Assembly: GCA_000505065.1 (NCBI GenBank)
Contig: AWSN01000001.1
Span: 559,929-623,928 of the forward strand
From: Parcubacteria bacterium RAAC4_OD1_1
Lineage (GTDB): Bacteria; Patescibacteriota; Minisyncoccia; Phycocordibacterales; UBA9973
Direction of reading: 5' to 3'
DNA: 64,000 nt
The translations under genes and the position numbers were made by a program. The notes beneath the pieces were generated by a model. It did no database searches. It was not told the DNA's origin and saw only the letters and a list, made by a program, of their open reading frames with translations. Of this stretch, positions 1-64,000 are shown one piece after another (positions within the stretch are counted from its first letter, which is position 1; every line of letters begins with the position of its first letter).

Positions 1-914
1 AGTCCTAACTGGATAAGGTATGGCTCTATAACTTCCTCGATCGTCGATTCCTCTTCGCTTGTTGCAGCAGAAAGGGTCTTGAGCCCTACTGGGCCACCAC
101 CAAATTTACTTATTATAATATCAAGGATTCTTCTGTCGGAAGAATTAAGTCCAAGCTCGTCTATTTCAAGTAGAGCCAAAGCATTTTTTACAGCTTCTTT
201 AGTAAGTGGTAATTTGTGTACTTGAGCGTAGTCACGACATCTTTTTAGAAAATAGTTTGCTGTTCTTGGTGTAAACCTTGCTCTTTTAGATATTTCATCT
301 AGTGCTTCTTCATTTAACTCTACACCCAAAATTTTTGCAGAACGAGCAAGGATTTTTTTTATTTGTTCATTATTATAAAATTCAAGCCTGAAAACTCCAC
401 CAGAAAATCTGGATCGAAGAGGAGATGAAAGTAATGCTATGCGGGTTGTTGCTGCGATGAGTGTGAAAGGGGGGAGTTCTAGTTGTATGGTGCGAGCAGA
501 AGGTCCCTTACCAATAATTATATCTAAAACTCCAGACTCCATTGCGGGGTATAGTATTTCTTCTACCATTTTATTAAGTCTATGTATTTCGTCTATAAAA
601 ACAATATCCCCTGGAGATAGGTTTGTGAGTATTGAAGCTAGGTCCCCAACTTTTTCTATGGCTGGACCAGATGTTATTTTTATCTGTCTTTTTGTTTCTT
701 TTGCTATTAAATGAGCAAGTGTTGTTTTTCCAAGCCCTGGTGGTCCATAAAAAAGGATATGCTCAGCGGGGTGAGAGCGTTCTTCGGCTGCTTGAAGGAG
801 GATTTTTAGGTTTTGTTTGATATTATCTTGACCAATATATTCATCCCAATTACTAGGACGTAATGTTTGGTCTAAAAACCCCTCATCTTTAGTTGTGTTT
901 TTAGTGCTTGACAT
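1..914 (-). CDS. ruvB: Holliday junction branch migration helicase RuvB (3' end outside window)
   Basis: Manual translation from ATG at 914: MSSTKNTTKDEGFLDQTLRPSNWDEYIGQ...LFYGPPGLGKTTLAH...FIDEIHRL; absent from the ORF track because it runs off the edge. Confidence 0.96.
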   Translation of the reverse strand, partial: MSSTKNTTKDEGFLDQTLRPSNWDEYIGQDNIKQNLKILLQAAEERSHPAEHILFYGPPGLGKTTLAHLIAKETKRQIKITSGPAIEKVGDLASILTNLSPGDIVFIDEIHRLNKMVEEILYPAMESGVLDIIIGKGPSARTIQLELPPFTLIAATTRIALLSSPLRSRFSGGVFRLEFYNNEQIKKILARSAKILGVELNEEALDEISKRARFTPRTANYFLKRCRDYAQVHKLPLTKEAVKNALALLEIDELGLNSSDRRILDIIISKFGGGPVGLKTLSAATSEEESTIEEVIEPYLIQLG

Positions 915-936
915 TATTATTTAAATATGCTATATT
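908..936 (+). promoter_or_regulatory. sigma70-type promoter pointing away from ruvB
   Basis: TTGACA(908-913)-17 bp-TATATT(931-936) with an extended TGn. Confidence 0.55.
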
Positions 937-982
937 CTCACTAACAGTTTATTAACACAGACATTATAGCATTTTTAACGAA

Positions 983-1050
983 TCCCCACACCTATATTTT
1001 TATAGTCGTAAACAACGCAGTATTCTGCAATAAAAATATGGGTGTGGGGA
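983..1050. mobile_element. MITE-like element with CCCCACACC terminal inverted repeats
   Basis: 21-bp IR (1 mismatch) at 983-1003/1030-1050, flanked by direct repeat CGAA (979-982, 1051-1054); related copy at 12248-12388. Confidence 0.6.
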
Positions 1051-1213
1051 CGAAGAGAACATAAATCTCTAAGCAATCGGCCACGTGCTCTATATATGTG
1101 CGTAGGACGCCCTGGTTTCCTTTTGGTCTACTGGGACTATCCTGTAATCATATGTTACTTTATAAGTTTTATATTTATAAAGGAGTGTTTAGAGATTTAT
1201 GTTTTTTTCTTGC

Positions 1214-1266
1214 CTTTATGAAGAATAAAAAGTCGCCAAATTGGCGACTTTTTATTCTTCATAAAG
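1214..1266. terminator. bidirectional terminator / perfect 26-bp inverted repeat
   Basis: ctttatgaagaataaaaagtcgccaa-a-ttggcgactttttattcttcataaag overlapping the pilB stop. Confidence 0.75.
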
Positions 1267-2958
1267 ATCTACAACACTAGCTACTTCATCATAAGAAGTA
1301 ATTCCTTTTAATATTTTTACTACCCCGTCTTCTTTCATATCCAAGTAGCCCTGCTTTTTTGCAATTTCTTTAATTTCTCTTTCGCTTGGGTTGTTTGGAA
1401 TTATTTTTTCTATTCCAGCATTGTTGTCTATTGCTTCAAATATTCCCATTCTTCCAGAAAATCCTGTCATATTACATTTTTCACAACCAACAGGTTCAAA
1501 TATTTTTATTTCATCTGTGTCTTTTGTGTTTACTCCATAGTTTGTAAAATCTTTACCATACTCTTTAGCTTCAGCCCAAATTTTTTTTATTGTTTTAAGT
1601 TCTTTTTCGTTTGGAGTTTTTTCTTTTTTGCAATGTACACAAAGTTTCCTTACAAGTCTTTGTGCTATTGAAAGAGATAAAGCTGAAACTAAAATTTTTG
1701 GATTTACATCTAGGTCTATAAGTCTAGGGATTACTCCAGCAGCATTGTTTGTGTGAAGTGTCGAGAAGACAAGGTGCCCAGTAAGAGCGGACTCCACTGC
1801 CGTTTTAGCTGTTTCGTTGTCTCTTATTTCTCCAACCATTATTACATCTGGGTCTTGTCTTAAGGCAGAACGAAGTCCTTCTAGGAATGTATAACCTTTT
1901 TCGTTATCAGTTTGGGTTTGAGAAATCCCATCTAGGTGGTATTCGATAGGGTCTTCAATCGTTATTATTTTTATTTCAGTTGAGTATATTCTTTGAAGAA
2001 AAGAATAAAGAGTGGTTGTCTTACCAGACCCTGTAGGACCAGTAAGAAGAATTAAACCGTTTGGTTTTTTTATTTGGTACATAAATAAATCAAAAAGTTT
2101 TGGTTCTATACCAAGATCATCAAGTTCAACTCTTATCGTTTTTGGATTAAGTATTCTTATGACAATAGACTCCCCATAAGCTCCAGGCATAATAGAAATA
2201 CGCAAGTTTATTTCAGTTCCATCAAGATATATACTAAACCGCCCATCCTGAGCGATAGAAGTGTTTGTTATTTTAAGCCCAGAAATAAGCTTGATACGAG
2301 AATTAATAAATTTATGAATATCATAACTTATATCAAGTACATTATGAAGTACTCCATCAAGGCGGAACCTCACACGCACTGCTTTTTCTTCTGGTTCAAA
2401 GTGTATATCTGAAGCATCGATAGCGATTGCTCCGGCTATTGCTGTTTCTAATATTTTAGAAGTTGTATGTATTTTATCTTCCTCGTTTTTTTCTATTTCT
2501 TTTTTAATATCTTCAATTGTTTTTATATTTTCAATTATTTTTTTAACTTCTTCTCCTGTGATGCTCACAGTTCCTACTTTTGATGATACAGCAAAAGACA
2601 TTTCTTTATATCTATCCCAAACTTTTTCAAGTGAAGAAAGAGATGCCATATAAAAATGGGGGATATAACCTTTATCTGTAAAATATTTTGTTAGTTTATC
2701 TATTGTATCTTTAGATGGAGTGCGTACTCCTACATCTAAATCTTTATCAGTTATTTTGAACGGAGCTACTTCAAGACCCCTTGCTTCTTTTTCATCTATT
2801 GATCTTATTGCGTCTATTTCTATCGGCATACCAGAAAGGTTTACTGGTGTCACACCATACTTAGCTTCAGCTAAAATTTGCACAAGATCCTCCTCTTCTT
2901 GTTTTCTGAGCTCATCTATCTCTCTTTTTTGTTTTTCTTCATCAAAATAAATCACCAT
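1252..2958 (-). CDS. pilB: GspE/PulE/PilB type IV pilus assembly ATPase
   Basis: Walker A GPTGSGKTT, ASDIHFEP, TIEDPIEY, LRQDPDVIMVGEIRD, LHTN, CxxC zinc motifs. Confidence 0.93.
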   Translation of the reverse strand: MVIYFDEEKQKREIDELRKQEEEDLVQILAEAKYGVTPVNLSGMPIEIDAIRSIDEKEARGLEVAPFKITDKDLDVGVRTPSKDTIDKLTKYFTDKGYIPHFYMASLSSLEKVWDRYKEMSFAVSSKVGTVSITGEEVKKIIENIKTIEDIKKEIEKNEEDKIHTTSKILETAIAGAIAIDASDIHFEPEEKAVRVRFRLDGVLHNVLDISYDIHKFINSRIKLISGLKITNTSIAQDGRFSIYLDGTEINLRISIMPGAYGESIVIRILNPKTIRVELDDLGIEPKLFDLFMYQIKKPNGLILLTGPTGSGKTTTLYSFLQRIYSTEIKIITIEDPIEYHLDGISQTQTDNEKGYTFLEGLRSALRQDPDVIMVGEIRDNETAKTAVESALTGHLVFSTLHTNNAAGVIPRLIDLDVNPKILVSALSLSIAQRLVRKLCVHCKKEKTPNEKELKTIKKIWAEAKEYGKDFTNYGVNTKDTDEIKIFEPVGCEKCNMTGFSGRMGIFEAIDNNAGIEKIIPNNPSEREIKEIAKKQGYLDMKEDGVVKILKGITSYDEVASVVDLYEE

Positions 2959-2998
2959 ATTAGTCTTATTATATCGCACGAAATGGGTAAATAGATAC

Positions 2999-3027
2999 TT
3001 GACAATTGTCTATATATATGATATCAT
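2999..3027 (+). promoter_or_regulatory. sigma70-type promoter
   Basis: TTGACA-17 bp-TATCAT upstream of the 3119 ORF. Confidence 0.55.
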
Positions 3028-3118
3028 ATAGAAGAATGTCATAGAATTTAAATTGTTCTACTTTTTTCTAAGTTTACCAACTTGGATGCAGGTAGAACAA
3101 TTTAAAACTATAAAAAAA

Positions 3119-3934
3119 ATGAAAAAGTATGTATTGTTGCTCGTCGCAGTCCTTTTAATAGGATTCCGAGCAGTGTTTGGACAACCTGTTGAACAGGAAG
3201 TTATATTCGGTTCTGTTAGAACCGATGGTTATGAACATGTAACTAAAGGGGCGTTTTGGGAAAAGCGCCCTGAGTCTAAGTTAATTTATGAAGGTAAAAC
3301 CGTTGCAGGTTTTACTGCTTATAAACTTAACTCTGATCACTTCCTACGTTTTGTTGGCGGAGAACATAACCAGAATGATAAAAATTATATAATAATTCCT
3401 AAAGGGGAATTGGTATATAAAAACAATCAAACCGGTGAGATCTTTTCCGCAAAATGTGGAAATAGAATTGAATACCTTAGGCCTGTGGACAAGGTTAGAA
3501 TTATTGAGAAACAAGTAGTTTCTGTGGTTGAAGTTGAAAAAGAAGTACCGGTAGAAAAAATTGTTGAAGTTGAAAAAGAAGTATTGGTACCAGTAGAGAA
3601 AATTGTTGTTATTCAACAGCAACCTCAGATTCAACAAATGGTTCCTGTATCGATGCCTATGATGCAGAGTTATGGAGGATCAAATTTTGGCATGAGGATT
3701 AGGATAGTTGCTGGAAGTAACAGAGGTTACTATCCCCAACAACAATGCTATCCTCAGCAAAGAACATATCAAAATAATAGGTATCAACAACGCACATATA
3801 GACAACCATTTAATCGTGGTACGATGTCTGGAGGTCGTGGAGGTTATACTCAAAATCATGGTACTATGTCTGGTGGTCGTGGTGTGATGTCCGGCGGTGG
3901 TTCTGGTGGAGCTGGTGGTGGACGTGGATACTAA
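3119..3934 (+). CDS. exported hypothetical protein with V/E/K/P repeats and Gly/Arg-rich tail
   Basis: Signal-peptide-like MKKYVLLLVAVLLIGFRAVFG; repeat VEVEKEVPVEKIV; repeated GTMSGGRG at the C-terminus. Confidence 0.75.
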   Translation: MKKYVLLLVAVLLIGFRAVFGQPVEQEVIFGSVRTDGYEHVTKGAFWEKRPESKLIYEGKTVAGFTAYKLNSDHFLRFVGGEHNQNDKNYIIIPKGELVYKNNQTGEIFSAKCGNRIEYLRPVDKVRIIEKQVVSVVEVEKEVPVEKIVEVEKEVLVPVEKIVVIQQQPQIQQMVPVSMPMMQSYGGSNFGMRIRIVAGSNRGYYPQQQCYPQQRTYQNNRYQQRTYRQPFNRGTMSGGRGGYTQNHGTMSGGRGVMSGGGSGGAGGGRGY

Positions 3935-4079
3935 TGTTCTTTTAAAAATAAAGCAGTGAAAATATTTTGGAATATAGATATTACTCACTACTTTTTTAAG
4001 CCATTAACTTTATGTTGAGGGTTTAAAATTGTAAATTAAAATTATTAAACAAAGTCGTTAATTATAAATTATTAATATT

Positions 4080-6725
4080 ATGAAAAATTATATGAAAAAA
4101 ATAATAGTCGGAATGTTTGCTTTTGTTGTTCTTTTTGCAGGGCAGAGTCTTTTTGCTTCTGGTCCTTTCAATGGTCAATCTGGTGATTGTAATCCAGCAA
4201 TAGCAATAGGAGTGTATCCAAACAATATTCCAAAAGATAGTTATGGTTGTTGGACCGCGACAAGTATAAATGCAAATCCAGGTGATATTGTAAACATTGC
4301 AATGTATTATCACAATAATACAAACCAACCACTAACAAATGTTTATGGTTCTATAATCAAATCTTCTTCTGGTCCATCAAATACATTTACTTTTACAGGT
4401 AAAATGTATTCAGATCAAGGATCGCAAACAATTGGTACTGTAACTTTAAAATTAAGTAGTTCACAAACCATTTCTTATAGTTCTACACACTGGATGAAAG
4501 ATGCAAATGCTGTTAAGAGTGATACTGATACAGATGTTTTCTATAATGATGGAGGAAAGATTTATCTAGGCACAGTACAACCTGGTTGGAATTATTTTGG
4601 AGAACTTCTTGCTGTATATAAAGTTAGTCAAAACACAACCCCAGAACCCGATATCTGTACAGATCCAGATGCTACAAATTATGGAGAAATTGGTGATTGT
4701 ATAATTCCAACACCAAAATATTGCAAGATCTCTTACTTCACAATAGACGGAAAGAGTTCATCTTCAATAAATAAAGGAGATTATTCAAAATTAGAATGGG
4801 GAACAGAAAATTGTACATCGGTTAGCCTTTCAGGAACTGGGTCAGTTTCTTCTTCTAGTTCAATAAATGTCAGACCAAATTATTCTACAAGTTACACTTT
4901 GACAGCATATAGCCCAACTACAGGAAATATTACAAAAACAGTTTATGTAAATGTTGCTTCACAACCAGACAATATTTGTACAAATCCAAGTGCAACAAAC
5001 TATGGGCAAATAGGAGATTGTGTTTTTTCAAATCCAAAATATTGTCAAATAAATAATTTTTCAGCTAGTGATACATCTATAGAAAAAGGAGATACTTCGA
5101 CATTAACTTGGACTACTTCAAATTGTAATTATGTTGTACTATCTAGTTATGGACAATTAAGTGCTAATAGTAGTAAAAGTGTAAAACCTTCCTATGATAC
5201 AGTTTATACTTTAACAGCGTATGGTAATAATGGTAATGATGAAGATACTGTAAAGATTTATGTAGATGAAGGTAGTAATGACGATAACGAATGTCGTATT
5301 ACAGACTTTTCTTCTGATGATACAACTGTAGATGATGGAGACTATGTAGAATTGGAATGGGAAACAGAAAATTGTGATTATGTAAATATCGCTGGAGTTG
5401 GAAGTTATATGAATGAAAATGATAGTGAAAGAGTAAAAATGACTTCCACAAAAACATTTACTCTTAAAGCTTATGGTAAAAACGGATCAGATTCCGATAC
5501 TCTTAAGATTTATGTAGATGAAGACAATGATAATGATAATGACAATGATAATGAATGTCGTGTTGTAGATTTTTCTGCAAGCAATACTTCAGTCAAAAAA
5601 GGTGATCCTGTTGTTATAGATTGGGATACAGAAGATTGTGATTATGTAAATATTTCTGGTATTGGAAGTTATTTGAATCCAACAGATGATTATAGGTTTT
5701 ATCCACCATATACAGGTACGTATACTATAAAAGCTTATGGATATAATGGAACAGATTCTGATTCGCTTAAGGTTTATGTAAATGAAACAATTGATCCAAA
5801 TCCAATTTATGAAGTAAATTCTAGTGTTGTCACAACTGTAGCTACAAATATTACACAAAATTCTGCTTTATTAAATGGTCTTGTGACAAATTCAAATAGT
5901 ACTACAGCAAACGTTTATTTCGAATATGGTACATCTGTAAATTTGGGATCTAGAACTGGTACTAAGACAGTAAATGGCAATAGTTCATTTTCTGATTATG
6001 TTTATGGATTAAAGGCAAACACTATTTATTACTTTAGAGCAGTTTCTGAAAATAATAATGGAATTTCAAGAGGTTCTATTCAAGTATTTAGAACAATTGG
6101 AGTTACTTCTCAAACAACAAATACTATAATAAGGACTGTTGTTGAAGGTACTACTGTCGTGGGTACTGCTTCACCTGTTATACTTGAAATAAGTAATCGT
6201 TATCAATACTTAGGTATAGGTGATTTGGTGGACTACACAGTTTACTATAAGAATATTGGTAATAGCACACTAAGAAATCCAATGCTTCAAGTTGTATTAC
6301 CAAGTGGCATTACACTTTTAAATTCTTCAGCTGGAACTTTTTCAAATGAAACAAATACACTTTCAGTTCCAATTATGGATTTGAAAAAAGGGGAAGAGGG
6401 CATACTATATTTACAAGGAAGAGTAGACTCTATTCCAGACGGACTCGCACAAATAGTTACTACTGCTATATTTGTTTATACTTCTTCAAATGGAGCACAA
6501 GAGAATGCTATGGCTTATGTGCTTAATAATCCAAAGGTTATGATAGTGGGGGGTGTATCAAATAATTTAGGAGCTGCCGCATTTCTTTCAGGAGGGTTTG
6601 TAAATATTGGTTTTATAGGATGGTTACTTATCGTTCTTATAATTCTTCTTATGGTTTTAGTCGCAAGATTATTCTTTAGAGACAGAACTGTAGTTTATAC
6701 ACCTTCAAATCATAATAGTCACTAA
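4080..6725 (+). CDS. large cell-surface protein (repeated Cys-containing Ig-like modules, FN3-like, DUF11-like, C-terminal TM anchor)
   Basis: Signal peptide; four ~85-aa repeats (C.I..F.....I..GD...L.W.T.NC...YTLTAYG); CTDPDATNY motifs; YFEYGT/LKANTIYYFRAV; GDLVDYTVYYKNIG; C-terminal hydrophobic helix. Confidence 0.85.
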   Translation: MKNYMKKIIVGMFAFVVLFAGQSLFASGPFNGQSGDCNPAIAIGVYPNNIPKDSYGCWTATSINANPGDIVNIAMYYHNNTNQPLTNVYGSIIKSSSGPSNTFTFTGKMYSDQGSQTIGTVTLKLSSSQTISYSSTHWMKDANAVKSDTDTDVFYNDGGKIYLGTVQPGWNYFGELLAVYKVSQNTTPEPDICTDPDATNYGEIGDCIIPTPKYCKISYFTIDGKSSSSINKGDYSKLEWGTENCTSVSLSGTGSVSSSSSINVRPNYSTSYTLTAYSPTTGNITKTVYVNVASQPDNICTNPSATNYGQIGDCVFSNPKYCQINNFSASDTSIEKGDTSTLTWTTSNCNYVVLSSYGQLSANSSKSVKPSYDTVYTLTAYGNNGNDEDTVKIYVDEGSNDDNECRITDFSSDDTTVDDGDYVELEWETENCDYVNIAGVGSYMNENDSERVKMTSTKTFTLKAYGKNGSDSDTLKIYVDEDNDNDNDNDNECRVVDFSASNTSVKKGDPVVIDWDTEDCDYVNISGIGSYLNPTDDYRFYPPYTGTYTIKAYGYNGTDSDSLKVYVNETIDPNPIYEVNSSVVTTVATNITQNSALLNGLVTNSNSTTANVYFEYGTSVNLGSRTGTKTVNGNSSFSDYVYGLKANTIYYFRAVSENNNGISRGSIQVFRTIGVTSQTTNTIIRTVVEGTTVVGTASPVILEISNRYQYLGIGDLVDYTVYYKNIGNSTLRNPMLQVVLPSGITLLNSSAGTFSNETNTLSVPIMDLKKGEEGILYLQGRVDSIPDGLAQIVTTAIFVYTSSNGAQENAMAYVLNNPKVMIVGGVSNNLGAAAFLSGGFVNIGFIGWLLIVLIILLMVLVARLFFRDRTVVYTPSNHNSH

Positions 6726-6740
6726 AATTAAAAAATAAAA

Positions 6741-6782
6741 TAAATCCCCCCGTTTAGAGATTAGTCTCGGCGGGGGGATTTA
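6741..6782 (+). terminator. intrinsic terminator
   Basis: taaatccccccg...cggggggattta hairpin after the 6725 stop. Confidence 0.65.
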
Positions 6783-6798
6783 TGCTAATATAAAGATT

Positions 6799-7233
6799 AT
6801 GAAAATAGAGTTTGAATTAAAAGACATAAATATAATTACAGAAAATATATTAGAAAAAATAGAAAAACTTAGAAGCCCTAATAAAGCCACAGTACTTCTT
6901 TTTTATGGTGATTTAGGTGCAGGGAAAACTACTATTTCAAAAACTTTAGCAAAAAAGCTTGGTGTTAGAGAAAAAGTTTTATCTCCTACTTTTGTAATTA
7001 TGAAAAAATATAAAACTAAACACAAATATTTTAAGAATTTGATTCACATAGATGCATATCGATTAGAAAAAGGAGAAGAACTCATTAAGCTTGGATTTAA
7101 AGATTGGGTTTTAGAAGAAGACAATCTTATTATAATAGAATGGCCAGAAAATGTATCAAATATTTTAAATAATAAATTTTTGAAAATTTTTCTTAAGCAC
7201 AAAGATGACAAAACTAGATTAATAGAATTTTAA
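6799..7233 (+). CDS. tsaE: tRNA threonylcarbamoyladenosine biosynthesis ATPase TsaE
   Basis: GDLGAGKTT, SPTF, HIDAYRL, IIEWP motifs. Confidence 0.95.
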   Translation: MKIEFELKDINIITENILEKIEKLRSPNKATVLLFYGDLGAGKTTISKTLAKKLGVREKVLSPTFVIMKKYKTKHKYFKNLIHIDAYRLEKGEELIKLGFKDWVLEEDNLIIIEWPENVSNILNNKFLKIFLKHKDDKTRLIEF

Positions 7234-7244
7234 TAAAAATATTT

Positions 7245-7697
7245 ATGTATATATTATATGCATTGGCTGGAGCTGTGTTTGCGAGTTTGGGGACAATTTT
7301 TGCAAAGCTTGGACTTAAGGGGGTGGACTCAAATTTACTCACAGTTATAAGGGGTATTGTGATGGCTATTGTGGTTTTAGTGGTCGCTTTTTCTATGGGC
7401 AAAGTTTCAGCTTCTTCGTTGTCTTCTTTGAGTACAAGGCAATGGATTTTTGTAATTCTTTCAGGTCTTGGTGGGGCACTTTCTTGGCTCTTTTTCTATT
7501 ATGCTTTATCTGTTGGTCCCACAGTTCCTGTGACAGTTATAGACAAGCTTTCAATTGTGATTACTGCAATTTTAGCTGTAATAATTCTTTCCGAGAAATT
7601 AAATTTCCAATCAATAATTGGTCTAGTTCTTGTTTTTACAGGGACACTTTTAGTGGCTATTCCTTTTGAAAAAATTATTGCTTTCTTTAAGCACTAA
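7245..7697 (+). CDS. EamA/DMT family membrane protein
   Basis: Five hydrophobic helices; AKLGLKGVDSNL, SWLFFYYAL, IDKLS. Confidence 0.85.
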   Translation: MYILYALAGAVFASLGTIFAKLGLKGVDSNLLTVIRGIVMAIVVLVVAFSMGKVSASSLSSLSTRQWIFVILSGLGGALSWLFFYYALSVGPTVPVTVIDKLSIVITAILAVIILSEKLNFQSIIGLVLVFTGTLLVAIPFEKIIAFFKH

Positions 7698-7735
7698 TCA
7701 AAACTGTCCAGGCAAGGCCTGGACAGTTTTGATTT
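7697..7735. terminator. terminator/palindrome
   Basis: aatcaaaactgtccaggc-aag-gcctggacagttttgatt perfect 18-bp IR. Confidence 0.65.
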
Positions 7736-7774
7736 GAAAGTATAAATAAACTTTTGTTGTGATATAATTATAGG

Positions 7775-10150
7775 GTGAAAAAAGAAACTCACAATAAAAA
7801 TAAATGTGTAGTTTTGCTTGATGCTCATGCCATAATTCACCGGGCTTATCATGCACTGCCTTCATTTGTAAATAGTAATGGTGAGCCTACTGGGGCTATC
7901 TATGGTCTTTCTACAATGCTTTTTAAGATTATAACTGAACTTAAGCCGGATTATATTATAGCTTGTTATGATCTTCCTAAAAAAACTTTTCGTCATATTG
8001 CTTACGCAGATTATAAAGCAGGCAGAGCAAAAGCTGATGAAAATTTAGTTTCTCAGCTTATTAGTTCGCGTGAATTATTTTCTGCTTTTTCTATCCCTAT
8101 TTATGAAAAAGAAGGATTTGAGGCAGACGACATCCTGGGTACAATTGGAGAAAGACTAAAGTCCACATCCGGGGTAGATACGATAATTGCATCAGGAGAT
8201 ATGGATACTCTTCAGCTTGTAAATAATGATAAAGTGAGAGTTTATACTTTGAAGAAAGGTATAAATGATACGATTATTTATAATGAAAAATCTGTGATGG
8301 AAAGATTTGGTTTTGCTCCAAAATATTTACCAGATTATAAAGGGCTTCGAGGTGATCCATCTGACAATATCATTGGGGTTAAGGGTATAGGAGAAAAAAC
8401 AGCAATGACTTTGATTTCCAAATACCACACTATTGAAAATTTATACAAAGAAATAAAATCAAACCCTGTTGGTTTGGGTGTAAGTGAAAGGATTTTAAAT
8501 ATATTAAAAGAAGGTGAAGATGAAGCTGTTTTTTCGAAAACTTTGGCGACAATAAGGCGAGATGCTCCTATAGAATTTTCTTTACCAGAAAATTTTTGGA
8601 AAGATTCTGTTTCTAAAGAAAAAGTTCTTGATTTTTTTAGAAAGATGGAATTTAGAAGTTTACCTAATAGATTTTTGTCCATTCTAAATGGAGGTGATAT
8701 AGAAATAAAAAATAAAATAAATACAAATATAAAAACAGAAGACAGTTTCCTTTTAGAAAAAGCCCGGATTGCTTATTGGTTGCTTGATTCTGAAAGAACA
8801 AACGCTAAAGAAGATGAAGTTATTTCTTATAAAGGAAGTACTTCTTTGGAAGAAGCAATAGAAAAATTGGAAGAAGATATAAAAAAAGAAGATTTAAGTT
8901 ATGTTTATAATGAAATAGAAATACCAGTTATAAATATAATAAAAAAAATGGAAGAAAATGGTATTTTGATAGATAAAAATTATATTAAAAAATTAGGAGA
9001 AGAATACCATAAAGATTTAAATATTTTAGAAAAAGAAATTTGGCAAATGTCCGGTATGGAATTCAATATTAATTCCCCAAAACAATTAGGAGAAGTTCTT
9101 TTTGATAAAATTGGTCTTAGTGCGAAAGGGCTTAAGAAAAGTAAGGGTGGTGCCAGATCTACAAGAGAAAGTGAACTTGAAAAATTGAAAGACATACATC
9201 CTATTATTGGTGAAATATTGAAATATCGAGAATTTCAGAAATTACTTTCAACTTATATAGACAATATTCCTAAACTAATAGGTAAGGATGGTCGTCTTCA
9301 TGCAAATTTTATTCAGACTGGAACGACCACAGGAAGATTTTCTTCGACAGAGCCAAATTTACAAAATATTCCTATTAAAACAGAAAAAGGTAAAAATATT
9401 AGAAATGCTTTTATTGCAGAGAAGGGATATAAATTAGTTTCTTTTGATTATTCTCAGGTGGAACTTCGTGTCGCTGCTTTGATGTCTCAGGATTCTTACT
9501 TTATTAAATCTTTTAAAGAAGGTAAAGATATTCATAGTGCTGTCGCAATGAAGGTTTTCAATGTGGATGAGAACGGTCTTACTCCTGAAATGAGAAGACG
9601 TGCTAAGGTTATTAATTTTGGTATTTTATATGGGATGGGGGTGAATGCTTTACGTGAGAATTTAGGTGGGGAAAGGAGTGAGGCTCAAACTTTTTATGAT
9701 AATTATTTTAAAGAATTTCCTACCATTGCTTCTTATTTAGAAAGTATTAAAGAATTTGCAAAGAAAAATGGTTATACAAAAACTTTATTTGGAAGAAAAA
9801 GGTATTTTAGAGGTATTAAATCCCAACTTCCTTTTATAAGAGCAATGAATGAAAGAATGGCCATCAATGCTCCTATACAAGGGACTGCTACAGCTGATAT
9901 TATAAAAATTGGTATGAAAAAAGCTGATGAAGCTATAAAAGGAAAAGGTCTATCTTCTTATGTTAGAGTGTTGCTTCAAATTCATGATGAGCTTATTTTT
10001 GAAGTAAAAGAAGAAAAAGTCTTGGAATTTATAGATATAATAAAAAATGAAATGGAAAATGTGATCCCAAAAGAATTTTTAAAAGATTTAGAATCTGTAC
10101 CCCTTGTAGTATCTGCTTCTTATGGAGCTAATTGGGGTGAGCTCAAATAG
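7775..10150 (+). CDS. polA: DNA polymerase I (5'-3' exonuclease + polymerase; 3'-5' exonuclease region reduced)
   Basis: EADD, SGDMD, GDPSDNI; DYSQVELR, RRRAKVINFGILYG, LQIHDEL. Confidence 0.97.
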   Translation: MKKETHNKNKCVVLLDAHAIIHRAYHALPSFVNSNGEPTGAIYGLSTMLFKIITELKPDYIIACYDLPKKTFRHIAYADYKAGRAKADENLVSQLISSRELFSAFSIPIYEKEGFEADDILGTIGERLKSTSGVDTIIASGDMDTLQLVNNDKVRVYTLKKGINDTIIYNEKSVMERFGFAPKYLPDYKGLRGDPSDNIIGVKGIGEKTAMTLISKYHTIENLYKEIKSNPVGLGVSERILNILKEGEDEAVFSKTLATIRRDAPIEFSLPENFWKDSVSKEKVLDFFRKMEFRSLPNRFLSILNGGDIEIKNKINTNIKTEDSFLLEKARIAYWLLDSERTNAKEDEVISYKGSTSLEEAIEKLEEDIKKEDLSYVYNEIEIPVINIIKKMEENGILIDKNYIKKLGEEYHKDLNILEKEIWQMSGMEFNINSPKQLGEVLFDKIGLSAKGLKKSKGGARSTRESELEKLKDIHPIIGEILKYREFQKLLSTYIDNIPKLIGKDGRLHANFIQTGTTTGRFSSTEPNLQNIPIKTEKGKNIRNAFIAEKGYKLVSFDYSQVELRVAALMSQDSYFIKSFKEGKDIHSAVAMKVFNVDENGLTPEMRRRAKVINFGILYGMGVNALRENLGGERSEAQTFYDNYFKEFPTIASYLESIKEFAKKNGYTKTLFGRKRYFRGIKSQLPFIRAMNERMAINAPIQGTATADIIKIGMKKADEAIKGKGLSSYVRVLLQIHDELIFEVKEEKVLEFIDIIKNEMENVIPKEFLKDLESVPLVVSASYGANWGELK

Positions 10151-10186
10151 TAGCATAAAATTATTGAGAGTGATAAAATTATAATT

Positions 10187-10678
10187 ATGGAAGAAAATAT
10201 CAATAAAGAAAATAATTCACCAAAAGGTATAGTTCATGTGATTTTGTCATATGAATATTCTTTGTTTTTAATTGCTATAATTTTAGGTATTCTCTGTGAT
10301 CATATTTTTCATACAAAAATTATAGATAGTATCGATCTTTCTTATATGGGAATATTTATGATATTTATTGGATCTAGTTTGGTGTATTGGGCTCAAAGAT
10401 CAACAAGTGTATCTAAATCTAAAACCGAAGAAGAAAGGAAAACAGATTTCTTTTACAAGGGTCCATATAAATACAATCGTAACCCCACACATTTTGGACT
10501 TTTTGTAATGTCTTTAGGATTAGGATTTATTTTAAATTCAGTTTTTTCTATTATTTTTATTTTTATAATACATTTAATAGCCAAGCGCACTTTTCTTAAA
10601 AAACAAGATAAAATTTTAGAAGAGAGATATGGGGAGAGTTTTTCTTCTTATAAAAATAAAGTTAAAGATTGGATATGA
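10187..10678 (+). CDS. isoprenylcysteine carboxyl/phospholipid methyltransferase-like membrane protein
   Basis: TM helices plus GPYKYNRNPTH and LEERYGESFSSYKNKV motifs. Confidence 0.7.
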   Translation: MEENINKENNSPKGIVHVILSYEYSLFLIAIILGILCDHIFHTKIIDSIDLSYMGIFMIFIGSSLVYWAQRSTSVSKSKTEEERKTDFFYKGPYKYNRNPTHFGLFVMSLGLGFILNSVFSIIFIFIIHLIAKRTFLKKQDKILEERYGESFSSYKNKVKDWI

Positions 10679-11304
10679 TATATGTCTTGGTTGGAGGTGA
10701 AATAAAAGAAAGAAATATTTTTCTTAACAAAAATATTAAAAAAGGCCTCACTCCTATATTTTTGGATGTTTTAAATAAAGAGGTTATTTTAAATGAAGCA
10801 CTTAGTGTATCTTTTTTTGAGAATGATAATTTTTTTATAATTGATAATATTATTAGTGAAGGCAAAATTCTCTTTGACGATGAAGATCTTAAAATTATAA
10901 ATGATTCTGAGAAACTTTTTGTATTTAAAGAAGATAAAATTACAGCAGTAAATGAAAAGAAATTTAAAAAGTTTTCTAAAATAGAGTTTTTTGAAAACAA
11001 GGTGATAAAATTAAAAAAGGACAATACTTTTTTAATAGCAGAATATTTTGGATTTAATAATAAACTTAAAACATGGATAATATACAGAAGTTTGATTGAT
11101 GGGGGGATAGAGCCAGAAGCTATTTCAGGGATACTTTTTTGGAAGATAAAGGCTATGTTGCTTTATGGAACTAAATTTTTTACAAAAGATATTTTAAAAA
11201 AGATGTCATCTTCTCTGGTTTCTATTTATCATGAAGCTCATAGGGGGGAGTCTGATATGACTATTTCTCTTGAGAAATTTATTCTTTCCTCACTTAATAA
11301 ATAA
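10675..11304 (+). CDS. holA: putative DNA polymerase III delta subunit (short, divergent)
   Basis: MIYVLVGGE N-terminus, SVSFFE, ILFWKIK, C-terminal LEKFIL; located next to polA. Confidence 0.6.
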   Translation: MIYVLVGGEIKERNIFLNKNIKKGLTPIFLDVLNKEVILNEALSVSFFENDNFFIIDNIISEGKILFDDEDLKIINDSEKLFVFKEDKITAVNEKKFKKFSKIEFFENKVIKLKKDNTFLIAEYFGFNNKLKTWIIYRSLIDGGIEPEAISGILFWKIKAMLLYGTKFFTKDILKKMSSSLVSIYHEAHRGESDMTISLEKFILSSLNK

Positions 11305-11322
11305 ATGATATAATAAGATTAT

Positions 11323-11580
11323 ATGGAACCAATATTAAAATCAGAAATATTTTTCTTTATTAGCTCTGTCGCTGTAATTTTATTTACAGTTGTTTTTCTT
11401 ATTTTTGGATTTTATCTTATTAAGATAATGAGAAATTTTTCTCATATATCAGACAAGTTAAAAAAAGGGGTCGATAATGCATCTGCTTCACTTGAAGAAG
11501 TGGGGGAGAGTATAAAAGAAAGCAAATTATTTTCTTTTATATTTGGAGATCAAAAGAAAAAGAAAAAAAGTCGTAATTAA
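11323..11580 (+). CDS. small single-TM protein
   Basis: N-terminal TM followed by coiled-coil; pairs with the downstream YtxH-like gene. Confidence 0.65.
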   Translation: MEPILKSEIFFFISSVAVILFTVVFLIFGFYLIKIMRNFSHISDKLKKGVDNASASLEEVGESIKESKLFSFIFGDQKKKKKSRN

Positions 11581-11600
11581 AAATTAATTTAAAAAATAAA

Positions 11601-11957
11601 ATGGTAAATAGTAAAACAAATAAAAAGAGTATGAGTGTAGGTAAGGCTATAGGAGTAGGAGCATCTGTTGCAGCACTTTCTGCTGCTGCGTATCTACTTT
11701 TTGGACCAGAGGGTAAAAAGAATAGAAAGATAATAAAAGGTTGGTCTGTAAAAATGAAAGGTGAAATAATTGAAAAGCTTGAAAAAGCTAAAGATGTCAC
11801 CGAGCCGATTTATCATAAGGTTGTAGATGAGATATCATCAAAATACAAAAAGATGAAAAATATTGATCCAAAAGAATTAGAAGAAGTAATTGGTGAAATA
11901 AAGAAGCATTGGAAGGGTATGATAAAAGGATCAAAGCCAAAAGCAAAAAAGAAATAA
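11601..11957 (+). CDS. YtxH-like hypothetical protein
   Basis: Hydrophobic GVGASVAALSAAAYLLFGPEGKKNRK then a charged helix. Confidence 0.6.
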   Translation: MVNSKTNKKSMSVGKAIGVGASVAALSAAAYLLFGPEGKKNRKIIKGWSVKMKGEIIEKLEKAKDVTEPIYHKVVDEISSKYKKMKNIDPKELEEVIGEIKKHWKGMIKGSKPKAKKK

Positions 11958-11963
11958 TACAAA

Positions 11964-11991
11964 TTTAAAAGCGCCTTCGGGTGCTTTTAAA
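11964..11991 (+). terminator. intrinsic terminator
   Basis: tttaaaagcgcc-TTCG-ggtgcttttaaa. Confidence 0.75.
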
Positions 11992-12247
11992 ATATTTAGA
12001 CAAAAAGAAAAGGCTTAGGAGTCAGCCCTCAAAAATTTGAGAAATGGCTCCTAAGCCTTTTAGACTTTTAATAAAGAACAATTGTGTTTTTAATAATGAT
12101 AAACACAATATAATGAACTATTTTATAAAAAAACTTCCCCTAAATAATAACCCTATATACTGGGTGAGATTTGGGATATTTATAATTTCAAACTTGTTTA
12201 TATTATAACTCCTTATTTTAAATAAGTAAATTGGGGGTGTGGATAAA

Positions 12248-12388
12248 CCCCCACACCTACTTTTAGGTTGTTCTGCTTTTTTACAAGACAAAGATAATTA
12301 TATTTTATATATTTATTGAGTATATTAGATATTATTAATGTTTCTTTATTGGCAGAACTAAAAAGTTACCTAAAAGTGGGTGTGGGGG
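12248..12388. mobile_element. second MITE-like CCCCACACC element
   Basis: cccccacacctacttttagg ... cctaaaagtgggtgtggggg flanked by TAAA direct repeats (12244-47, 12389-92); an extra right end at 12436-12455 is identical to that of the 983-1050 element. Confidence 0.6.
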
Positions 12389-12583
12389 TAAACCGCATTA
12401 TATAATCAAAATAATGTTGTTTATTTTTCAAATTAATAAAAATATGGGTGTGGGGTAAACCCATTGATTTTATCTATTAAATATGGTATTTTTTAAGGGT
12501 TATAGTTTTATCCGCTTATAGCTGTTTTGGTAGATATAAAGCTTAAATAACGGTTAGAGTTTAGTTTGTTGATAATTTTATAT

Positions 12584-12656
12584 CCGCTCGTAGCTCAGTC
12601 GGTAGAGCAGCTCCCTTTTAAGGAGATGGTCGTAGGTTCGATTCCTACCGAGCGGA
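12584..12656 (+). tRNA. tRNA-Lys(UUU)
   Basis: Cloverleaf CCGCTCG/CGAGCGG, anticodon loop CT-TTT-AA, T-arm GTAGG-TTCGATT-CCTAC; CCA not encoded. Confidence 0.96.
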
Positions 12657-12660
12657 CAAT
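12615..12660 (+). repeat. attL core (46 bp, tRNA-Lys 3' half)
   Basis: Identical to 27432-27477. Confidence 0.95.
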
Positions 12661-12757
12661 GATTATATTTTAAGGCTTATTTTTAAAAAAGCTCTATTTT
12701 TGACGACCACTTCCCTTTAAAAACAGGTCGTCAGTGTTTTATTTTTGGTTCAAAAAA

Positions 12758-13651
12758 ATGGATATAGCAATTCTAGTTCACAAGTTCTGTGACTATTCAT
12801 CTTTCATTAAAGGATACTCATCTGCAACGATTAAGAGATATAAAAATACTGTTCTGAGTTACTGTAAGATAATGAAAGTATTTGAAATAAGCCAAGTAAA
12901 CGAAAATAATGTTCGTGAGTTATTTTATATAGGCAGAACAGAGCGAAAATGGTCAGCGAATACCTTTATAGTATACCATAAGACCCTTTTAGTATTCTTC
13001 CGTTGGTGTGTTAAACAAGGATATTTAACTAAGAATCCAATAGAAGATATAGAAAAACCAAAACTTGAAAATAAATTACCATTTAAACTAAATAAACAGA
13101 CGGCACTTAGATTATTGGAGATTGTATATAACTACCCATATGATAGTAAGTTCTTGAGATACAGAAATCATGCTATTTTTTCAACATTTATCTTTACTGG
13201 ATTAAGGAAGAAAGAGTTATTGAATCTTAAATTTACAGATGTAGATCTAGAAAACTTTACTATATTTGTAAAACAAGGGAAAGGAAATAAGGACCGTATT
13301 GTTCCTATGAGTTATACTTTGGCCCAAACATTAAAAAGATATGTGGAGGAAAGAAAAAGATTCAATAAAACATGTCCTGAATTCTTTGCTTCATCAAGAG
13401 AAAATATGGGATTTACTGATAATGGACTAAAAAAATTAGTAGAACAGATGAGAGAGAAATCAAAGATAAAATTTACTGTTCATAAATTAAGACATACCTT
13501 TGCAACTCTTATGCTTGAGGGTGGATGTGATATCTACTCTCTATCTCGTATGATGGGACACTCTGATATAAAAACAACAACAATTTACTTATCTGCTAGT
13601 GCAGAACATTTAAGAGGACAGATCACAAAACATCCATTAAATGATATATAA
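12758..13651 (+). CDS. tyrosine recombinase/integrase
   Basis: TGLRKKEL, GKGNKDR, HKLRHTFAT, MGHSDIKTTTIY; adjacent to the tRNA. Confidence 0.95.
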   Translation: MDIAILVHKFCDYSSFIKGYSSATIKRYKNTVLSYCKIMKVFEISQVNENNVRELFYIGRTERKWSANTFIVYHKTLLVFFRWCVKQGYLTKNPIEDIEKPKLENKLPFKLNKQTALRLLEIVYNYPYDSKFLRYRNHAIFSTFIFTGLRKKELLNLKFTDVDLENFTIFVKQGKGNKDRIVPMSYTLAQTLKRYVEERKRFNKTCPEFFASSRENMGFTDNGLKKLVEQMREKSKIKFTVHKLRHTFATLMLEGGCDIYSLSRMMGHSDIKTTTIYLSASAEHLRGQITKHPLNDI

Positions 13652-13774
13652 AAGGCTTATTTATTAGAAATATAAATTCATAGCTGACATTTTATTGATT
13701 ATGTTTTATAAATATATATAGTGCTGTTTTTTAATATGGTACATGATATAATCAAGAGTATCAAAATAAAAATT

Positions 13775-14836
13775 ATGAGAAAATTAAAAGTAGTAGATCT
13801 ATTTTCTGGTTGTGGTGGGTTAAGTTTGGGTTTTGAGATGGCTGGTTTTGATATTATTGGTGGAATTGATTTCGATAAAGATTCAATAATAACTTTCCAA
13901 AAAAACTTTAAAAATTCAATTACATTTACAGAAGATATTAGAAAAATTCCAGATTCAATAATCAAAAAAACATATAAAGATGTTGATGTTTTAGTTGGTG
14001 GTCCTCCTTGTCAGGGTTTTAGTTCTGCTAATATGCACCAAAAGGATATAAAGGACGATAAAAGAAATCTATTATTTTTAGAATTTTTAAGATTTGTTAA
14101 AATTCTAAGACCAAAAGTAATTCTAATAGAAAATGTTAGCGGAATTTTAACTAAAAATGATAGTTTTGCTAAAAATGGTATTGAGAGCCAACTAACTGAT
14201 TTAGGGTATGAAGTATCTCAAAAAGTTCTTTTTGCTTCAAATTATGGTGTTCCGCAAAAAAGAAAAAGGAATTTTTTTATTGGAATAAAAAAAAGCTATA
14301 AAAAAAGTTTTGATTTTAATCTTTTACCTCAAAATAAAAAAAAGGTTACAGTAGAAGAAGCCATCAGTGATTTATATGCATTAGAGAAAGGAATTAATAA
14401 TAAATTACCTGTTCTTTCTGATTATCAAAAATTGATGAGAAAAAATAGTAATAACAAAATTCTAAATCACGAAATAAGATATCCGAATGATGAAGTTATC
14501 AAAAGAATTAGATACGTGAAAGAGGGTGGAAACTGGCAAGATGTTCCAGAAAATTTATGGAAAACAAAAAGAAACAACCGTCATTCATCCGCTTACAGAA
14601 GATTAAATAGTAAAGATGTTTCTATAACCATAGATACAGGGCATATGAATTATTTCCATCCGAAATTTGATAGGACCCCCACTGTTAGAGAATCTGCGAG
14701 AATACAAAGTTTTCCTGATAATTTTGAATTTACTGGAAAAACAGGTTCTCAATTAAAACAAGTAGGTAATGCGGTGCCACCTATTTTAGCAAAAGAAATT
14801 GCTTTAATTATAAAAAAATATTTGGAAGAAAAATAA
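13775..14836 (+). CDS. DNA (cytosine-5)-methyltransferase M1
   Basis: DLFSGCGG, GGPPCQGFS, ENV, PQKRKR, RIQSFPD, QVGNAVP. Confidence 0.96.
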   Translation: MRKLKVVDLFSGCGGLSLGFEMAGFDIIGGIDFDKDSIITFQKNFKNSITFTEDIRKIPDSIIKKTYKDVDVLVGGPPCQGFSSANMHQKDIKDDKRNLLFLEFLRFVKILRPKVILIENVSGILTKNDSFAKNGIESQLTDLGYEVSQKVLFASNYGVPQKRKRNFFIGIKKSYKKSFDFNLLPQNKKKVTVEEAISDLYALEKGINNKLPVLSDYQKLMRKNSNNKILNHEIRYPNDEVIKRIRYVKEGGNWQDVPENLWKTKRNNRHSSAYRRLNSKDVSITIDTGHMNYFHPKFDRTPTVRESARIQSFPDNFEFTGKTGSQLKQVGNAVPPILAKEIALIIKKYLEEK

Positions 14837-14837
14837 T

Positions 14838-15878
14838 ATGAAAAATAAGATAATTGATTTATTTTCAGGTGTTGGAGGTTTAAGTTTGGGGTTTGAAAAT
14901 GCTGGATTTGATATAGCATTAGCTATTGATCATTGGGATGATTCAATAAAAACCTTCAATCACAACAGAAAAGATAAAGTTGGAACAACCAAAGATGTAT
15001 ACGATTTTACAGACCAAGAATTGAAAACTTTAAAAAAAGAAGTTATTGGCATTGTTGGTGGTCCTCCTTGTCAGGGTTTTAGTATGGTAGGAACCAGAGA
15101 CCACAAAGATAAGAGAAATAGTCTTTATTTAGAATTTGTAAGATTTGTTCAAATAATAGAACCAAAATTTTTTGTTTTGGAAAATGTTAAAGGTTTATTA
15201 ACTTTAAAAGGTGGATCTTTCAAGCAAGATATTATCAAAAGATTTTCAGATATAGGCTATAATGTAACATTCAAGATCTTAAGGGCTTCTGATTACGGAG
15301 TTCCCCAAAATAGAGATAGAGTTTTTTTTGTTGGCCTAAAAAAGAGTTATTTTAAAGATAAATTTTTTGAATTTCCTGATGTAAACAAGAAAATAGTAAC
15401 AACGGAAGAAGCTTTATCAGACCTTCTTGATGTTGAAGAAAAATCAGAAACTCAAAAATATAAAAAACCACCAAAAAGTGACTATCAAAAATTTATTAGA
15501 GAAAATTCATCTTTAATTTTTAATCATGAAATAACAAATCATTCGGATCAAACAGTTGATATTATAAGTAAAATACCAGATGGTGGTAATATAAAATCAA
15601 TTTCACAAGATTATTACAAGATTAGAAATTATAATACTGCTTTTAAAAGAATGAATAGTAAAAAACCATCAAATACTATTGATTGTGGACATAGAAATTA
15701 TTTTCACTACTGCAAAAATCGTATCCCTACTGTTAGAGAATCTGCGAGAATACAAAGTTTTCCTGATGTCTTTGAGTTTTTAGGTTCTAAAACAAGTCAA
15801 TACAAACAGGTTGGTAATGCCGTTCCACCACTTCTAGCTTATGCGGTTGCTAAAAAAATAAAGAAAATGCTATTATAA
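14838..15878 (+). CDS. DNA (cytosine-5)-methyltransferase M2
   Basis: DLFSGVGG, GGPPCQGFS, ENV, PQNRDR, QVGNAVP. Confidence 0.96.
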   Translation: MKNKIIDLFSGVGGLSLGFENAGFDIALAIDHWDDSIKTFNHNRKDKVGTTKDVYDFTDQELKTLKKEVIGIVGGPPCQGFSMVGTRDHKDKRNSLYLEFVRFVQIIEPKFFVLENVKGLLTLKGGSFKQDIIKRFSDIGYNVTFKILRASDYGVPQNRDRVFFVGLKKSYFKDKFFEFPDVNKKIVTTEEALSDLLDVEEKSETQKYKKPPKSDYQKFIRENSSLIFNHEITNHSDQTVDIISKIPDGGNIKSISQDYYKIRNYNTAFKRMNSKKPSNTIDCGHRNYFHYCKNRIPTVRESARIQSFPDVFEFLGSKTSQYKQVGNAVPPLLAYAVAKKIKKMLL

Positions 15879-15884
15879 TAGTAC

Positions 15885-17015
15885 ATGTTGCTATATAATT
15901 CTGTAGAAAATAAAACCTTATTATACGATACAGTTTTCAGAAAAAAGGCATCTTTTGAAGAAGATACTGAGCTTACAATTATAACTGGATATATTGGTTT
16001 TTCTACACCAGAAGGACTTTCAAAATTGGGATTTAAAAATACAAAAGTCATTATTGGTATGTATGGTTCTAGTGTTAGCCCTGACATGCATTCTATATTA
16101 TTGAGAATTCAGAAACAAAATACCAATATAAAATTTTTTTATACAAGCAGTAAAATACACTCAAAAATATACATATGGCACAAAGGAAACAGTATAAAAG
16201 AATATGCTATTGGTAGTGCTAATTTTTCTTCCGCTACTGCATTGGTTGAAAATTTATACAGAGAAACACTGGATTTATTCCCTACAGAAATAGAATCGGA
16301 AGAAAAAATTAATCAATATATTAAGGACATCAATAGTTTTTTGGTTCCTATTGATAATTATACAGCTACATTAGGAGCAACACAAAGAGAAAGACATTTA
16401 TTAGTTGAGGAAAGGGGTAGAATTTTATCTCTATTGTCTTCTAAATCAACACCGACAAAACCTAATATAATTGGAGCAACCACAATAGCAGGAGGTGTTT
16501 CTGTTTCAAGTGGATTAAATTGGGGATATTCAAATGGATTACCATTATTAGGAGATGCATATATTGCTATTAGTGCTGAATTTATAAAAAATAATCCTGA
16601 TATTATCCTTCCTAAACAAAAAGAAGAAAATGTCCCAATTGAAGTGCTTTGGGATGATGGCACAACAATGTTAATGTTAATGGAAGGTAATATGGGTACA
16701 GATATTTTATATCCAAAACAAATATCATCTTATAATAACAAATCATTATTAGGATCTTATTTAAGAAAAAGAATTGGTGAAAAAATAAACAAAAATTTAG
16801 AATTTACAGAAGAAGAAATAAGTGAGATCAAAAAACATAAATATCTATTAAGAAAAGAAGAAGCAACTAATATAGATGTACAAATTTTTAATTCAATTAA
16901 AACAAAACTAATTACAAAAGATATGTTAGATGAATATGGAAGAACGACTATAGACATAAAAAAGCTAGATGACGGTTCTTTTTATTTTGATTTCGGAGCA
17001 AGAAATAATGACTAG
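15885..17015 (+). CDS. PLD-family (NgoFVII-like) restriction endonuclease
   Basis: ITGY, HSKIYIW..GSANFS PLD motif, GLNWG; directly follows two MTases. Confidence 0.82.
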   Translation: MLLYNSVENKTLLYDTVFRKKASFEEDTELTIITGYIGFSTPEGLSKLGFKNTKVIIGMYGSSVSPDMHSILLRIQKQNTNIKFFYTSSKIHSKIYIWHKGNSIKEYAIGSANFSSATALVENLYRETLDLFPTEIESEEKINQYIKDINSFLVPIDNYTATLGATQRERHLLVEERGRILSLLSSKSTPTKPNIIGATTIAGGVSVSSGLNWGYSNGLPLLGDAYIAISAEFIKNNPDIILPKQKEENVPIEVLWDDGTTMLMLMEGNMGTDILYPKQISSYNNKSLLGSYLRKRIGEKINKNLEFTEEEISEIKKHKYLLRKEEATNIDVQIFNSIKTKLITKDMLDEYGRTTIDIKKLDDGSFYFDFGARNND

Positions 17016-17072
17016 TTTTTAAATGATTTGTCATCTATCACACCATAATGATATAATAAATTTACAATCAAA

Positions 17073-17190
17073 TAGTTAGTTATCAAGAGTATGGCGAGAG
17101 TATTGGCTCAATGACCCATCAGCAACCTGCAGAAACAAGGTGCTAAATCCAACCAAATAGTGGAAACACTATATGGAAAGATAAGACTAG
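17073..17190 (+). ncRNA. SAM-I family riboswitch aptamer
   Basis: TTATCAAGAG..GGCGAGAG..TGGCTC..GACCC..CAGCAACC..AAGGTGCTAAATCC..GGAAAGATAA; upstream of metK. Confidence 0.92.
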
Positions 17191-17200
17191 TCATCTATCT

Positions 17201-17224
17201 TTCCTCTTATTAGAGGAATTTTTT
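17201..17224 (+). terminator. riboswitch expression-platform terminator
   Basis: ttcctc-ttatta-gaggaa followed by a T-tract. Confidence 0.8.
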
Positions 17225-17238
17225 AATTCAAAAATAAT

Positions 17239-18204
17239 ATGAAGAAAACAGCAGAGTGTGTAAGTCCAATGCATCCAGATAAAATTTGCGATTTCATTGC
17301 AGATAATATTTTAGATGCATATCTAGAAGAAGATAAAAATAGTCGTTGTGCCATTGAAGTCATGGGAGGCCATAACCTTATTACAATAAATGGAGAAGTA
17401 ACATCAGGAGCTACCCCAGATATAGAAAAAGTAGTAAAAAGTTTAGTGGGTAATAATTTCAAGGTTATTTGTAATATAGTTAAACAGAGTCCAGAAATAG
17501 CTCGAGGTGTAGTTTCGGGTGGAGCTGGTGACCAAGGGATAATGAAAGGTTATGCTACAAGTGAAACCTCTTCCCTTATGCCATTAGAGTATGAACTTGC
17601 TAGAAGTTTATGTAATTATATCTATGATAAATATCCTTATGATGGAAAAACTCAAATTACTACAGAAAATGGATGTATTAATACGATTATTGCCAGTTTT
17701 CAAAATGCCCCCAAAAAAGAATTGGAAAAACTTGTTATGGAATGGTTTAAAAAACATGGAACAAAATCAAATAAAATATTTCAATATGAGGTATTTATAA
17801 ACCCAGCTGGAGATTGGTCTTTAGGTGGTTTTGATGCAGACACAGGACTTTCTGGTAGAAAGCTTATTGTTGATAACTATGGACCAGAAATACCTATTGG
17901 TGGTGGGTCATTCTCTGGTAAAGATTATACAAAAGTTGATCGTTCAGGTGCTTATATGGCTCGTAAAATAGCAGTTGATCTTCTTAAAAAACATAAAGCA
18001 AAAGAGGTCCATACTAAACTAGCATATGCTATTGGTAAAGCAGAACCAGTAATGGCAGTAGCTAGTATTGATGGACTTGAAATAGAAATTAAGGGTTATG
18101 ATTTAACACCCAAAGGAATATATGAATACTTAAATTTACAAGAAGTAAAATTCTCTAAAACTTCTAACTGGGGACATTTTGGAAGAGATTTCACTTGGAA
18201 TTAA
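17239..18204 (+). CDS. metK: S-adenosylmethionine synthetase (compact form)
   Basis: HPDKICD, GAGDQG, DGKTQ, GGFDADTGLSGRKLIVDNYG, GGGSFSGKDYTKVDRS, GHFG. Confidence 0.96.
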   Translation: MKKTAECVSPMHPDKICDFIADNILDAYLEEDKNSRCAIEVMGGHNLITINGEVTSGATPDIEKVVKSLVGNNFKVICNIVKQSPEIARGVVSGGAGDQGIMKGYATSETSSLMPLEYELARSLCNYIYDKYPYDGKTQITTENGCINTIIASFQNAPKKELEKLVMEWFKKHGTKSNKIFQYEVFINPAGDWSLGGFDADTGLSGRKLIVDNYGPEIPIGGGSFSGKDYTKVDRSGAYMARKIAVDLLKKHKAKEVHTKLAYAIGKAEPVMAVASIDGLEIEIKGYDLTPKGIYEYLNLQEVKFSKTSNWGHFGRDFTWN

Positions 18205-18228
18205 GAATTGGTGATATAATCATAAAAT

Positions 18229-18735
18229 ATGAGTTATATAAAATATTACAACTTGGAACAATATATATTCCAAGATGTTGGACCAAATTTTAGAAAGACA
18301 GGTAAAATTACCATAGAGGATTTTTTCTGTATAGTAATTTGGAAGGCAAATAGAGCTAAAACCAACATAAGAAAAAAATTATCTAAAAATACGACACTAA
18401 GTAAATCTATAATAAGTATTTCAGATGATATATATAATGCCCATTCAAAAGAAGAAAAACTAGAGATAATGATAAAGAAATGGAAGTTTGGATTTCCAAT
18501 GGCTACAGCTATTTTAACTGTATTATATCCAGAAGATTTCACTGTATATGACTATCGAGTACGAGGACAATTAAAAATAGAAAATATTTATAGCGTAGAT
18601 AAATATTTTAGTAAGTTTTTACCAAAAGTTAAAAAATATGCAGATTCTTTGGGTGAAAATTTAAGGAATACAGATAAGGAATTGTGGGGAAAATCTTTCT
18701 ATGAAGATCTTCAAAAACTAATAAAAAATGATTAA
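18229..18735 (+). CDS. hypothetical protein, HhH DNA-glycosylase-like
   Basis: IVIWK, GFPMATAILTVLYPEDFTVYDYRV resembles an HhH motif plus downstream Asp; D-x-x-LW near the C-terminus. Confidence 0.5.
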   Translation: MSYIKYYNLEQYIFQDVGPNFRKTGKITIEDFFCIVIWKANRAKTNIRKKLSKNTTLSKSIISISDDIYNAHSKEEKLEIMIKKWKFGFPMATAILTVLYPEDFTVYDYRVRGQLKIENIYSVDKYFSKFLPKVKKYADSLGENLRNTDKELWGKSFYEDLQKLIKND

Positions 18736-19444
18736 TGCTAACCTACTAAACGATAGAATAAAAAACTTTTTTGGATACGGTAGTCTAGATTCTACTGTCT
18801 GGTTTGTTGGTATGGAAGAAGGATTAAACCCAGGTATTGATGTAAAAGAATTAGAACTTCGTTTTCTTTCAGCATTTGGGAATGTAACTATTGATATGAG
18901 AAAAGATATGTCTAGGTTAGAAGGACATATGAAATGGTTTAAAAAAGATTCTCCAATACAAGCAACTTGGAAATATCCTATTGCTCTATATCTGTATCTT
19001 AAAAATAATAGAATCCCTACAAAAGAAGAAATTAGAGAACATCAAGGATTAGTACTTGGTGATAAAGAAAAGAAAGAAAGCACAACAATAGAATTAATGC
19101 CATTACCTTCAAATAAAGCTAACCAATCTACTTGGTTATATAAGAAATATAATGTTCCTGGTTTAAATTCAAGAAAAGAATATCTTGAAATGTATAAACC
19201 AGAAAGGGTTCAGAAATTAAAGAAACTAATAGAGAAGCACCGACCTAAACTAGTTATATTTTACTCTCTTACTTATTTACCAGAATGGACCGAGATTATA
19301 GGTGTTAATCCAAAAGAAATAACGAAACAAATGTATTTTATTAAGAAAAGTAATACTAGCTTTTGCATATTACCTCAAGGAGCTTCCCACGGTATGTCTT
19401 ATACAAGAGTTTATGAATATGGAGATAAAATAAAAACTCTCTAA
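18728..19444 (+). CDS. hypothetical protein, possible UDG-superfamily fold
   Basis: FFGYGSLDSTVWFVGMEEG, IELMPLP, RPKLVIFYS, ILPQGAS spaced like UDG motifs A/B; overlaps the upstream stop. Confidence 0.45.
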   Translation: MINANLLNDRIKNFFGYGSLDSTVWFVGMEEGLNPGIDVKELELRFLSAFGNVTIDMRKDMSRLEGHMKWFKKDSPIQATWKYPIALYLYLKNNRIPTKEEIREHQGLVLGDKEKKESTTIELMPLPSNKANQSTWLYKKYNVPGLNSRKEYLEMYKPERVQKLKKLIEKHRPKLVIFYSLTYLPEWTEIIGVNPKEITKQMYFIKKSNTSFCILPQGASHGMSYTRVYEYGDKIKTL

Positions 19445-19812
19445 TAAAATGGTAGGAGTGCTATCCGTGAATAATTAATTAACCACGAATAGGTGCATTA
19501 TAAGAATAAGACTTAATGATATTAATACCATTAAGAGCTCCTTCTTTAGAGGCATAACCTTCTGCACTGTCAGCTATTATTCTTCCATTTGAAGAAATAA
19601 ATCTCCAACGAAAATAACCGCGACTATCTTTATAAATTTCAAAATACATAAATATTTTTAAATGTTAAAATAGCTTGTAATAAGGGATATCGACCTAGAA
19701 TGGATCCCCAGATAAGCACCTTATAGAAACAAAGTACCTATCCAGGACCTTCTAGGTAGATAAACCCAAATCTTTGCCAGAGACATTTTACTCCTACCAT
19801 TTTATTAAAGAG
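19437..19812. repeat. 23-bp inverted repeats bracketing the yegP-like gene
   Basis: ctctctaataaaatggtaggagt (19437-59) / actcctaccattttattaaagag (19790-812), 1 mismatch. Confidence 0.8.
19479..19649 (-). CDS. YegP/DUF1508 family small protein (56 aa, not in ORF track)
   Basis: MYFEIYKDSRGYFRWRFISSNGRIIADSAEGYASKEGALNGINIIK. Confidence 0.88.
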   Translation of the reverse strand: MYFEIYKDSRGYFRWRFISSNGRIIADSAEGYASKEGALNGINIIKSYSYNAPIRG

Positions 19813-19906
19813 CTAATATAATAATAGCACCAAAATAAAGTCTCGTTAATATAGTTTATTAAAAAACTATTGGTTAAAAATGGTATTAATGATAAAATAA
19901 ATAAAC

Positions 19907-20791
19907 ATGCAACAAAAAATTCCTATTACTATTCATCTTGAAGGTGAAGGAGTTAAGGATGGATCAATTTTATTAGAAGATCTTGTACCTGCACTGCAGG
20001 GATTTTCTAGTGCTTATGGTAAATTAGCTAGTAGTTACAGTCAAAATTTAAATCACAAGATTAGAATAGAATCTTTTGTGCCAGGTAGTTTCTTGGTCCA
20101 TCTCTATACCACTGTAATGGAACACCAAGATGCTATACAAGCCACAGCTAATTTAATGACGGTAGCTGGAGGGGGTAGTGCTGTTGCCTATAAAGTAATT
20201 GATTTAATAGTAAAAACCATACAAGCTAAAAAACATATTAAAAATCAGCCATATACTCAGCAAAATAATTACAATGATTCAAATGTTGTTATCATAAATG
20301 CTGACAATTTAGAATTAGCCATTCCTTTAGAGGTTTATCAAATAATAAAAGAGAAAAATATAGATAATGATTTAAATAAACTTGTTTCAATAATAGATAA
20401 TGAAAATATTGAAAAACTTTCAATTGGATATGAAAAAGAAGATGAGAAAATAGTAGAATCCGTTGATAATAAAGAAAAAAAGTTTTTTGATATAGATAAT
20501 GAGACAGTATCAGAAACTAAAGAAACCTGGATTACTTGTAAAATTAATTCTTTAACCAAAACAACAAATAGGGGCAGAGCTTACCTGCCAGATGGTTCTC
20601 AGGTTGGATTTAAGTTGGTTACTGAAACACCAGAGAATTTATATAAGCATTTTATTCACAAGGGATGGGTCAAGATGTATTGTAAGGCAAAATTAGATGA
20701 AAATTTAAAACCATTAGAATTAGATGTTTATGATATGGAAGACTTAAATGCAGAATTACCTTTTGGAACTAATAATGAAACTATTAAATAA
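19907..20791 (+). CDS. hypothetical protein
   Basis: 294-aa ORF followed by a hairpin at 20796-20830. Confidence 0.7.
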   Translation: MQQKIPITIHLEGEGVKDGSILLEDLVPALQGFSSAYGKLASSYSQNLNHKIRIESFVPGSFLVHLYTTVMEHQDAIQATANLMTVAGGGSAVAYKVIDLIVKTIQAKKHIKNQPYTQQNNYNDSNVVIINADNLELAIPLEVYQIIKEKNIDNDLNKLVSIIDNENIEKLSIGYEKEDEKIVESVDNKEKKFFDIDNETVSETKETWITCKINSLTKTTNRGRAYLPDGSQVGFKLVTETPENLYKHFIHKGWVKMYCKAKLDENLKPLELDVYDMEDLNAELPFGTNNETIK

Positions 20792-20844
20792 ACAAACTCT
20801 CGGCAAAGCTCATATAGACCTTGCCGAGTTTTGTTTTATTGTTC

Positions 20845-21057
20845 CTATATTGATAATTCAAGAATCATATCTTGTGCCTCGCAATACGATAAATCATCAT
20901 TAATCTGATTAAGATATTGCTCTCTAGTATCACAATCATCTATCTTCTCATATATAAGCTCGGTAAGTGTTCTTCTCTGTTTAGGAGTTATTGATACTTG
21001 CTCCGATTCATAATAATCATATGGAGATATATGTTTATGCTTTAATTTTGTAATCAT
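20845..21057 (-). CDS. hypothetical protein
   Basis: 70 aa; ITPKQRRTL..LSYCEAQDMI resembles the C-terminal motif of the neighbouring gene. Confidence 0.6.
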   Translation of the reverse strand: MITKLKHKHISPYDYYESEQVSITPKQRRTLTELIYEKIDDCDTREQYLNQINDDLSYCEAQDMILELSI

Positions 21058-21065
21058 ATAGATAA

Positions 21066-21602
21066 TTAATAGTTATTTAATAAACATGCTATCTTATCAG
21101 ATGCCTCCGACCTTGAAATATTTACTAACTCTTTAAGCCACTCATCTCTTTCATTGGCTGGTACTTTTTCTTGTATTAAGGTGTTCAAATAATTCTTCTG
21201 CTTATCAGTTGCTAATTCTGGCTCAATCGGCATGGATTCATCATCATTTGTTCTAAATGATTCCAGGACCTTTGTAGCGTTATTGGTAGCACTTAAAAAA
21301 GAACCATTAATCGTTGTTGATATGGTTCTTTCTAAATATTTATTTAATCTACTAAATACTGCCCAAGATCTACCAAGTGATATAACCTGTCCATCTTTCT
21401 TGATAATACATAGTATCGCTATTAAGTTGGGTATATGTCTGAATTGTTTTAATGTATCTATATCTTCTTGAAAACTAACTTCAAGTGTATAGCTATTACC
21501 ACAAAACCTTTTAACTTCCTGACTAACTGGACTATCACTACTCGCAAATCTATTAATCTTTGGTTGGAATGGAGATACCACTCCTTTATTATATGTATTC
21601 AT
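21066..21602 (-). CDS. hypothetical MGE protein
   Basis: C-terminal ATDKQKNYL...SRSEASDKI motif of the kind seen in phage proteins. Confidence 0.65.
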   Translation of the reverse strand: MNTYNKGVVSPFQPKINRFASSDSPVSQEVKRFCGNSYTLEVSFQEDIDTLKQFRHIPNLIAILCIIKKDGQVISLGRSWAVFSRLNKYLERTISTTINGSFLSATNNATKVLESFRTNDDESMPIEPELATDKQKNYLNTLIQEKVPANERDEWLKELVNISRSEASDKIACLLNNY

Positions 21603-21605
21603 ATG

Positions 21606-21932
21606 TTATTTATTAGCTTTTAATTCAGTTACTTGTCTGTAATAGAACAAGTAAATACTTTTAATTTTTCTAACAACCTTTTCAGGATTCTTTGGATCCT
21701 TTCTTTCAATAGTTACAAAAGAACGAATCGCTGTTTCTCCTTTCTTTGGAACGAAACCTAATTGAATCCACTTTTTGAAAGTAAGAGCTGATCTCATTGG
21801 ATCATAGTTGCGAAGCTCTGATTCTCCCCATCGCTTTACTATCTCTTGCTCAACAAGAGATTTTGTTTTTTCTGATCCTAAATATCCAGATATCTCTGGT
21901 CCACTTAGAATCTCTTTTATGCTCATAACCAT
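21606..21932 (-). CDS. ArdC-like N-terminal ssDNA-binding domain protein
   Basis: TFKKWIQLGFVPKKGETAI ... YLFYYRQV. Confidence 0.65.
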   Translation of the reverse strand: MVMSIKEILSGPEISGYLGSEKTKSLVEQEIVKRWGESELRNYDPMRSALTFKKWIQLGFVPKKGETAIRSFVTIERKDPKNPEKVVRKIKSIYLFYYRQVTELKANK

Positions 21933-22346
21933 ATATATTATTAAATTAATAAAAAGCACGAGGACTAATCGTGCTTAAGACTTTTTTATTGATAATGTGT
22001 CTCACTTACATAGTGTTAATGTGTATTTAAGATATGAGGGGTGGGGGGTTGTTCGATTTACCTCCCCTAGATAAACACGGGACCTGGGGTGATACGTTAC
22101 CTTTCGTTTCCGTGATGAAAAATAGGTGAAATGATATAACATACCACCTTACAGGATATATACCCGCATCCAAGTTTTGAACCATTGAAAAATATAGGTA
22201 TTTTAGAACCTCATTTCCAAATAGAGGCATATATAGGTGTGAGTGTCTATTTGTTGATTAGACTGTTTGGATGATATAATATAAGTGTTCGTAAAATTGA
22301 ATCAGTAATCTAAACCGAGTATTTATATATTTGGCATGATGAAAAA

Positions 22347-22449
22347 ACCAATGACGTGTAAAGAACCCAACATCAAGGGGTTACCGTCATTGGTCATATC
22401 TGGAAACGGATATGGATAGCTAAGGCTATCACCTTGTGTTGGGCTTTTT
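22347..22449 (+). ncRNA. candidate structured RNA with pseudoknot
   Basis: Crossing stems 22347-56/22385-94 and 22366-78/22432-43, plus two tetraloop hairpins and a T-tract. Confidence 0.55.
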
Positions 22450-22478
22450 GTATTTAGTATTAAAAGATTTTTTAATAT

Positions 22479-23531
22479 ATGAAATATTGTATAAACTGCG
22501 GATTTAAATTAATTGATAGTGCAAAATTTTGTTCATCTTGTGGTAATAAGTGTGAACAAGATAACAGCAAAGATTCTTATATGAAAAATAAGGATATTGT
22601 TGATAATTCACAGATAGAAAATATTGATCATATTTCAGATAAAAATAAAACATATAAAGCTGAAGAACAAATCAAATCCTCTAAATGGAATTCTTTTTTA
22701 TTAAATACCAAAGATGTAGAAGAATATTTAAAAGACGGAGTTAATGATTCTCATAGTGAGTTTTTATATTTATTCTCAAAATCTAAAAGAGAGAATAATG
22801 AGAGAAGAAATAAAAGAATGTTGGAACTTCTTAATCTTAGAAAGTGTGAAATAAATGATAGTTATTACGATAATAATGTTAAGCCAATAGATAAGAAAAT
22901 TATTTCATTGATTTTAAATAAGGACAAAGGTCTTTTTAGTAAAGATGTTTCATCTTATTTGAATAAGGAGACAGATGAAAAAAATATTGTAATTAAAAAA
23001 ATGATTTTTGATGGAAATATTGAATCTGGGGAAATTATTCTTTCTTGTCCTGTTTTTACAAGTATTGAATATAACGAAAAGGCTGTTTTATTTATAACTG
23101 AAAGGGGTTTAGGTTTTATAAAAATTAATAATGATGATGTATCTTCAATTTCTGTTCCTTATGCAATTGCTAGTGCGGCGGGACCATTACTCGGTATTGT
23201 TGCCACAGGTATAGCCACTATTGCTGGTAAATATATAGCTGATTCTGTTAATAATTTTAAAATAGATAAAAATCAACAAAAAGTTATTGATCTAGTAAAT
23301 CAATATTCTATCAGCTTAACAGCAAAATGTTTTAATGGCAGTCAATTTGTACCTTTTAGTACTATAAATGCTCTACTTTATGGTGATTATAAAAAGGGTT
23401 ATAAATCAATAAGATTATTATATGAAAATGTCAGAAAAGATTTTAATTTTATAATAGAAGATCATGTTTGGGATTGTGTTTTTGGATTATTATCTAAAGA
23501 AAATTTAATAAATGAAAAAACATCTAACTAA
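22479..23531 (+). CDS. zinc-ribbon domain protein
   Basis: MKYCINCGFKLIDSAKFCSSCG; glycine-zipper-like hydrophobic segment. Confidence 0.7.
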   Translation: MKYCINCGFKLIDSAKFCSSCGNKCEQDNSKDSYMKNKDIVDNSQIENIDHISDKNKTYKAEEQIKSSKWNSFLLNTKDVEEYLKDGVNDSHSEFLYLFSKSKRENNERRNKRMLELLNLRKCEINDSYYDNNVKPIDKKIISLILNKDKGLFSKDVSSYLNKETDEKNIVIKKMIFDGNIESGEIILSCPVFTSIEYNEKAVLFITERGLGFIKINNDDVSSISVPYAIASAAGPLLGIVATGIATIAGKYIADSVNNFKIDKNQQKVIDLVNQYSISLTAKCFNGSQFVPFSTINALLYGDYKKGYKSIRLLYENVRKDFNFIIEDHVWDCVFGLLSKENLINEKTSN

Positions 23532-24297
23532 ACGAAACACAATAATTTTCTCTCTTGGCATCATATTTACACTAGTAATAGGAATAAGTATTTACTTGTT
23601 AGATAGCAAGAAGTCAGAATGTAATATTCAAGGTATTAAACTACATGGAAATCTAGTTACATATAAGCTACCAGATAGCACAGAAGATAAGACCTCTAGC
23701 GAAGAAGTTATACATATGATAAGAAGTGCTAACGATAATGAAAATATAAAAGTGATAGTTATTGATGTAGATAGTTCAGGCGGTTCATTGATTGCAGGAA
23801 ATGAGATAGACAATGCAATAAAGCATAGCGAGAAGCCTGTAATAGCATATATAAGAGACTTGGGTGCAAGTGCCTCATATTTAGCTATTTCTAGCTCTAG
23901 TAGAATATTCTCATCTTTGAATTCTGAAGTAGGAAGTATAGGAGTAACAGCAAGTTATCTTAATGAAGTAACTAAGAATGAAAAAGATGGCTACGAATAC
24001 GAGAGATTAGTAAGTGGAAAGTTTAAAGATACAGGTGCTGTAGCAAGAAGACTAACAAACGAAGAACGAGAGTATGTAATGAAAGACTTAAATTATAACT
24101 TTGAGAACTTTAAACAAGCTATATCTGATAATAGAGGTATTCCAATAGAAGAAGTAAATAAACTATCAACTGGAGCGACCTTCCCTGGTGGTAAGGCACT
24201 GGACTTGAAATTAGTGGATCAAATTGGTGACTTATATGACGTAAATGACTATTTGAGTGAATTCATTAAAGAACCTCTATATATGTGTTGGGAATAA
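23512..24297 (+). CDS. sppA: signal peptide peptidase SppA (S49)
   Basis: N-terminal TM; VDSSGG, GASASY, VGSIGV, SGKFKD, LVDQIG. Confidence 0.88.
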   Translation: MKKHLTKRNTIIFSLGIIFTLVIGISIYLLDSKKSECNIQGIKLHGNLVTYKLPDSTEDKTSSEEVIHMIRSANDNENIKVIVIDVDSSGGSLIAGNEIDNAIKHSEKPVIAYIRDLGASASYLAISSSSRIFSSLNSEVGSIGVTASYLNEVTKNEKDGYEYERLVSGKFKDTGAVARRLTNEEREYVMKDLNYNFENFKQAISDNRGIPIEEVNKLSTGATFPGGKALDLKLVDQIGDLYDVNDYLSEFIKEPLYMCWE

Positions 24298-24414
24298 ATA
24301 ACGCGGAACTTGTGTGTAATTTTTTAACTTGTAGCATTACATAGATTAGGTATATATATTACGGAGAACTCCGAAAAGTTTTCTAAGTCCATTTGTCTTT
24401 GGTATAATATATGT

Positions 24415-24852
24415 ATGACAGAAGTATTAAAAATATTCCTAACAGCTGGACTTACGGTTTTCGGAGGTGTTGTTATTTATGCATTTGGGCAGATATTACT
24501 CAAATTTTTTATTAAACCCATTTATGAACAAAAAAAGATTATATCAGAGATAAATGATACTATAATATTTTATGCAAATAGATTTGGTATATATAAAGAA
24601 ATACACTCGAAAGCGGAAGAGGTTAGTGATAAATTAAGATCTCTTTCTACACAATTAAGAGCAAGAACCAAAATGATACCATTTTATAATCATTTCCAAA
24701 AGTGTGGATTTGTTGTACCTGAAAAAGATATAAATGATGCTTGTTCTGCTTTAATAGGATTATCTAATTCTGTTTATCATAATGAAAATAATTCTGATCA
24801 TATTAGTCGATATAAAGAAACGATATCAATAAAACTTAATATAGAATTATAA
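24415..24852 (+). CDS. hypothetical membrane-anchored protein
   Basis: N-terminal TM; TATAAT 6 nt upstream of the ATG. Confidence 0.7.
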   Translation: MTEVLKIFLTAGLTVFGGVVIYAFGQILLKFFIKPIYEQKKIISEINDTIIFYANRFGIYKEIHSKAEEVSDKLRSLSTQLRARTKMIPFYNHFQKCGFVVPEKDINDACSALIGLSNSVYHNENNSDHISRYKETISIKLNIEL

Positions 24853-24854
24853 AT

Positions 24855-25580
24855 ATGTCTGAATTATATCCAGAAAAGTCATTAAGGTATAAAATATTAG
24901 AATTTTTCCTTAATAAAAGACTGAGAAAGAGTGGGATTGGTGGAATTATTAAGGTTCCATTAAAAGAACTGGAGCCATTACTAGAATACTCTCATTCTGG
25001 TAACAGAGTTGAGTCCTTGATTAATGAGCTTAATGAATTAGATGAAGAGAGTTTTGGTAATTTTCCAGAAGAAAAAAGACCTGTTTTAAATATAGTAAAT
25101 AAGGAAATTTTAAATAATGCAAATACTATTTTTAATTCAAATGATATTTTAAAAGTTGAATATACAAGTGAGAATATTAGTGATTATCTTAATAAACTAA
25201 AAGAAAGAACTAAAGCAGCCAAAGAACTGCTGGGATTTTCTGAACTACAAGAATTAACAAACGATAGAATTGCTATTTGTTTAGGTAACAAAAAAATAAT
25301 TTTAAATAAAACTAGAGGTGGTGGAATATTTAATCTGGCTATAAATATTACGAGGCTCATGTACGGACAAACAGTTAAAGGTAAAGCATTGGAAGATTAT
25401 GAGCCACATTATAGTATATCTTTTAATGAATTGAGAGAGTGTTTAGATTATATTTTTGATACTGAATTAACAGACAAACAGATAAAAGACGCCATCTTTG
25501 GGATAAATAAAAAATCAATAGAAGAATTCGATAAAAATATTTTTGAGATAGATGACCAAGGTGTTATCTTGTCGTTATAG
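24855..25580 (+). CDS. hypothetical protein
   Basis: 241-aa ORF coupled to the upstream gene; terminator at 25601-25629. Confidence 0.65.
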   Translation: MSELYPEKSLRYKILEFFLNKRLRKSGIGGIIKVPLKELEPLLEYSHSGNRVESLINELNELDEESFGNFPEEKRPVLNIVNKEILNNANTIFNSNDILKVEYTSENISDYLNKLKERTKAAKELLGFSELQELTNDRIAICLGNKKIILNKTRGGGIFNLAINITRLMYGQTVKGKALEDYEPHYSISFNELRECLDYIFDTELTDKQIKDAIFGINKKSIEEFDKNIFEIDDQGVILSL

Positions 25581-25758
25581 AATAATACAAAAATAGTTAT
25601 AAACACACCCATACAAGGGTGTGTTTTTTGCTCACATTTTACTCGTTTTACTCGTAGTCAGTTTTGTATTGTGTATATATAAATAATTTATTAACGATAT
25701 CTTAAATAAATTATTTTTATATTGGTCGGTTTTATCAACTTAACATAAATAAAAAATT

Positions 25759-25929
25759 ATGACAAAGAAAATTAAAAAAGTAGAAGAATATGAGCTACAA
25801 GATGATGCAATTCTTAAAATAGATGCTTATGAAGCAATCATTAGAAATGCTGTCTGTGCGATCGAGTTCATAAACGATTTTTCATTCTATTTAGAAGCTT
25901 CACCTGAAAAGAAAAAGGATGAAAAATAA
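25759..25929 (+). CDS. small hypothetical protein (56 aa, not in ORF track)
   Basis: MTKKIKKVEEYELQDDAILKIDAYEAIIRNAVCAIEFINDFSFYLEASPEKKKDEK; overlaps the next start. Confidence 0.5.
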   Translation: MTKKIKKVEEYELQDDAILKIDAYEAIIRNAVCAIEFINDFSFYLEASPEKKKDEK

Positions 25930-26161
25930 AAATGGAACTAAACATTATTTAATTTGTGAAGCTCCTATTTGTAATGACGATAGAAACCCAAATTACAAAA
26001 AAGAGGTTATATGGTCCCCATACGAAAAAATCTGTACCAGAAAACCATATGAAAAATTTCAAAAAATACAAATTGAAATTAATGATTTAGTAAAAAGAAA
26101 TAAGTTTAAAAATATAGATAAATCTTATACGGCAGAAGATCTAGAGGATGGCCATATATAG
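25919..26161 (+). CDS. hypothetical protein
   Basis: 80 aa, CEAPIC...WSPYEKIC. Confidence 0.6.
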   Translation: MKNKNGTKHYLICEAPICNDDRNPNYKKEVIWSPYEKICTRKPYEKFQKIQIEINDLVKRNKFKNIDKSYTAEDLEDGHI

Positions 26162-26317
26162 CCTCTATGTAAAAACAGGCCAACAAAAAACCCTTATATA
26201 TCAATGGTCTAAAATCTAGATGTGGACCATTGATGAGTAAGGTGGTATCTAACATCATTTTAGGTCAATATAGATACTAATTAATCATTAAAAATATAAA
26301 AATGAAAACAACAAAAA

Positions 26318-27247
26318 ATGCAGAACGAATTACTAGACTTATTTACCTCGTTTGTAAACGAATGCAAATATTCAACGAGGCTCAGAAATGAAACAATAAG
26401 AGGATATCAGGCCGTGTTTAACCTCTTCATAAAAATAATGCCTGAAATTACAGAAACAGAATTTCTTACAACTCCTATGCTTAATGAGTTCTTTAAGAGG
26501 ATCCAAACAAGAAATAGAATTGTTGGTAGAAATACTATTAAAGTAGGAGTTAAAAATTCTACAATTAAAACTCAATGGACCAAACTTAATGTATTCTTTA
26601 CCTGGTTAGAAAATAAAGAACATATAACAATAAACCCTCTTAAGGGGATAAGGCCACCAAAAGTATCATATAACGATTACAGAAGAATAGATGAAAGTGA
26701 CATAAACAAATTATTCTCTGCCGTTGTTAATAACACAAGAAATCCTTTCTTATTCAAAAGAGATACTATGATGTTGAGCTTACTAATACATACTGGAGTT
26801 AGAAGAGGAGAATTTATATCTATACAAATTAGAGATATAGACTTTACTAATAATCTAATAACTATAAGAGGAGAAACATCAAAGTCTGGTATTACTAGGA
26901 TGATACCCATGCACCCTACTCTTAAATATCATATAAATGAATATTTAAAGGAAAGAAATAGATTAGGTTATAGGACAGAATTTTTAATTGCTTCAAGTGT
27001 TAATGATAGAGGTTTAACTCTTGAAGGATTAAAACATTGGACCAATAGAATGGTTGAGATATCTGGTGTAGATTTTCATTTACACAAATTCAGACATTCA
27101 TTTGCTTGTGAGTTAAGTGAAAAAGGGATATCAATATTTGCTTTGCAAAAATTGATGGGACACTCAGATATAAGAATGACATCAAAATACACTAGATCAT
27201 TGAAAGCAGAAGATATGATGAATGAAATAATGAAAATTAATGTTTGA
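26318..27247 (+). CDS. tyrosine recombinase/integrase (second)
   Basis: TGVRRGE, TSKSG, HKFRHSFA, MGHSDIRMTSKY. Confidence 0.93.
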   Translation: MQNELLDLFTSFVNECKYSTRLRNETIRGYQAVFNLFIKIMPEITETEFLTTPMLNEFFKRIQTRNRIVGRNTIKVGVKNSTIKTQWTKLNVFFTWLENKEHITINPLKGIRPPKVSYNDYRRIDESDINKLFSAVVNNTRNPFLFKRDTMMLSLLIHTGVRRGEFISIQIRDIDFTNNLITIRGETSKSGITRMIPMHPTLKYHINEYLKERNRLGYRTEFLIASSVNDRGLTLEGLKHWTNRMVEISGVDFHLHKFRHSFACELSEKGISIFALQKLMGHSDIRMTSKYTRSLKAEDMMNEIMKINV

Positions 27248-27431
27248 TTGACTTCCAAAAAATGTGCTATACTTACCCTCACAAGTCGGATAAATTATTA
27301 ATTAATTATACCGAAAGTAATACACAGAACGATATTAAACAGGTCTAGGTAAAATAGAAGTTACAAAGCACTAATATATAAAAAACGCTTGGGAAATATA
27401 CATCAAATGGGAATTGAACACTACAAATCTA

Positions 27432-27477
27432 CTTTTAAGGAGATGGTCGTAGGTTCGATTCCTACCGAGCGGACAAT
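27432..27477 (+). repeat. attR core (tRNA-Lys 3' half duplicate)
   Basis: cttttaaggagatggtcgtaggttcgattcctaccgagcggacaat, identical to 12615-12660. Confidence 0.95.
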
Positions 27478-27741
27478 AATAAAAACCCCAGTTTACTGTG
27501 GGTTTTTATTATTGTCCGCTCGAGCAAGCAAACTGCTTTGCTTGCGTGTAGGAATCGAACAGCGGAGTCATATTTTCTTACCAAAGAAAATAGACGAGCT
27601 GATGACCAGACAAAACTTTTTGACGAAAAAGTTTTAGTCGAGGTCGATAAGGCTACTGCCGGTCCTACCCAAAAATGAATCCCCTTATAGCACAAAGGTC
27701 TTTTGTGTCGAAAAGTGGTCAACCTAGACAGGAATCGAACT
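27478..27741. repeat. tRNA-associated palindromic element
   Basis: Inverted copy of the tRNA-Lys 3' end interrupted by agcaagcaaactgctttgcttgcgt; multiple hairpins; core shared with 43032-43070. Confidence 0.65.
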
Positions 27742-27780
27742 TTTATGGTTATTAATAATAAAAAATGATATATTAAACTT

Positions 27781-28557
27781 ATGTCAACAGATAAACGTAC
27801 TATTGATTGGTATAATGATAATGCAGAAGGATATACAAAACATGTCCAAATTACAACTGAGTCTATATATCACTCATATTATGAAAAACCAGCCATGTAT
27901 TCTTTATTACCAGATATTAAAAATAAAAAGGTAATAAGTTTAGGTTGCGGAAGTGGTGAAGATAGTGAATATTTAAGAAGTTTAGAAACTAGCCAATCTG
28001 TTGGTGTTGATATTTCAGAAAAATTGATTGATATTGCAAAATCAAATCACCCCAAATGTGATTTCAGGGTAATGGATATGGAAAAAATTAATTTTCCAGA
28101 TTCAAGTTTTGATTTTGCTTATTCAAGTTTAGCTATACATTATATTGAAAATTGGACTAATACTTTTAAGGAGGTTTATAGAATATTAAAACCAAATTCA
28201 TATTTTCTGTTTTCATGTGGTCACCCATTGAGATCATCTATGACAGCTAGTCAAAATGAGACTGAAAAAATCCGTCAGTTGGCAATTATAAAAAACAAAA
28301 TAACAGAAGAAACTACTATTGTCGGTAATTATTTAGATAGGAATAAATTAGATACTAAATTAGGGGAAAAATCATTTGTCACCACGTATCATAAATCGAT
28401 TGGAGAAATAGTTGGCGAAATAAAAGAAGCTGGTTTTTTAATTGAAGATTTTGTCGAACCAAAACCTCTTCCAAGAATGGAATCAATTTCACCTAATGAT
28501 TTTAAAAGATTGAATAAAATTCCTGAGTTTATGATATTTAAGTTGAAAAAGATTTAA
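27781..28557 (+). CDS. class I SAM-dependent methyltransferase
   Basis: VISLGCGSG, GVDISEKLI, FPDSSFDFAYSSLAIHY, EVYRILKP. Confidence 0.9.
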   Translation: MSTDKRTIDWYNDNAEGYTKHVQITTESIYHSYYEKPAMYSLLPDIKNKKVISLGCGSGEDSEYLRSLETSQSVGVDISEKLIDIAKSNHPKCDFRVMDMEKINFPDSSFDFAYSSLAIHYIENWTNTFKEVYRILKPNSYFLFSCGHPLRSSMTASQNETEKIRQLAIIKNKITEETTIVGNYLDRNKLDTKLGEKSFVTTYHKSIGEIVGEIKEAGFLIEDFVEPKPLPRMESISPNDFKRLNKIPEFMIFKLKKI

Positions 28558-28674
28558 TTAATCCTCTTTCTGCAACCCCTTAATAAACATCATTTGATTA
28601 TAATACCCTTCATATACCTCTGGTCAGATAGGTGATATAGAGCTAAAAACCGTTAATTTTTGTTATTTTAACTA

Positions 28675-28719
28675 CAAATTCACGTTTTTATTGACAAAAA
28701 AACGTGAATTTGCTACAAT
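28675..28719 (+). promoter_or_regulatory. promoter with overlapping operator palindrome
   Basis: caaattcacgttttt/aaaaacgtgaatttg IR around TTGACA(28691); TACAAT 17 bp downstream. Confidence 0.7.
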
Positions 28720-28733
28720 ATAAGTATATATTT

Positions 28734-29606
28734 ATGATTAAAATAAGTAAAAAATTTCAAAATATCTTAGACCTGAAAAAAACTTTTGATTCATTAAAAC
28801 AAGGGAAAGAGTCTCTTTTAAAAATAATTGATGAGGTAGAACTTGCCGAATCTGTTTATAATTCAAATGCAATAGAAAACTCAACACTCACTCTTCCTGA
28901 TACAGAAAAAATTCTTTTAGATTTAGAAGTTTCAAAAAATTATTCCCTTCGAGAAGTTTTTGAAGCTAAAAATTTAGCTCGTGTTTATGAGTACATAAAA
29001 GCCAAAAAAGAAAATATTATATTAAAACAAGAAACAATACTTTTTATACATAGTTTATTAATTGGTGGTATAAATGATTATATTGCTGGACGTTTTAGAC
29101 AATCTGGAGAATTTGTACGAGTAGGGAAACATATAGCACCAGCTCCTGAGCATATAGTCAGAATGATAGAAGTGCTACTTAATGAATACAAAACGGATTA
29201 TGAACCAAATATCTTAAAAAAGATAGCATATTTTCATTTAAATTTTGAACATATTCATCCATTTAATGATGGAAATGGTCGTATCGGAAGAGTCCTTGTT
29301 AATTTACAACTTCAAGAATTTGGTTATCCAAATATAATTATTCGCAATAAAGAAAAACATATTTATTATAAAACATTTATTTATTTTAAAGATAAAAAAT
29401 CAACTAAAGAAATGGAACAAGTTTTATATTTAGCTCTTTCTGAAAGCTTAAATAAAAGAATAGCCTATCTTAAGGGATTAGAAATTATAAAATTAGCAGA
29501 TTATGCGAAAAAGAAAAAAGTTTCTTTATCTAGTTTAATCAATTCTGCTAGAAGGCAAACCATTAGAGCATTTCGAGAAAAAGGTATTTGGAAGATTGGA
29601 ATTTAA
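28734..29606 (+). CDS. Fic family protein with putative C-terminal HTH
   Basis: SNAIEN, HPFNDGNGRIGR Fic motif. Confidence 0.92.
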   Translation: MIKISKKFQNILDLKKTFDSLKQGKESLLKIIDEVELAESVYNSNAIENSTLTLPDTEKILLDLEVSKNYSLREVFEAKNLARVYEYIKAKKENIILKQETILFIHSLLIGGINDYIAGRFRQSGEFVRVGKHIAPAPEHIVRMIEVLLNEYKTDYEPNILKKIAYFHLNFEHIHPFNDGNGRIGRVLVNLQLQEFGYPNIIIRNKEKHIYYKTFIYFKDKKSTKEMEQVLYLALSESLNKRIAYLKGLEIIKLADYAKKKKVSLSSLINSARRQTIRAFREKGIWKIGI

Positions 29607-29745
29607 TTTTATATTTGAAATATTTTAATAAACATTAAATATTTGTTTAAAATTATACAATGAAAACATTTTTCCTTGTATTATCTATCTATGTGTGTTA
29701 ACCTGGGAATAGGGTCGTATTTTGCTAGTTAATTTGAAAAACATT

Positions 29746-29853
29746 ATGGACGAAAATACACAAAACACAAATGAGACAACAGATACACCAGTAGTTTCAG
29801 AAGAAACAACTGAAGAAGCTACTCCTGAAACAACAGAAGAAGCTCAACAATAA
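29746..29853 (+). CDS. acidic microprotein (35 aa, not in ORF track)
   Basis: MDENTQNTNETTDTPVVSEETTEEATPETTEEAQQ followed by a terminator at 29872-29905. Confidence 0.45.
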   Translation: MDENTQNTNETTDTPVVSEETTEEATPETTEEAQQ

Positions 29854-29910
29854 AAATAATTTATTTTTATAAAACCCCTCTCTATCTTATGCTAGAGAGG
29901 GGTTTGCGTT

Positions 29911-31479
29911 TTATTCCTCGTCTTTAATTTTTGGTAATTTAACAAAGAAAGAAGCTCCCTTGTCACGACCTTCTGATTCTACCCAGATTTTACCACCAAT
30001 CTTTCCCAATACAGTTTTTGATAAATAAAGTCCGATTCCCATACCTTCAGTATGAGCTTTTTTACCTTCATCTGATCTATAAAAATTAGTAAATATATAT
30101 TTTCTATCTTTTTCTTCAAGTCCTATACCCGTATTTTCTATTTTAATTATTATATTGTTTTCATCTGGGTGAATAGCCTCAATTTCTATTTTGCCACCTT
30201 CTTTGTTGTATATTATTGCATTGTCTATAATCGTCTGAAATACAAATTTAAGTTTATTTTCATGAGCAAATACAAAATCTTCAAAATTATGAATAGGGGA
30301 TACATTTATTTTTTTTATTTTCATTATTTCATTACTCTCATCTATTATTTTTACTATCATATCTCTCAGATTTATTTTTATTAAATGATTTTCAATTACT
30401 TTTCTGTCATAATCAGCCACACTCACAAGTAGGTTTGTAAGGCTTATAAGGTTGTTGGCTGATCTTTTGATCCCCTCCACATCTCCTTTTAAATTTTCTG
30501 GTATTGATTTAATCAAATCCTCACTATACCATTTGATGGCTGTTAGTGGTGTCCTAAATTTATGAGTAATTACTTTGATGAATTCATATTTAAGGAAATC
30601 TGATTCTCGTATTTTTTTCCAAAAGAACAAAAGACCAGATGTTATTATAAATGCCATCAAAATAGAGGAAACCCATCTAGGGAAGTTTGTGCTACCTTGT
30701 ATTATTAGAGTATTTATATAATTTAAAAGAACTAGCATTAAACCAAAAACAGCACTTGTGATTATATAAATAAATGATTTTTTGGCAATAATTTTTACAT
30801 CCATAAGTTCATATTGGACTGCAGCATAAGTAAGAGGAATAGCAAAAAGTGGAATAAAAAGGAATGCCCAAAGAGGGTTTACTTGTATATTATAAACAAG
30901 CAAAAAGTCTATTGAACCAAATAGGTATCCAAAGAAAAGAGCTATTCCAAAATATTTAATTCTATTTTTTTCAACAAAGTTTGCTATTTTATAGGCTTTC
31001 CATAATATATAAAAAGAATACACCACCATTAAAAAGAAAAATATGAGCATAAGGAAATATTGAGGACCTGCTTCATAATAATTTGGAAAATACATTTTTG
31101 GTTCTGACGTTAAAAGATATTTTAGAGGATTTAAAATAAAATATATTACGAGCCCAATCCCTATAGTATAGAAACTAATAATAATTTTTCTTTGTTCTTT
31201 TAATTGTTTTATAAAAGCAAGTGTTGTATGAGTAGTAAAAACAGGAAGAAGTGTCACTATGACGTTAAACATAAGAATTCTCCTTGAAAGTTCACTATCA
31301 TATACGGAAACCCCAATTATTTGAGATAATTCAAATATGATAGTACAGAAAAGTGCCATAATGAGAGCCATTTTAGCTACTCCTTTTTCTGCTTTTAAAA
31401 AAAGGAAAATTATCATATAAGACGATAATAAAAAACTAAAGAAAAATAATAAATTGTGCATTAATAAATTTATATTCAT
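29911..31479 (-). CDS. multi-TM sensor histidine kinase
   Basis: Multiple TM helices; THKFRTPLT H-box, IIDNAIIYN, NTGIG, GMGIGLYL, GASF. Confidence 0.92.
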   Translation of the reverse strand: MNINLLMHNLLFFFSFLLSSYMIIFLFLKAEKGVAKMALIMALFCTIIFELSQIIGVSVYDSELSRRILMFNVIVTLLPVFTTHTTLAFIKQLKEQRKIIISFYTIGIGLVIYFILNPLKYLLTSEPKMYFPNYYEAGPQYFLMLIFFFLMVVYSFYILWKAYKIANFVEKNRIKYFGIALFFGYLFGSIDFLLVYNIQVNPLWAFLFIPLFAIPLTYAAVQYELMDVKIIAKKSFIYIITSAVFGLMLVLLNYINTLIIQGSTNFPRWVSSILMAFIITSGLLFFWKKIRESDFLKYEFIKVITHKFRTPLTAIKWYSEDLIKSIPENLKGDVEGIKRSANNLISLTNLLVSVADYDRKVIENHLIKINLRDMIVKIIDESNEIMKIKKINVSPIHNFEDFVFAHENKLKFVFQTIIDNAIIYNKEGGKIEIEAIHPDENNIIIKIENTGIGLEEKDRKYIFTNFYRSDEGKKAHTEGMGIGLYLSKTVLGKIGGKIWVESEGRDKGASFFVKLPKIKDEE

Positions 31480-31562
31480 ATATTAAATTGTATCATAATG
31501 ACACTTTGACTACAAAGTATAAATGTGTGTTTATCTTTAAAATAGTTTATAATATCTTCTGT

Positions 31563-32045
31563 ATGAATAAGAATAATAAATTAAAAGTCTTAATACTTCC
31601 CAATATTCGTTCGGCGATAAATGTCGGAGCGATTTTCCGTACTGCCGATGCTCTTGGTATAGATATGGTATATCTCGTAGGGGTGACTCCAAGACCTACA
31701 GATAAATTTGGCAGAATCCAAAAAGATATTAAAAAAAGCGCCTTAGGGGCTGAAGAATTTGTAAAATGGGAATATAAAGAAAAATTACTTCCACTTTTAA
31801 ACAAACTTAGAAAAGATAATTATTTTATTGTGGCGATAGAGCAAGGTAAAAATTCTAAAGATTATAGAAAAATAAAAATAAAAGAAAAAACAGCTTTTAT
31901 TCTTGGAGAAGAAGTTTATGGTATAAAAGAAAATATTTTAGATAAATGTGATGCAATAGCTGAAATACCTATGCATGGTAAAAAAGAGTCCTTAAATGTA
32001 TCTGTAGCCTGTGGGGTAGCATTATTTAGGATGATGTATCTGTAA
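31563..32045 (+). CDS. TrmH/SpoU family RNA methyltransferase
   Basis: NVGAIFRTADA, ILGEEVYG, IPMHGKKESLNVSVA. Confidence 0.92.
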   Translation: MNKNNKLKVLILPNIRSAINVGAIFRTADALGIDMVYLVGVTPRPTDKFGRIQKDIKKSALGAEEFVKWEYKEKLLPLLNKLRKDNYFIVAIEQGKNSKDYRKIKIKEKTAFILGEEVYGIKENILDKCDAIAEIPMHGKKESLNVSVACGVALFRMMYL

Positions 32046-32046
32046 A

Positions 32047-32229
32047 TTATCGGAGTGGGTAGCTTACCGCCTCCTCATAAACTGGTTTTATAAGAGGAGT
32101 AGAATCTTCACCGTATCTGGTACCTCCTGTAAGAATCCATATTACAAAAATAATAATTAGAAATATTATAACCTGTAAACCAAATGGCATTTCACCGCCG
32201 TTATAATTTTTGAATTTTTTATTAGACAT
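32047..32229 (-). CDS. small membrane protein
   Basis: Single TM ending WILTGG. Confidence 0.55.
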   Translation of the reverse strand: MSNKKFKNYNGGEMPFGLQVIIFLIIIFVIWILTGGTRYGEDSTPLIKPVYEEAVSYPLR

Positions 32230-32237
32230 AAATATAT

Positions 32238-33176
32238 TTATATAAATTTTTGATGTGTGTTGCAAAAGTGAGCACTGCGACCATTTATAACTTTTCTTAT
32301 TATAACACCTTTACAATTTTTTTGTCCGCATTTATCTCCTTTTTTCTTATAGACATTGTGGTGATTTTGGAAATTTCCCCTTTCCCCATATATGTTTCTA
32401 TAATCAGACATTGAATCTCCACCGAAATCTATTCCTTTTTTCAAGATGTTTTTCATATTCTCAAACATTTTTTTGAAATCCTTTTTATTCATATTGATTG
32501 GTTTTGATTCTGGATGTATTCCTGAAGCCCACAATATTTCGTCAGAATAAATGTTGCCAATACCGGAAATAATATGTTGATCCATAAGTATAGTTTTTAT
32601 ATTTTTATTTATTTTTATTAGTCTTTCTGTAAATTTTTTTAAATCAAAGTCTTTATCAAGTGGTTCGGGTCCTAGATTACAAATCCCATGATTTATTTTA
32701 TCTTCGTCATTTTCAAGCAAGGTGACTTTCCCAAATTTTCTACTATCACTCATTACTAAATGTTTATTATTGTTTAGAGAAAAAACCACATGTACAAATC
32801 TGTTGTATTTATCATGGAGAGATTTCTTTTCATTTTCATCTGGTATCCATTTTTCTACTTTCCTGTTAATACTTATTACTTTATTATATCTCCCATAGAG
32901 TAAATGCCCAGTCATTTTTAGATGAATAAGTATGGTTTTGTTATTTTGTAGGTGAATCAATATATTCTTTGCTTTTCTTTCTATCCCTATTATCTTTTGT
33001 CTAATTATTTTTTTCTTAAATTTTTTAAAAAATATATCATTTTTGATTGTGTTTTTAAATTGTTTTATTTTTTGATCTTTTTTTGCCAAATCTGTCCAAA
33101 CATCAGAAATAACAAGACCCCTTACAGTCTTTTTAAGTCCATTTACTGTTGTTGTAACTTCTGGGAGTTCTGGCAT
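32238..33176 (-). CDS. mutM: formamidopyrimidine-DNA glycosylase
   Basis: MPELPEV, HLKMTG, DSRKFG, LGPEP, GIGNIYSDE, C-terminal zinc-finger-like region. Confidence 0.96.
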   Translation of the reverse strand: MPELPEVTTTVNGLKKTVRGLVISDVWTDLAKKDQKIKQFKNTIKNDIFFKKFKKKIIRQKIIGIERKAKNILIHLQNNKTILIHLKMTGHLLYGRYNKVISINRKVEKWIPDENEKKSLHDKYNRFVHVVFSLNNNKHLVMSDSRKFGKVTLLENDEDKINHGICNLGPEPLDKDFDLKKFTERLIKINKNIKTILMDQHIISGIGNIYSDEILWASGIHPESKPINMNKKDFKKMFENMKNILKKGIDFGGDSMSDYRNIYGERGNFQNHHNVYKKKGDKCGQKNCKGVIIRKVINGRSAHFCNTHQKFI

Positions 33177-33181
33177 AAGTG

Positions 33182-33757
33182 TTAATGGTTATTTAAAATT
33201 CTTAGAGCTTCTTTTATTTTTTCGTTAGTTTTTTCTATTTCAGGTGAAATTTTCTTTACTACTTCGCGAGCTTCTGTTTGTGAATATCCAAGAGATTTAA
33301 GTGCTTCTATAATATCTCCTTCATCACGAAGAGATTTCTCCCCATTTTCATTTTTGTAAGACTGGAGCTTGTCTCGTAATTCGACAACAATTTTCTCAGC
33401 AGTTTTCCTTCCTATACCAGAGACTTTGTTTAAATAGCTTGTATCTCCTGTGGATATTGCACGAGCTAGATTTTCTACTGGCGCTATATTTAATATTCCC
33501 AGAGCAGATTTTGGTCCAATCCCAGACACAGAAAGCAACATTTCAAAAAATGATAAATCCTCATTATTTATAAATCCGTATAAGTCTATAGAATTTTCTC
33601 GGACAGCAGTATATATAAAGAGTATTACTTCATCTTCCTCTTTGGATTTAGATAAGGTTTCATTTGATACATATACTTTATATCCAACACCAGAGACATC
33701 AATAAGGATAAATTTATCCCCAGTAAATACAATATTTCCTTTTAATCTTCCTATCAT
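33182..33757 (-). CDS. ruvA: Holliday junction DNA helicase subunit RuvA
   Basis: MIGRLKG, GVGY, LYGF, VSGIGPK, GIGRKTAEKI, LGYS. Confidence 0.96.
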   Translation of the reverse strand: MIGRLKGNIVFTGDKFILIDVSGVGYKVYVSNETLSKSKEEDEVILFIYTAVRENSIDLYGFINNEDLSFFEMLLSVSGIGPKSALGILNIAPVENLARAISTGDTSYLNKVSGIGRKTAEKIVVELRDKLQSYKNENGEKSLRDEGDIIEALKSLGYSQTEAREVVKKISPEIEKTNEKIKEALRILNNH

Positions 33758-33850
33758 ATATATGATAATATCAAATATTGATATTTTTTGCTATTTCTGG
33801 TATTGTAAAGAAGTCTCAGTCTATTTAATTAATATTAAGTATATAAAATT

Positions 33851-34105
33851 ATGCCAATTACAAAATCAGCAAAAAAGGCACTAAGATCATCTGCTAAAAA
33901 AAGAGCTGTTAATGATCGTAACAAAAAGGTAGTCAAAGAATCAATTAAAGGTATTGAAAAGCTTGTTAAAGAAAAGAAAAAAGATGAAGCAAAAAAGCTT
34001 TTACCAAAAGCTTACAGTGCTATAGATAAAGCTTATAAAAAAGGAGTTATAAAGAAGAATAATGCATCTCGCAAGAAATCTCGTCTTTCACGAATTACAA
34101 AATAA
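33851..34105 (+). CDS. rpsT: 30S ribosomal protein S20
   Basis: MPITKSAKKALR...IDKA..KGVIKKNNASRKKSRL. Confidence 0.96.
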   Translation: MPITKSAKKALRSSAKKRAVNDRNKKVVKESIKGIEKLVKEKKKDEAKKLLPKAYSAIDKAYKKGVIKKNNASRKKSRLSRITK

Positions 34106-34114
34106 GTATTTAGA

Positions 34115-34145
34115 AACAATTCCCCGATTTATCGGGGAATTGTTT
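34115..34145 (+). terminator. intrinsic terminator
   Basis: aaacaattccccga-tt-atcggggaattgttt. Confidence 0.7.
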
Positions 34146-34174
34146 ATTTTGAGTAGGTGAGTATAATTATGTAT

Positions 34175-34441
34175 ATGCAAGATCTTATATTTTTTTATGG
34201 AGAGGGGTGCTCGTATTGTGTAGATATGGAAGAGAAAATTGATACTCTAATCAAAGAAGGTTTTAATATTTCTAAATTAGAAGTTTGGAACAATATGAAA
34301 AATGATGCTTTTTTAGAAAAGTTAGATAATGGAGAAGAGATTTGTGGTGGTGTGCCTTTTCTTATAAATAATAAATCTGGTAAAAGGATTTGTGGAGAGG
34401 CAACACTTGACGAACTTCGTTCTTGGGCCAAAGGAGAATAG
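34175..34441 (+). CDS. thioredoxin/glutaredoxin-like protein
   Basis: FFYGEGCSYC, GVPF. Confidence 0.85.
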   Translation: MQDLIFFYGEGCSYCVDMEEKIDTLIKEGFNISKLEVWNNMKNDAFLEKLDNGEEICGGVPFLINNKSGKRICGEATLDELRSWAKGE

Positions 34442-34462
34442 TTATTAATAATCTAAAAATTT

Positions 34463-35716
34463 ATGAAAAAGTTTATTGTTATCTTTTTGTTTGTATTATC
34501 ATTTTTGCAATTTGCAAAAATTTCTTATGCCGAAGAATTAAATGCTTATTTTTTCTATGGGCAAGGTTGTCCTCACTGTGCTAAAGAAGAAGTTTTTCTC
34601 GATAGTATCAAAGATAAATACCCCACACTTCAAATAAATACTTTTGAAGTTTATTACAATAAAGAGAATGGGGAATTGATGTCTAAAGTTTCAAAGATTT
34701 TAGGAGTAACTGCAAACGGTGTCCCATTTTTTGTGCTTGGTGATAAATCCTTTATTGGATTTTCAGAAAGTGTAACTCCAAGGGAAATTGAGACAAGGAT
34801 TAATGAATGTATAGTAAATACTTGTTCTGATTCTATAAAATCTTTAATCATTAAACCTCAAGTTATAACAGAAATTCAAAAAGAAAATATTGAAATAAAA
34901 AGTAGTGAAGTAGTAGATACAGCAAGTGTAGAAATAAAAACAGAAGGTAATATTAACAAGGAGAAAGAAAAAATTATAGATGTCCCATTTTTAGGAGAAT
35001 TAAATGTTTATGATTTTTCCCTACCTTTTATTACACTTGTCCTTGGACTTTTGGATGGGTTTAATCCTTGTGCTATGTGGACCCTCATCTTTCTTATAAG
35101 TTTGCTTCTTGGAATGGAAAATAAAAAAAGAATGTGGACACTAGGGATTGCCTTTATTGTTGTTTCTGGTGCAGTTTACTTTTTGTTTATGTCGGCTTGG
35201 CTAAACCTCATTCTTTTTCTTGGGTTTATAGCAATTGTTCGGATTATCATTGGACTCGTGGCTCTCTTTGGGGGAGGTTACTCACTTCGAGAATTCTTTA
35301 TAAATAAAGAGAATGTTTGTAAAGTCGGGGATGAAAATAAAAAAGAAAAAGTTTTTGAAAGATTAAAAATAATTACAAAAAAGAATAATCTTTTTATTGC
35401 TCTTTCGGGGATAATTTTACTTGCTTTTGTCGTGAATCTGATCGAGCTTGTTTGCTCGGCTGGGCTTCCTGCAGTGTACACACAGATACTTGCTATGAAT
35501 GATTTACCAAAAGCTGGATATTATTTGTATATACTTTTGTATATTTTTTTCTTTATGCTTGATGATCTTTTTGTTTTCATCATAGCGATGGTGACACTTC
35601 GTATGACAGGACTCAGTGGCAAGTATGCAAGGTTTTCTCATCTTATCGGCGGAACCATAATGATCATTATTGGTGTTTTTCTCATATTTAAGCCCGAGTG
35701 GTTGATGTTTGGATAA
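34463..35716 (+). CDS. glutaredoxin-domain membrane protein (CcdA/DsbD-like TM region)
   Basis: CPHC, GVPF, DGFNPCAMW, ELVCSAGLP. Confidence 0.85.
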   Translation: MKKFIVIFLFVLSFLQFAKISYAEELNAYFFYGQGCPHCAKEEVFLDSIKDKYPTLQINTFEVYYNKENGELMSKVSKILGVTANGVPFFVLGDKSFIGFSESVTPREIETRINECIVNTCSDSIKSLIIKPQVITEIQKENIEIKSSEVVDTASVEIKTEGNINKEKEKIIDVPFLGELNVYDFSLPFITLVLGLLDGFNPCAMWTLIFLISLLLGMENKKRMWTLGIAFIVVSGAVYFLFMSAWLNLILFLGFIAIVRIIIGLVALFGGGYSLREFFINKENVCKVGDENKKEKVFERLKIITKKNNLFIALSGIILLAFVVNLIELVCSAGLPAVYTQILAMNDLPKAGYYLYILLYIFFFMLDDLFVFIIAMVTLRMTGLSGKYARFSHLIGGTIMIIIGVFLIFKPEWLMFG

Positions 35717-35741
35717 AATTATTATTAATTAAAAAATATTT

Positions 35742-36140
35742 ATGAAAAATTCTTATAATTGGTACCAGACTCTTGTGAAGCCCACTTGGGCGCCACCATC
35801 ATGGCTTTTTGGGCCGGTGTGGAGTGTCCTTTATGTGCTCATTGCCATTTCTTTTGGTAGTGTGTTTGTAAAATTCTTCCAAAAGAAAATTCCTTTTATT
35901 GTAATCTTGCCATTTATTTTAAATTTAATTTTTAATTTCACTTTCACTTATTTTCAATTCGGATTAAAGAGTAATATTTTGGCAATGATAGACATCCTCC
36001 TAGTCCTTATTACTCTCATCTGGGCGATGCTCGCTATTTACCCATATATGAAATGGGTAGCACTTATAAACATCCCATATCTTCTTTGGGTTTCTTTTGC
36101 GACAGTTCTCCAAATCACGATTACTGTTTTAAATAAATAA
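35742..36140 (+). CDS. tspO: TspO/MBR family protein
   Basis: WYQTLVKPTWAPPSWLFGPVWSVLY, PYLLWVSFA. Confidence 0.92.
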   Translation: MKNSYNWYQTLVKPTWAPPSWLFGPVWSVLYVLIAISFGSVFVKFFQKKIPFIVILPFILNLIFNFTFTYFQFGLKSNILAMIDILLVLITLIWAMLAIYPYMKWVALINIPYLLWVSFATVLQITITVLNK

Positions 36141-36176
36141 TTTAAAATTTTAGTAGTCCGACTACTAAAATTTTAA
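36135..36176. repeat. palindrome with AGT-CCG-ACT core, copy 1
   Basis: ttaaaattttagtagt-ccg-actactaaaattttaa. Confidence 0.8.
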
Positions 36177-36283
36177 TCTGTGTTATAATTTTACTTTAAA
36201 TAATATGAATTGAAAGAAAAGTATTCCCTCGTTTGTACTATTAATATAAAGGTCGTATTAATAGATATTAAACAACAAATACA

Positions 36284-36670
36284 ATGAATAAAAAAACATT
36301 AGCATTGATAGGGGTTTCGACTTTAGCACTAGGTGCAGTAGTCCTTTCACCGAGCTTTATAGAAGCTTACCGTGGGGACATAAATGTAAAAGGTCCAAAT
36401 TATACAGCCGAGAGACATGAAGCAATGGAGAAGGCTTTTGAAACTAAAGACTTTACAGCATGGCAGAAGCTTATGGAAGGCAGGGGCAGAGTTACACAAG
36501 TTATAAACAAAGACAACTTTGCAAAGTTTGCAGAAATTCACGAGCTTTTAGAAGATGGCAAAAAGGATGAAGCAAATAAATTAAGAGCGGAGCTTGGACT
36601 TGGATTACAAAATGGTATGGGCCAAGGCAAGGGAATGGGCCAAGGTATGGGTAGGATGAATAATCGTTAA
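36284..36670 (+). CDS. exported hypothetical protein
   Basis: Signal peptide; Gly/Met-rich tail GMGQGKGMG. Confidence 0.75.
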   Translation: MNKKTLALIGVSTLALGAVVLSPSFIEAYRGDINVKGPNYTAERHEAMEKAFETKDFTAWQKLMEGRGRVTQVINKDNFAKFAEIHELLEDGKKDEANKLRAELGLGLQNGMGQGKGMGQGMGRMNNR

Positions 36671-36726
36671 AACTAATTTTAATTCAAAAGCCCTGAAGTG
36701 TCGGGGCTTTGGGTTAAATATATTAA

Positions 36727-37269
36727 ATGTTTGAATACAAAAATAAAACAGATGAAGAAGTTGTCTCTTATGTCCAATCAGAATATCAGGAGTTTTATTT
36801 TGTGATAGTAGATAGATATAAAGACAAGCTCTCCCGCTATGTGGGTTCAATGACCAAGGATGAAGTGAAAACGAGGGATATAGTACAGGAAACTTTTATA
36901 AAAGCATTTATAAATTTAAGAGGTTTTGATAAGAATAAAAAGTTTTCAAGTTGGATATATCGTATCGCTCACAATGAAGCAATAAATACACTCAAGAAGA
37001 ATTATAGAGAAATTCCTTTTGAAGAAGATTTTGATATAAAAAGTGAAGAAGACATTGTTCTTGATTTTGAAAAGAAGGAAATATCAAAAAAACTGGATAA
37101 ATGTATAAATGATATGCCACTTATTTACAGAGAGTCACTCGTCCTTTATTTTATAGAAGAGAAATCATATGAAGAAATAAGCGACATCATCCGTATCCCT
37201 ATGGGGACTGTCGCCACGAGGATTAATAGGGCAAAAATTTTAATGAAAAAAATATGTCAAAAGAATTAA
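36727..37269 (+). CDS. ECF RNA polymerase sigma factor
   Basis: DIVQETFIKAF, FSSWIYRIAHN, SYEEIS..IPMGTVATRINRAK. Confidence 0.93.
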   Translation: MFEYKNKTDEEVVSYVQSEYQEFYFVIVDRYKDKLSRYVGSMTKDEVKTRDIVQETFIKAFINLRGFDKNKKFSSWIYRIAHNEAINTLKKNYREIPFEEDFDIKSEEDIVLDFEKKEISKKLDKCINDMPLIYRESLVLYFIEEKSYEEISDIIRIPMGTVATRINRAKILMKKICQKN

Positions 37270-37733
37270 ACAAAACAACAGAAGAAATAATGGAGAAAAT
37301 AAAAAAGGGGCATATAAAGATGCGCCCAAGAGTTTATTTTGTAATGGGTTACATTCTCACTATATTGGGTGCTGTCTTTTCATTTGTCACTTCTGTATTT
37401 TTTATTGGATTAACTCGGTTTGCGATTCGGGCCCATGGGCCGATGGCAGGGTATCGCTTGGACCAAATACTTTCTAGTTTTTCTTGGTGGATACCAGCAC
37501 TAGCAGTGCTCGGTATAGTCTCCGGAGTTTATATATTAAAGAAGTATGACTTTTCTTACAAAATAAATTTTAAATTATTTATCATCGGACTTTTGGCATC
37601 CATACTAATTGCAGGGTATGTGATAGACCTCACAGGACTAAACGATTCCCTAGCCCGCCGTGGTGGCAAATGGAAAGAGGGGAGGCAATTCCAAAAACTA
37701 AATAATCCTCAAGGGGAAGGGTTTAGGAGATAG
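37254..37733 (+). CDS. putative anti-sigma membrane protein
   Basis: Three TM helices; overlaps the ECF sigma 3' end. Confidence 0.6.
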   Translation: MSKELNKTTEEIMEKIKKGHIKMRPRVYFVMGYILTILGAVFSFVTSVFFIGLTRFAIRAHGPMAGYRLDQILSSFSWWIPALAVLGIVSGVYILKKYDFSYKINFKLFIIGLLASILIAGYVIDLTGLNDSLARRGGKWKEGRQFQKLNNPQGEGFRR

Positions 37734-37734
37734 A

Positions 37735-37771
37735 ATTTTAGTAGTCCGACTACTAAAATTTTAAATTATTT
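37735..37771. repeat. palindrome with AGT-CCG-ACT core, copy 2
   Basis: aattttagtagt-ccg-actactaaaattttaaattattt. Confidence 0.8.
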
Positions 37772-37813
37772 GGTTTATTTTTATGGATAGGTTATAATAT
37801 AAACACAATTAAA

Positions 37814-37932
37814 TAGTTTGATATCAAGAGTATGGCGAGAGTACTGGCTCGAAGACCCATCAGCAACCCTTAGAAATAAGAAGGTGCTAAATCCAGCCAA
37901 TAGCAGAAATGTTATATGGAAAGATAAGACTA
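37814..37932 (+). ncRNA. SAM-I family riboswitch aptamer (second copy)
   Basis: Same consensus as 17073-17190, with compensatory change atagtg-gaaa-cactat vs atagca-gaaa-tgttat. Confidence 0.88.
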
Positions 37933-37943
37933 GTCATCTATCT

Positions 37944-37966
37944 TTCCTCATTATGAGGAATTTTTT
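37944..37966 (+). terminator. riboswitch expression-platform terminator
   Basis: ttcctca-tta-tgaggaa-tttttt. Confidence 0.8.
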
Positions 37967-37980
37967 AATTTAAAAGGTAT

Positions 37981-38064
37981 ATGCAACAATTTTTAATTGC
38001 ACTTGCGATAGTTTTTATTCCTATGGTCTTTGGGGGAATATTATATTTAGTTTATATGAAATAA
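37981..38064 (+). CDS. 27-aa hydrophobic peptide downstream of the SAM riboswitch (not in ORF track)
   Basis: MQQFLIALAIVFIPMVFGGILYLVYMK; ATG at the same offset from the terminator as the metK ATG in copy 1. Confidence 0.55.
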   Translation: MQQFLIALAIVFIPMVFGGILYLVYMK

Positions 38065-38142
38065 GATGAAAACCCCGTATTTTGGGGGTCCAAGATTAAA
38101 TTGTAAAAAAGTTGGAAGTATGAGAGAATAATAATATAATTT

Positions 38143-39204
38143 ATGAAAAAAATGAAAGTATTAGATCTTTTTTCTGGTGTTGGTGGTCTTAGTTATGGTT
38201 TTAAAATGGCAGGTTTTAATATCGCAGGAGCGATAGATTTTGAAAAATCATTTGTTGAATCAATGAAAAAAAATCATTCACATACAGAAGTATTTTGGGG
38301 TGATATAAGAGATATAGAACCAGAAAAAGTAAAAAATAAAATAGGAAATATTGATATTATAGTGGGAGGTCCACCATGCCAAGGTTTTTCTCTTAAGGGA
38401 CAAAGAAAAGGTCTTGAAGATGAAAGGAATTTTTTATTTAAAGAATACATAAAATATATAGCTTACTTTAAGCCGAAGTTTTTTGTTATGGAAAATGTTC
38501 CTAACATTCTTAGCGAAAAAGATGGTTACTTTAAAGATCAAATATTAAAAGAATTTAATAAATTAGGATATAAGGTTACATATGGTATTTTAAATGCTTC
38601 GGATTTTGGTGTTCCTCAGAACAGAAGAAGGGCTATTTTTTTAGGAACAAGATTAAAAAAAGAAATTGAACTCCCAAAGAGAATTATAAAAGAAAAAGTT
38701 ACAGTTTGGGATGCTATTTCTGATTTAGCATATTTGGATTCCGGAGAAGGATATTTTGAATCAAATTACAAGACAAAACCATTATCAGAATATCAAAAAA
38801 TATTAAGAAAAAATTCTAAAAAATTATTTAATCATCAAGCAACAAATCATTCAGTCATAGCAATTGATAGATTAAAACGAATACCACCAGAGAAAGGAAA
38901 AGAGTATTTACAAGAAAGGATATCTTCTACTTTTGGTCAAACATGGGGAAGATTGGAAAAAAATAAGCAGAGCCCAACAATTGTTACAAGATTTGATACA
39001 CCTTCAAATGGAAAAAATTCTCACCCTTTCTTAAATAGAGCAATTACCCCTAGAGAAGCTGCTAGAATACAATCTTTTCCAGATCATTTTATTTTTTATG
39101 GTAATAAAACATCAGTAAATAAACAAATAGGTAATGCTGTTCCTCCTTTGCTTGGCAAAGCTATAGCAGATAGTATAATAAAGTATATAAGACAAAATAA
39201 TTAG
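38143..39204 (+). CDS. DNA (cytosine-5)-methyltransferase
   Basis: DLFSGVGG, GGPPCQGFS, ENV, PQNRRR, QIGNAVP. Confidence 0.96.
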   Translation: MKKMKVLDLFSGVGGLSYGFKMAGFNIAGAIDFEKSFVESMKKNHSHTEVFWGDIRDIEPEKVKNKIGNIDIIVGGPPCQGFSLKGQRKGLEDERNFLFKEYIKYIAYFKPKFFVMENVPNILSEKDGYFKDQILKEFNKLGYKVTYGILNASDFGVPQNRRRAIFLGTRLKKEIELPKRIIKEKVTVWDAISDLAYLDSGEGYFESNYKTKPLSEYQKILRKNSKKLFNHQATNHSVIAIDRLKRIPPEKGKEYLQERISSTFGQTWGRLEKNKQSPTIVTRFDTPSNGKNSHPFLNRAITPREAARIQSFPDHFIFYGNKTSVNKQIGNAVPPLLGKAIADSIIKYIRQNN

Positions 39205-39208
39205 TTTT

Positions 39209-39850
39209 ATGATAAACCAAGTACACAACATAGATGCCTTGAAATTACTAAAAGCTATTAAAGATAAATCAATTGATCTTTTTTTAACAGATATCCCTTA
39301 TGAAAAAGTTAATAAAAAATCAAATGGCTTAAGAAAATTGGACAAAGAAAAAGCTAACACAAAAACATTTGAATTGAAAGATTTTCTTGTTCAGGTAGAT
39401 AGAGTAACAAAAGGAAGTGGATATATTTTTTGTGGAAAGGAACAAGTTTCTATAATTTTTGAATTCTTTGACCAAAAGAAATACACAACAAGATTAATGA
39501 TCTGGGAAAAAACAAATCCAAGTCCAATGAATTGTCAATACTCATGGATGAGCGGAATTGAAACTTTTATTTATTTTAAGAAACCGAACGCTACGTTTAA
39601 TGAACATTACAAAAATAGTGTTTTAAGATTCCCGAATGGTCAAAGCAAGAAACATCCAACAGAAAAACCATTAAAATTATTTAAATATTTAATAGAAGTT
39701 AGTTCTAATAAGGGTGATTTAGTTTGTGATCCATGTGTAGGTTCTGGTACTACAGCTGTAGCTTCTAAAATGCTAAGTAGAAATTTTTTGGTTGGTGATA
39801 TTGATGAAAATTATTGTAAGTTAACACAAAAGAGACTAATTATTAGTTAA
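39209..39850 (+). CDS. DNA N6-adenine/N4-cytosine methyltransferase (beta class)
   Basis: TDIPY motif IV precedes HPTEKP and DPCVGSGTT motif I. Confidence 0.9.
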   Translation: MINQVHNIDALKLLKAIKDKSIDLFLTDIPYEKVNKKSNGLRKLDKEKANTKTFELKDFLVQVDRVTKGSGYIFCGKEQVSIIFEFFDQKKYTTRLMIWEKTNPSPMNCQYSWMSGIETFIYFKKPNATFNEHYKNSVLRFPNGQSKKHPTEKPLKLFKYLIEVSSNKGDLVCDPCVGSGTTAVASKMLSRNFLVGDIDENYCKLTQKRLIIS

Positions 39851-39861
39851 TTTTTTATTTT

Positions 39862-41028
39862 ATGATAAATATTAATCAATTATTAAATAAACCAATTGAA
39901 ACCTTATTAGCAGTTTTTTTTAATACCACTAAAAATAAAGAAAATAATTTTGAAGTATGTTCAAGATATCGTCAAACTAAATTTGCTAAATTACCTAAAA
40001 ATTCATATGAACAGACAGCTATTAGTTTATCAAATAAATATAAATTAAATTTCAATTCTAATGGAAAAGGGTTAATTATTTCAATTATTAATAATAATCA
40101 TAATTATGATCTTAATGATTTTTTAAATGTCGTTTATGATTCAATTGTTGTTAAGTTAAATAAATTACCTAGTAATTATTTACTTGATGTTGAAATAGCT
40201 TTAGCTCTATTTATGTTTCGTGGAAGTGTAGATTTTAATAGGAGTTTTTATTCTGTTGATTTAAAAAATCCCACAAAGGATTACATTGATAATTTTTTTA
40301 AGGTTCTTTTATCATCAGATGATTTATTATCTCGTCTAAATTTAAATTTCCGCGAATTACAACCCCAATATGTTGAAGGTAGAAATTTAAGAAACACACA
40401 AGTCAGAATAAACTTAAAGTGGTTTTATGATAATGTGATATTAAATTTTAGTAATATTAATAAATATAAAACAGATATTTTTTTTAAAAATATTGCGAAG
40501 TTAGGAGAAATAAGAAAATATAATATTTTTGAAGAAAGAATAATATTATATAAACAATCTATTTTTGGTAGAAAATTAAATAAAAATGAAATAAATAAAC
40601 TTAGAAATGAATTACAATTTAGTTTAAATGATGAACAAACTAAGGGTAATAAATTTTCTATTAGAAATCAAAAAATTGTTTCTTACGCAAGAGAAATATT
40701 TAATGATGTTTGTGTTGGTTGTAATTATACTTATAATATTAAAGATCGTTCTTTTAAAATGCCACGAAACGATAGATATTATTTTGAGATAAATCATGTT
40801 ATTGCTTATTCTAGTGATTCTGTTGTGGTAGATGTATTAGATAATTTAGTAAAACTTTGTCCTACTTGCCATAGAGCTTTAACACCTGGAAGAGCTTATG
40901 AGGAATTACAAAAAACAATTATAAAAAATATGTTAAATTCTAGAAAAGAAGTAAGTAGATTTGTTGATTTAATGAAACCAAAAGAATTTAAGTCGTCTAT
41001 TGATTATGTATATAAAATGTTGAAATAA
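39862..41028 (+). CDS. HNH-type restriction endonuclease (putative)
   Basis: C-terminal CVGC...FEINHVIAY...DNLVKLCPTCHR; follows two MTases. Confidence 0.8.
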   Translation: MININQLLNKPIETLLAVFFNTTKNKENNFEVCSRYRQTKFAKLPKNSYEQTAISLSNKYKLNFNSNGKGLIISIINNNHNYDLNDFLNVVYDSIVVKLNKLPSNYLLDVEIALALFMFRGSVDFNRSFYSVDLKNPTKDYIDNFFKVLLSSDDLLSRLNLNFRELQPQYVEGRNLRNTQVRINLKWFYDNVILNFSNINKYKTDIFFKNIAKLGEIRKYNIFEERIILYKQSIFGRKLNKNEINKLRNELQFSLNDEQTKGNKFSIRNQKIVSYAREIFNDVCVGCNYTYNIKDRSFKMPRNDRYYFEINHVIAYSSDSVVVDVLDNLVKLCPTCHRALTPGRAYEELQKTIIKNMLNSRKEVSRFVDLMKPKEFKSSIDYVYKMLK

Positions 41029-41050
41029 TTTTCATAATTATTTTTAATAA

Positions 41051-41659
41051 ATGAAAAAAGAAATCCTTGAAATTTTTAAAGAAAATGTTGATATTAATCG
41101 TCTTATGAAAGATGAACAGAATATTAATATTAGTTATAAGGATAACTCATATTTTATTTCATATGTTGAATTTTTAAAATATTTTAAGGATTTAAATAAA
41201 ATAACAATACATAATATGATTATCGGTATAAATTTTACTCATGGATGGATGCCTACTATTTTTGATTTCAGATCTAATAATTTTGATGAAGTTGTTAAAA
41301 TATTAAATAATACCAAACAGGGAATAATTCCTAATATAGACCAGCTAGAAATTCTTAAAAAATGTTTCAATAATTCATTAGTTGGATCTTCAAAGATTTT
41401 ACATTTTATAAATCCAGATAAATTTGCTATTTGGGATAGTCGAGTATTTCGTTATTTAACTAATAAAAAATATGGAATTGATAATTGTAAATATTATTTA
41501 GATTATTTAAAATTTTTTGAATATATAACAAATAAACCGGAATATAATAAAATTCACGAATCAATTATAAATAAAGTTGATTATGAAATGACAAAATTTA
41601 GAACATTAGAACTTATTATGTATATTAAAGGGAAGAAAAATAAATTAAATAAAATATAA
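41051..41659 (+). CDS. hypothetical protein, HhH-glycosylase-like motif
   Basis: LVGSSKILHFINPDKFAIWDSRV. Confidence 0.5.
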   Translation: MKKEILEIFKENVDINRLMKDEQNINISYKDNSYFISYVEFLKYFKDLNKITIHNMIIGINFTHGWMPTIFDFRSNNFDEVVKILNNTKQGIIPNIDQLEILKKCFNNSLVGSSKILHFINPDKFAIWDSRVFRYLTNKKYGIDNCKYYLDYLKFFEYITNKPEYNKIHESIINKVDYEMTKFRTLELIMYIKGKKNKLNKI

Positions 41660-41801
41660 TAATTATGCATTCAAAAACCTAACTCAAAAAACCAAAAATC
41701 ATAAATTTTAAATTTCAGGGGAAGGAGAATTGAGATCCGCCAAAAGGAAGACCTTTATGATGACAAAATGGTAAATGTCCAAATGGGTGTTTGGTTTTAG
41801 A

Positions 41802-41832
41802 AACTAGCCACAAGTCCGACTTGTAGCTAATT
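41802..41832. repeat. palindrome with AGT-CCG-ACT core, copy 3 (divergent arms)
   Basis: aactagccacaagt-ccg-acttgtagctaatt. Confidence 0.55.
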
Positions 41833-41940
41833 TTTCTTTTATTAAAGAGCTTTGGGTTGAGAGAAGTAATCTGTTTGACTTTTGGGGTGGGTGTGATAAG
41901 GTTTAGAAAAAATACATTGTTTAACTTAAAATTTTTAACT

Positions 41941-42222
41941 ATGAAGGAAATTGTTTTGAACAGTAATGAAGTAAGACTTCTTCGTAAAGTTGAAAAAGCT
42001 GGTTATGGGTTTTTTGTCCCAGTTTCCAGCTTTTTGGAAGAGTTTAAGGACGCTTCTGAAGAAGATGTTCTTCCTGAATTGGTATTGAAAAAGGATGAGT
42101 TTGAAGATGTTGTCGAGATGATAGAAGACTATCTGTGCAATGACGGTCTTTCAGACGAAGATTGGCCATCCAAAGAAGAGGAGTCCGAACTAAGAAACCT
42201 TTTGGAAAGGTTGGAGGCTTGA
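41941..42222 (+). CDS. acidic hypothetical protein
   Basis: 93-aa ORF followed by a terminator at 42231-42270. Confidence 0.6.
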   Translation: MKEIVLNSNEVRLLRKVEKAGYGFFVPVSSFLEEFKDASEEDVLPELVLKKDEFEDVVEMIEDYLCNDGLSDEDWPSKEEESELRNLLERLEA

Positions 42223-42316
42223 AGAGTTTAACAGGGTGTTGCATGTAGTCATACAACACCCTGTTTTTTTGTATTTTTTAAAATTAAAATATTTTTTTGT
42301 GTGATATAATAGATTT

Positions 42317-42760
42317 ATGAAGAAAAACAAATATATAATAATTTTTACAGGGGTAGTGCTTATAGGTGTAGCTTTTGTGTTTTTCAATTCACAGAAATGT
42401 AGTGGTGCAGAATGTGAGGTGAAAGAGATGAGAGTAGAAAAATATGATATTTACAATGAAATGAATCCAGAAACTTTACCCACAAAAGTTTTAAATGGGG
42501 AAGTTGTACTTTTAGATGTGAGAGAAGATTCTGAATGGAGCGATGGCCATATAGAGGGTGCACTCCATTTACCACTTGGAGAAATAAATGAGGAAAGTGT
42601 AATAAATCTTCCAAAAGATAAAGAAATATACATATATTGTAGGTCTGGCAGGAGAGCGGGAGAAGCTGAAACAATATTGAAGTCATTAGGATTTTCAAAT
42701 GTTTTAAACATAGGTGGAATAAACCATTTTGTAGAAAGGGGAGGTAAGTTGGTGAAATAA
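42317..42760 (+). CDS. rhodanese-like domain protein, membrane-anchored
   Basis: LLDVRE..EW..GHIEGA, IYCRSGRRA. Confidence 0.92.
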   Translation: MKKNKYIIIFTGVVLIGVAFVFFNSQKCSGAECEVKEMRVEKYDIYNEMNPETLPTKVLNGEVVLLDVREDSEWSDGHIEGALHLPLGEINEESVINLPKDKEIYIYCRSGRRAGEAETILKSLGFSNVLNIGGINHFVERGGKLVK

Positions 42761-42805
42761 ACATATTGCCTTATATTGTCTTTTAGTGTAGATTTATACA
42801 GTATT

Positions 42806-42880
42806 GGTCCCGTCGTTCAATGGATAGGACGCAACTTTGCGGAAGTTGCGATGCAGGTTCGATTCCTGCCGGGATCACCA
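42806..42880 (+). tRNA. tRNA-Arg(GCG)
   Basis: GGTCCCG/CGGGATC acceptor, anticodon arm CAACT-TT GCG GA-AGTTG, T-arm GCAGG-TTCGATT-CCTGC, encoded CCA. Confidence 0.93.
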
Positions 42881-43160
42881 AGCGTGAATTTAAAAAGACT
42901 GAACTGCTTCAGTCTTTTTCGCTTGGTGATGATCGCAGTGTTGTTTTGTTAGCAGACAAAACCACGAGGGGTGGACTGCGAAAATTTCGAGCTACGGCGA
43001 GAAATTATTTGTAGTCACAAGATTGTAAGGACGAGCAAGCAAACTGCTTTGCTTGCGTGCAGGAATCGAAAACCTTAAACTTAATATTTGAAATTTAATA
43101 ATTTCAAATATTAAGAAAGGTCTACTGTTCTCGTAGAGAAAGATATCCTACCGGAATTAT
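42881..43160. repeat. tRNA-associated palindromic element
   Basis: Inverted tRNA end cgcttggtgat; core gagcaagcaaactgctttgcttgcgt followed by the antisense T-arm gcaggaatcgaa; degenerate sense 3' copy at ~43145-43160. Confidence 0.65.
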
Positions 43161-43200
43161 AAATTAAAAAAAGACCAAACTGGTCTTTTTTATATTTTTC

Positions 43201-43674
43201 CTAAAATCCGATTTTTTCGGCGAACAAAACAGAGTTGGATTCTTTGAGTTCAAGAATTGGTAAAACTTTTTCTAAATTCTCCCTCAATTCTTCTACTTGA
43301 ATATCTTTTATTGGGACGGTATAGTGGGGGAGTATTTTTCTTTTAAGTTCAATAAGAAGCACAGAACCATTTTCTTTTTTCTTTATTGTAAATCCATTTA
43401 TTTTCCCCCATTCAAAGAAATCTCTACCCATAGTCATACCTTTATTATCAATCGAGAAATAAATCTCTTGCGGTGCCCTTATTGCAAAAAGGATCATCGT
43501 CCCACCAGAGACAAGTATAAATATAGCCAGTAAATAATTATGGAGCCAGATGCTCACTATCGCCCCTATAACTGCGATAAGTCCTACTGTCCAATACCAA
43601 TCGGGGTTTTTTTCTTTATGATTGTATTCACTTTCAGTCCACTCTATTTTATTTATTTGTACTTCTTTTTCCAT
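43201..43674 (-). CDS. hypothetical membrane protein
   Basis: EW.E.EY.HKEK..DWYW motif, two TMs, PH-like tail. Confidence 0.75.
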   Translation of the reverse strand: MEKEVQINKIEWTESEYNHKEKNPDWYWTVGLIAVIGAIVSIWLHNYLLAIFILVSGGTMILFAIRAPQEIYFSIDNKGMTMGRDFFEWGKINGFTIKKKENGSVLLIELKRKILPHYTVPIKDIQVEELRENLEKVLPILELKESNSVLFAEKIGF

Positions 43675-43693
43675 CTCTTTATATTATACCATC

Positions 43694-44851
43694 TTATTTT
43701 TTAATAGAAAGGGAAGAAACAGCTTTATATACAGTTTCTTTTACTCCTTTATCAAACATACTTGGAATTATTTTTTCTTTATTTGGATTTTTTATTAATT
43801 TAGCTAAACTTTCAGCTATTTTTATAAAAATCTTGTTTTCAAATTGGGGAATCTTTTTATCAAGCATCGCCTTGAATGCCCCAGGGAAAACTAGGGAATT
43901 GTTTATCTGATTTGGGAAGTCAGATCTTCCTGTTGCCACTATAAGAGCCCCAGCTTTTTGGGCTTCATCGGGGAATATTTCAGGAGTAGGATTTGCAAGT
44001 GCAAAAATTATTGGGTTTTTGTTCATACTCTTTACCATATCTATCGTTAGAGTTCCTGGCTTTGAAAGTCCAATAAATACATCAGCTCCTTTGACAGCAT
44101 CTTTTATTTCTCCTTCTTTTACATTTGCGATACTTTTCCCTATAAGTTCTATTTTTTCTTTCGTAAGGCTAGCTCTTTCTTGGTGGATGATACCTTTACT
44201 ATCACAAAATGTTATATCTTTTATTCCGTAATCTAAGAGAAGTCTTCCTGTAGCAACTCCAGCTGCCCCTACACCCACTATCACTACTTTTGCTTTTTCT
44301 TTTTTAATTTTAGCAATTTTCAAAGCATTGATGAGTGCAGAGAGTGTCACTGTCGCTGCACCCCACTGGTCATCATGCATTACTGGGATGTCGAGCTCTT
44401 TGCGAAGTCGCTCTTCTATTTCAAAGCAACGTGGAGCTGAAATGTCTTCTAGATTTATTCCACCGAAAACAGGAGCGATTTGTTTTACTGTTTTTATTAT
44501 TTCCTCGGTATCTTTCGTATCAAGGCAGATTGGAAAAGCATCAACTCCACCAAATTCTTTAAAAATTGCAGCCTTTCCTTCCATAACAGGGATAGCAGAG
44601 AGAGGACCCAAATCTCCAAGGCCTAGTATTGCAGTACCATCAGAAACTATCGCAACCGTATTTTTCTTTATGGTGTATTCTCTTGCTAGACTTTTATTTT
44701 GAGCGATTGCCTCACAGACTCCAGCTACTCCTGGGGTATAAGCGATAGATAAATCATCTCTATTTTTTAATTTAACTTTACTTTTTACTTCTAATTTGCC
44801 ACCGTATTTTTTATGCAAAATAATTGCTTCTTTATATTTTTTGTTTATCAT
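43694..44851 (-). CDS. NAD(P)-dependent malic enzyme
   Basis: AYTPGVA, DGTAILGLG, PVMEGK, NLEDI, HDDQWG, GVGAAG, ATGRSDFPNQINN. Confidence 0.95.
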   Translation of the reverse strand: MINKKYKEAIILHKKYGGKLEVKSKVKLKNRDDLSIAYTPGVAGVCEAIAQNKSLAREYTIKKNTVAIVSDGTAILGLGDLGPLSAIPVMEGKAAIFKEFGGVDAFPICLDTKDTEEIIKTVKQIAPVFGGINLEDISAPRCFEIEERLRKELDIPVMHDDQWGAATVTLSALINALKIAKIKKEKAKVVIVGVGAAGVATGRLLLDYGIKDITFCDSKGIIHQERASLTKEKIELIGKSIANVKEGEIKDAVKGADVFIGLSKPGTLTIDMVKSMNKNPIIFALANPTPEIFPDEAQKAGALIVATGRSDFPNQINNSLVFPGAFKAMLDKKIPQFENKIFIKIAESLAKLIKNPNKEKIIPSMFDKGVKETVYKAVSSLSIKK

Positions 44852-44854
44852 AAT

Positions 44855-45358
44855 TTATTTTTGTGAGTTTTTTAATTTTAGAGCCAAGTCTTTTAGTTTT
44901 TCGAGATCTGCCATTTTACTTCCAGCAGATATTATGTAGCCATCATACTTTTCAATCCAAATATCTTCTTTATGAGAAAAAAGTAGTTGCTCCCATTTGC
45001 CACCTTTTAAATGACCTGTCCCATGCATAGGGAAGAGCTTGGTGTGGATATGATTTATACCCATTCCTTCAATGATAAACCCTACTCGTCCGACATCTTT
45101 GAAATAATTTTCTAAAACCTTCGCCGCTTTTTTAGAAGCAATAATAAGCTTACCCAAATCCTCATCTGGTAATGAAAGTGGATCTGAATCAAAATGTTCT
45201 TTAGAAATAACCACAGAGAATCCTTCGGTATTTGGATCTATTGCAAGGAAACACATATGAGTATCACTTTCCCAAAATATTGGGGCAGGGATATTACCTT
45301 TTACAATTTCACAGAAAACACATTTATTATCTTTGGTTGTTGGTTCATATTTTGCCAT
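44855..45358 (-). CDS. HIT family hydrolase
   Basis: CVFCEIV, HIHTKLFPMH. Confidence 0.85.
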   Translation of the reverse strand: MAKYEPTTKDNKCVFCEIVKGNIPAPIFWESDTHMCFLAIDPNTEGFSVVISKEHFDSDPLSLPDEDLGKLIIASKKAAKVLENYFKDVGRVGFIIEGMGINHIHTKLFPMHGTGHLKGGKWEQLLFSHKEDIWIEKYDGYIISAGSKMADLEKLKDLALKLKNSQK

Positions 45359-45421
45359 ATTTTTATTATAGCACTTAATTAAAACTTGAAAAAATAACAA
45401 AAATAATGTAATGTATTACTC

Positions 45422-45508
45422 GGAAGCGTGGCTGAGTGGTTTAAGGCACTTGTCTTGAAAACAAGGGACTATGAAAGTGGTCCGTGAGTTCGAATCTCAC
45501 CGCTTCCG
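45422..45508 (+). tRNA. tRNA-Ser(UGA)
   Basis: GGAAGCG/CGCTTCC, CTTGT-CT TGA AA-ACAAG, long variable arm, GTGAG-TTCGAAT-CTCAC, discriminator G. Confidence 0.96.
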
Positions 45509-45578
45509 CAGGAAAAATAAAGTATCGGAAGACTCATAGGCATATATTTTGATATGTCTATTTGTTTTTTCAACTATT

Positions 45579-45854
45579 CTAAAGATTAGCTCTTAACCAA
45601 TTAACAACTTCTGGTTTAAGATTTAAGCTACCCCAATCTTTACCTATTTCTATAACAAGTAATTTATCATTTGAATGCATTAATGGTTGTAGTCTTCTAG
45701 CTATATCTATCGCTGTTAAATCACTTTTTATTATAAAAACAGATTCAAGTGGTTTAGACCAATATGCAACTTTAGTTATTGCATTTCTTAGATTTTGATA
45801 AGAAGTTATAGGTTGTCCACCTATTAAATCATATGATATTAAATAATTTTTCAT
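45579..45854 (-). CDS. small Cas2/VapD-like ferredoxin-fold protein
   Basis: YLISYDL...PLESVFII...NDKLLVIEI. Confidence 0.55.
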   Translation of the reverse strand: MKNYLISYDLIGGQPITSYQNLRNAITKVAYWSKPLESVFIIKSDLTAIDIARRLQPLMHSNDKLLVIEIGKDWGSLNLKPEVVNWLRANL

Positions 45855-45855
45855 T

Positions 45856-46779
45856 TTAATTAGTTACTTGTTCATTATTTAATAAAGATGAGTCAACCCC
45901 GACCACAGAGGACCCCACAACAACTTCATTTTCTACAATCTCTTTTTCATTATCAAACAACGGAACATAATTCTTTTCTGTTATATATTTTATAAATTCT
46001 TCTAAATTTAGAATCGAAAACAATTTACCTGATTTATCATGAAACTCTTTTACTAAAGATCTTCTTGGAAAAATTTTATCATTTCTCTTTTTTTCTTCCC
46101 AAAAATCATCTTTAGTTTCCTCAGTAACAAGAATTATTGGTTTTGATAAATTTTCTGAATAATCAAGTATCTGAAACCATGCTATTGTATCACCATTACT
46201 TTTACCAATATCTGATACCCCAGGTTGTTTTTTAATTCTTGCTCTTTTATTTATCTCCGATTCTATTGCTGATTTTTTATCATCATCATAATCATTCCCA
46301 ATTTTATCTTTTAAGATTTTTTCTAATCTTTTTAAAATTATGTCATTTTCTGGTTCTCTCCAGTCAGGATTACATTTATTTTTATTAATTTTATTTTTTT
46401 GTCTAGTGATTGTATTTTGTAAATCTTTTACTATAGAGTCTATTTTAAGAGTAAAATGCTCTTGATCATTAAAATAACTTGAATATAAGTCTTTTTCTAA
46501 TGAATCTAATTTCCCAATAACTATTTCTTTTCTTTTAAATTCTTGGTCAATTCTATCTTTTCTATTCTTATAGAATTCACTACAGAATTGATAAGGTATC
46601 CAAACTCTATCTTTTTTCGATAAATCATCCATCATTTTTAAAATAGAATTTCTCTTTTTATTCTTATATCCATACAATCTCAAAAGAGCACACGCATCAA
46701 ATACAAAAATTGCATTTTTCTTCATTCGGATTAATTCTTTCTTTGTTGGGTGATAATATTCCCAAAAACTATCTTTCAT
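45856..46779 (-). CDS. PIN-like domain protein
   Basis: IFVFDACALLRLY, WIPYQ, PG..D, GDTIAWFQIL, VTEETKDDFW, LVKEF. Confidence 0.75.
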   Translation of the reverse strand: MKDSFWEYYHPTKKELIRMKKNAIFVFDACALLRLYGYKNKKRNSILKMMDDLSKKDRVWIPYQFCSEFYKNRKDRIDQEFKRKEIVIGKLDSLEKDLYSSYFNDQEHFTLKIDSIVKDLQNTITRQKNKINKNKCNPDWREPENDIILKRLEKILKDKIGNDYDDDKKSAIESEINKRARIKKQPGVSDIGKSNGDTIAWFQILDYSENLSKPIILVTEETKDDFWEEKKRNDKIFPRRSLVKEFHDKSGKLFSILNLEEFIKYITEKNYVPLFDNEKEIVENEVVVGSSVVGVDSSLLNNEQVTN

Positions 46780-46781
46780 AA

Positions 46782-46955
46782 TTATATTTTTATTTTAATA
46801 ATTTTACCCTTATTTTGACAATTTCCGTTTGTACATTCAAATTCAAAATATCCATTCCATTTATGTGCAGATTGCCCTTCTTCCATTTTTCTAGCAAATG
46901 GACCTATTTGATGCATTAATTCATTACATTTTTCACAGTTAATATTCTGTTCCAT
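46782..46955 (-). CDS. zinc-ribbon microprotein (57 aa, not in ORF track)
   Basis: MEQNINCEKCNELM...FECTNGNC; ends 2 nt before the PIN gene start. Confidence 0.55.
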   Translation of the reverse strand: MEQNINCEKCNELMHQIGPFARKMEEGQSAHKWNGYFEFECTNGNCQNKGKIIKIKI

Positions 46956-46996
46956 GTGTCTAATTATAGAACAAATATAGATTTAATTAAATACCC

Positions 46997-47548
46997 CTAA
47001 ATTATATTAATAATTCCATCCATCATCTTAATCTTTGATTTAAAGCATCCCATTAATTCTCTCTTCTCTTCATTTGAACCACTTCTGAGCACATACTTGG
47101 CGTAAGTTTTAAGATTAATTTCCTTATGCTTTTTATTTGAATTATTTATCTCAAGTACTCCTTTATTAAAATTATTTATCCTCTTCGATTCTTCTTCAAA
47201 CTTAATTTGCAATCCAACATCATTCACATCTATTTTATCTATCAACTTTATAAGTTGCTCTATTAACTCTTCTTCTCTTAAATATTCATTCTTACAGTGC
47301 CTATCTTTCGATCTTCCACATCCATAATAAATATATTTAGCTACCGTTCCATTCTTAAGTTTTTTGTATTTCTCTTCAGCTGATATTCCAGAACCACATA
47401 AACCACAGGTCATTAATTTAGTGAATGCAAACTCATGATTCTCTCTTAATTGCTCTTTTGCTTCCTTATTCCACCTTCTTGGATTATACTCACAAGGTTT
47501 TAGAGTATTAATGTCTGCATACTCTATTTTCAAGTTATCTTTCGACAT
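46997..47548 (-). pseudogene. chimera: ParB-like N-terminal stub fused to a large serine recombinase zinc-ribbon/C-terminus
   Basis: INTLKPCEYNPRRW (ParB-N start) joined to FAFTKLMTCGLCGSG...YIYYGC...C.NEYLREEEL; no catalytic resolvase domain. Confidence 0.65.
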
Positions 47549-47635
47549 AATGTTTTTAAAATTAAACTAATAAATCGTGAGGCCTTCACGATTTAAGTAA
47601 AACATAATGCAAAATATCATTTGGAAACTAGTGAA

Positions 47636-48337
47636 CTACTTTTTTCCAAGTTTCTTAAAACGAATTTTTCTGGTTGATTCTAATTTTCTAGGAATATCAT
47701 AAATATCTTTTGTCTTTATTTTCTTTCCAGTATCTGCTTTAACATTTTCTGCAATTTCTTTTGCACTTAATCTATATTCCTTGAAAGATTCTGGGTCACA
47801 AACATTTCTATTTTTATAATATTTTTCAACAACTAATTTTGGCTCAATATTTTTCAATGGTCTTATTTCATTCAAATATTTATCAAAATAATCATTTGTT
47901 ATTTCTTTTAACTTAATTAAATCTTTATCTGTTAATTTTTCGTGTACCTTTACATTCACAGATTTTTTATTTTTATCCAGCCAGAAAGAAAAAGGCGGAA
48001 TTGGATATTTAACTTTATTGAAATAAATAAAATGTTCAATTATTGAGGAATAATGTTCAGGTAAATTAAATTCATTGATTATCTCTTTGATTCCATCGGC
48101 TAATATATTAAGAGGTCTTTCTCCTTCGTCTAACTTAGTAATTATTTTTCCCATTAGCAATTGACTATATATTTCTTTATCTATATCATCGGTTTCTTCA
48201 CTAAACATTTCTTTCGGAATTCCAATACTTTTTCTTATATTCTCAACTTTTTCTATAAACTCATCCATGGAAAATAACAACAAAATATTGTCCATTTCTT
48301 TGCTTCCAAGACTTCTTTTATTCTTATTTTTCTTCAT
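47636..48337 (-). CDS. hypothetical protein
   Basis: 233-aa ORF. Confidence 0.65.
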   Translation of the reverse strand: MKKNKNKRSLGSKEMDNILLLFSMDEFIEKVENIRKSIGIPKEMFSEETDDIDKEIYSQLLMGKIITKLDEGERPLNILADGIKEIINEFNLPEHYSSIIEHFIYFNKVKYPIPPFSFWLDKNKKSVNVKVHEKLTDKDLIKLKEITNDYFDKYLNEIRPLKNIEPKLVVEKYYKNRNVCDPESFKEYRLSAKEIAENVKADTGKKIKTKDIYDIPRKLESTRKIRFKKLGKK

Positions 48338-48417
48338 AACAGAATCTTATCATTATTTTAAATAAAGATTAATCATTAATAATTGGTTAATATGTCATTA
48401 TATGATAATATTTTCAT

Positions 48418-49248
48418 ATGAAAGAGAATATGCCATATAGAAATGATCCACCATTAAACATTAATGTATTTAGACATGGTGAATCAGAATATAAACAAAA
48501 AGATGTATCGATAGAAAATGCAAATGATTTAACCGAGAAAGGAATAGAAGATGTTAAAGATAGCGCGGTAAAATTATCTGAATTAATTAAACCAGAAGAA
48601 GAGGTTGAAATTTGGTCTTCACCTACAAGTAGAACATTACAAACTTCAAAAATAATTAGTGAGACACTAAAAAATAAAGGAATCCACATTAGAGAAAAGG
48701 GGTGTGATAACAATTTTGGAGTCAAAGTTTTTGATCAGCTATCTGAGGTAAAAAATTTTTCATGGAAGCTTTTTTATCCACTTGTTAATGGTGGTGATGT
48801 TGAATTCGAAGGAGAAAAGTTTCTTGTTGATAAAAAATTTACCAATCCACTTGATATTCATCTTAATGAATATTTTTCTAAAAATGGGATAGCTACCATT
48901 GATATAGATTATAAGAAAACATTACCCAGTAATTACGTAAAAGAAATAGATGGATTTGAAAAGTTTACAGATGCAGTAAGAAGAATTATCATACCGCTAT
49001 CAAGATTAAAAAAAATTAAAGATAAACCCTACCGTATAATCATGGTTACACATGATGTTTTTTCTGGATTTATTGCTAATATATTTTCTGCAGGAGAAGA
49101 TAGTGAAAAACATACTATTAATCCGGGAGAATTTATAAACATTGAACGGGATAATGATAAGTTAGTTGCTACTAAAGTTGGAGACTTTAGTGATGGAAAT
49201 AAAGATACTGATATAATTGAAGAATTTAATAATAAGTATGGTTCTTAA
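48418..49248 (+). CDS. histidine phosphatase family protein
   Basis: VFRHGES, LTEKG, WSSPTSRTLQT, MVTH. Confidence 0.88.
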   Translation: MKENMPYRNDPPLNINVFRHGESEYKQKDVSIENANDLTEKGIEDVKDSAVKLSELIKPEEEVEIWSSPTSRTLQTSKIISETLKNKGIHIREKGCDNNFGVKVFDQLSEVKNFSWKLFYPLVNGGDVEFEGEKFLVDKKFTNPLDIHLNEYFSKNGIATIDIDYKKTLPSNYVKEIDGFEKFTDAVRRIIIPLSRLKKIKDKPYRIIMVTHDVFSGFIANIFSAGEDSEKHTINPGEFINIERDNDKLVATKVGDFSDGNKDTDIIEEFNNKYGS

Positions 49249-50502
49249 TTATTTAAAATAAACTTTCCTAATTTTTGAGCCCAATAAAGAAGTAAAATAA
49301 TTTAAAAATTTATTATTACTTTTAGATACTTGATTTAAAGAGATTTTTTTATCATTATTTTTTACCAAAAAAACTCTCGTCCCTAAATTGCATTTATTTA
49401 TATTTGTTATATTTATAGCAAAATTATTAGAACTAATTAGCCCAAGATTATGAGTATGTTTTTTATTTAAAAAGACTGTTGCTTTTTCTGATAAATATCC
49501 TGTATTACCCCATCCTACAGGGATAGTGGCAACCTTTAATTTTTGTTTTGCTACATATTTTTTAAAATATCCAATAGCATCACCCTTACTAACATAATTT
49601 ATATCTGTTATGTGTGTTATCACTGATGAAATAATAGGATTATTTAAAAATCTACCTTTCTTATCTTGAAGAGTCCCATAAATAAGACACCCTGGTCTTA
49701 CAAAAACCTTAACACCAGGTAGAATATCATTAAATATTTTTTTATTATAAGATTTTTTAAAATTAATAATAGCAGAACTATTGGCACAATGTATTGATGA
49801 AATTTTTATCTTACTATAAGATACTTCCTTTAAAATATGTAAAAATTTATCAAACTGAATAGCTGTAAATTTTTTATCTTCGGCATCAGTAAAATGAGTC
49901 CACAAACTTTCTATTTTTATAAAGCTTAATTTAGAAGTATTATGAATTAATTTAAATGCTTTATTTACATTAACACCATATCGATTTAATCCAGTATTAA
50001 TTTGGATATGAACTTTTGCTATTTTATTTTTATCTTTTGCTATTTTATTTAATAAAACCATTAATTCATAAGAGCTAACAGTAATTTCGACATCCAAATC
50101 TAAAAGTTTTGAAAAATGATCATAGAATGGTGGATAAAGCAAAATAATAGGTGTTTTTATTTTATTTTCTCTGAGAATTATGGCTTCATCTATAGAACCA
50201 ACAGCAATTTTATCTGTGCCTAACTTTTCTAATATTTTAGCTATTGGTACTAACCCATGTCCATAAGCATTGGCCTTCAGAACAGAAATTATTCCTATGT
50301 TTAAACCAACTTCACTTGATATTTTTTTATAGTTTTCTTCTAATTGATATAAGTTAATATTCATCCAAGTTAATGGTAAATTATTTTTTTCTATTATTTT
50401 GCTTTTAATATTTTTATTAAAATAATTGTTTATATCAGTATTCCCTCTGATACTGAATAGGCCCCCGTCTTCTTTCTCATAATAAATATTTTCTTTAATC
50501 AT
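49249..50502 (-). CDS. alanine-racemase-family PLP enzyme (divergent)
   Basis: VLKANAYGHG, NTGLNRYG, THF, HCANSSA, VRPG, IGY; GLISSN replaces GRVCMD. Confidence 0.85.
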   Translation of the reverse strand: MIKENIYYEKEDGGLFSIRGNTDINNYFNKNIKSKIIEKNNLPLTWMNINLYQLEENYKKISSEVGLNIGIISVLKANAYGHGLVPIAKILEKLGTDKIAVGSIDEAIILRENKIKTPIILLYPPFYDHFSKLLDLDVEITVSSYELMVLLNKIAKDKNKIAKVHIQINTGLNRYGVNVNKAFKLIHNTSKLSFIKIESLWTHFTDAEDKKFTAIQFDKFLHILKEVSYSKIKISSIHCANSSAIINFKKSYNKKIFNDILPGVKVFVRPGCLIYGTLQDKKGRFLNNPIISSVITHITDINYVSKGDAIGYFKKYVAKQKLKVATIPVGWGNTGYLSEKATVFLNKKHTHNLGLISSNNFAINITNINKCNLGTRVFLVKNNDKKISLNQVSKSNNKFLNYFTSLLGSKIRKVYFK

Positions 50503-50514
50503 ATTAATAAAAAA

Positions 50515-51732
50515 TTAATCAAAACTATAATAAATATTCTTAAATCGTGAATTAAATTTAATTACGTTGTTTTTAATATTTTTCCCTTTTAGTGAATCAT
50601 CTATAAAAATAGCTATTTCTTCCATATCTTTTTCCCTCATACCTCTTCTTGTGATTTCTTGTGTGCCAAGCCTGATAAATAATCTATTCCCCAATCTGTC
50701 ATCAAAATTAGTTGATATATTATTCTTAACAAGGTTGTTGTATGTTTTCTTTCTATTACCAAAATTATCTATATACAAATGAACCTGATGATTTAATGAA
50801 TACAAACCGTCAGGCGTTCTCCTTACTTCATAACCAAGACTTTCTAAACTCGCCCCTAGCTGATTAGAATTTTTTATAATTTGTTTCGCATACTCTTTAC
50901 CATATTTTTTCATTTCAAGAATGGATATAGATAATGATATAAGATGATGTGTATGAGAAGAAGAAACCAGTCCTTTGCTAATAACATCATTTACTTTCTT
51001 GGCTAATTTTTTATTTTTAAAAGCAATTAATCCTTTTTGTGGCCCTGGAAGAGTTTTGTGTGTATTTGCACAAATAATATCAGCTCCTTCTTTGAGAGGT
51101 GATTGAAATTGCCCACCCATCATTAAACCTATTGTGTGGCTTGCATCATATATAATAATAGCCTTATTGCCTAATGATTTTCTTAGTACCTTAATATTTA
51201 TTGGATTAATACAATATGAGATATCTAAATATAATAGTTTACACTTTTTTTCTTTAAAAATATCCTTAATTTTTTTACTATCAAAATCTAAAGATTCTAA
51301 ATTAAATGGGGCATAGACATATTTTCTGCCAGTTCTTTTTAAAATGTGACTTGTTGCAAAATGCCCTCCATCTTTATGTGCTACAATCATTACAGTATCA
51401 CCTGGATTAGATAAAGAAAGTATAGCGCACATCATTGCATGCACACCAGAAAGACAAAGTGGTGTAAAACTCTCACAGTTTATCATTTTTTTCATTGATG
51501 AATTTGCTTCATCTATTAAATCCTGAATATCTTTAAGTCCAAGACATGTGAAAGGATTCCAATCTATAATTCCTTTTACACCTGAACCAAAGAAATATCT
51601 CTCAGATAATTTACTGAATAAAAAGCCATTGGCTGTCTCAGAAAGCTGATTTTCATATGCAGTTAAATGCAAGAAATTACTATTCCTTTTTTCTAACTTT
51701 TTTATATTACTAATTAATTTATTTATTTTCAT
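50515..51732 (-). CDS. SHMT-fold PLP enzyme, L-threonine-transaldolase-like
   Basis: LTAYEN, LSGVHAM, GGHFAT, YDASHTIGL, ANTHKTLPGPQKG, RLGTQEITRRG. Confidence 0.72.
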   Translation of the reverse strand: MKINKLISNIKKLEKRNSNFLHLTAYENQLSETANGFLFSKLSERYFFGSGVKGIIDWNPFTCLGLKDIQDLIDEANSSMKKMINCESFTPLCLSGVHAMMCAILSLSNPGDTVMIVAHKDGGHFATSHILKRTGRKYVYAPFNLESLDFDSKKIKDIFKEKKCKLLYLDISYCINPINIKVLRKSLGNKAIIIYDASHTIGLMMGGQFQSPLKEGADIICANTHKTLPGPQKGLIAFKNKKLAKKVNDVISKGLVSSSHTHHLISLSISILEMKKYGKEYAKQIIKNSNQLGASLESLGYEVRRTPDGLYSLNHQVHLYIDNFGNRKKTYNNLVKNNISTNFDDRLGNRLFIRLGTQEITRRGMREKDMEEIAIFIDDSLKGKNIKNNVIKFNSRFKNIYYSFD

Positions 51733-51735
51733 AAC

Positions 51736-53112
51736 TTATATTTTTACGTATAAAATCATTAACTTATTGCTATTTCGCATTTTTATAAGTACATTTTTAA
51801 TCTCTTGTAAGCTAATCTTATTATAATCAATTTCAATCTTATCTATTTTTTTATCAATATTATAAATACTGGAAATTAATTTTTGCCCACCAGTGGAAAC
51901 AGAACCATTATTATCTATAACAATAATCCCCATTGAAATCTTTCTAGAAACAGCTTCAGATAGTGCTTGAATTCCGCTATGTAAAAAAGAAGCATCCCCA
52001 GTAATACAAAATGGATATTGAACTCCCCCTAAAACAAGACCAATGCCATTCCCGACAGAAGATCCTAAACATAGGCAAGAATCAATCACATGTGTCGATT
52101 CAACTGTGAATTGTCCTACGTCACCAACTACAAAACTTGGTTTTATAGATTTAATTGCTTTAAATAATTTAGATAAATTATCCCAAACAATCCAATTCTT
52201 AGATTCATCAGAAATAATTTTAATCTTTGATTTTAGGACCAGATTCTTATTTTTGTTTTGAATTAAATTCTCAATTTTTTTGAAGACTAAATCATCTCCT
52301 TGTTCAAGAACAACAACTTCATTTTTTTTATTAATAAATTTTTGAATTGTTTTTTTGGGGATGGGATATGTTTCAATAAATAATTTATCCCAGTATTTAT
52401 ACTTTTTTAAATATGACTCCTCTAATGAAGCCCCAACAGCTATAACACCTAATTTACTTTTTTTATATGGTATATACTTTATAAATTTATCAACAAAATT
52501 ATCGATCTCAATATTTTTTTGGTCTAATCTTTTTTTCTGTTCTAACCAATAATTTGGGTAAATTATATATTTATTACTATTTTTGGATATCTTTATTTTA
52601 TCTAATTTTATTTTGTCTAATTTTTTATAATCATCAATTAAATTAAAAAAATTATTTGTAAGACGTATAACAACAGGAGTATCATATTTTTCTGATAAAT
52701 AAAAAGACTGTCGTGCAATATTATATGCAGAATTTAATGAATTAGGCTCAAACCACATCCCACCAAAGAAATCATGGTAATGCCTTGAATCTTGTCTTTC
52801 TTGTGATGCAACAACATCAACATCTTCTGTAATAACAATAACCATCCCCCCATTAACTCCAGATAATAATGAATGTAAAAATGGGTCAGATGCAACATTT
52901 AGCCCAATATTTTTTATTGTTAAAAGACTTCTTTTTCCTGACAAACTAATCCCATAAGATATATCAAAAGCTACTCTTTCATTCAATGATATTCTATCCC
53001 CGTTAAGATTATCAAAAATTTCATGACTATAAAAACCTGGGAAATTTATAACATTATCAACTCCGCCATCAATAAAACCGTCACACAATGTTTTTATAGA
53101 TTTTTTAATCAT
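51736..53112 (-). CDS. ThDP-dependent enzyme (IorA-like, no ferredoxin domain)
   Basis: NERVAF, KNIGLNVASD, QDSR, GDASFLHSG...IDNNGSVSTGGQ. Confidence 0.82.
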   Translation of the reverse strand: MIKKSIKTLCDGFIDGGVDNVINFPGFYSHEIFDNLNGDRISLNERVAFDISYGISLSGKRSLLTIKNIGLNVASDPFLHSLLSGVNGGMVIVITEDVDVVASQERQDSRHYHDFFGGMWFEPNSLNSAYNIARQSFYLSEKYDTPVVIRLTNNFFNLIDDYKKLDKIKLDKIKISKNSNKYIIYPNYWLEQKKRLDQKNIEIDNFVDKFIKYIPYKKSKLGVIAVGASLEESYLKKYKYWDKLFIETYPIPKKTIQKFINKKNEVVVLEQGDDLVFKKIENLIQNKNKNLVLKSKIKIISDESKNWIVWDNLSKLFKAIKSIKPSFVVGDVGQFTVESTHVIDSCLCLGSSVGNGIGLVLGGVQYPFCITGDASFLHSGIQALSEAVSRKISMGIIVIDNNGSVSTGGQKLISSIYNIDKKIDKIEIDYNKISLQEIKNVLIKMRNSNKLMILYVKI

Positions 53113-54584
53113 ATTTCAATTTTAGATTTTATTAATGGGCTATCATTATTTTCAAAATTAATATTTGATTTATAAATTAAACTCATTATTTTTGCGGGAA
53201 TATCATGTGATGTTATATTAGACAACATAGAATTTATATCAATAAAACCTCCTAAATAATTTAAAAATTCTAATATCACCAATTCTTTTGCGGTTTCATG
53301 AAATAATTTATTATCCTGAAAGTCATTTTCCTTATCTAAATCTTTGAGATTATAAACTTTTAATGGTAATTCATCTTTGCTAAACATTTTTGCATTTCTA
53401 AAAACATAAATATCAAAATGATTATTCCCCCCTAAATTATAATCGTGAACAGTATTTTTATCTTGCATATCATTAGATTGATAATTATGTATTTGTATAC
53501 ACTGAAATGGACCTTGTTGTATATAATAATATTGATGCTTTACTCTTCCGTTTCCTTTATATAAATCATCATTGGGCTTAATCCATGCTCTTCTTGAAAA
53601 ACTGTTGTGAAGTAAATTTACTGATATATTACAAATATTTATATTATTTTTTGTTAATTTTATATTAGAAAAAATATCTATTTCCCCATAGTTTTTATAT
53701 AGTTCTTTAAGCTCTATTTCATCTCTTCTTTTACATTTATTATAAACTTCTTTACCAAAATAATTCTCATAATCTTTTTGCCCAAATTGAACCAATAAAC
53801 CTTCTGGATTAAGAAAAGATGAATATACCTCTATTCCATCTGGTTCTTTATCTTTTACTAAACCATTTTTATAGAGTTGCCAAATTATATCAAAAATATG
53901 ATAACTACTATGTGACCCCTTACCATAACCCAAATTATATGGATGATATGTTTGTTCAACTATTTCATCTGGAAATATCCATACCCCATCTGAGTGCATT
54001 GCCTGTATTGATGTTACTGGTGCATTAAATTTTTCTGAAACTTCTTTAATTAAATCAAATACTTTTAAATATCCTTTTTCATATCTTCGCTGTACATTTA
54101 TAGAAAAAACTGTTTCTTTTTCTTTTTGTAATTTTAAATAAGCTTTCAGTATTTCCTCATAGTCATCATAAATACCATCAGCCTGTTTTATATTATGACT
54201 AACATTTTTTCTTGTTGAAATTGGTTTATCCATTAAAATATTTAAACCTTGACTAATTGCCCATAATGCATAACTTTTATGAGCTAATGGTTCCGTAGAA
54301 ATAACAACACCTGTTATATTATTTTCTTTAACAGCAATAGAAAGTAAATCTCTGTTTTCTTCTGATAATTCTTGAGTATTATCATAATCCTCAATGTAAA
54401 ACATTTTTAGGTTAAAATTATTAGAATCAAGATAGTCTTCTATATTATTTTTTTTACTTTTAAAATCTACTCCTAATTTTAAACAAAAAGGCATATTATC
54501 CATATGTTTAAACAATGTTGGAATATAAATTCTCTTTGCATGCAATCCAACCCCTATTATCATTATGTTATTACATATGGGCAT
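53109..54584 (-). CDS. Gfo/Idh/MocA family oxidoreductase
   Basis: IIGVGLHA, ISTEPLAH, ILMDKP, NVQRRY, HSSYHIFD. Confidence 0.82.
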   Translation of the reverse strand: MPICNNIMIIGVGLHAKRIYIPTLFKHMDNMPFCLKLGVDFKSKKNNIEDYLDSNNFNLKMFYIEDYDNTQELSEENRDLLSIAVKENNITGVVISTEPLAHKSYALWAISQGLNILMDKPISTRKNVSHNIKQADGIYDDYEEILKAYLKLQKEKETVFSINVQRRYEKGYLKVFDLIKEVSEKFNAPVTSIQAMHSDGVWIFPDEIVEQTYHPYNLGYGKGSHSSYHIFDIIWQLYKNGLVKDKEPDGIEVYSSFLNPEGLLVQFGQKDYENYFGKEVYNKCKRRDEIELKELYKNYGEIDIFSNIKLTKNNINICNISVNLLHNSFSRRAWIKPNDDLYKGNGRVKHQYYYIQQGPFQCIQIHNYQSNDMQDKNTVHDYNLGGNNHFDIYVFRNAKMFSKDELPLKVYNLKDLDKENDFQDNKLFHETAKELVILEFLNYLGGFIDINSMLSNITSHDIPAKIMSLIYKSNINFENNDSPLIKSKIEI

Positions 54585-54670
54585 ATAATATATAGTAACT
54601 ATATCATTATCTGTTAAAAATTAAAATGTATACCTTATGTTGTTGATTGGCCATATGATATAATTACTAA

Positions 54671-55660
54671 ATGAGTAAACATGATATTTATATTAAAAAA
54701 ATTATAAAATTTAAAGTTGGTGGTAATCTATTGAAATCTAAAAGAATATTGGGTGGACATAGTGGTTATGTATATGCAGTTAGCGTAAAATTAAATTCTA
54801 ATATAAATGAATACATCATAAAATTATCAAATATAATAGGTTCAAAATCATTGAGGGATGAAAAAAATGAGCAACGAGTATATGGAGGTCATTCAAAAAG
54901 TCTAGCTAAGGTTCATAATCTTCTTAAAAAGAAAAATTTAAAAACATTTACTTTAATATCACACTCGTTACCAAACAAAGAAATACCATATTTCTACCAA
55001 TTAATTTCTAAATTAAATGGATTTTCTGTGAGAGAACATTTAGTGATTAATAATATTAATAAAAAAGAATTATTTGAATTAGCTGGTGTTGAATTTGCTA
55101 AATTACATTTAATAACAAGAAATTATGACGGTTGGGTGGAACAAGATACTCCATATAATATAAGCTGGGAGGAATCTTTTTTTTCAGCATTAGATTTTAG
55201 ATTAAAATATTTAATAGAAAATAAATATTTTAATGACAAAGATTCAAAAAAATTAATTCATTTTATTAAAAATAAAAAAATAAAATGGACGTCACCCAAA
55301 GAATATGTTTTTTCTCATGTGGATGGGTTACAAGGGATGGTTGAGTATAAAAAAAATAATTGGATATTTAATGGACATATTGATTTAGAAGATTATAGAT
55401 TTACTGATCAAAGATTTGTTTTAGCTGGATTTGAAATTGGAGCAAATTATTCAACAAAAGAAGCTCCTATTAATTTTTGGGACGGTTATTTAAAATTTAA
55501 AAAGATAGATAAGAGTTACCATGAATTAAAAGATTTATTTAAAGTATTTTACTTTATGTCTTGGATACATATGACTGCTCTTAGTTTAAAAAATGATAAA
55601 TTGTCTCGAAAAATAAGTAAAATTTATATTAAAAAAATAAAGATATTAATGATTAAATAA
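54671..55660 (+). CDS. aminoglycoside-phosphotransferase/kinase-like protein
   Basis: GGHSGYVY, YIIK, FAKLH, FSHVD, GHIDLED. Confidence 0.7.
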   Translation: MSKHDIYIKKIIKFKVGGNLLKSKRILGGHSGYVYAVSVKLNSNINEYIIKLSNIIGSKSLRDEKNEQRVYGGHSKSLAKVHNLLKKKNLKTFTLISHSLPNKEIPYFYQLISKLNGFSVREHLVINNINKKELFELAGVEFAKLHLITRNYDGWVEQDTPYNISWEESFFSALDFRLKYLIENKYFNDKDSKKLIHFIKNKKIKWTSPKEYVFSHVDGLQGMVEYKKNNWIFNGHIDLEDYRFTDQRFVLAGFEIGANYSTKEAPINFWDGYLKFKKIDKSYHELKDLFKVFYFMSWIHMTALSLKNDKLSRKISKIYIKKIKILMIK

Positions 55661-55665
55661 ATGAT

Positions 55666-55760
55666 ATGTCTTTATCCTTAGAATCAGCTCAAAATTATTT
55701 AGAAAAAAGAAGTAAAAGTTGTCATAGATAGACAACTTGGTTCTCCTCATCCAAAATATG
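55666..55760 (+). pseudogene. frameshifted 5' fragment of an inorganic pyrophosphatase-like gene
   Basis: MSLSLESAQNYLEK / EVKVVIDRQLGSPHPKY across an A-run frameshift. Confidence 0.45.
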
Positions 55761-56171
55761 AATATAATAAAGAAAATAAAAGAATTAAATTTACCCAAAG
55801 ACCAATATATAGTTGTTGGTAGTGGTATTTTAGACATGTTAGGAATTAGAAAATCTAATGATATAGATATTGCAGTTACAAAAGATTTATTCGATAAAAT
55901 GAGAAAAACTGATGAATGGGAAGAAGTAGAAAAATACAATAAAATTTTTCTCAAAAAAGAAGGTTTTGATATTATCCCTCAGTTAGATTGGGAAAATTAT
56001 ACCACCACCACAGAAGAAGCAATATCTAGTGCTTTAATAATAGAGGGTATTCCATTTATGAATTTAAATGAACTTATTAAATTCAAAACTGCATTAGGAA
56101 GAGAAAAAGATTTTAAGGACATAGAACTTATTAAAGAGTATTCAACTAAGAAACTAGAAAAAAGGCCTTAG
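55758..56171 (+). CDS. nucleotidyltransferase-like hypothetical protein
   Basis: VVGSG..LGIRKSNDIDI, LGREKDFKDI. Confidence 0.7.
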   Translation: MNIIKKIKELNLPKDQYIVVGSGILDMLGIRKSNDIDIAVTKDLFDKMRKTDEWEEVEKYNKIFLKKEGFDIIPQLDWENYTTTTEEAISSALIIEGIPFMNLNELIKFKTALGREKDFKDIELIKEYSTKKLEKRP

Positions 56172-56265
56172 CGTGTCGCATTTGTCGCATTTTTGGTAAA
56201 AGAGCTATAGATAGCAATAAACGAAGAGTGACTCACAGGGCTAATTTAGAGTCCTTTAAATGTGT

Positions 56266-56319
56266 TAAAATACCTTTACAAGGGTTGAACTCGTGGGTAC
56301 TGAACTCACATGGCCCGCA
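56266..56319 (+). repeat. degenerate tRNA-3'-like direct repeat A
   Basis: taaaatacctttacaagggttgaactcgtgggtactgaactcacatggcccgca; relatives at 57573 and 58471. Confidence 0.55.
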
Positions 56320-56487
56320 ATAAAATAACGAACCCAATGTGAAAACATTGGGTGATTTATTTTATAGGAGAATGGTGGATTCGAACCGAGGGCTTGCGAA
56401 GCCTGCGGTAGCGGAAAGCCCGAGTGGGGGTCGAACGAGTGAGATATTTTATGAATGAGAATAAAATAAAATATCCACGAGAGTGAC

Positions 56488-56521
56488 CGAATCTCACCGC
56501 TTTCACAGAAAAATAAAGTAT
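56488..56521 (+). repeat. degenerate attR of tRNA-Ser
   Basis: cgaatctcaccgctttcacagaaaaataaagtat vs cgaatctcaccgcttccgcaggaaaaataaagtat. Confidence 0.75.
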
Positions 56522-56567
56522 ATGTAATTCAATTACCTTAATTTAATATTTAAGGTATAATTTATGA

Positions 56568-57551
56568 ATGAAAGAATTATTAAAAATAAACAAGGTAGAA
56601 AATATTGATAATGAGGAAAAAAATACCCCAGAGTTAGAACAGAACCCTGATTTAGCTAATGCTGCATATGAAACTTTAGGTTTTAAAGGAAAAGATTTTG
56701 TTTATACTTCTGAATTAATAGATGAGGTTATCGAAAAACCTGATTTTGAAGAATTATTACCGGTTGCTCAAATTTTTAAACATAAAGATAGAATAAATCA
56801 TACCAAAGTTTTTTTGGGTAAAAATGTTCGATCGGTAAATTTTTTAAATCAAAACACAATAGCTCTTGGTCAAACAACAAATTTTATAGAGAATAATAAA
56901 ATAGCCAATAATATTTTTGTTTTTGATAAAAAATATTACGAAGCACTAGGTAAACCTGAAAGAGAAAGTCAGCAGTCCACTTTATTACACGAAGAGATAC
57001 ACAGATATACTTCATTTATAATTGGAGAATATAAAAAAATAGCCAAATTCCCTGGTATTGAATATTGTGAAAAATTTAAGGAACATTTTAATTCCCTTGG
57101 TATTCATGATGTGTCTTTAGAAATTGAATTCTTAAAAGAATATTTTAACTTATTTGAAATATATAAAAATCAAGGAGGATGGCTTAATTCAATTGAGTTT
57201 ATTACATATGGGTTAACAAATAAAGGAGGGGTTGATTTTCTAAAAAATATTAGATTGCATGGCAGAGAACTTTCTAAAAGGAGTCAAGATTCACTTAATA
57301 ATCTCACACTATATGATGCTCTATTAGATTTATTTAAATATTACTATACAAACTTATCTGATGATGTTTATGCTTCTTCTACAGATACAGTTAAGTTAAA
57401 ATTTGACAGCGTTTTAGTATCTACAGAACAAAAAAATAAAGCTGAGCAAATATATTTAGAATATATAAAAACTTTAGCAAGTAAAAACGATATAACAAAA
57501 GAAGGATTTATCGATTTTATAAAAACAAAAGAATTAGGTTCACATATTTAG
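56568..57551 (+). CDS. hypothetical protein with HExxH zincin-like motif
   Basis: TLLHEEIHRYT ... IEFITYGLTN. Confidence 0.65.
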   Translation: MKELLKINKVENIDNEEKNTPELEQNPDLANAAYETLGFKGKDFVYTSELIDEVIEKPDFEELLPVAQIFKHKDRINHTKVFLGKNVRSVNFLNQNTIALGQTTNFIENNKIANNIFVFDKKYYEALGKPERESQQSTLLHEEIHRYTSFIIGEYKKIAKFPGIEYCEKFKEHFNSLGIHDVSLEIEFLKEYFNLFEIYKNQGGWLNSIEFITYGLTNKGGVDFLKNIRLHGRELSKRSQDSLNNLTLYDALLDLFKYYYTNLSDDVYASSTDTVKLKFDSVLVSTEQKNKAEQIYLEYIKTLASKNDITKEGFIDFIKTKELGSHI

Positions 57552-57572
57552 CTTATTATCTTTAAAATATAC

Positions 57573-57625
57573 TAAAATACTATACAGGGTTTGAGTTTGT
57601 GGGTATCGAAATCACCACCTCCGTA
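57573..57625 (+). repeat. degenerate tRNA-3'-like direct repeat B
   Basis: taaaatactatacagggtttgagtttgtgggtatcgaaatcaccacctccgta. Confidence 0.55.
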
Positions 57626-57655
57626 ATTATATAATCTTTATGTTATAATATATCT

Positions 57656-58453
57656 ATGGAAATATTTCCAAAAAATCGCAATGAAACAAAAGATCAAAAT
57701 CAAATTGAATCTTTAAATCCAATTATTTCTAAACAGTCTGAAGTTATTAATAGGCAAACTGAAACAGAAAACTCTCAAGAAAGAGATAATCTTATTAATT
57801 CAAAAAGGGATGAGATTCTAGATATGCTTGATGATAGAAAAAATAATATTGAGAATGAAGAAGAAATAAAAGAAGGTATTGATTTTGTGTTTGAACAAAA
57901 TTCAGAATTAGAAAAAATCGGAACGAAAGAACAGTATTCTAAATATTTAGATACTATATTTCCTGACAGTAAAGTAACAGATATTGTTTATCATGGAACT
58001 GTTAATAATTTTGATGAATTTAATCTTAATTATTTTAATTCAAATTCTGGATCTAGAGACAGAAAAGATCCTGCTTTTTATTTTACTAGTAAAAGTATAG
58101 TTGCTAAAGATTTTTTATTTAAAAAAAATGGGAAAATACTATCTTCTTTACTTAATATAAAAAATCCAGAAATAATAGATGGTAAACATAAAAACCTTAT
58201 AGGCAAAAGAGGAGTAACCACATTCGTTGATATTCCAGGTTTTATAAAAAATGGTAAAGATGGAATGGTTATTAATGATGTTTTGGATATAGATCCAAAA
58301 GCTGGGTTAAAGAGAGTAATTGATGGTATTGGAAATGAAGAATATTATTCTAATATTTATGCAACTTTTGGAAATAATCAGTCTTTTATTCTAGGATCTA
58401 AACAAGATTTAGAAAATTTCAAAAAATTTCTTGAAAATAATAAAGACTCATAG
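57656..58453 (+). CDS. ADP-ribosyltransferase-like (ART-PolyVal-like) domain protein
   Basis: IVYHGT..FDEF, AFYFT, LNIKNP, DGMVI, YATF. Confidence 0.62.
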   Translation: MEIFPKNRNETKDQNQIESLNPIISKQSEVINRQTETENSQERDNLINSKRDEILDMLDDRKNNIENEEEIKEGIDFVFEQNSELEKIGTKEQYSKYLDTIFPDSKVTDIVYHGTVNNFDEFNLNYFNSNSGSRDRKDPAFYFTSKSIVAKDFLFKKNGKILSSLLNIKNPEIIDGKHKNLIGKRGVTTFVDIPGFIKNGKDGMVINDVLDIDPKAGLKRVIDGIGNEEYYSNIYATFGNNQSFILGSKQDLENFKKFLENNKDS

Positions 58454-58470
58454 TCCTAGTTTATAGACTC

Positions 58471-58524
58471 TAAAATACCCTTATTAACATTAGTATCGTA
58501 AGTACTGAACCCATATGGCTTGTA
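58471..58524 (+). repeat. degenerate direct repeat C
   Basis: taaaatacccttattaacattagtatcgtaagtactgaacccatatggcttgta. Confidence 0.45.
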
Positions 58525-58538
58525 TTTAAATTTTACTA

Positions 58539-58577
58539 TTTTAAAAAACAACCTGCAAAACAGGTTGTTTTTTAAAA
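58539..58577. terminator. bidirectional terminator
   Basis: ttttaaaaaacaacctg-caaaa-caggttgttttttaaaa. Confidence 0.7.
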
Positions 58578-58588
58578 TTAATTTTTAT

Positions 58589-59797
58589 CTAGATTTCATC
58601 TAATGCTTCATCTACTAGATCCAAAGATTCTTCAGCTAGATCTTTCGCTTCTTCATAATCTTCTTCATCAAAAGCTTCTTCAGCATCATCTAGTAAATCT
58701 TTCGCTTCATCAAGTAAGTCTTCAGCATCATCAACGTCTTCTCCATCTTCATCAGCCTCATTTATTTCATCATCCGCATCATTTATTGCATCTTTTGCGT
58801 CATCTATTGTTTCTTCTGCATCATCTTTGTCACTATTTTTACCTATTGCATCAATGGCATCATTTGCTAAATCTTTTGCTTCGTCGGCTAAATCTTCTGC
58901 TTCTTCATAATCTTCTTCATCAAAAGCTTCTTTTGATTTTTCTAGTGTGTCATTGGCATCATCTAATATTTCTTCTGCTTCATCTATATCTTTATCATTA
59001 TCTTCAGCCTCGTCAATCTTGTCTTTAGCCTCATCGATTTTATCTTCTGCTTTATCTATAATATTTTCTACTTCATCTTTTAAAGATTCTCCACCTGCAT
59101 CTTCAAAAGCATCTTCTGCATTCTTGTATGCATCATCAGCGTAATCATAAGCATCACTATAATCTTTATCTATAAGAGCAATAATTGCGTCAAATAAATC
59201 TTCTTTAGCATCCTCTAGGTTACCTTCAGATGAAGAAGTATTTTCATCACTATCCTCAATCTGATCTTCTGCGTCGTTAATCATCACTATTGCTTCCTTT
59301 ATTCTTTTCATAGCTTTTCCTTGCTCTCCTGTATTGGGGATAGTTGTAGATGGGGTATTTGTAGTTTCGTCTGGCTTACATTTTTTACCAGTTGTAATAT
59401 CATATATAGCAGATGAAGAACAATCAGTTGAAACAGTATTTGTATTTGTCGTATTAGAAGTATTACTATTAGTAGTTTTGATTAATGAATTATATTTCAT
59501 TCTAGATTTCATCCCAAAATATCCTTTGGATGGAGTTATGTTGTTTGCTATTTGCCAGCGGATAAGAGCTTTTTGTGTTAACTCTCCAAAATTTTCAGTT
59601 TCATTCCCCAAAGAGCCCACCCCAGAAGAAGATATTGTATATCCAGAATTATTTAGATATTCTTGTAAGCAACGAACATCTTCACCTTTAGAATCAATTT
59701 CTAAATCTCTAGTAAATTCACAACTAGATGCACTTACATTTAAAGCTAAAAACCCAACGATAAAAATAAATAATGTTTTAAAAATTTTTGTATACAT
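58589..59797 (-). CDS. exported peptidoglycan-binding protein with acidic helical repeats
   Basis: Signal peptide; GEDVRCLQEYLN..FGELTQKALIRWQ..GYFG; three A/D/E-rich helical repeats. Confidence 0.82.
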   Translation of the reverse strand: MYTKIFKTLFIFIVGFLALNVSASSCEFTRDLEIDSKGEDVRCLQEYLNNSGYTISSSGVGSLGNETENFGELTQKALIRWQIANNITPSKGYFGMKSRMKYNSLIKTTNSNTSNTTNTNTVSTDCSSSAIYDITTGKKCKPDETTNTPSTTIPNTGEQGKAMKRIKEAIVMINDAEDQIEDSDENTSSSEGNLEDAKEDLFDAIIALIDKDYSDAYDYADDAYKNAEDAFEDAGGESLKDEVENIIDKAEDKIDEAKDKIDEAEDNDKDIDEAEEILDDANDTLEKSKEAFDEEDYEEAEDLADEAKDLANDAIDAIGKNSDKDDAEETIDDAKDAINDADDEINEADEDGEDVDDAEDLLDEAKDLLDDAEEAFDEEDYEEAKDLAEESLDLVDEALDEI

Positions 59798-59985
59798 ATA
59801 AAAATATTAAGATTAATAAATAATTTAAAGTTTTAATTGAATTAGCATTTATGTTTATTATTAATTTAATTAAAACAAATATTACAATACATATTATATG
59901 CTTTATTTTAAAAAATTCAAACGATTATATGTCTTTTAAGTTCTATTTAATAAAATCAAAGCCGAGCTAATGCTCGGCTTTGATT

Positions 59986-60219
59986 TTAAATATTTTCTTT
60001 TAATTCTTTTGCTATATCTTTTGGCTTTTTCTTTGCAAAATAGAAGATATAAAATATATCTAATATTGCAAATGTATTTATTATCACAAGGATTATAAAC
60101 CACACTTTATGATTAAGCCTAGCTGATGTCCAAAGGGCATAAGCTTTCCATGGTAGAACCCAAATTATTAAAATTAGAAACAGCCACCAATTATTTTGTA
60201 TGAATATTGAATCAAACAT
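59986..60219 (-). CDS. small membrane protein (DUF5652-like)
   Basis: WVLPWKAYALWTSAR..WFIIL..NT..IL..FY. Confidence 0.75.
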   Translation of the reverse strand: MFDSIFIQNNWWLFLILIIWVLPWKAYALWTSARLNHKVWFIILVIINTFAILDIFYIFYFAKKKPKDIAKELKENI

Positions 60220-60273
60220 ACTTAAATGATAACAAAAAAGGATTTTTCTAGCAATTATGGTAAGATAATAAGA

Positions 60274-60690
60274 ATGAAATATTTAGGTATAGATTATGGA
60301 GAAAAGAGAGTGGGGCTTGCTATCTCTGATGATGGGGGGCAATTTTCTTTTTCTTATAAGGTCTTAAAGAATAATAACGAACTTATAGATAGTATCCATA
60401 ATATATGCGGAGAAGAAGAAATAAAGGAGATAGTACTTGGTGAACCAGAAGATAGAAATAAAATTTATGAAAAAGTTTTAAATTTTGAAAAAAAGTTAAA
60501 AGAAGAGCTTAAACTTCCGGTCTATAAAGAAAAAGAATTTATGACATCATCTTATTCTGGAATACAAAAATCAAAAGATATGTTTATAGATAGAAAAATA
60601 AAAAAAGATAAAGAAGTAAAGGATGATAGTAAAGCCGCAACATTTATTTTACAAAGATTTTTAGATAAAATTAATAATAAAAATATTTAA
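60274..60690 (+). CDS. ruvX: RuvX/YqgF nuclease
   Basis: YLGIDYGEKRVGLAISD, EFMTS, DSKAATFILQ. Confidence 0.9.
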   Translation: MKYLGIDYGEKRVGLAISDDGGQFSFSYKVLKNNNELIDSIHNICGEEEIKEIVLGEPEDRNKIYEKVLNFEKKLKEELKLPVYKEKEFMTSSYSGIQKSKDMFIDRKIKKDKEVKDDSKAATFILQRFLDKINNKNI

Positions 60691-60694
60691 TACC

Positions 60695-61048
60695 ATGGAA
60701 TACATAACTTTTGAAGAATTTAAAAAAATGGATATAAGAGTCGGGACTATTTGTGAAGTAGAAGCTGTGCCAGATACAGATAAACTTTTAAGATGTCAGA
60801 TAGATTTTGGTGAAATAGATGAAAATGGAGAAAAGAAATTAAGACAGATAATATCAGGAATAAAAGAAACCTATCCAGATCCTAGTGTGCTCATAAATAA
60901 ACAAGTTTTGTATATTGTAAATTTAGAACCAAGAAAGATAAAAGGCTATGATAGTAATGGTATGCTTATGGCAGTCGATGGGGTGGATGGGAAGCCAGTA
61001 TTTCTTGTTCCAGAAAATCCTGTATCTTCTGGGGTTCGAATTCATTAA
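60695..61048 (+). CDS. tRNA-binding OB-fold protein (MetRS C-terminal/CsaA-like)
   Basis: FEEFKKMDIRVG, DKLL, RQIISGI, VNLEPRKIKG..SNGM. Confidence 0.9.
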   Translation: MEYITFEEFKKMDIRVGTICEVEAVPDTDKLLRCQIDFGEIDENGEKKLRQIISGIKETYPDPSVLINKQVLYIVNLEPRKIKGYDSNGMLMAVDGVDGKPVFLVPENPVSSGVRIH

Positions 61049-61108
61049 TAATTTTTCTCTTCAAGGCCTTGCCTTGGGGAAACTTAAGGTAAGGCTTTTT
61101 TGAAAAAT

Positions 61109-61699
61109 ATGCTTGATCCAGTCACAATAATAAAGACAGTAGGGGTTGTAGGAATCATACTTATCGTTTTTGCAGAGACGGGGCTTTTTTTTGGTTTCTT
61201 TTTTCCCGGAGACTCACTTCTTTTTACTGCGGGGATAATTGCTTCACAGGGATATTTAAATATCTGGGTACTTTTGATTGGGTGTATAATCTTTGCAATT
61301 TTAGGAGACAGTGTGGGGTATTGGTCTGGGAAAAAATATGGTAGAAAACTTTTTGATAGAGATCAAGGTTTTTTCTTTCAAAGGAAAAGAATTTTAGAAG
61401 CAGAACAGTTTTATGAAAAGTATGGAAAGATGACTATTATTATAGCTAGATTTGTTCCTGTTGTTAGAACTTTTGCTCCTATTGTGGCGGGTATAGGAAA
61501 GATGCATTATAAGACATTTATATCTTACAATATCATAGGGGGTATTGTTTGGGTATCTTCTATGCTTTTGCTCGGATATTTCTTAGGAGGTCTTATTCCC
61601 AATCCCGACAAATATATAATTCCGATTGCTTTGTTTATAATTTTTATATCTTTTATTCCAATAATTTTAAAAATTATTAAAAATAATATTAAAAAGTAA
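61109..61699 (+). CDS. DedA family membrane protein
   Basis: FAETG..FPGDSLLF, GDSVGY, ARFVPVVRTF. Confidence 0.92.
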   Translation: MLDPVTIIKTVGVVGIILIVFAETGLFFGFFFPGDSLLFTAGIIASQGYLNIWVLLIGCIIFAILGDSVGYWSGKKYGRKLFDRDQGFFFQRKRILEAEQFYEKYGKMTIIIARFVPVVRTFAPIVAGIGKMHYKTFISYNIIGGIVWVSSMLLLGYFLGGLIPNPDKYIIPIALFIIFISFIPIILKIIKNNIKK

Positions 61700-61776
61700 T
61701 TTTTAATTCATATTAAGTATAATTGTTTGCTTGTATCTCTTTATTAAAAATTCGCTACGGGGTATAATATAAAAGG

Positions 61777-63420
61777 ATGAAGAATTTATACAATCATTAT
61801 TTTCCGACACCTACATATCTTGCGATGAATTCGTGTGCTATTGATATTTCAGATCAGTCTATAAAATTTGGAGAGCTTGTTCCTACTTCAAACGGTCTTC
61901 AGCTCGGTAGATATGGTAAAGAGAAGATTCCCGAAGGAGTTGTTGTATCAGGGAAAATTGAAGACGAGCAAAAGCTTATATCTATACTTCAAAATCTTAA
62001 AAAGAAACACAAAATTTCTTTTGTTAGAGTTTCTTTACCTGAGGAGCAAATGTATCTTTTTGATTTACTTATTCCTAAAATGGAAGAAAAAAATATAAAA
62101 GATACCATACTTTTACAATTAGAAGAGCATATTCCATTAAAAGCAGAAGATTCTATTTTTGATTATTCTATAATAAGACAAGATAATGACAATATGTTTG
62201 TTAAGGTTTCAGCTATATCAAGAGGAATCTTAGAAAGTTATCTTTATGTTTTTAAAAGTGCTGGACTTACCCCTCTTTCTTTTGAGCTTGAAGCTGAAGC
62301 CATATCAAGAGCCGTAGTACCTATTGGAGATTTGAAGCCGATTATGATTGTAGATTTTGGTGATACTAGGACTGGTATATTTATTTCTTATGTTGGAAAT
62401 ATATTTATGACCACTACTGTGGCTTTAGGAGGGGAGAATCTAACAAACATGATATCTAAAACTTTTTCAATTTCTTTTGAAGAAGCGGAAAAAAAGAAAA
62501 GATTATATGGATTGGGTGGGACTTCAAAAATAGAAGATATTTTTCCTGCAATATTAAATGGTATTTCTGTTCTACGTGATGAAATATCAAAGCAATTAAA
62601 ATATTGGGATGAGCATTGTGATGATAATATATGTTCAAAAAAAGAGCCAATAGATAAAATAATTCTTTGTGGTGGTGATTCAAACCTAGTAGGACTTTCA
62701 GATTATTTATCTTTAAGTCTTAAATTAAAAGTGGAGCATGCGAATGTCTGGACCAATATTTTAACTATAAAAAATAAAATACCAGAAATGACTTTTGAAG
62801 AATCCTTGAGTTATACGACTGTTTTAGGTCTTACTCTTGGGGATTATTCTGGTACAAATTTATCAATAATTAATGTTTTAACAGATGATGAAAAGAAACA
62901 AATAAAAAAAGAATATAGAAAAAGACTTTCAACTATTATTTTAAATATTATTGCTGTTCTTTGTCTTTTGGCTACATTACTTATGACACCATCATATTTC
63001 TTTTCTAAATCAAAAGAAATTTTAGCCGAAGAAAGATTAGAAAGTTTTAATCGTGATAATCCAGAGATAAATAGTAAAGATTTGGATAGTATGATAAATG
63101 AGATAAACAATAAACTAAATATTATTGGTACGACAGCACCCACTTATAATGCTTATGAAGACATTTTCATTTATCTTTTAGATTCAAGAGTAGAGGGAAT
63201 AAAATATAATCAAATTATTTTTGATAAAAAAGCACCAAACAAAAAAAGTGCTAGTCTTACAAGCATAGAAATAAGAGGATCTGCCAAAGACAGAGTAGTA
63301 CTTAGAAGTTTTAAAGATAAACTAGATGCTAATCCGAATTTTTCGGAGGTTAATTTACCAGTTTCTAGCTTTCTTGAAAAGACAGATTTAAATTTTAATA
63401 TATCAATCATTTTAAAATAA
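61777..63420 (+). CDS. pilM: type IV pilus PilM with fused PilN-like C-terminus
   Basis: AIDISDQSIK, VDFGDTRT, LGGE, ILCGG actin-fold motifs; then INVLTDDEK, TM and periplasmic domain. Confidence 0.85.
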   Translation: MKNLYNHYFPTPTYLAMNSCAIDISDQSIKFGELVPTSNGLQLGRYGKEKIPEGVVVSGKIEDEQKLISILQNLKKKHKISFVRVSLPEEQMYLFDLLIPKMEEKNIKDTILLQLEEHIPLKAEDSIFDYSIIRQDNDNMFVKVSAISRGILESYLYVFKSAGLTPLSFELEAEAISRAVVPIGDLKPIMIVDFGDTRTGIFISYVGNIFMTTTVALGGENLTNMISKTFSISFEEAEKKKRLYGLGGTSKIEDIFPAILNGISVLRDEISKQLKYWDEHCDDNICSKKEPIDKIILCGGDSNLVGLSDYLSLSLKLKVEHANVWTNILTIKNKIPEMTFEESLSYTTVLGLTLGDYSGTNLSIINVLTDDEKKQIKKEYRKRLSTIILNIIAVLCLLATLLMTPSYFFSKSKEILAEERLESFNRDNPEINSKDLDSMINEINNKLNIIGTTAPTYNAYEDIFIYLLDSRVEGIKYNQIIFDKKAPNKKSASLTSIEIRGSAKDRVVLRSFKDKLDANPNFSEVNLPVSSFLEKTDLNFNISIILK

Positions 63421-63421
63421 G

Positions 63422-63970
63422 ATGAATAATAAGAAAACCAATTTAATATTATTTGTATCCGTTATAACGACCATTATGTCTTTATTGGTATTTATTTTCT
63501 TTTTTAAAATTATTGAAAATAAAAATAAACACACAGGGGCAGTTTTATATACTTTACAAGAAAAGATTTTAGATAAAGAAAATTCTGAATCATTAAAAGA
63601 TCGTTTGGTGGAAATAGAAACGACATTTAACAAGATAGATGGTTATCTTTTTGATAAAGAATCCGTAGATACTTTTGTTGGGTATATAGAAGATTTGGGA
63701 AGTAGTGTGGGGGCTGAAATATCTGTAAGAAGTATTGATGCTATAAAAAATGAGAAAAATTTAATGAAAATAAAAGTTCATTCTAATGGAAGTTTCTCCA
63801 GTGTCATAAAAAGTATTTCTCTTATAGAAAATATGTCTTATAAAATTGAGGTTGTTCAGGTTTATTTAAATCGAAATTTAGAGACAGAAGAAAAAGAGGG
63901 TGAACAAACAAAGACCATTTTAAATAATTGGGGGGCAGATATTACTTTTAATATTAAAAGTTCTAAATAA
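63422..63970 (+). CDS. PilO-like protein
   Basis: TM, coiled-coil, GSFSSVIKSISLIENM; follows pilM. Confidence 0.65.
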   Translation: MNNKKTNLILFVSVITTIMSLLVFIFFFKIIENKNKHTGAVLYTLQEKILDKENSESLKDRLVEIETTFNKIDGYLFDKESVDTFVGYIEDLGSSVGAEISVRSIDAIKNEKNLMKIKVHSNGSFSSVIKSISLIENMSYKIEVVQVYLNRNLETEEKEGEQTKTILNNWGADITFNIKSSK

Positions 63971-63977
63971 TTTATAT

Positions 63978-64000
63978 ATGAAAAAAATATTACAGTATAT
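63978..64000 (+). CDS. start of next pilus-operon gene (truncated)
   Basis: ATG 7 nt after the previous stop, open to the window edge. Confidence 0.4.

Follow-up and report, generated by a model that had tools for sequence, protein, structure and literature searches.

A predicted SAM-I riboswitch of the metK type precedes a putative 27-residue membrane peptide beside a Type II restriction-modification cassette in a Parcubacteria genome

Results

A second SAM-I riboswitch lies upstream of a short ORF

SAM-I riboswitches are known as feedback controls of methionine and SAM genes. The genome of Parcubacteria bacterium RAAC4_OD1_1, of which a stretch of 64,000 nucleotides (the window) was analysed here, contains only two matches to the SAM-I family RF00162, and both lie in the window. 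The reference copy (copy 1) precedes metK and scores 54.5 bits. Copy 2 scores 57.9 bits over the full model (positions 1-108), so that both riboswitches called by the first-pass annotation exceed the gathering score of 44.4. The metK locus is itself situated downstream of another Type II restriction-modification (R-M) cassette. Copy 2 is followed by an ORF of 27 codons, two DNA methyltransferase (MTase) genes, a restriction endonuclease (REase) gene and a gene for a 202-aa protein (Table 1).

Table 1. Features of the copy 2 locus and of the reference copy, in window coordinates
Feature	Position	Strand	Details
Predicted switch promoter, copy 2	37770..37798	+	Weak -35, 17-nt spacer, perfect -10 at 37793-37798
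SAM-I (S-box) aptamer, copy 2	37818..37930	+	RF00162 full-model match
Predicted antiterminator	37918..37947	+	P1 3' strand pairs with terminator 5' arm, 9 bp, -9.2 kcal/mol
Intrinsic terminator hairpin and U tract	37944..37966	+	-7.6 kcal/mol; stem 37944-37960
27-aa predicted single-pass membrane peptide with PXXXG	37981..38064	+	ORF at metK start position
G+C hairpin	38070..38091	.	Terminator-like on minus strand; plus strand without U tract
Promoter-like site for R-M operon	38112..38140	+	10/12 consensus bases
C5-cytosine DNA methyltransferase	38143..39204	+	PF00145, E 2.5e-81; PADLOC MTase_II
N6/N4 DNA methyltransferase	39209..39850	+	PF01555, E 1.4e-26; PADLOC MTase_II
HNH Type II restriction endonuclease	39862..41028	+	PF01844; PADLOC REase_II, E 7e-65
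202-aa protein, predicted HhH-GPD DNA glycosylase-like fold	41051..41659	+	Structure model pLDDT 90.8
Reference copy	17077..18204	+	SAM-I aptamer 17077-17187, terminator, metK 17239-18204

The predicted promoter of copy 2 was missed by the promoter scan because its -35 element matches at only 3 of 6 positions; its -10 element and the block after it are kept across 28 leaders. The core A-U/U-A pairs of P1 are invariant in all 28 aligned leaders. A covariation test of the P1 core and P4 found P1 99% paired and both-sided changes in 8 of 16 pairs, and the leader alignment is 92.6% paired compared to 34-55% in slid controls; the first aligned row supplied the structure, and the leaders, being kin, are not independent. 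Relative to copy 1, the P4 helix of copy 2 carries two both-sided changes and one G-C to G-U change, and these changes also occur in metK-linked leaders. In the predicted folds, terminator and antiterminator are mutually exclusive and, at -31.4 (OFF) and -31.8 (ON) kcal/mol, lie within 0.4 kcal/mol of each other without ligand. Up to the ATG, the two copies share 84% identity; in both, the ATG follows the terminator stem after 20 nt, placing the start of the short ORF where metK would begin. Copy 2 scores like metK-linked copies, and it is an intact switch that would bind SAM. It is 89% identical to leaders of other genomes and 85% to copy 1, and was therefore probably acquired separately. A local duplication of copy 1 is disfavoured, with tree support of 92/86 and an open fork. 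The proposal of a metK riboswitch paralog with intact promoter, P4 and terminator holds for the intactness, with the qualification that copy 2 is probably no local duplicate.

The ORF encodes a putative membrane peptide with one homolog

The peptide is predicted to form a single hydrophobic helix (best 19-residue hydropathy 2.6). It contains a PXXXG motif (P14 and G18), a pattern found in only 8 of 337 membrane segments of the window genome, has Gln at residues 2-3 and no Trp, and ends in a single Lys. One homolog, in genome G061 of the same genus, shares 52% amino acid identity and both motif residues, and has a short charged tail. Between the two, codon positions 1, 2 and 3 are identical in 16, 22 and 13 of the 27 codons and 7 of 13 conserved non-Met codons show a synonymous change, a coding-type substitution pattern by which the ORF appears to be a genuine gene; its peptide would be translated and inserted into the membrane. 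The G061 locus shares the terminator tail with the window locus (0 of 2000 shuffles; the pattern occurs at 3 sites in 5 genomes), but it has no aptamer, a terminator weakened to -3.4 kcal/mol and no R-M genes alongside. The association of peptide and terminator tail is older than 37% nucleotide divergence. With one switch-peptide example and one homolog among 401 family genomes, the link rests on two sequences.

The G061 peptide was the only homolog found when 251 family genomes were searched with the single sequence and 93 genus and 401 family genomes with a profile; other weak matches fell mostly inside longer frames, and weak short-frame matches in G694 and G701 were left out. A GTDB scan returned nine rows: the G061 homolog, six mutually alike Lachnospiraceae-type rows that were left out, and two that were rejected as the wrong strand of another gene and a segment of a transporter. 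A viral scan gave no matches. Peptides of 33 and 35 aa behind switches in G043 and G151 were treated as another family, since the profile misses them and identity is 19-30%. Neither Pfam (E up to 10) nor NCBIfam nor PADLOC gave a toxin match, in searches where the HMMER filters lose weak matches.

The first-pass annotation had likened the peptide to type I toxins. In excerpts of PMC7472228, Fst/Ldr toxins of the par locus are characterized by a P/D/S/TXXXG motif in the helix, a conserved Trp ahead of a highly charged C-terminus, and charged N-terminal residues. As far as those excerpts describe the family, the peptide resembles it in its length of about 30 aa, one predicted helix and PXXXG, but differs in lacking the Trp, the highly charged tail, charges at residues 2-3 and any family match. 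Control also differs, with a metabolite riboswitch here. Of the convergent antitoxin RNA, bidirectional terminator and direct repeats that mark Fst/Ldr loci, a bidirectional terminator is probably lacking, as the hairpin at 38070-38091 has a U tract on the minus strand only; direct repeats were looked for by eye only.

The R-M genes follow on the same strand behind a promoter-like site

The stop codon of the peptide is separated from the MTase start by 78 nt on the same strand. This gap holds no plus-strand terminator, so peptide and MTase might be co-transcribed. A look-alike of the hairpin at 38070-38091 stands directly 3' of an anti-sigma stop codon in genome G022, a modest resemblance (19 of 2000 shuffles, post hoc), and the hairpin is likely an ancestral intergenic element of the slot; it is absent after the G061 homolog. 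Transcription from the promoter-like site further downstream would begin near the ATG at 38152 and give an almost leaderless mRNA. Since 46 such sites were counted compared to 37.5 +/- 5.6 in shuffles, the site is no proof on its own, but its consensus match suggests that the R-M genes likely use their own promoter. A 21-aa ORF at 38066-38131 was taken as chance.

The expected succession of a C5 MTase, an N6/N4 MTase, an HNH nuclease and a helix-hairpin-helix (HhH)-like gene was borne out by domain matches for the first three; for the fourth, the fold matches are weak. Searches for markers of Type I and Type III R-M and of BREX (HsdM, Mod/Res, PglZ) found none, and the only R-M seen is of Type II; the last two ResIII matches we take, by inspection, to be UvrD-like and FtsK-like. 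SAM lyases are not known to act against Type II R-M. The REase has 181 homologs, the named ones spread over several phyla, and none in 92 other genus genomes or 400 order genomes. One plasmid homolog adjoins a C5 MTase; the gene table there, which is incomplete and was read at the annotation level only, lists no peptide. Site-avoidance analysis pointed to no R-M target; CCTTC, at 0.97, is not depleted in the genome, which would be uninformative for a recent island. The gene set, order and direction (C5 MTase, N6 MTase, HNH REase) are those of Hin4II/HpyAV-type Type IIS systems (PMC2816704), a likeness drawn from architecture, and a PADLOC model of 587 positions spans both MTases from one end to the other, in the manner of a fused C5 and N6 enzyme. 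Unlike in those systems, an HhH-like gene comes next. Its 202-aa product belongs to a widespread family without a name (929 homologs). The seven best VIA fold matches are all to HhH-GPD glycosylases, but even the first of them is weak (Z 7.1, rmsd 4.2 over 145 residues); Atlas neighbours are DUF6308/OGG/HHH, Foldseek gave nothing with an E value of 0.001 or lower, and a sequence search of solved structures returned chance rows only.

Switch, peptide and R-M cassette are separable, and cargo behind switches varies in the genus

In the close relative G022 (84% nucleotide identity over 34027-37739), the same slot carries the anti-sigma stop codon and hairpin look-alike followed by a MazG-like and Schlafen-helicase cassette, with neither switch nor peptide. 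A homologous R-M trio without switch or peptide is present at locus L099, the one readable locus with all three genes on which this comparison rests. By synteny with G022, switch plus peptide and the R-M cassette are separable modules. Together with the G061 peptide, which has neither R-M genes nor aptamer, these loci speak against the idea that switch, peptide and R-M genes form one defence system.

A survey of genes behind homologous switches showed that 23 of 34 copies in the genus front metK and 11 front other, assorted ORFs, most of which begin just past the U tract. In other genera of the family, metK follows the switch at all 24 loci read. At 26 metagenome loci whose leaders belong to the subfamily of the copy 2 leader, the switch is followed by metK in 22 cases and by a GIY-YIG gene in one; two (L059 and L060) have an intact switch with metK cut to its first codons, one has a 304-aa gene inserted between switch and metK, and none has the window peptide. 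Cargo families of lone switches recur downstream of metK (a Cys-rich family in G022 and L063, a 65-75-aa family in L067), and non-metK cargo is kept with diverged switches in the genome pairs G048/G033 and G049/G064. MTases are near 5 of 18 switch loci and serine recombinases near 4 of 18. R-M genes directly behind a switch were found at no other locus read.

Discussion

We consider it probable, at roughly 0.6, that a metK-type SAM-I leader gates a conserved, likely non-lethal membrane peptide and that the R-M genes are a separate cassette with its own promoter, the arrangement having arisen by cargo exchange. Judged from sequence, gating of the peptide by the switch is likely. When SAM is plentiful, transcription is predicted to terminate before the peptide, and when SAM is low, the peptide would be transcribed. 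Cargo exchange at the metK start codon, frequent in the genus, would have placed the peptide under SAM control, and the R-M cassette would have been acquired separately, running from its own promoter. SAM-dependent read-through into the R-M genes would likely occur in part but be incidental. Our guess is that the peptide may tune a membrane protein, for example one for methionine or SAM uptake from a host, or damp growth in SAM shortage.

Alternatively, the leader could be a neutral relic stranded by metK loss, with the peptide as a passenger and SAM control without benefit, or the unit decaying. Truncation of metK behind an intact switch is seen directly in L059 and L060, lone-switch cargo families also occur downstream of metK, the P4 changes are shared with metK-linked leaders, and G061 retains the peptide without an aptamer. 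We nevertheless find this reading unlikely, as the aptamer is without signs of decay, the ORF has a coding pattern with a terminator-tail link predating the 37% divergence, and non-metK cargo stays with diverged switches. The first-pass annotation itself had foreseen a relic should the peptide be unconserved and the MTases use only an internal promoter; an internal promoter-like site exists, but the peptide is conserved.

A suicide switch triggered by phage is possible but not favoured. Here SAM depletion by a phage would open the switch, and an Fst/Ldr-like membrane toxin would arrest the infected cell; more broadly, the switch could be an antitoxin-free safety catch on such a toxin, with arrest following when phage enzymes drain SAM or when the metK island or the supply from a host is lost. 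PXXXG is present in both homologs against its rarity in the genome, and its two residues are essential for toxicity in Fst according to excerpts of PMC7472228. The slot carries defence-like cassettes in both G000 and G022, MTases or serine recombinases are often near switch loci, and an OFF switch could stand in for an antitoxin. However, the peptide lacks the other Fst/Ldr hallmarks and any toxin match, and a lethal product is hard to square with G061, which keeps the ORF without an aptamer behind a weakened terminator. T3 SAMase, in the available part of its description, counters Type I R-M and BREX (10.1101/2023.02.27.530186), yet the markers of these systems were not found, and the modules are separable. 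Both versions are therefore improbable in our view. Least probable is that the switch serves to raise MTase by read-through at low SAM, shielding the host from its own endonuclease with the peptide as a by-product: strand, spacing and the open gap would permit it, but the REase in the same operon should rise too, an internal promoter-like site exists, R-M genes come directly next at none of the other switch loci read, and the peptide is kept apart from R-M in G061.

The locus shares with known S-box metK leaders the full RF00162 match, P1 core, terminator/antiterminator and ATG spacing, and differs in its cargo. In the portion of PMC11477304 covering C. difficile, SAM-I switches precede only genes of methionine and SAM metabolism and transport. 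The same portion describes type I toxin-antitoxin loci of C. difficile prophages with c-di-GMP-I riboswitches, which are alike in their mobile region, small-toxin module and second internal promoter; there the switch controls the antitoxin RNA, whereas here a predicted SAM switch fronts the peptide. In search listings of the open-licence PMC/bioRxiv literature, we found no paper that places a toxin, small membrane peptide or R-M operon under a SAM riboswitch, and none on SAM riboswitches in Patescibacteria.

A SAM-I copy gating a 27-aa membrane protein would be an output not found in the literature covered. If the peptide is a toxin, the riboswitch would act as a phage sensor, and if the safety-catch reading is true, the assorted small cargo that SAM switches front in genus islands would be SAM-shortage effectors. 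If the peptide is non-toxic, the locus still shows the metK leader of one Patescibacteria genus repeatedly capturing cargo (11 of 34 copies versus 0 of 24 loci read in sister genera), and the peptide is a candidate player in how these ultra-small bacteria handle SAM shortage.

A second SAM-I switch precedes a 27-aa open reading frame

The source genome is a single contig of 693.5 kb with a G+C content of 31%, and its only two SAM-I aptamers lie in front of metK (copy 1) and of a 27-aa ORF (copy 2). Between the -10 box and the ATG the two copies share 84% identity, and the terminator-to-start distance of the 27-aa ORF equals that of metK. In copy 2 the terminator competes with a 9-bp antiterminator, and the ON and OFF folds without ligand are predicted to have about equal energy. 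The named helices are 92.6% paired over 28 leaders, compared with 34-55% in slid controls. The second SAM-I switch proposed in the first-pass annotation is borne out by its covariance-model match and its predicted competing hairpins. The compensatory P4 changes proposed with it are present as two both-sided differences from copy 1. Leaders linked to metK carry similar variants, however, so the changes are no proof of selection after the peptide joined. A tree and pairwise identities, with modest support, put copy 2 at 85% identity to copy 1 but closer, at 89%, to leaders from other genomes. A short palindromic REP-like repeat, found at about five intergenic sites genome-wide, separates the anti-sigma gene from the switch promoter; the G022 junction (a close relative) does not carry it.

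Features of the window (window positions)
Feature	Position	Content or context	Support
metK island	12734-19444	tRNA, integrase, two C5 MTases, NgoFVII-type REase, switch-metK, 168-aa gene, 238-aa gene	
SAM-I aptamer, copy 1	17077-17187	before metK	Rfam, above cut-off
LOOT RNA	22307-22430	island region	RF03000
REP-like repeat	37734-37790	before switch promoter	
SAM-I aptamer, copy 2	37818-37930	before 27-aa ORF	Rfam, above cut-off
Terminator, copy 2	37944-37960		
27-aa ORF	37981-38064		
Hairpin	38070-38091		
R-M genes (two MTases, REase)	38143-41028 (+)		
202-aa gene	41051-41659	HhH-like	
Metabolic-looking cluster	49249-54584 (-)	GFO/IDH/MocA oxidoreductase, TPP-domain protein, SHMT-like PLP enzyme, alanine racemase	
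265-aa protein	57656-58453	ART-PolyVal ADP-ribosyltransferase	weak match, E 6e-9

The peptide looks like a gene product but resembles known toxins only in part

No family model in Pfam, NCBIfam or PADLOC matches the peptide, and one homolog was found, of 28 aa and 52% identity, in the related genome G061. Codon positions 1, 2 and 3 of the pair are identical in 16, 22 and 13 of 27 codons, and synonymous codons stand at 7 of the 13 conserved non-Met residues, as expected for a real gene. Upstream of the G061 homolog stand a -10 box and a terminator tail matching that of copy 2 (0/2000 shuffles); among five genomes this tail pattern turned up at three sites only, both window switches and the G061 gene. 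The link between leader and peptide thus predates the split of the two copies. The G061 terminator is weaker (-3.4 vs -7.6 kcal/mol in copy 2), no metK match was found in that genome, and no aptamer precedes the homolog, which implies that SAM control is dispensable in one of the two copies. We regard a neutral relic as unlikely.

A SAM-gated toxin is more doubtful still. Both peptides contain PXXXG (8 of 337 membrane-like segments in the genome background), which is essential in Fst toxins and common to Fst/Ldr toxins; however, the tryptophan of those toxins is absent from both peptides and their terminal charges from the window peptide (PMC7472228).

We favour, at a probability of about 0.6, a working SAM-I OFF switch that gates a small, non-lethal membrane protein and adjoins an independent R-M cassette. 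Literature-search listings showed no published system of a SAM-I switch gating a small membrane peptide, and the SAM-I cargo of C. difficile is Met/SAM only (PMC11477304).

The R-M cassette is probably a separate module

Two MTase genes (C5, then N6/N4) follow the ORF, and after them comes the gene of an HNH protein that fits a Type II REase model, a gene set like that of the Hin4II/HpyAV architecture (PMC2816704); a gene for a 202-aa protein is next. Switch, peptide and R-M genes had been proposed as one unit, a claim that several loci speak against. G022 is 84% identical over 34027-37739, and its anti-sigma stop is followed by a look-alike of the hairpin between peptide and cassette (19/2000 shuffles), beyond which lie genes for a MazG-like protein and a GIY-YIG/Schlafen helicase; neither switch nor peptide is in this slot. 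Such a layout suggests an ancestral hairpin that divides switch and peptide from a cassette open to exchange. Switch and peptide are likewise absent from L099, the single readable locus with all three R-M genes, and no R-M genes lie beside the G061 homolog. The REase was found in 0/92 other genus genomes and 0/400 order genomes searched, and has 181 homologs elsewhere. Since no plus-strand terminator lies between peptide and MTase, read-through would be possible, but a promoter-like site (10/12 consensus bases) precedes the MTase, which also weighs against a single unit. Control of the MTases by read-through is considered very improbable. The G022 pair (MazG-like and GIY-YIG/Schlafen group 3 helicase/S24 genes; L123:7904-10298) is itself defence-like.

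In its predicted structure the 202-aa protein best matches HhH-GPD glycosylases, though weakly (best Z 7.1), and its family (929 homologs, Lys115 and Asp129 invariant) is a candidate accessory anti-phage DNA glycosylase. At L060:199-777 a homolog of 70% identity precedes a switch whose metK is truncated. The metK copy occupies its own island, whose metK-168-238 block recurs at locus L067 with an extra 75-aa gene. A short HhH-like segment common to the 168-aa and 202-aa proteins points to a glycosylase-like gene in both switch islands. Elsewhere in the window, the metabolic-looking cluster is unusual in a genome so small.

Type I R-M and BREX depend on SAM to restrict, and T3 SAMase overcomes both (10.1101/2023.02.27.530186). 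The genome (95.7% complete) has no HsdM or PglZ match, one N6/N4 MTase and three R-M systems, all Type II, and its ResIII matches are housekeeping proteins. Type II endonucleases generally need no SAM. With no Type I/BREX markers and only Type II R-M, a SAM-lyase alarm would have little to guard; SAM loss could still be an infection signal.

SAM-I switches front varied cargo in the genus

metK is present in 23/93 genus genomes. Reading downstream of each of the 34 switch copies found in the genus showed metK behind 23 and other ORFs behind 11. The latter include a Cys-rich family (three genomes), two more families (each in two genomes) and a pair of hydrophobic peptides of 33-35 aa that differ in type from the 27-aa peptide. 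In other genera of the family, metK follows the switch in 24/24 loci read (the new loci for which downstream sequence was returned, leaving aside one at a contig end and six that had no locus). Among 26 partly redundant metagenome loci whose leaders belong to this subfamily, metK lies behind 22 and the 27-aa peptide behind none; metK is reduced to its first codons in two, a 304-aa gene is inserted between switch and metK in one, and a GIY-YIG gene follows the switch in one. R-M genes directly behind the switch were seen in no other locus read, and MTases lie near it, mostly upstream, at 5/18 long genome loci and 3/26 metagenome loci.

The Cys-rich proteins (88-95 aa) lie directly behind lone switches, and elsewhere two genes after metK (L034, L035, L037, L046, L063). 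The 33-35-aa peptides directly follow switches in two genomes without a metK match (L031:2272-2373; L045:4973-5080). In the genome G064 a back-to-back pair of divergent SAM-I switches is found close to a serine recombinase gene (L040:5109-5472; L042:5370-5963), one followed by a 147-aa family that is switch-linked in G049 too. In G151 a lone switch is followed, after about 300 nt, by another LOOT RNA (L044:5927-6053).

The non-metK cargo, the truncated metK genes and the insertion behind switches indicate that, judging from the gene content of these loci, cargo has commonly been exchanged at the start of metK in the genus.

What the first reader, a model, noticed from the sequence alone, without database searches (positions are those of the whole stretch)
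48418..55660. Compact biosynthetic cluster for a non-canonical (D-)beta-hydroxy amino acid in a CPR-type genome
Seen: an operon of oxidoreductase > ThDP enzyme > SHMT-fold enzyme > racemase (gaps of -4, 3 and 12 nt), with a divergent kinase and a convergent histidine phosphatase, on an island. The SHMT-fold protein has NTHKTLPGP/YDASH/GGHFAT rather than SHMT's TTHKT/D.AH/GGHLT and lacks YAEGYP. The ThDP protein lacks the ferredoxin domain and has no beta subunit nearby. Established: in obafluorin biosynthesis a ThDP decarboxylase makes an aldehyde that an L-threonine transaldolase converts to a beta-hydroxy amino acid. Inference: similar chemistry plus epimerisation and phospho-protection/activation, with no NRPS. 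The product could be an antimetabolite or cell-wall modifier, unexpected in a biosynthetically minimal lineage.
Basis: partly seen in the sequence, partly recalled or inferred. Interest (0 to 1): 0.85.

Follow-up and report, generated by a model that had tools for sequence, protein, structure and literature searches.

The report
Mobile antibiotic-like pathway in ultra-small bacteria
An 11-kb island inserted at a tRNA gene of an ultra-small (Patescibacteria) bacterium carries a rare, recurring enzyme set that likely builds a non-standard amino acid on a sugar- or nucleoside-derived aldehyde, and four related clusters have each separately picked up a spare proline-tRNA synthetase, which suggests the product poisons that enzyme.

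Summary
In detail: genes, gaps (-4, 3, 12 nt), motifs and island (att repeats at tRNA-Ser; empty site in relatives). The PLP enzyme is not GlyA. It lacks the folate-site residues, groups apart from GlyA and matches fluorothreonine transaldolase motifs; the genome has its own glyA and alr. The ThDP protein is not an obafluorin-type decarboxylase. It is a 2-oxoacid:ferredoxin oxidoreductase scaffold stripped of all Fe-S ligands, and one homologue is naturally fused to the oxidoreductase. The conserved unit is oxidoreductase + ThDP + transaldolase. The racemase marks one subtype, the kinase and phosphatase are lineage extras, and most transaldolase homologues stand alone. New clues: four racemase-type clusters each carry an extra ProRS, and the four are not one clade (AU p=0.0002). 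The other subtype and the oxidoreductase family travel with NUDIX and nucleotide kinases. Best reading (0.45): a ProRS-directed antimetabolite built by albomycin-like logic (transaldolase plus epimerase), with no NRPS; the substrate is unknown. This window's genome has no extra ProRS.

The parts
45422..45509 (+). tRNA-Ser(TGA), integration site; its 3' end plus 16 nt (45491-45525) is attL
46997..47548 (-). Remnant of a large serine recombinase (zinc-ribbon part only)
   Evidence: PF13408 E 2e-9; clusters with 431-aa recombinases of L031/L065/L159
48418..49248 (+). Histidine phosphatase (branch 1, RHG motif); lineage-specific accessory gene
   Evidence: PF00300 E 1.7e-9; in 2 of 160 related loci
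49249..50502 (-). Alanine-racemase-fold PLP enzyme with both catalytic bases (K76, Y312) but a remodelled pocket; likely C-alpha epimerase for the pathway product
   Evidence: TIGR00492 227 bits over cut-off 168; GLISSN for GR-CMD/MN, GWG for GYxDG, Q for the carbamylated Lys position, conserved Tyr of NYE/PYE lost; only 28% identical to the genome's own Alr
50515..51732 (-). SHMT-fold PLP enzyme of the L-threonine transaldolase type (FTase-like motifs); not GlyA
   Evidence: TIGR04506 273 bits vs SHMT 200, both under cut-off; keeps Y46/H124/D196/K226/R354, lacks the GlyA Glu (F48), Ser (Y26), His (T127) and NKN Asn (D344); apart from GlyA in tree, 100*
51736..53112 (-). ThDP enzyme: IorA/PFOR scaffold (domains I, II, VI) without Fe-S ligands or ferredoxin domain; likely 2-oxo-acid decarboxylase or carboligase
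   Evidence: TIGR03336 205 bits, under cut-off 651; CxGCPH, GDIGC and RPC cysteines absent, E45/R110/GD...N kept; model pLDDT 95, 441-449 of 458 residues align to PFOR, Z 23.5-24.1
53109..54584 (-). Gfo/Idh/MocA-fold NAD(P) oxidoreductase of an uncharacterised ~490-aa family (DKP motif); fused to the ThDP enzyme in P0396
   Evidence: ties among sugar/NDP-sugar dehydrogenases, Z 28-31; fusion
54671..55660 (+). APH-like phosphotransferase (HVD and DLE motifs, Asn of the Brenner motif missing); likely self-protection or activation
   Evidence: Atlas 0.98 to PF01636 clusters; in 3 of 160 loci; sequences
55737..56171 (+). Nucleotidyltransferase-like protein (weak DUF6036); N-terminal half of an NTase-NUDIX fusion in L113
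56488..56521 (+). attR: diverged copy of the tRNA-Ser 3' end and following bases
   Evidence: 91% over 35 nt, E 3.5e-5; also found

Best explanation
The island carries a horizontally moving three-enzyme core (Gfo oxidoreductase, Fe-S-free ThDP enzyme, SHMT-fold PLP enzyme) plus a racemase-fold gene, and it likely makes a non-standard amino-acid antimetabolite predicted to inhibit prolyl-tRNA synthetase. Shown: gene content, mobility, loss of the folate and Fe-S residues, the oxidoreductase-ThDP fusion, and independent capture of an extra ProRS by four racemase-type clusters. Inferred steps: (1) the oxidoreductase oxidises a hydroxyl of a phosphorylated sugar-acid or nucleoside-linked substrate to a 2-oxo acid; (2) the ThDP enzyme, unable to pass electrons to ferredoxin, decarboxylates it to an aldehyde; (3) the PLP enzyme cleaves L-threonine and adds the glycyl unit to that aldehyde, giving an L-threo-beta-hydroxy-alpha-amino acid; (4) the Alr-fold enzyme inverts C-alpha, as AbmD does after AbmH in albomycin; (5) the product, probably a prolyl-adenylate or proline mimic, is tolerated through a spare ProRS in some producers or through phosphorylation/dephosphorylation by the APH-like kinase and phosphatase in this lineage.
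For: PLP enzyme; the ObiH catalytic set H131/D204/K234/R366 named in PMC10495429 maps onto H124/D196/K226/R354. ThDP enzyme: (CxxC in 2 of 100 family members; E45 and R110 in 100 of 100). Coupling: fusion P0396/P0522/P0523; 32 of 86 ThDP clusters share a contig length with a listed Gfo hit, against 0.45 by chance; 16 of 20 ThDP-bearing loci also hold the Gfo gene. ProRS: adjacent in 4 of 9 racemase loci (L034, L035, L036, L043). All four genomes hold another proS, against 1 of 34 control genomes with both types. The four copies need 4 changes on the tree and one clade is rejected, p-AU 0.00018. They are full length with intact motifs; three drift more than most resident copies, two at the same Ala of the FAGA loop. 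Phosphorylated or nucleotide substrate: all 6 racemase-free lineages carry NUDIX plus a dNK-like P-loop protein, mostly with a TMP-kinase-like gene; 3 of the 6 Gfo genomes without the core have NUDIX plus NMP kinases beside it and 2 more an APH-like protein; a Bacillus homologue is fused to NUDIX. Precedent read as passages: AbmH transaldolase, AbmD epimerase and resistant AbmK (PMC9032320); extra cluster aaRS as self-resistance in ascamycin and SB-203208 (PMC12945691).
Against: No enzyme was assayed and the substrate is unknown. This genome has no extra ProRS, so the target is borrowed from relatives. Of the four ProRS cases, G401 is labelled Nitrospirota (contig possibly misbinned) and G404's resident proS has an in-frame stop near codon 213, so only G402 and G403 are clean duplications. 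The three type-B genomes checked show no extra class IIa synthetase. A family profile scores the archaeal SHMT structure (233.7 bits) above the solved transaldolase (211.9), and PMC10495429 reports that DbTTA from the FTase cluster showed no activity. 140 of 160 PLP loci lack the ThDP gene (many are short contigs), including 88%-identical ones, so the PLP enzyme may have a stand-alone job. The Gfo fold search cannot name a substrate (ties at Z 28-31). Two racemase homologues (L036, L043) lack the Arg at the Alr carboxylate-binding position. No transporter lies on the island.
Confidence: 0.45

Rival explanations
1. One reading: a free, small beta-hydroxy amino acid made from a central-metabolic 2-oxo acid with no nucleoside part. 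Examples are hydroxypyruvate to glycolaldehyde to 4-hydroxythreonine, or oxaloacetate to malonic semialdehyde to 3-hydroxyglutamate and on to a 3-hydroxyproline-type ring (with the Gfo protein as imine reductase), acting as a proline analogue.
For: The closest characterised motif match is FTase, which takes a two-carbon aldehyde (PMC8072733 part 2). R110, the 2-oxo-acid-binding Arg position of the scaffold (role recalled), is invariant. Changes in two cluster ProRS copies fall in the FAGA loop and WQEGH motif, which I recall as lining the proline pocket. Proline-analogue (azetidine-2-carboxylate) synthases are already reported in CPR (PMC11794875 passages).
Against: It does not explain NUDIX plus nucleotide-kinase genes in all 6 type-B lineages or around core-free Gfo genes. 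A D-epimer would be a poor ProRS substrate analogue (inference).
Confidence: 0.25
2. A detoxification or catabolic cassette run in the opposite direction: phosphatase/NUDIX and racemase convert an environmental D-amino-acid or aminoacyl-nucleoside toxin, the PLP enzyme cleaves it, the oxidoreductase and ThDP enzyme dispose of the fragments, and the spare ProRS, GNAT and kinase genes are resistance cargo.
For: All accessory genes (APH-like kinase, GNAT, NUDIX, duplicate target) are classical resistance types. No exporter lies on the island. Most PLP homologues stand alone. An oral strain has lost the ThDP-to-Gfo block but kept NUDIX and the PLP gene (L179).
Against: Characterised enzymes with these PLP motifs are biosynthetic (PMC10495429, PMC8072733). 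A rare four-enzyme degradation route is costly in a 694-kb genome, and a spare target alone would give resistance.
Confidence: 0.15
3. The pathway makes an amino-acid-bearing sugar or D-amino acid that decorates a surface glycan or peptidoglycan.
For: GT2 glycosyltransferases lie beside the core in L042 and L120. Top Gfo folds include NDP-sugar dehydrogenases. Some stand-alone PLP homologues sit in glycan-export loci (earlier notes e1-1309803, unchecked).
Against: No ligase, glycosyltransferase or flippase on this island. The genome has its own alr and ddl far away. It does not explain proS capture.
Confidence: 0.1
4. Ordinary spare housekeeping genes (GlyA, Alr, IorA) swept together on an island.
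For: Database names say glycine hydroxymethyltransferase and IorA; Alr passes its TIGR cut-off; archaeal SHMT is the top profile hit.
Against: The folate-site Glu is replaced in all 128 family rows; Fe-S ligands and IorB are absent; resident glyA and alr exist; conserved order and a gene fusion.
Confidence: 0.03

Closest known systems
Albomycin thionucleoside (SB-217452) pathway: AbmH transaldolase, AbmD PLP epimerase, AbmF/AbmK SerRS paralogues, AbmG deoxycytidine-kinase homologue (PMC9032320, passages)
   Same: Threonine transaldolase followed by a PLP epimerase; an extra class II synthetase in the cluster; nucleoside-kinase-like genes in one subtype; no NRPS needed for the warhead.
   Different: ProRS instead of SerRS, captured independently and full length rather than a dedicated transferase; Alr-fold epimerase; aldehyde apparently supplied by a Gfo + ThDP pair; no radical SAM, siderophore or transporter genes.
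Obafluorin AHNB module (ThDP decarboxylase + ObiH/ObaG transaldolase; pathway details recalled, ObiH residues from PMC10495429)
   Same: ThDP enzyme next to an L-threonine transaldolase; catalytic His/Asp/Lys/Arg conserved (alignment to PDB 7k34, identified as ObiH from recall and residue numbering).
   Different: The ThDP enzyme is on the PFOR/IorA scaffold, not the decarboxylase family; no NRPS or chorismate genes; added oxidoreductase and racemase.
4-Fluorothreonine transaldolase (FTase, TIGR04506; S. cattleya pSCAT locus L212)
   Same: Best-scoring curated family (273 bits); shares LHLTA-E, LSG-HAM, GGHF-T, DASHT-GL, ANTHKT-PGPQKG; 33.8% identity.
   Different: Far below the cut-off (650); lacks the C-terminal epimerase-like domain; no fluorinase context.
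Indolepyruvate:ferredoxin oxidoreductase alpha subunit (IorA, TIGR03336) and PFOR
   Same: Domains I, II and VI in the same arrangement (Z 24 over about 445 residues); Glu, Arg and GD...N motif kept.
   Different: All proximal-cluster cysteines, the ferredoxin domain and the partner subunit are absent; linked and sometimes fused to a Gfo oxidoreductase.
Ascamycin (AcmD/AcmF) and SB-203208 (SbzA) clusters (PMC12945691, passages)
   Same: An additional aminoacyl-tRNA synthetase in the cluster gives self-resistance.
   Different: No truncated transferase paralogue here; no transaldolase there.

Membership tests
Serine hydroxymethyltransferase (GlyA) | YAEGYP motif with the folate-chemistry Glu; GGHLTH His; NKN Asn | tested here: not met
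   F48, T127 and D344 at those columns; the Glu is present in 12 of 12 GlyA rows and absent from all type A and B rows and from the commonest residues of the solo rows
Serine hydroxymethyltransferase (GlyA) | Groups with GlyA; passes the family cut-off | tested here: not met
   GlyA is one side of a 100* branch (FastTree); NF000586 200 bits vs cut-off 335. No archaeal SHMT sequence was in the tree, and it is the top PDB profile hit
L-threonine transaldolase (ObiH/LipK/FTase class) | Conserved Tyr55, His131, Asp204, Lys234, Arg366 (ObiH numbering, PMC10495429) | tested here: met
   Y46, H124, D196, K226, R354; invariant in 40 of 40; alignment to 7k34. These residues are shared with SHMT, so they are necessary but not diagnostic
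L-threonine transaldolase (ObiH/LipK/FTase class) | Retro-aldol of L-Thr and transfer of the glycyl unit to an aldehyde; no activity with Gly or Ser | not testable with these tools
   Needs an assay; PMC10495429 found some look-alikes inactive
Fluorothreonine transaldolase (TIGR04506) | Two-domain ~630-aa protein above cut-off 650 | tested here: not met
   405 aa, 273 bits
IorA / 2-oxoacid:ferredoxin oxidoreductase | PYR-TKC-PP scaffold with ThDP motif, Glu and Arg | tested here: met
IorA / 2-oxoacid:ferredoxin oxidoreductase | [4Fe-4S] ligands (CxGC, GDIGC, RPC), ferredoxin domain, partner subunit | tested here: not met
   Absent in alignment with named IorA proteins P0237/P0240; CxxC in 2 of 100 family members
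Obafluorin-type (decarboxylase-family) ThDP enzyme | PYR-TH3-PP domain arrangement as in PDC/BFD/MenD | tested here: not met
   TM about 0.3 and rmsd about 22 A to MenD/BFD/AHAS against whole-length alignment to PFOR
Alanine racemase (Alr) | PLP Lys and Tyr' two-base pair; fold III | tested here: met
   K76 and Y312 invariant in 8 of 8; TIGR00492 over cut-off
Alanine racemase (Alr) | Alanine pocket (GR-CMD, GYxDG, NYE Tyr, carbamylated Lys; roles recalled) | tested here: not met
   G(L/V/P)-S-N, GWG, F(L/V)(N/S) and Gln in the cluster copies, against the conserved motifs in the resident Alr proteins
Gfo/Idh/MocA oxidoreductase | Rossmann plus alpha/beta C-domain; GxG, (E/D)KP, His..Asp | tested here: met
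   EKP is DKP in 121 of 121
Self-resistance by duplicated target aaRS | Extra synthetase copy in the cluster plus resident copy elsewhere | tested here: inconclusive
   Met in relatives G402 and G403, with caveats in G401 and G404; not met in this genome
Self-resistance by duplicated target aaRS | Cluster copy is insensitive to the product | not testable with these tools
   Product unknown
tRNA-integrated genomic island | att direct repeat, recombinase, empty site in kin | tested here: met
   the recombinase is only a remnant

The most novel reading that the evidence does not exclude
Ultra-small episymbiotic bacteria trade a compact, NRPS-free pathway for a new ProRS-inhibiting antibiotic, a D-configured glycyl-sugar or glycyl-nucleoside prolyl-adenylate mimic. 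Its aldehyde is made by an undescribed enzyme class: a pyruvate:ferredoxin-oxidoreductase scaffold that shed its iron-sulfur clusters and became coupled (sometimes fused) to a sugar dehydrogenase. Producers protect themselves by repeatedly capturing foreign proS genes or a kinase, and may use the compound on hosts or competitors.
Probability: 0.3. Interest if true: 0.9.

Novelty: new variant of a known kind. Interest (0 to 1): 0.72.

Why it matters
Patescibacteria are regarded as biosynthetically minimal. A rare mobile pathway with a self-resistance signature would mean some of them make a translation inhibitor, which bears directly on how these episymbionts affect their hosts. The repeated, independent capture of proS names a target that can be tested. 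The Fe-S-free PFOR-type ThDP family (about 100 sequence clusters) is an unassayed enzyme type, and the large CPR transaldolase family is a biocatalysis resource. A sister cluster occurs in proteins named from oral Saccharibacteria taxon 955, a taxon that appears in a co-culture paper (PMC7651992, search listing only), and a natural deletion variant exists (L179), so the question is experimentally reachable.

Tried and rejected
One search was meant to find resident ProRS genes, but its query proved to be ThrRS; I discarded it and repeated the test with TIGR00409. A suspected second short ThrRS in type-B genomes turned out to be the ordinary short bacterial ProRS. The proS two genes from stand-alone PLP genes in L044/L102/L191 is the only proS found in the two genomes checked, so it is not counted as a link. 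A recalled herbicidin parallel (Her4 as SHMT-like) was wrong: the table in PMC6794829 lists it as SAH-hydrolase-like. The idea that the type-B f33 gene is a MilB/BlsM-like nucleotide hydrolase was not supported: Pfam shows only a C-terminal ribbon-helix-helix domain. Phage DNA-modification reading: no homologue of the three core proteins in viral contigs or of the Gfo protein in phage records; this is absence at that sensitivity only. Searches for more clusters found none in 200 genomes of the own family or 400 of G403's class. No RNA holder was listed, which says nothing on expression. The Gfo fold search did not single out a substrate. Binding between the Gfo and ThDP proteins was not modelled and stays open. 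Literature: searches (Patescibacteria + transaldolase + prolyl-tRNA synthetase terms; Saccharibacteria/HMT-955/indolepyruvate; ProRS self-resistance; IOR + decarboxylase + natural product; 0 papers) listed no paper describing this cluster; subscription journals are mostly not covered. One supplementary PDF of PMC10495429 could not be read.

Full report
Observation. The six ORFs, their strands and the gaps of -4, 3 and 12 nt are as described. The window lies in a single-contig 693,530-bp genome of 31% GC. The closest related PLP gene with an organism title (88% identical, L033) is from a Nomurabacteria MAG. The cluster sits on an island. The 3' end of tRNA-Ser (45491-45525) recurs at 56488-56521 (91% over 35 nt), a recombinase remnant lies at 46997-47548, and in 24 of 29 loci from the same genus ruvX follows the tRNA directly; L313 shows malic enzyme-HIT-tRNA-ruvX-dedA with nothing inserted. 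The ThDP gene was found in 0 of 200 other genomes of the family and 0 of 400 other genomes of G403's class; close PLP homologues (E below 1e-130) were in 2 of 400 other phylum genomes. The cluster is therefore rare and patchy.

PLP enzyme. Its best curated family is fluorothreonine transaldolase (273 bits), ahead of SHMT (200), both under cut-off. As a single query, the solved transaldolase 7k34 and M. jannaschii SHMT tie at 162 bits; with a profile the archaeal SHMT leads, 233.7 to 211.9, which counts against a clean assignment. The residues decide more. The Glu of YAEG, present in 12 of 12 GlyA rows, is Phe here, and the GlyA Ser, His and NKN Asn are also replaced, while H98, F125, T127, D170, S198, N223 and S257 match FTase. 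The catalytic set named for ObiH in PMC10495429 (I read parts 2-4 of 8 and searched the supplements) is intact. In a FastTree of 143 rows (173 before collapsing near-identical ones) GlyA is one side of a 100* branch; all 8 racemase-type rows lie within an 11-row group (support 94) that also holds two racemase-free rows and one stand-alone row. The genome has its own glyA. The same paper found some look-alikes, including one from the FTase cluster, inactive, so activity remains inferred.

ThDP enzyme. It resembles IorA (205 bits, cut-off 651). Aligned with named IorA proteins, it lacks CxGCPH, the Cys of GDIGC, the RPC Cys and the ferredoxin domain, but keeps the ThDP Glu (E45), the Arg of QDSRH (R110) and the GD...N motif. 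Across 100 family members E45 and R110 are invariant and only 2 have any CxxC. The model (pLDDT 95) aligns over 441-449 of 458 residues to PFOR (Z 23.5-24.1, rmsd 3.2-3.6) and poorly as a whole to MenD/BFD (TM about 0.3). It is a minimal oxidoreductase scaffold that cannot pass electrons, so decarboxylation to an aldehyde, or carboligation, is the likely chemistry (inference). This differs from the obafluorin decarboxylase type (recalled).

Oxidoreductase and coupling. The 491-aa protein has the Gfo/Idh/MocA fold, with tied best matches among sugar, cyclitol and NDP-sugar dehydrogenases (Z 28-31). Its link to the ThDP enzyme is the tightest in the set. 16 of the 20 ThDP-bearing loci also carry it. 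32 of 86 ThDP clusters share a contig length with one of the 120 listed Gfo hits, against 0.45 by chance (a proxy). A 1007-aa protein with three cluster members fuses the two. Where the Gfo family occurs without the core, it sits with NUDIX and NMP-kinase genes (L325, L327, L328; 3 of 6 such genomes), with APH-like proteins (L326 by Pfam; L329 by eye only), in Streptomyces plasmid clusters beside APH genes, or fused to NUDIX in Bacillus. A phosphorylated or nucleotide substrate is the simplest reading.

What is conserved. Among 160 loci fetched with the PLP alignment (the best 80 of 171 and 80 of 180 confirmed stretches), 20 have ThDP, 16 Gfo, 9 the racemase, 6 all four genes, 3 the kinase and 2 the phosphatase; these counts include duplicates and short contigs. 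Two subtypes emerge. Type A has the racemase: seven lineages (window/L113, L116/117, L118/119, L034, L035, L036, L043). Type B lacks it: six lineages (L042, L056, L076, L085, L120, L176 group), all with NUDIX and a dNK-like P-loop protein, most with a TMP-kinase-like gene, and some with GNAT or GT2.

Racemase. It passes the Alr cut-off and keeps K76 and Y312, but the pocket motifs differ from the resident Alr proteins, and it is only 28% identical to the genome's own Alr. A non-alanine substrate is likely; whether it epimerises is untested, and two homologues lack the Arg of the GxxRxG motif.

The ProRS clue. Four type-A loci have a full-length family-I proS directly beside the core, in three different positions or orientations. 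The two type-A lineages with long flanks and no proS (window/L113, L116/117) have the APH-like kinase and phosphatase instead; L118/119 are too short to tell. Each of the four genomes has another proS: bacterial type in G401, G402 and G404, a second family-I copy in G403. Only 1 of 34 control genomes with family-I proS also has the bacterial type. Against 30 other CPR copies the four need four changes, and one clade is rejected (p-AU 0.00018), so they were captured separately. That pattern fits selection for resistance better than an inherited biosynthetic transferase. They differ from the housekeeping consensus at 3, 9, 17 and 8 of 126 conserved columns (housekeeping range 0-8), two at the same Ala of FAGA. 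Caveats: G401 may be misbinned, G404's resident gene has an in-frame stop, n is small, and this genome has no extra proS. Background adjacency is 3 of 94 core-free loci of 8 kb or more, all one lineage, where it is the only proS found in the two genomes checked.

Mechanism. Most likely (0.45), oxidation and ThDP-dependent decarboxylation of a phosphorylated sugar-acid or nucleoside-linked substrate give an aldehyde, the transaldolase adds a glycyl unit from L-Thr, the Alr-fold enzyme inverts C-alpha, and the product inhibits ProRS. This follows the AbmH-AbmD-AbmK logic of albomycin (PMC9032320, passages) and the extra-synthetase resistance of ascamycin and SB-203208 (PMC12945691, passages). 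Rivals are a small free proline or threonine analogue (0.25), a detoxification cassette (0.15), surface decoration (0.1) and spare housekeeping genes (0.03). Proline-analogue synthases are already reported in CPR (PMC11794875, passages), so CPR antimetabolite genes are not unprecedented. I read part 2 of 6 of PMC8072733, passages of PMC6794829 and PMC7916415, and only the listing of PMC7651992.

Novelty. It works like a transaldolase-based aaRS-inhibitor cluster but is not a member of any described one. The Gfo plus Fe-S-free PFOR-type pair and the repeated proS capture did not appear. Earlier scan notes had called the PLP family transaldolase-like on other DNA and placed Gfo relatives beside AlaRS paralogues (not checked by me); the ThDP look-up returned only this stretch and two word searches returned nothing. 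Verdict: real, a new variant of a known kind, interest 0.72.

Noticed in passing
L179:2354-2357 against L176:5192-9874: A strain variant of the Saccharibacteria type-B cluster has a clean ~4.7-kb deletion of the ThDP, dNK-like, RHH, TMP-kinase-like and Gfo genes, leaving NUDIX and the PLP gene: a natural knockout, or an assembly artefact.
   Followed up: partly
window 45579-46779 (-): A 91-aa protein with a weak Cas2-like hit and a PIN_8 nuclease form a pair at the island's left end; possible toxin-antitoxin or defence module.
   Followed up: no
window 56568-59797: A second accreted block beyond attR and before ruvX: unknown 327-aa gene, ART-PolyVal ADP-ribosyltransferase-like gene (PF18760) and a peptidoglycan-binding acidic-repeat protein; not seen between tRNA and ruvX in relatives.
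   Followed up: no
   Followed up: no
   Followed up: partly
L325:4789-13425: A Gfo homologue in a nucleotide-enzyme cluster with two NUDIX genes, a uridine-kinase-like gene, a radical SAM gene, two TMP-kinase-like genes and CYTH; reminiscent of viperin-plus-kinase modified-nucleotide systems (recalled).
   Followed up: partly
L088, L092, L094, L096, L098: Another recurring cassette around a sister PLP clade: class I/II aminotransferase, HAD phosphatase, GTP-cyclohydrolase-II-like gene and HemA-like reductase, also in a Paenibacillus genome; ArgRS or GluRS nearby in some.
   Followed up: no
L039, L122, L123, L147: Stand-alone-type PLP genes followed by an aminotransferase, Ldh_2 reductase, P-loop kinase and inositol-monophosphatase-like genes: a third cassette.
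   Followed up: no
L033, L114, L115: The closest PLP homologues (88%) sit instead with an EamA transporter and an archaeal-type SAM synthetase, showing recent module swapping.
   Followed up: partly
G404:C98:6091-7332 (L273): The resident bacterial-type proS has an in-frame stop near codon 213; the cluster proS may be displacing it, or this is a sequencing error.
   Followed up: partly
P0208: An Fe-S-free ThDP homologue is named from a Micrarchaeota archaeon (DPANN), suggesting exchange between CPR and DPANN.
   Followed up: no
L208, L209, L211 (Streptomyces/Embleya plasmids): A conserved uncharacterised operon: citrate-lyase-like, MaoC, GNAT, APH, Ldh, LLM monooxygenase, Gfo homologue, APH, PIG-L deacetylase.
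   Followed up: no
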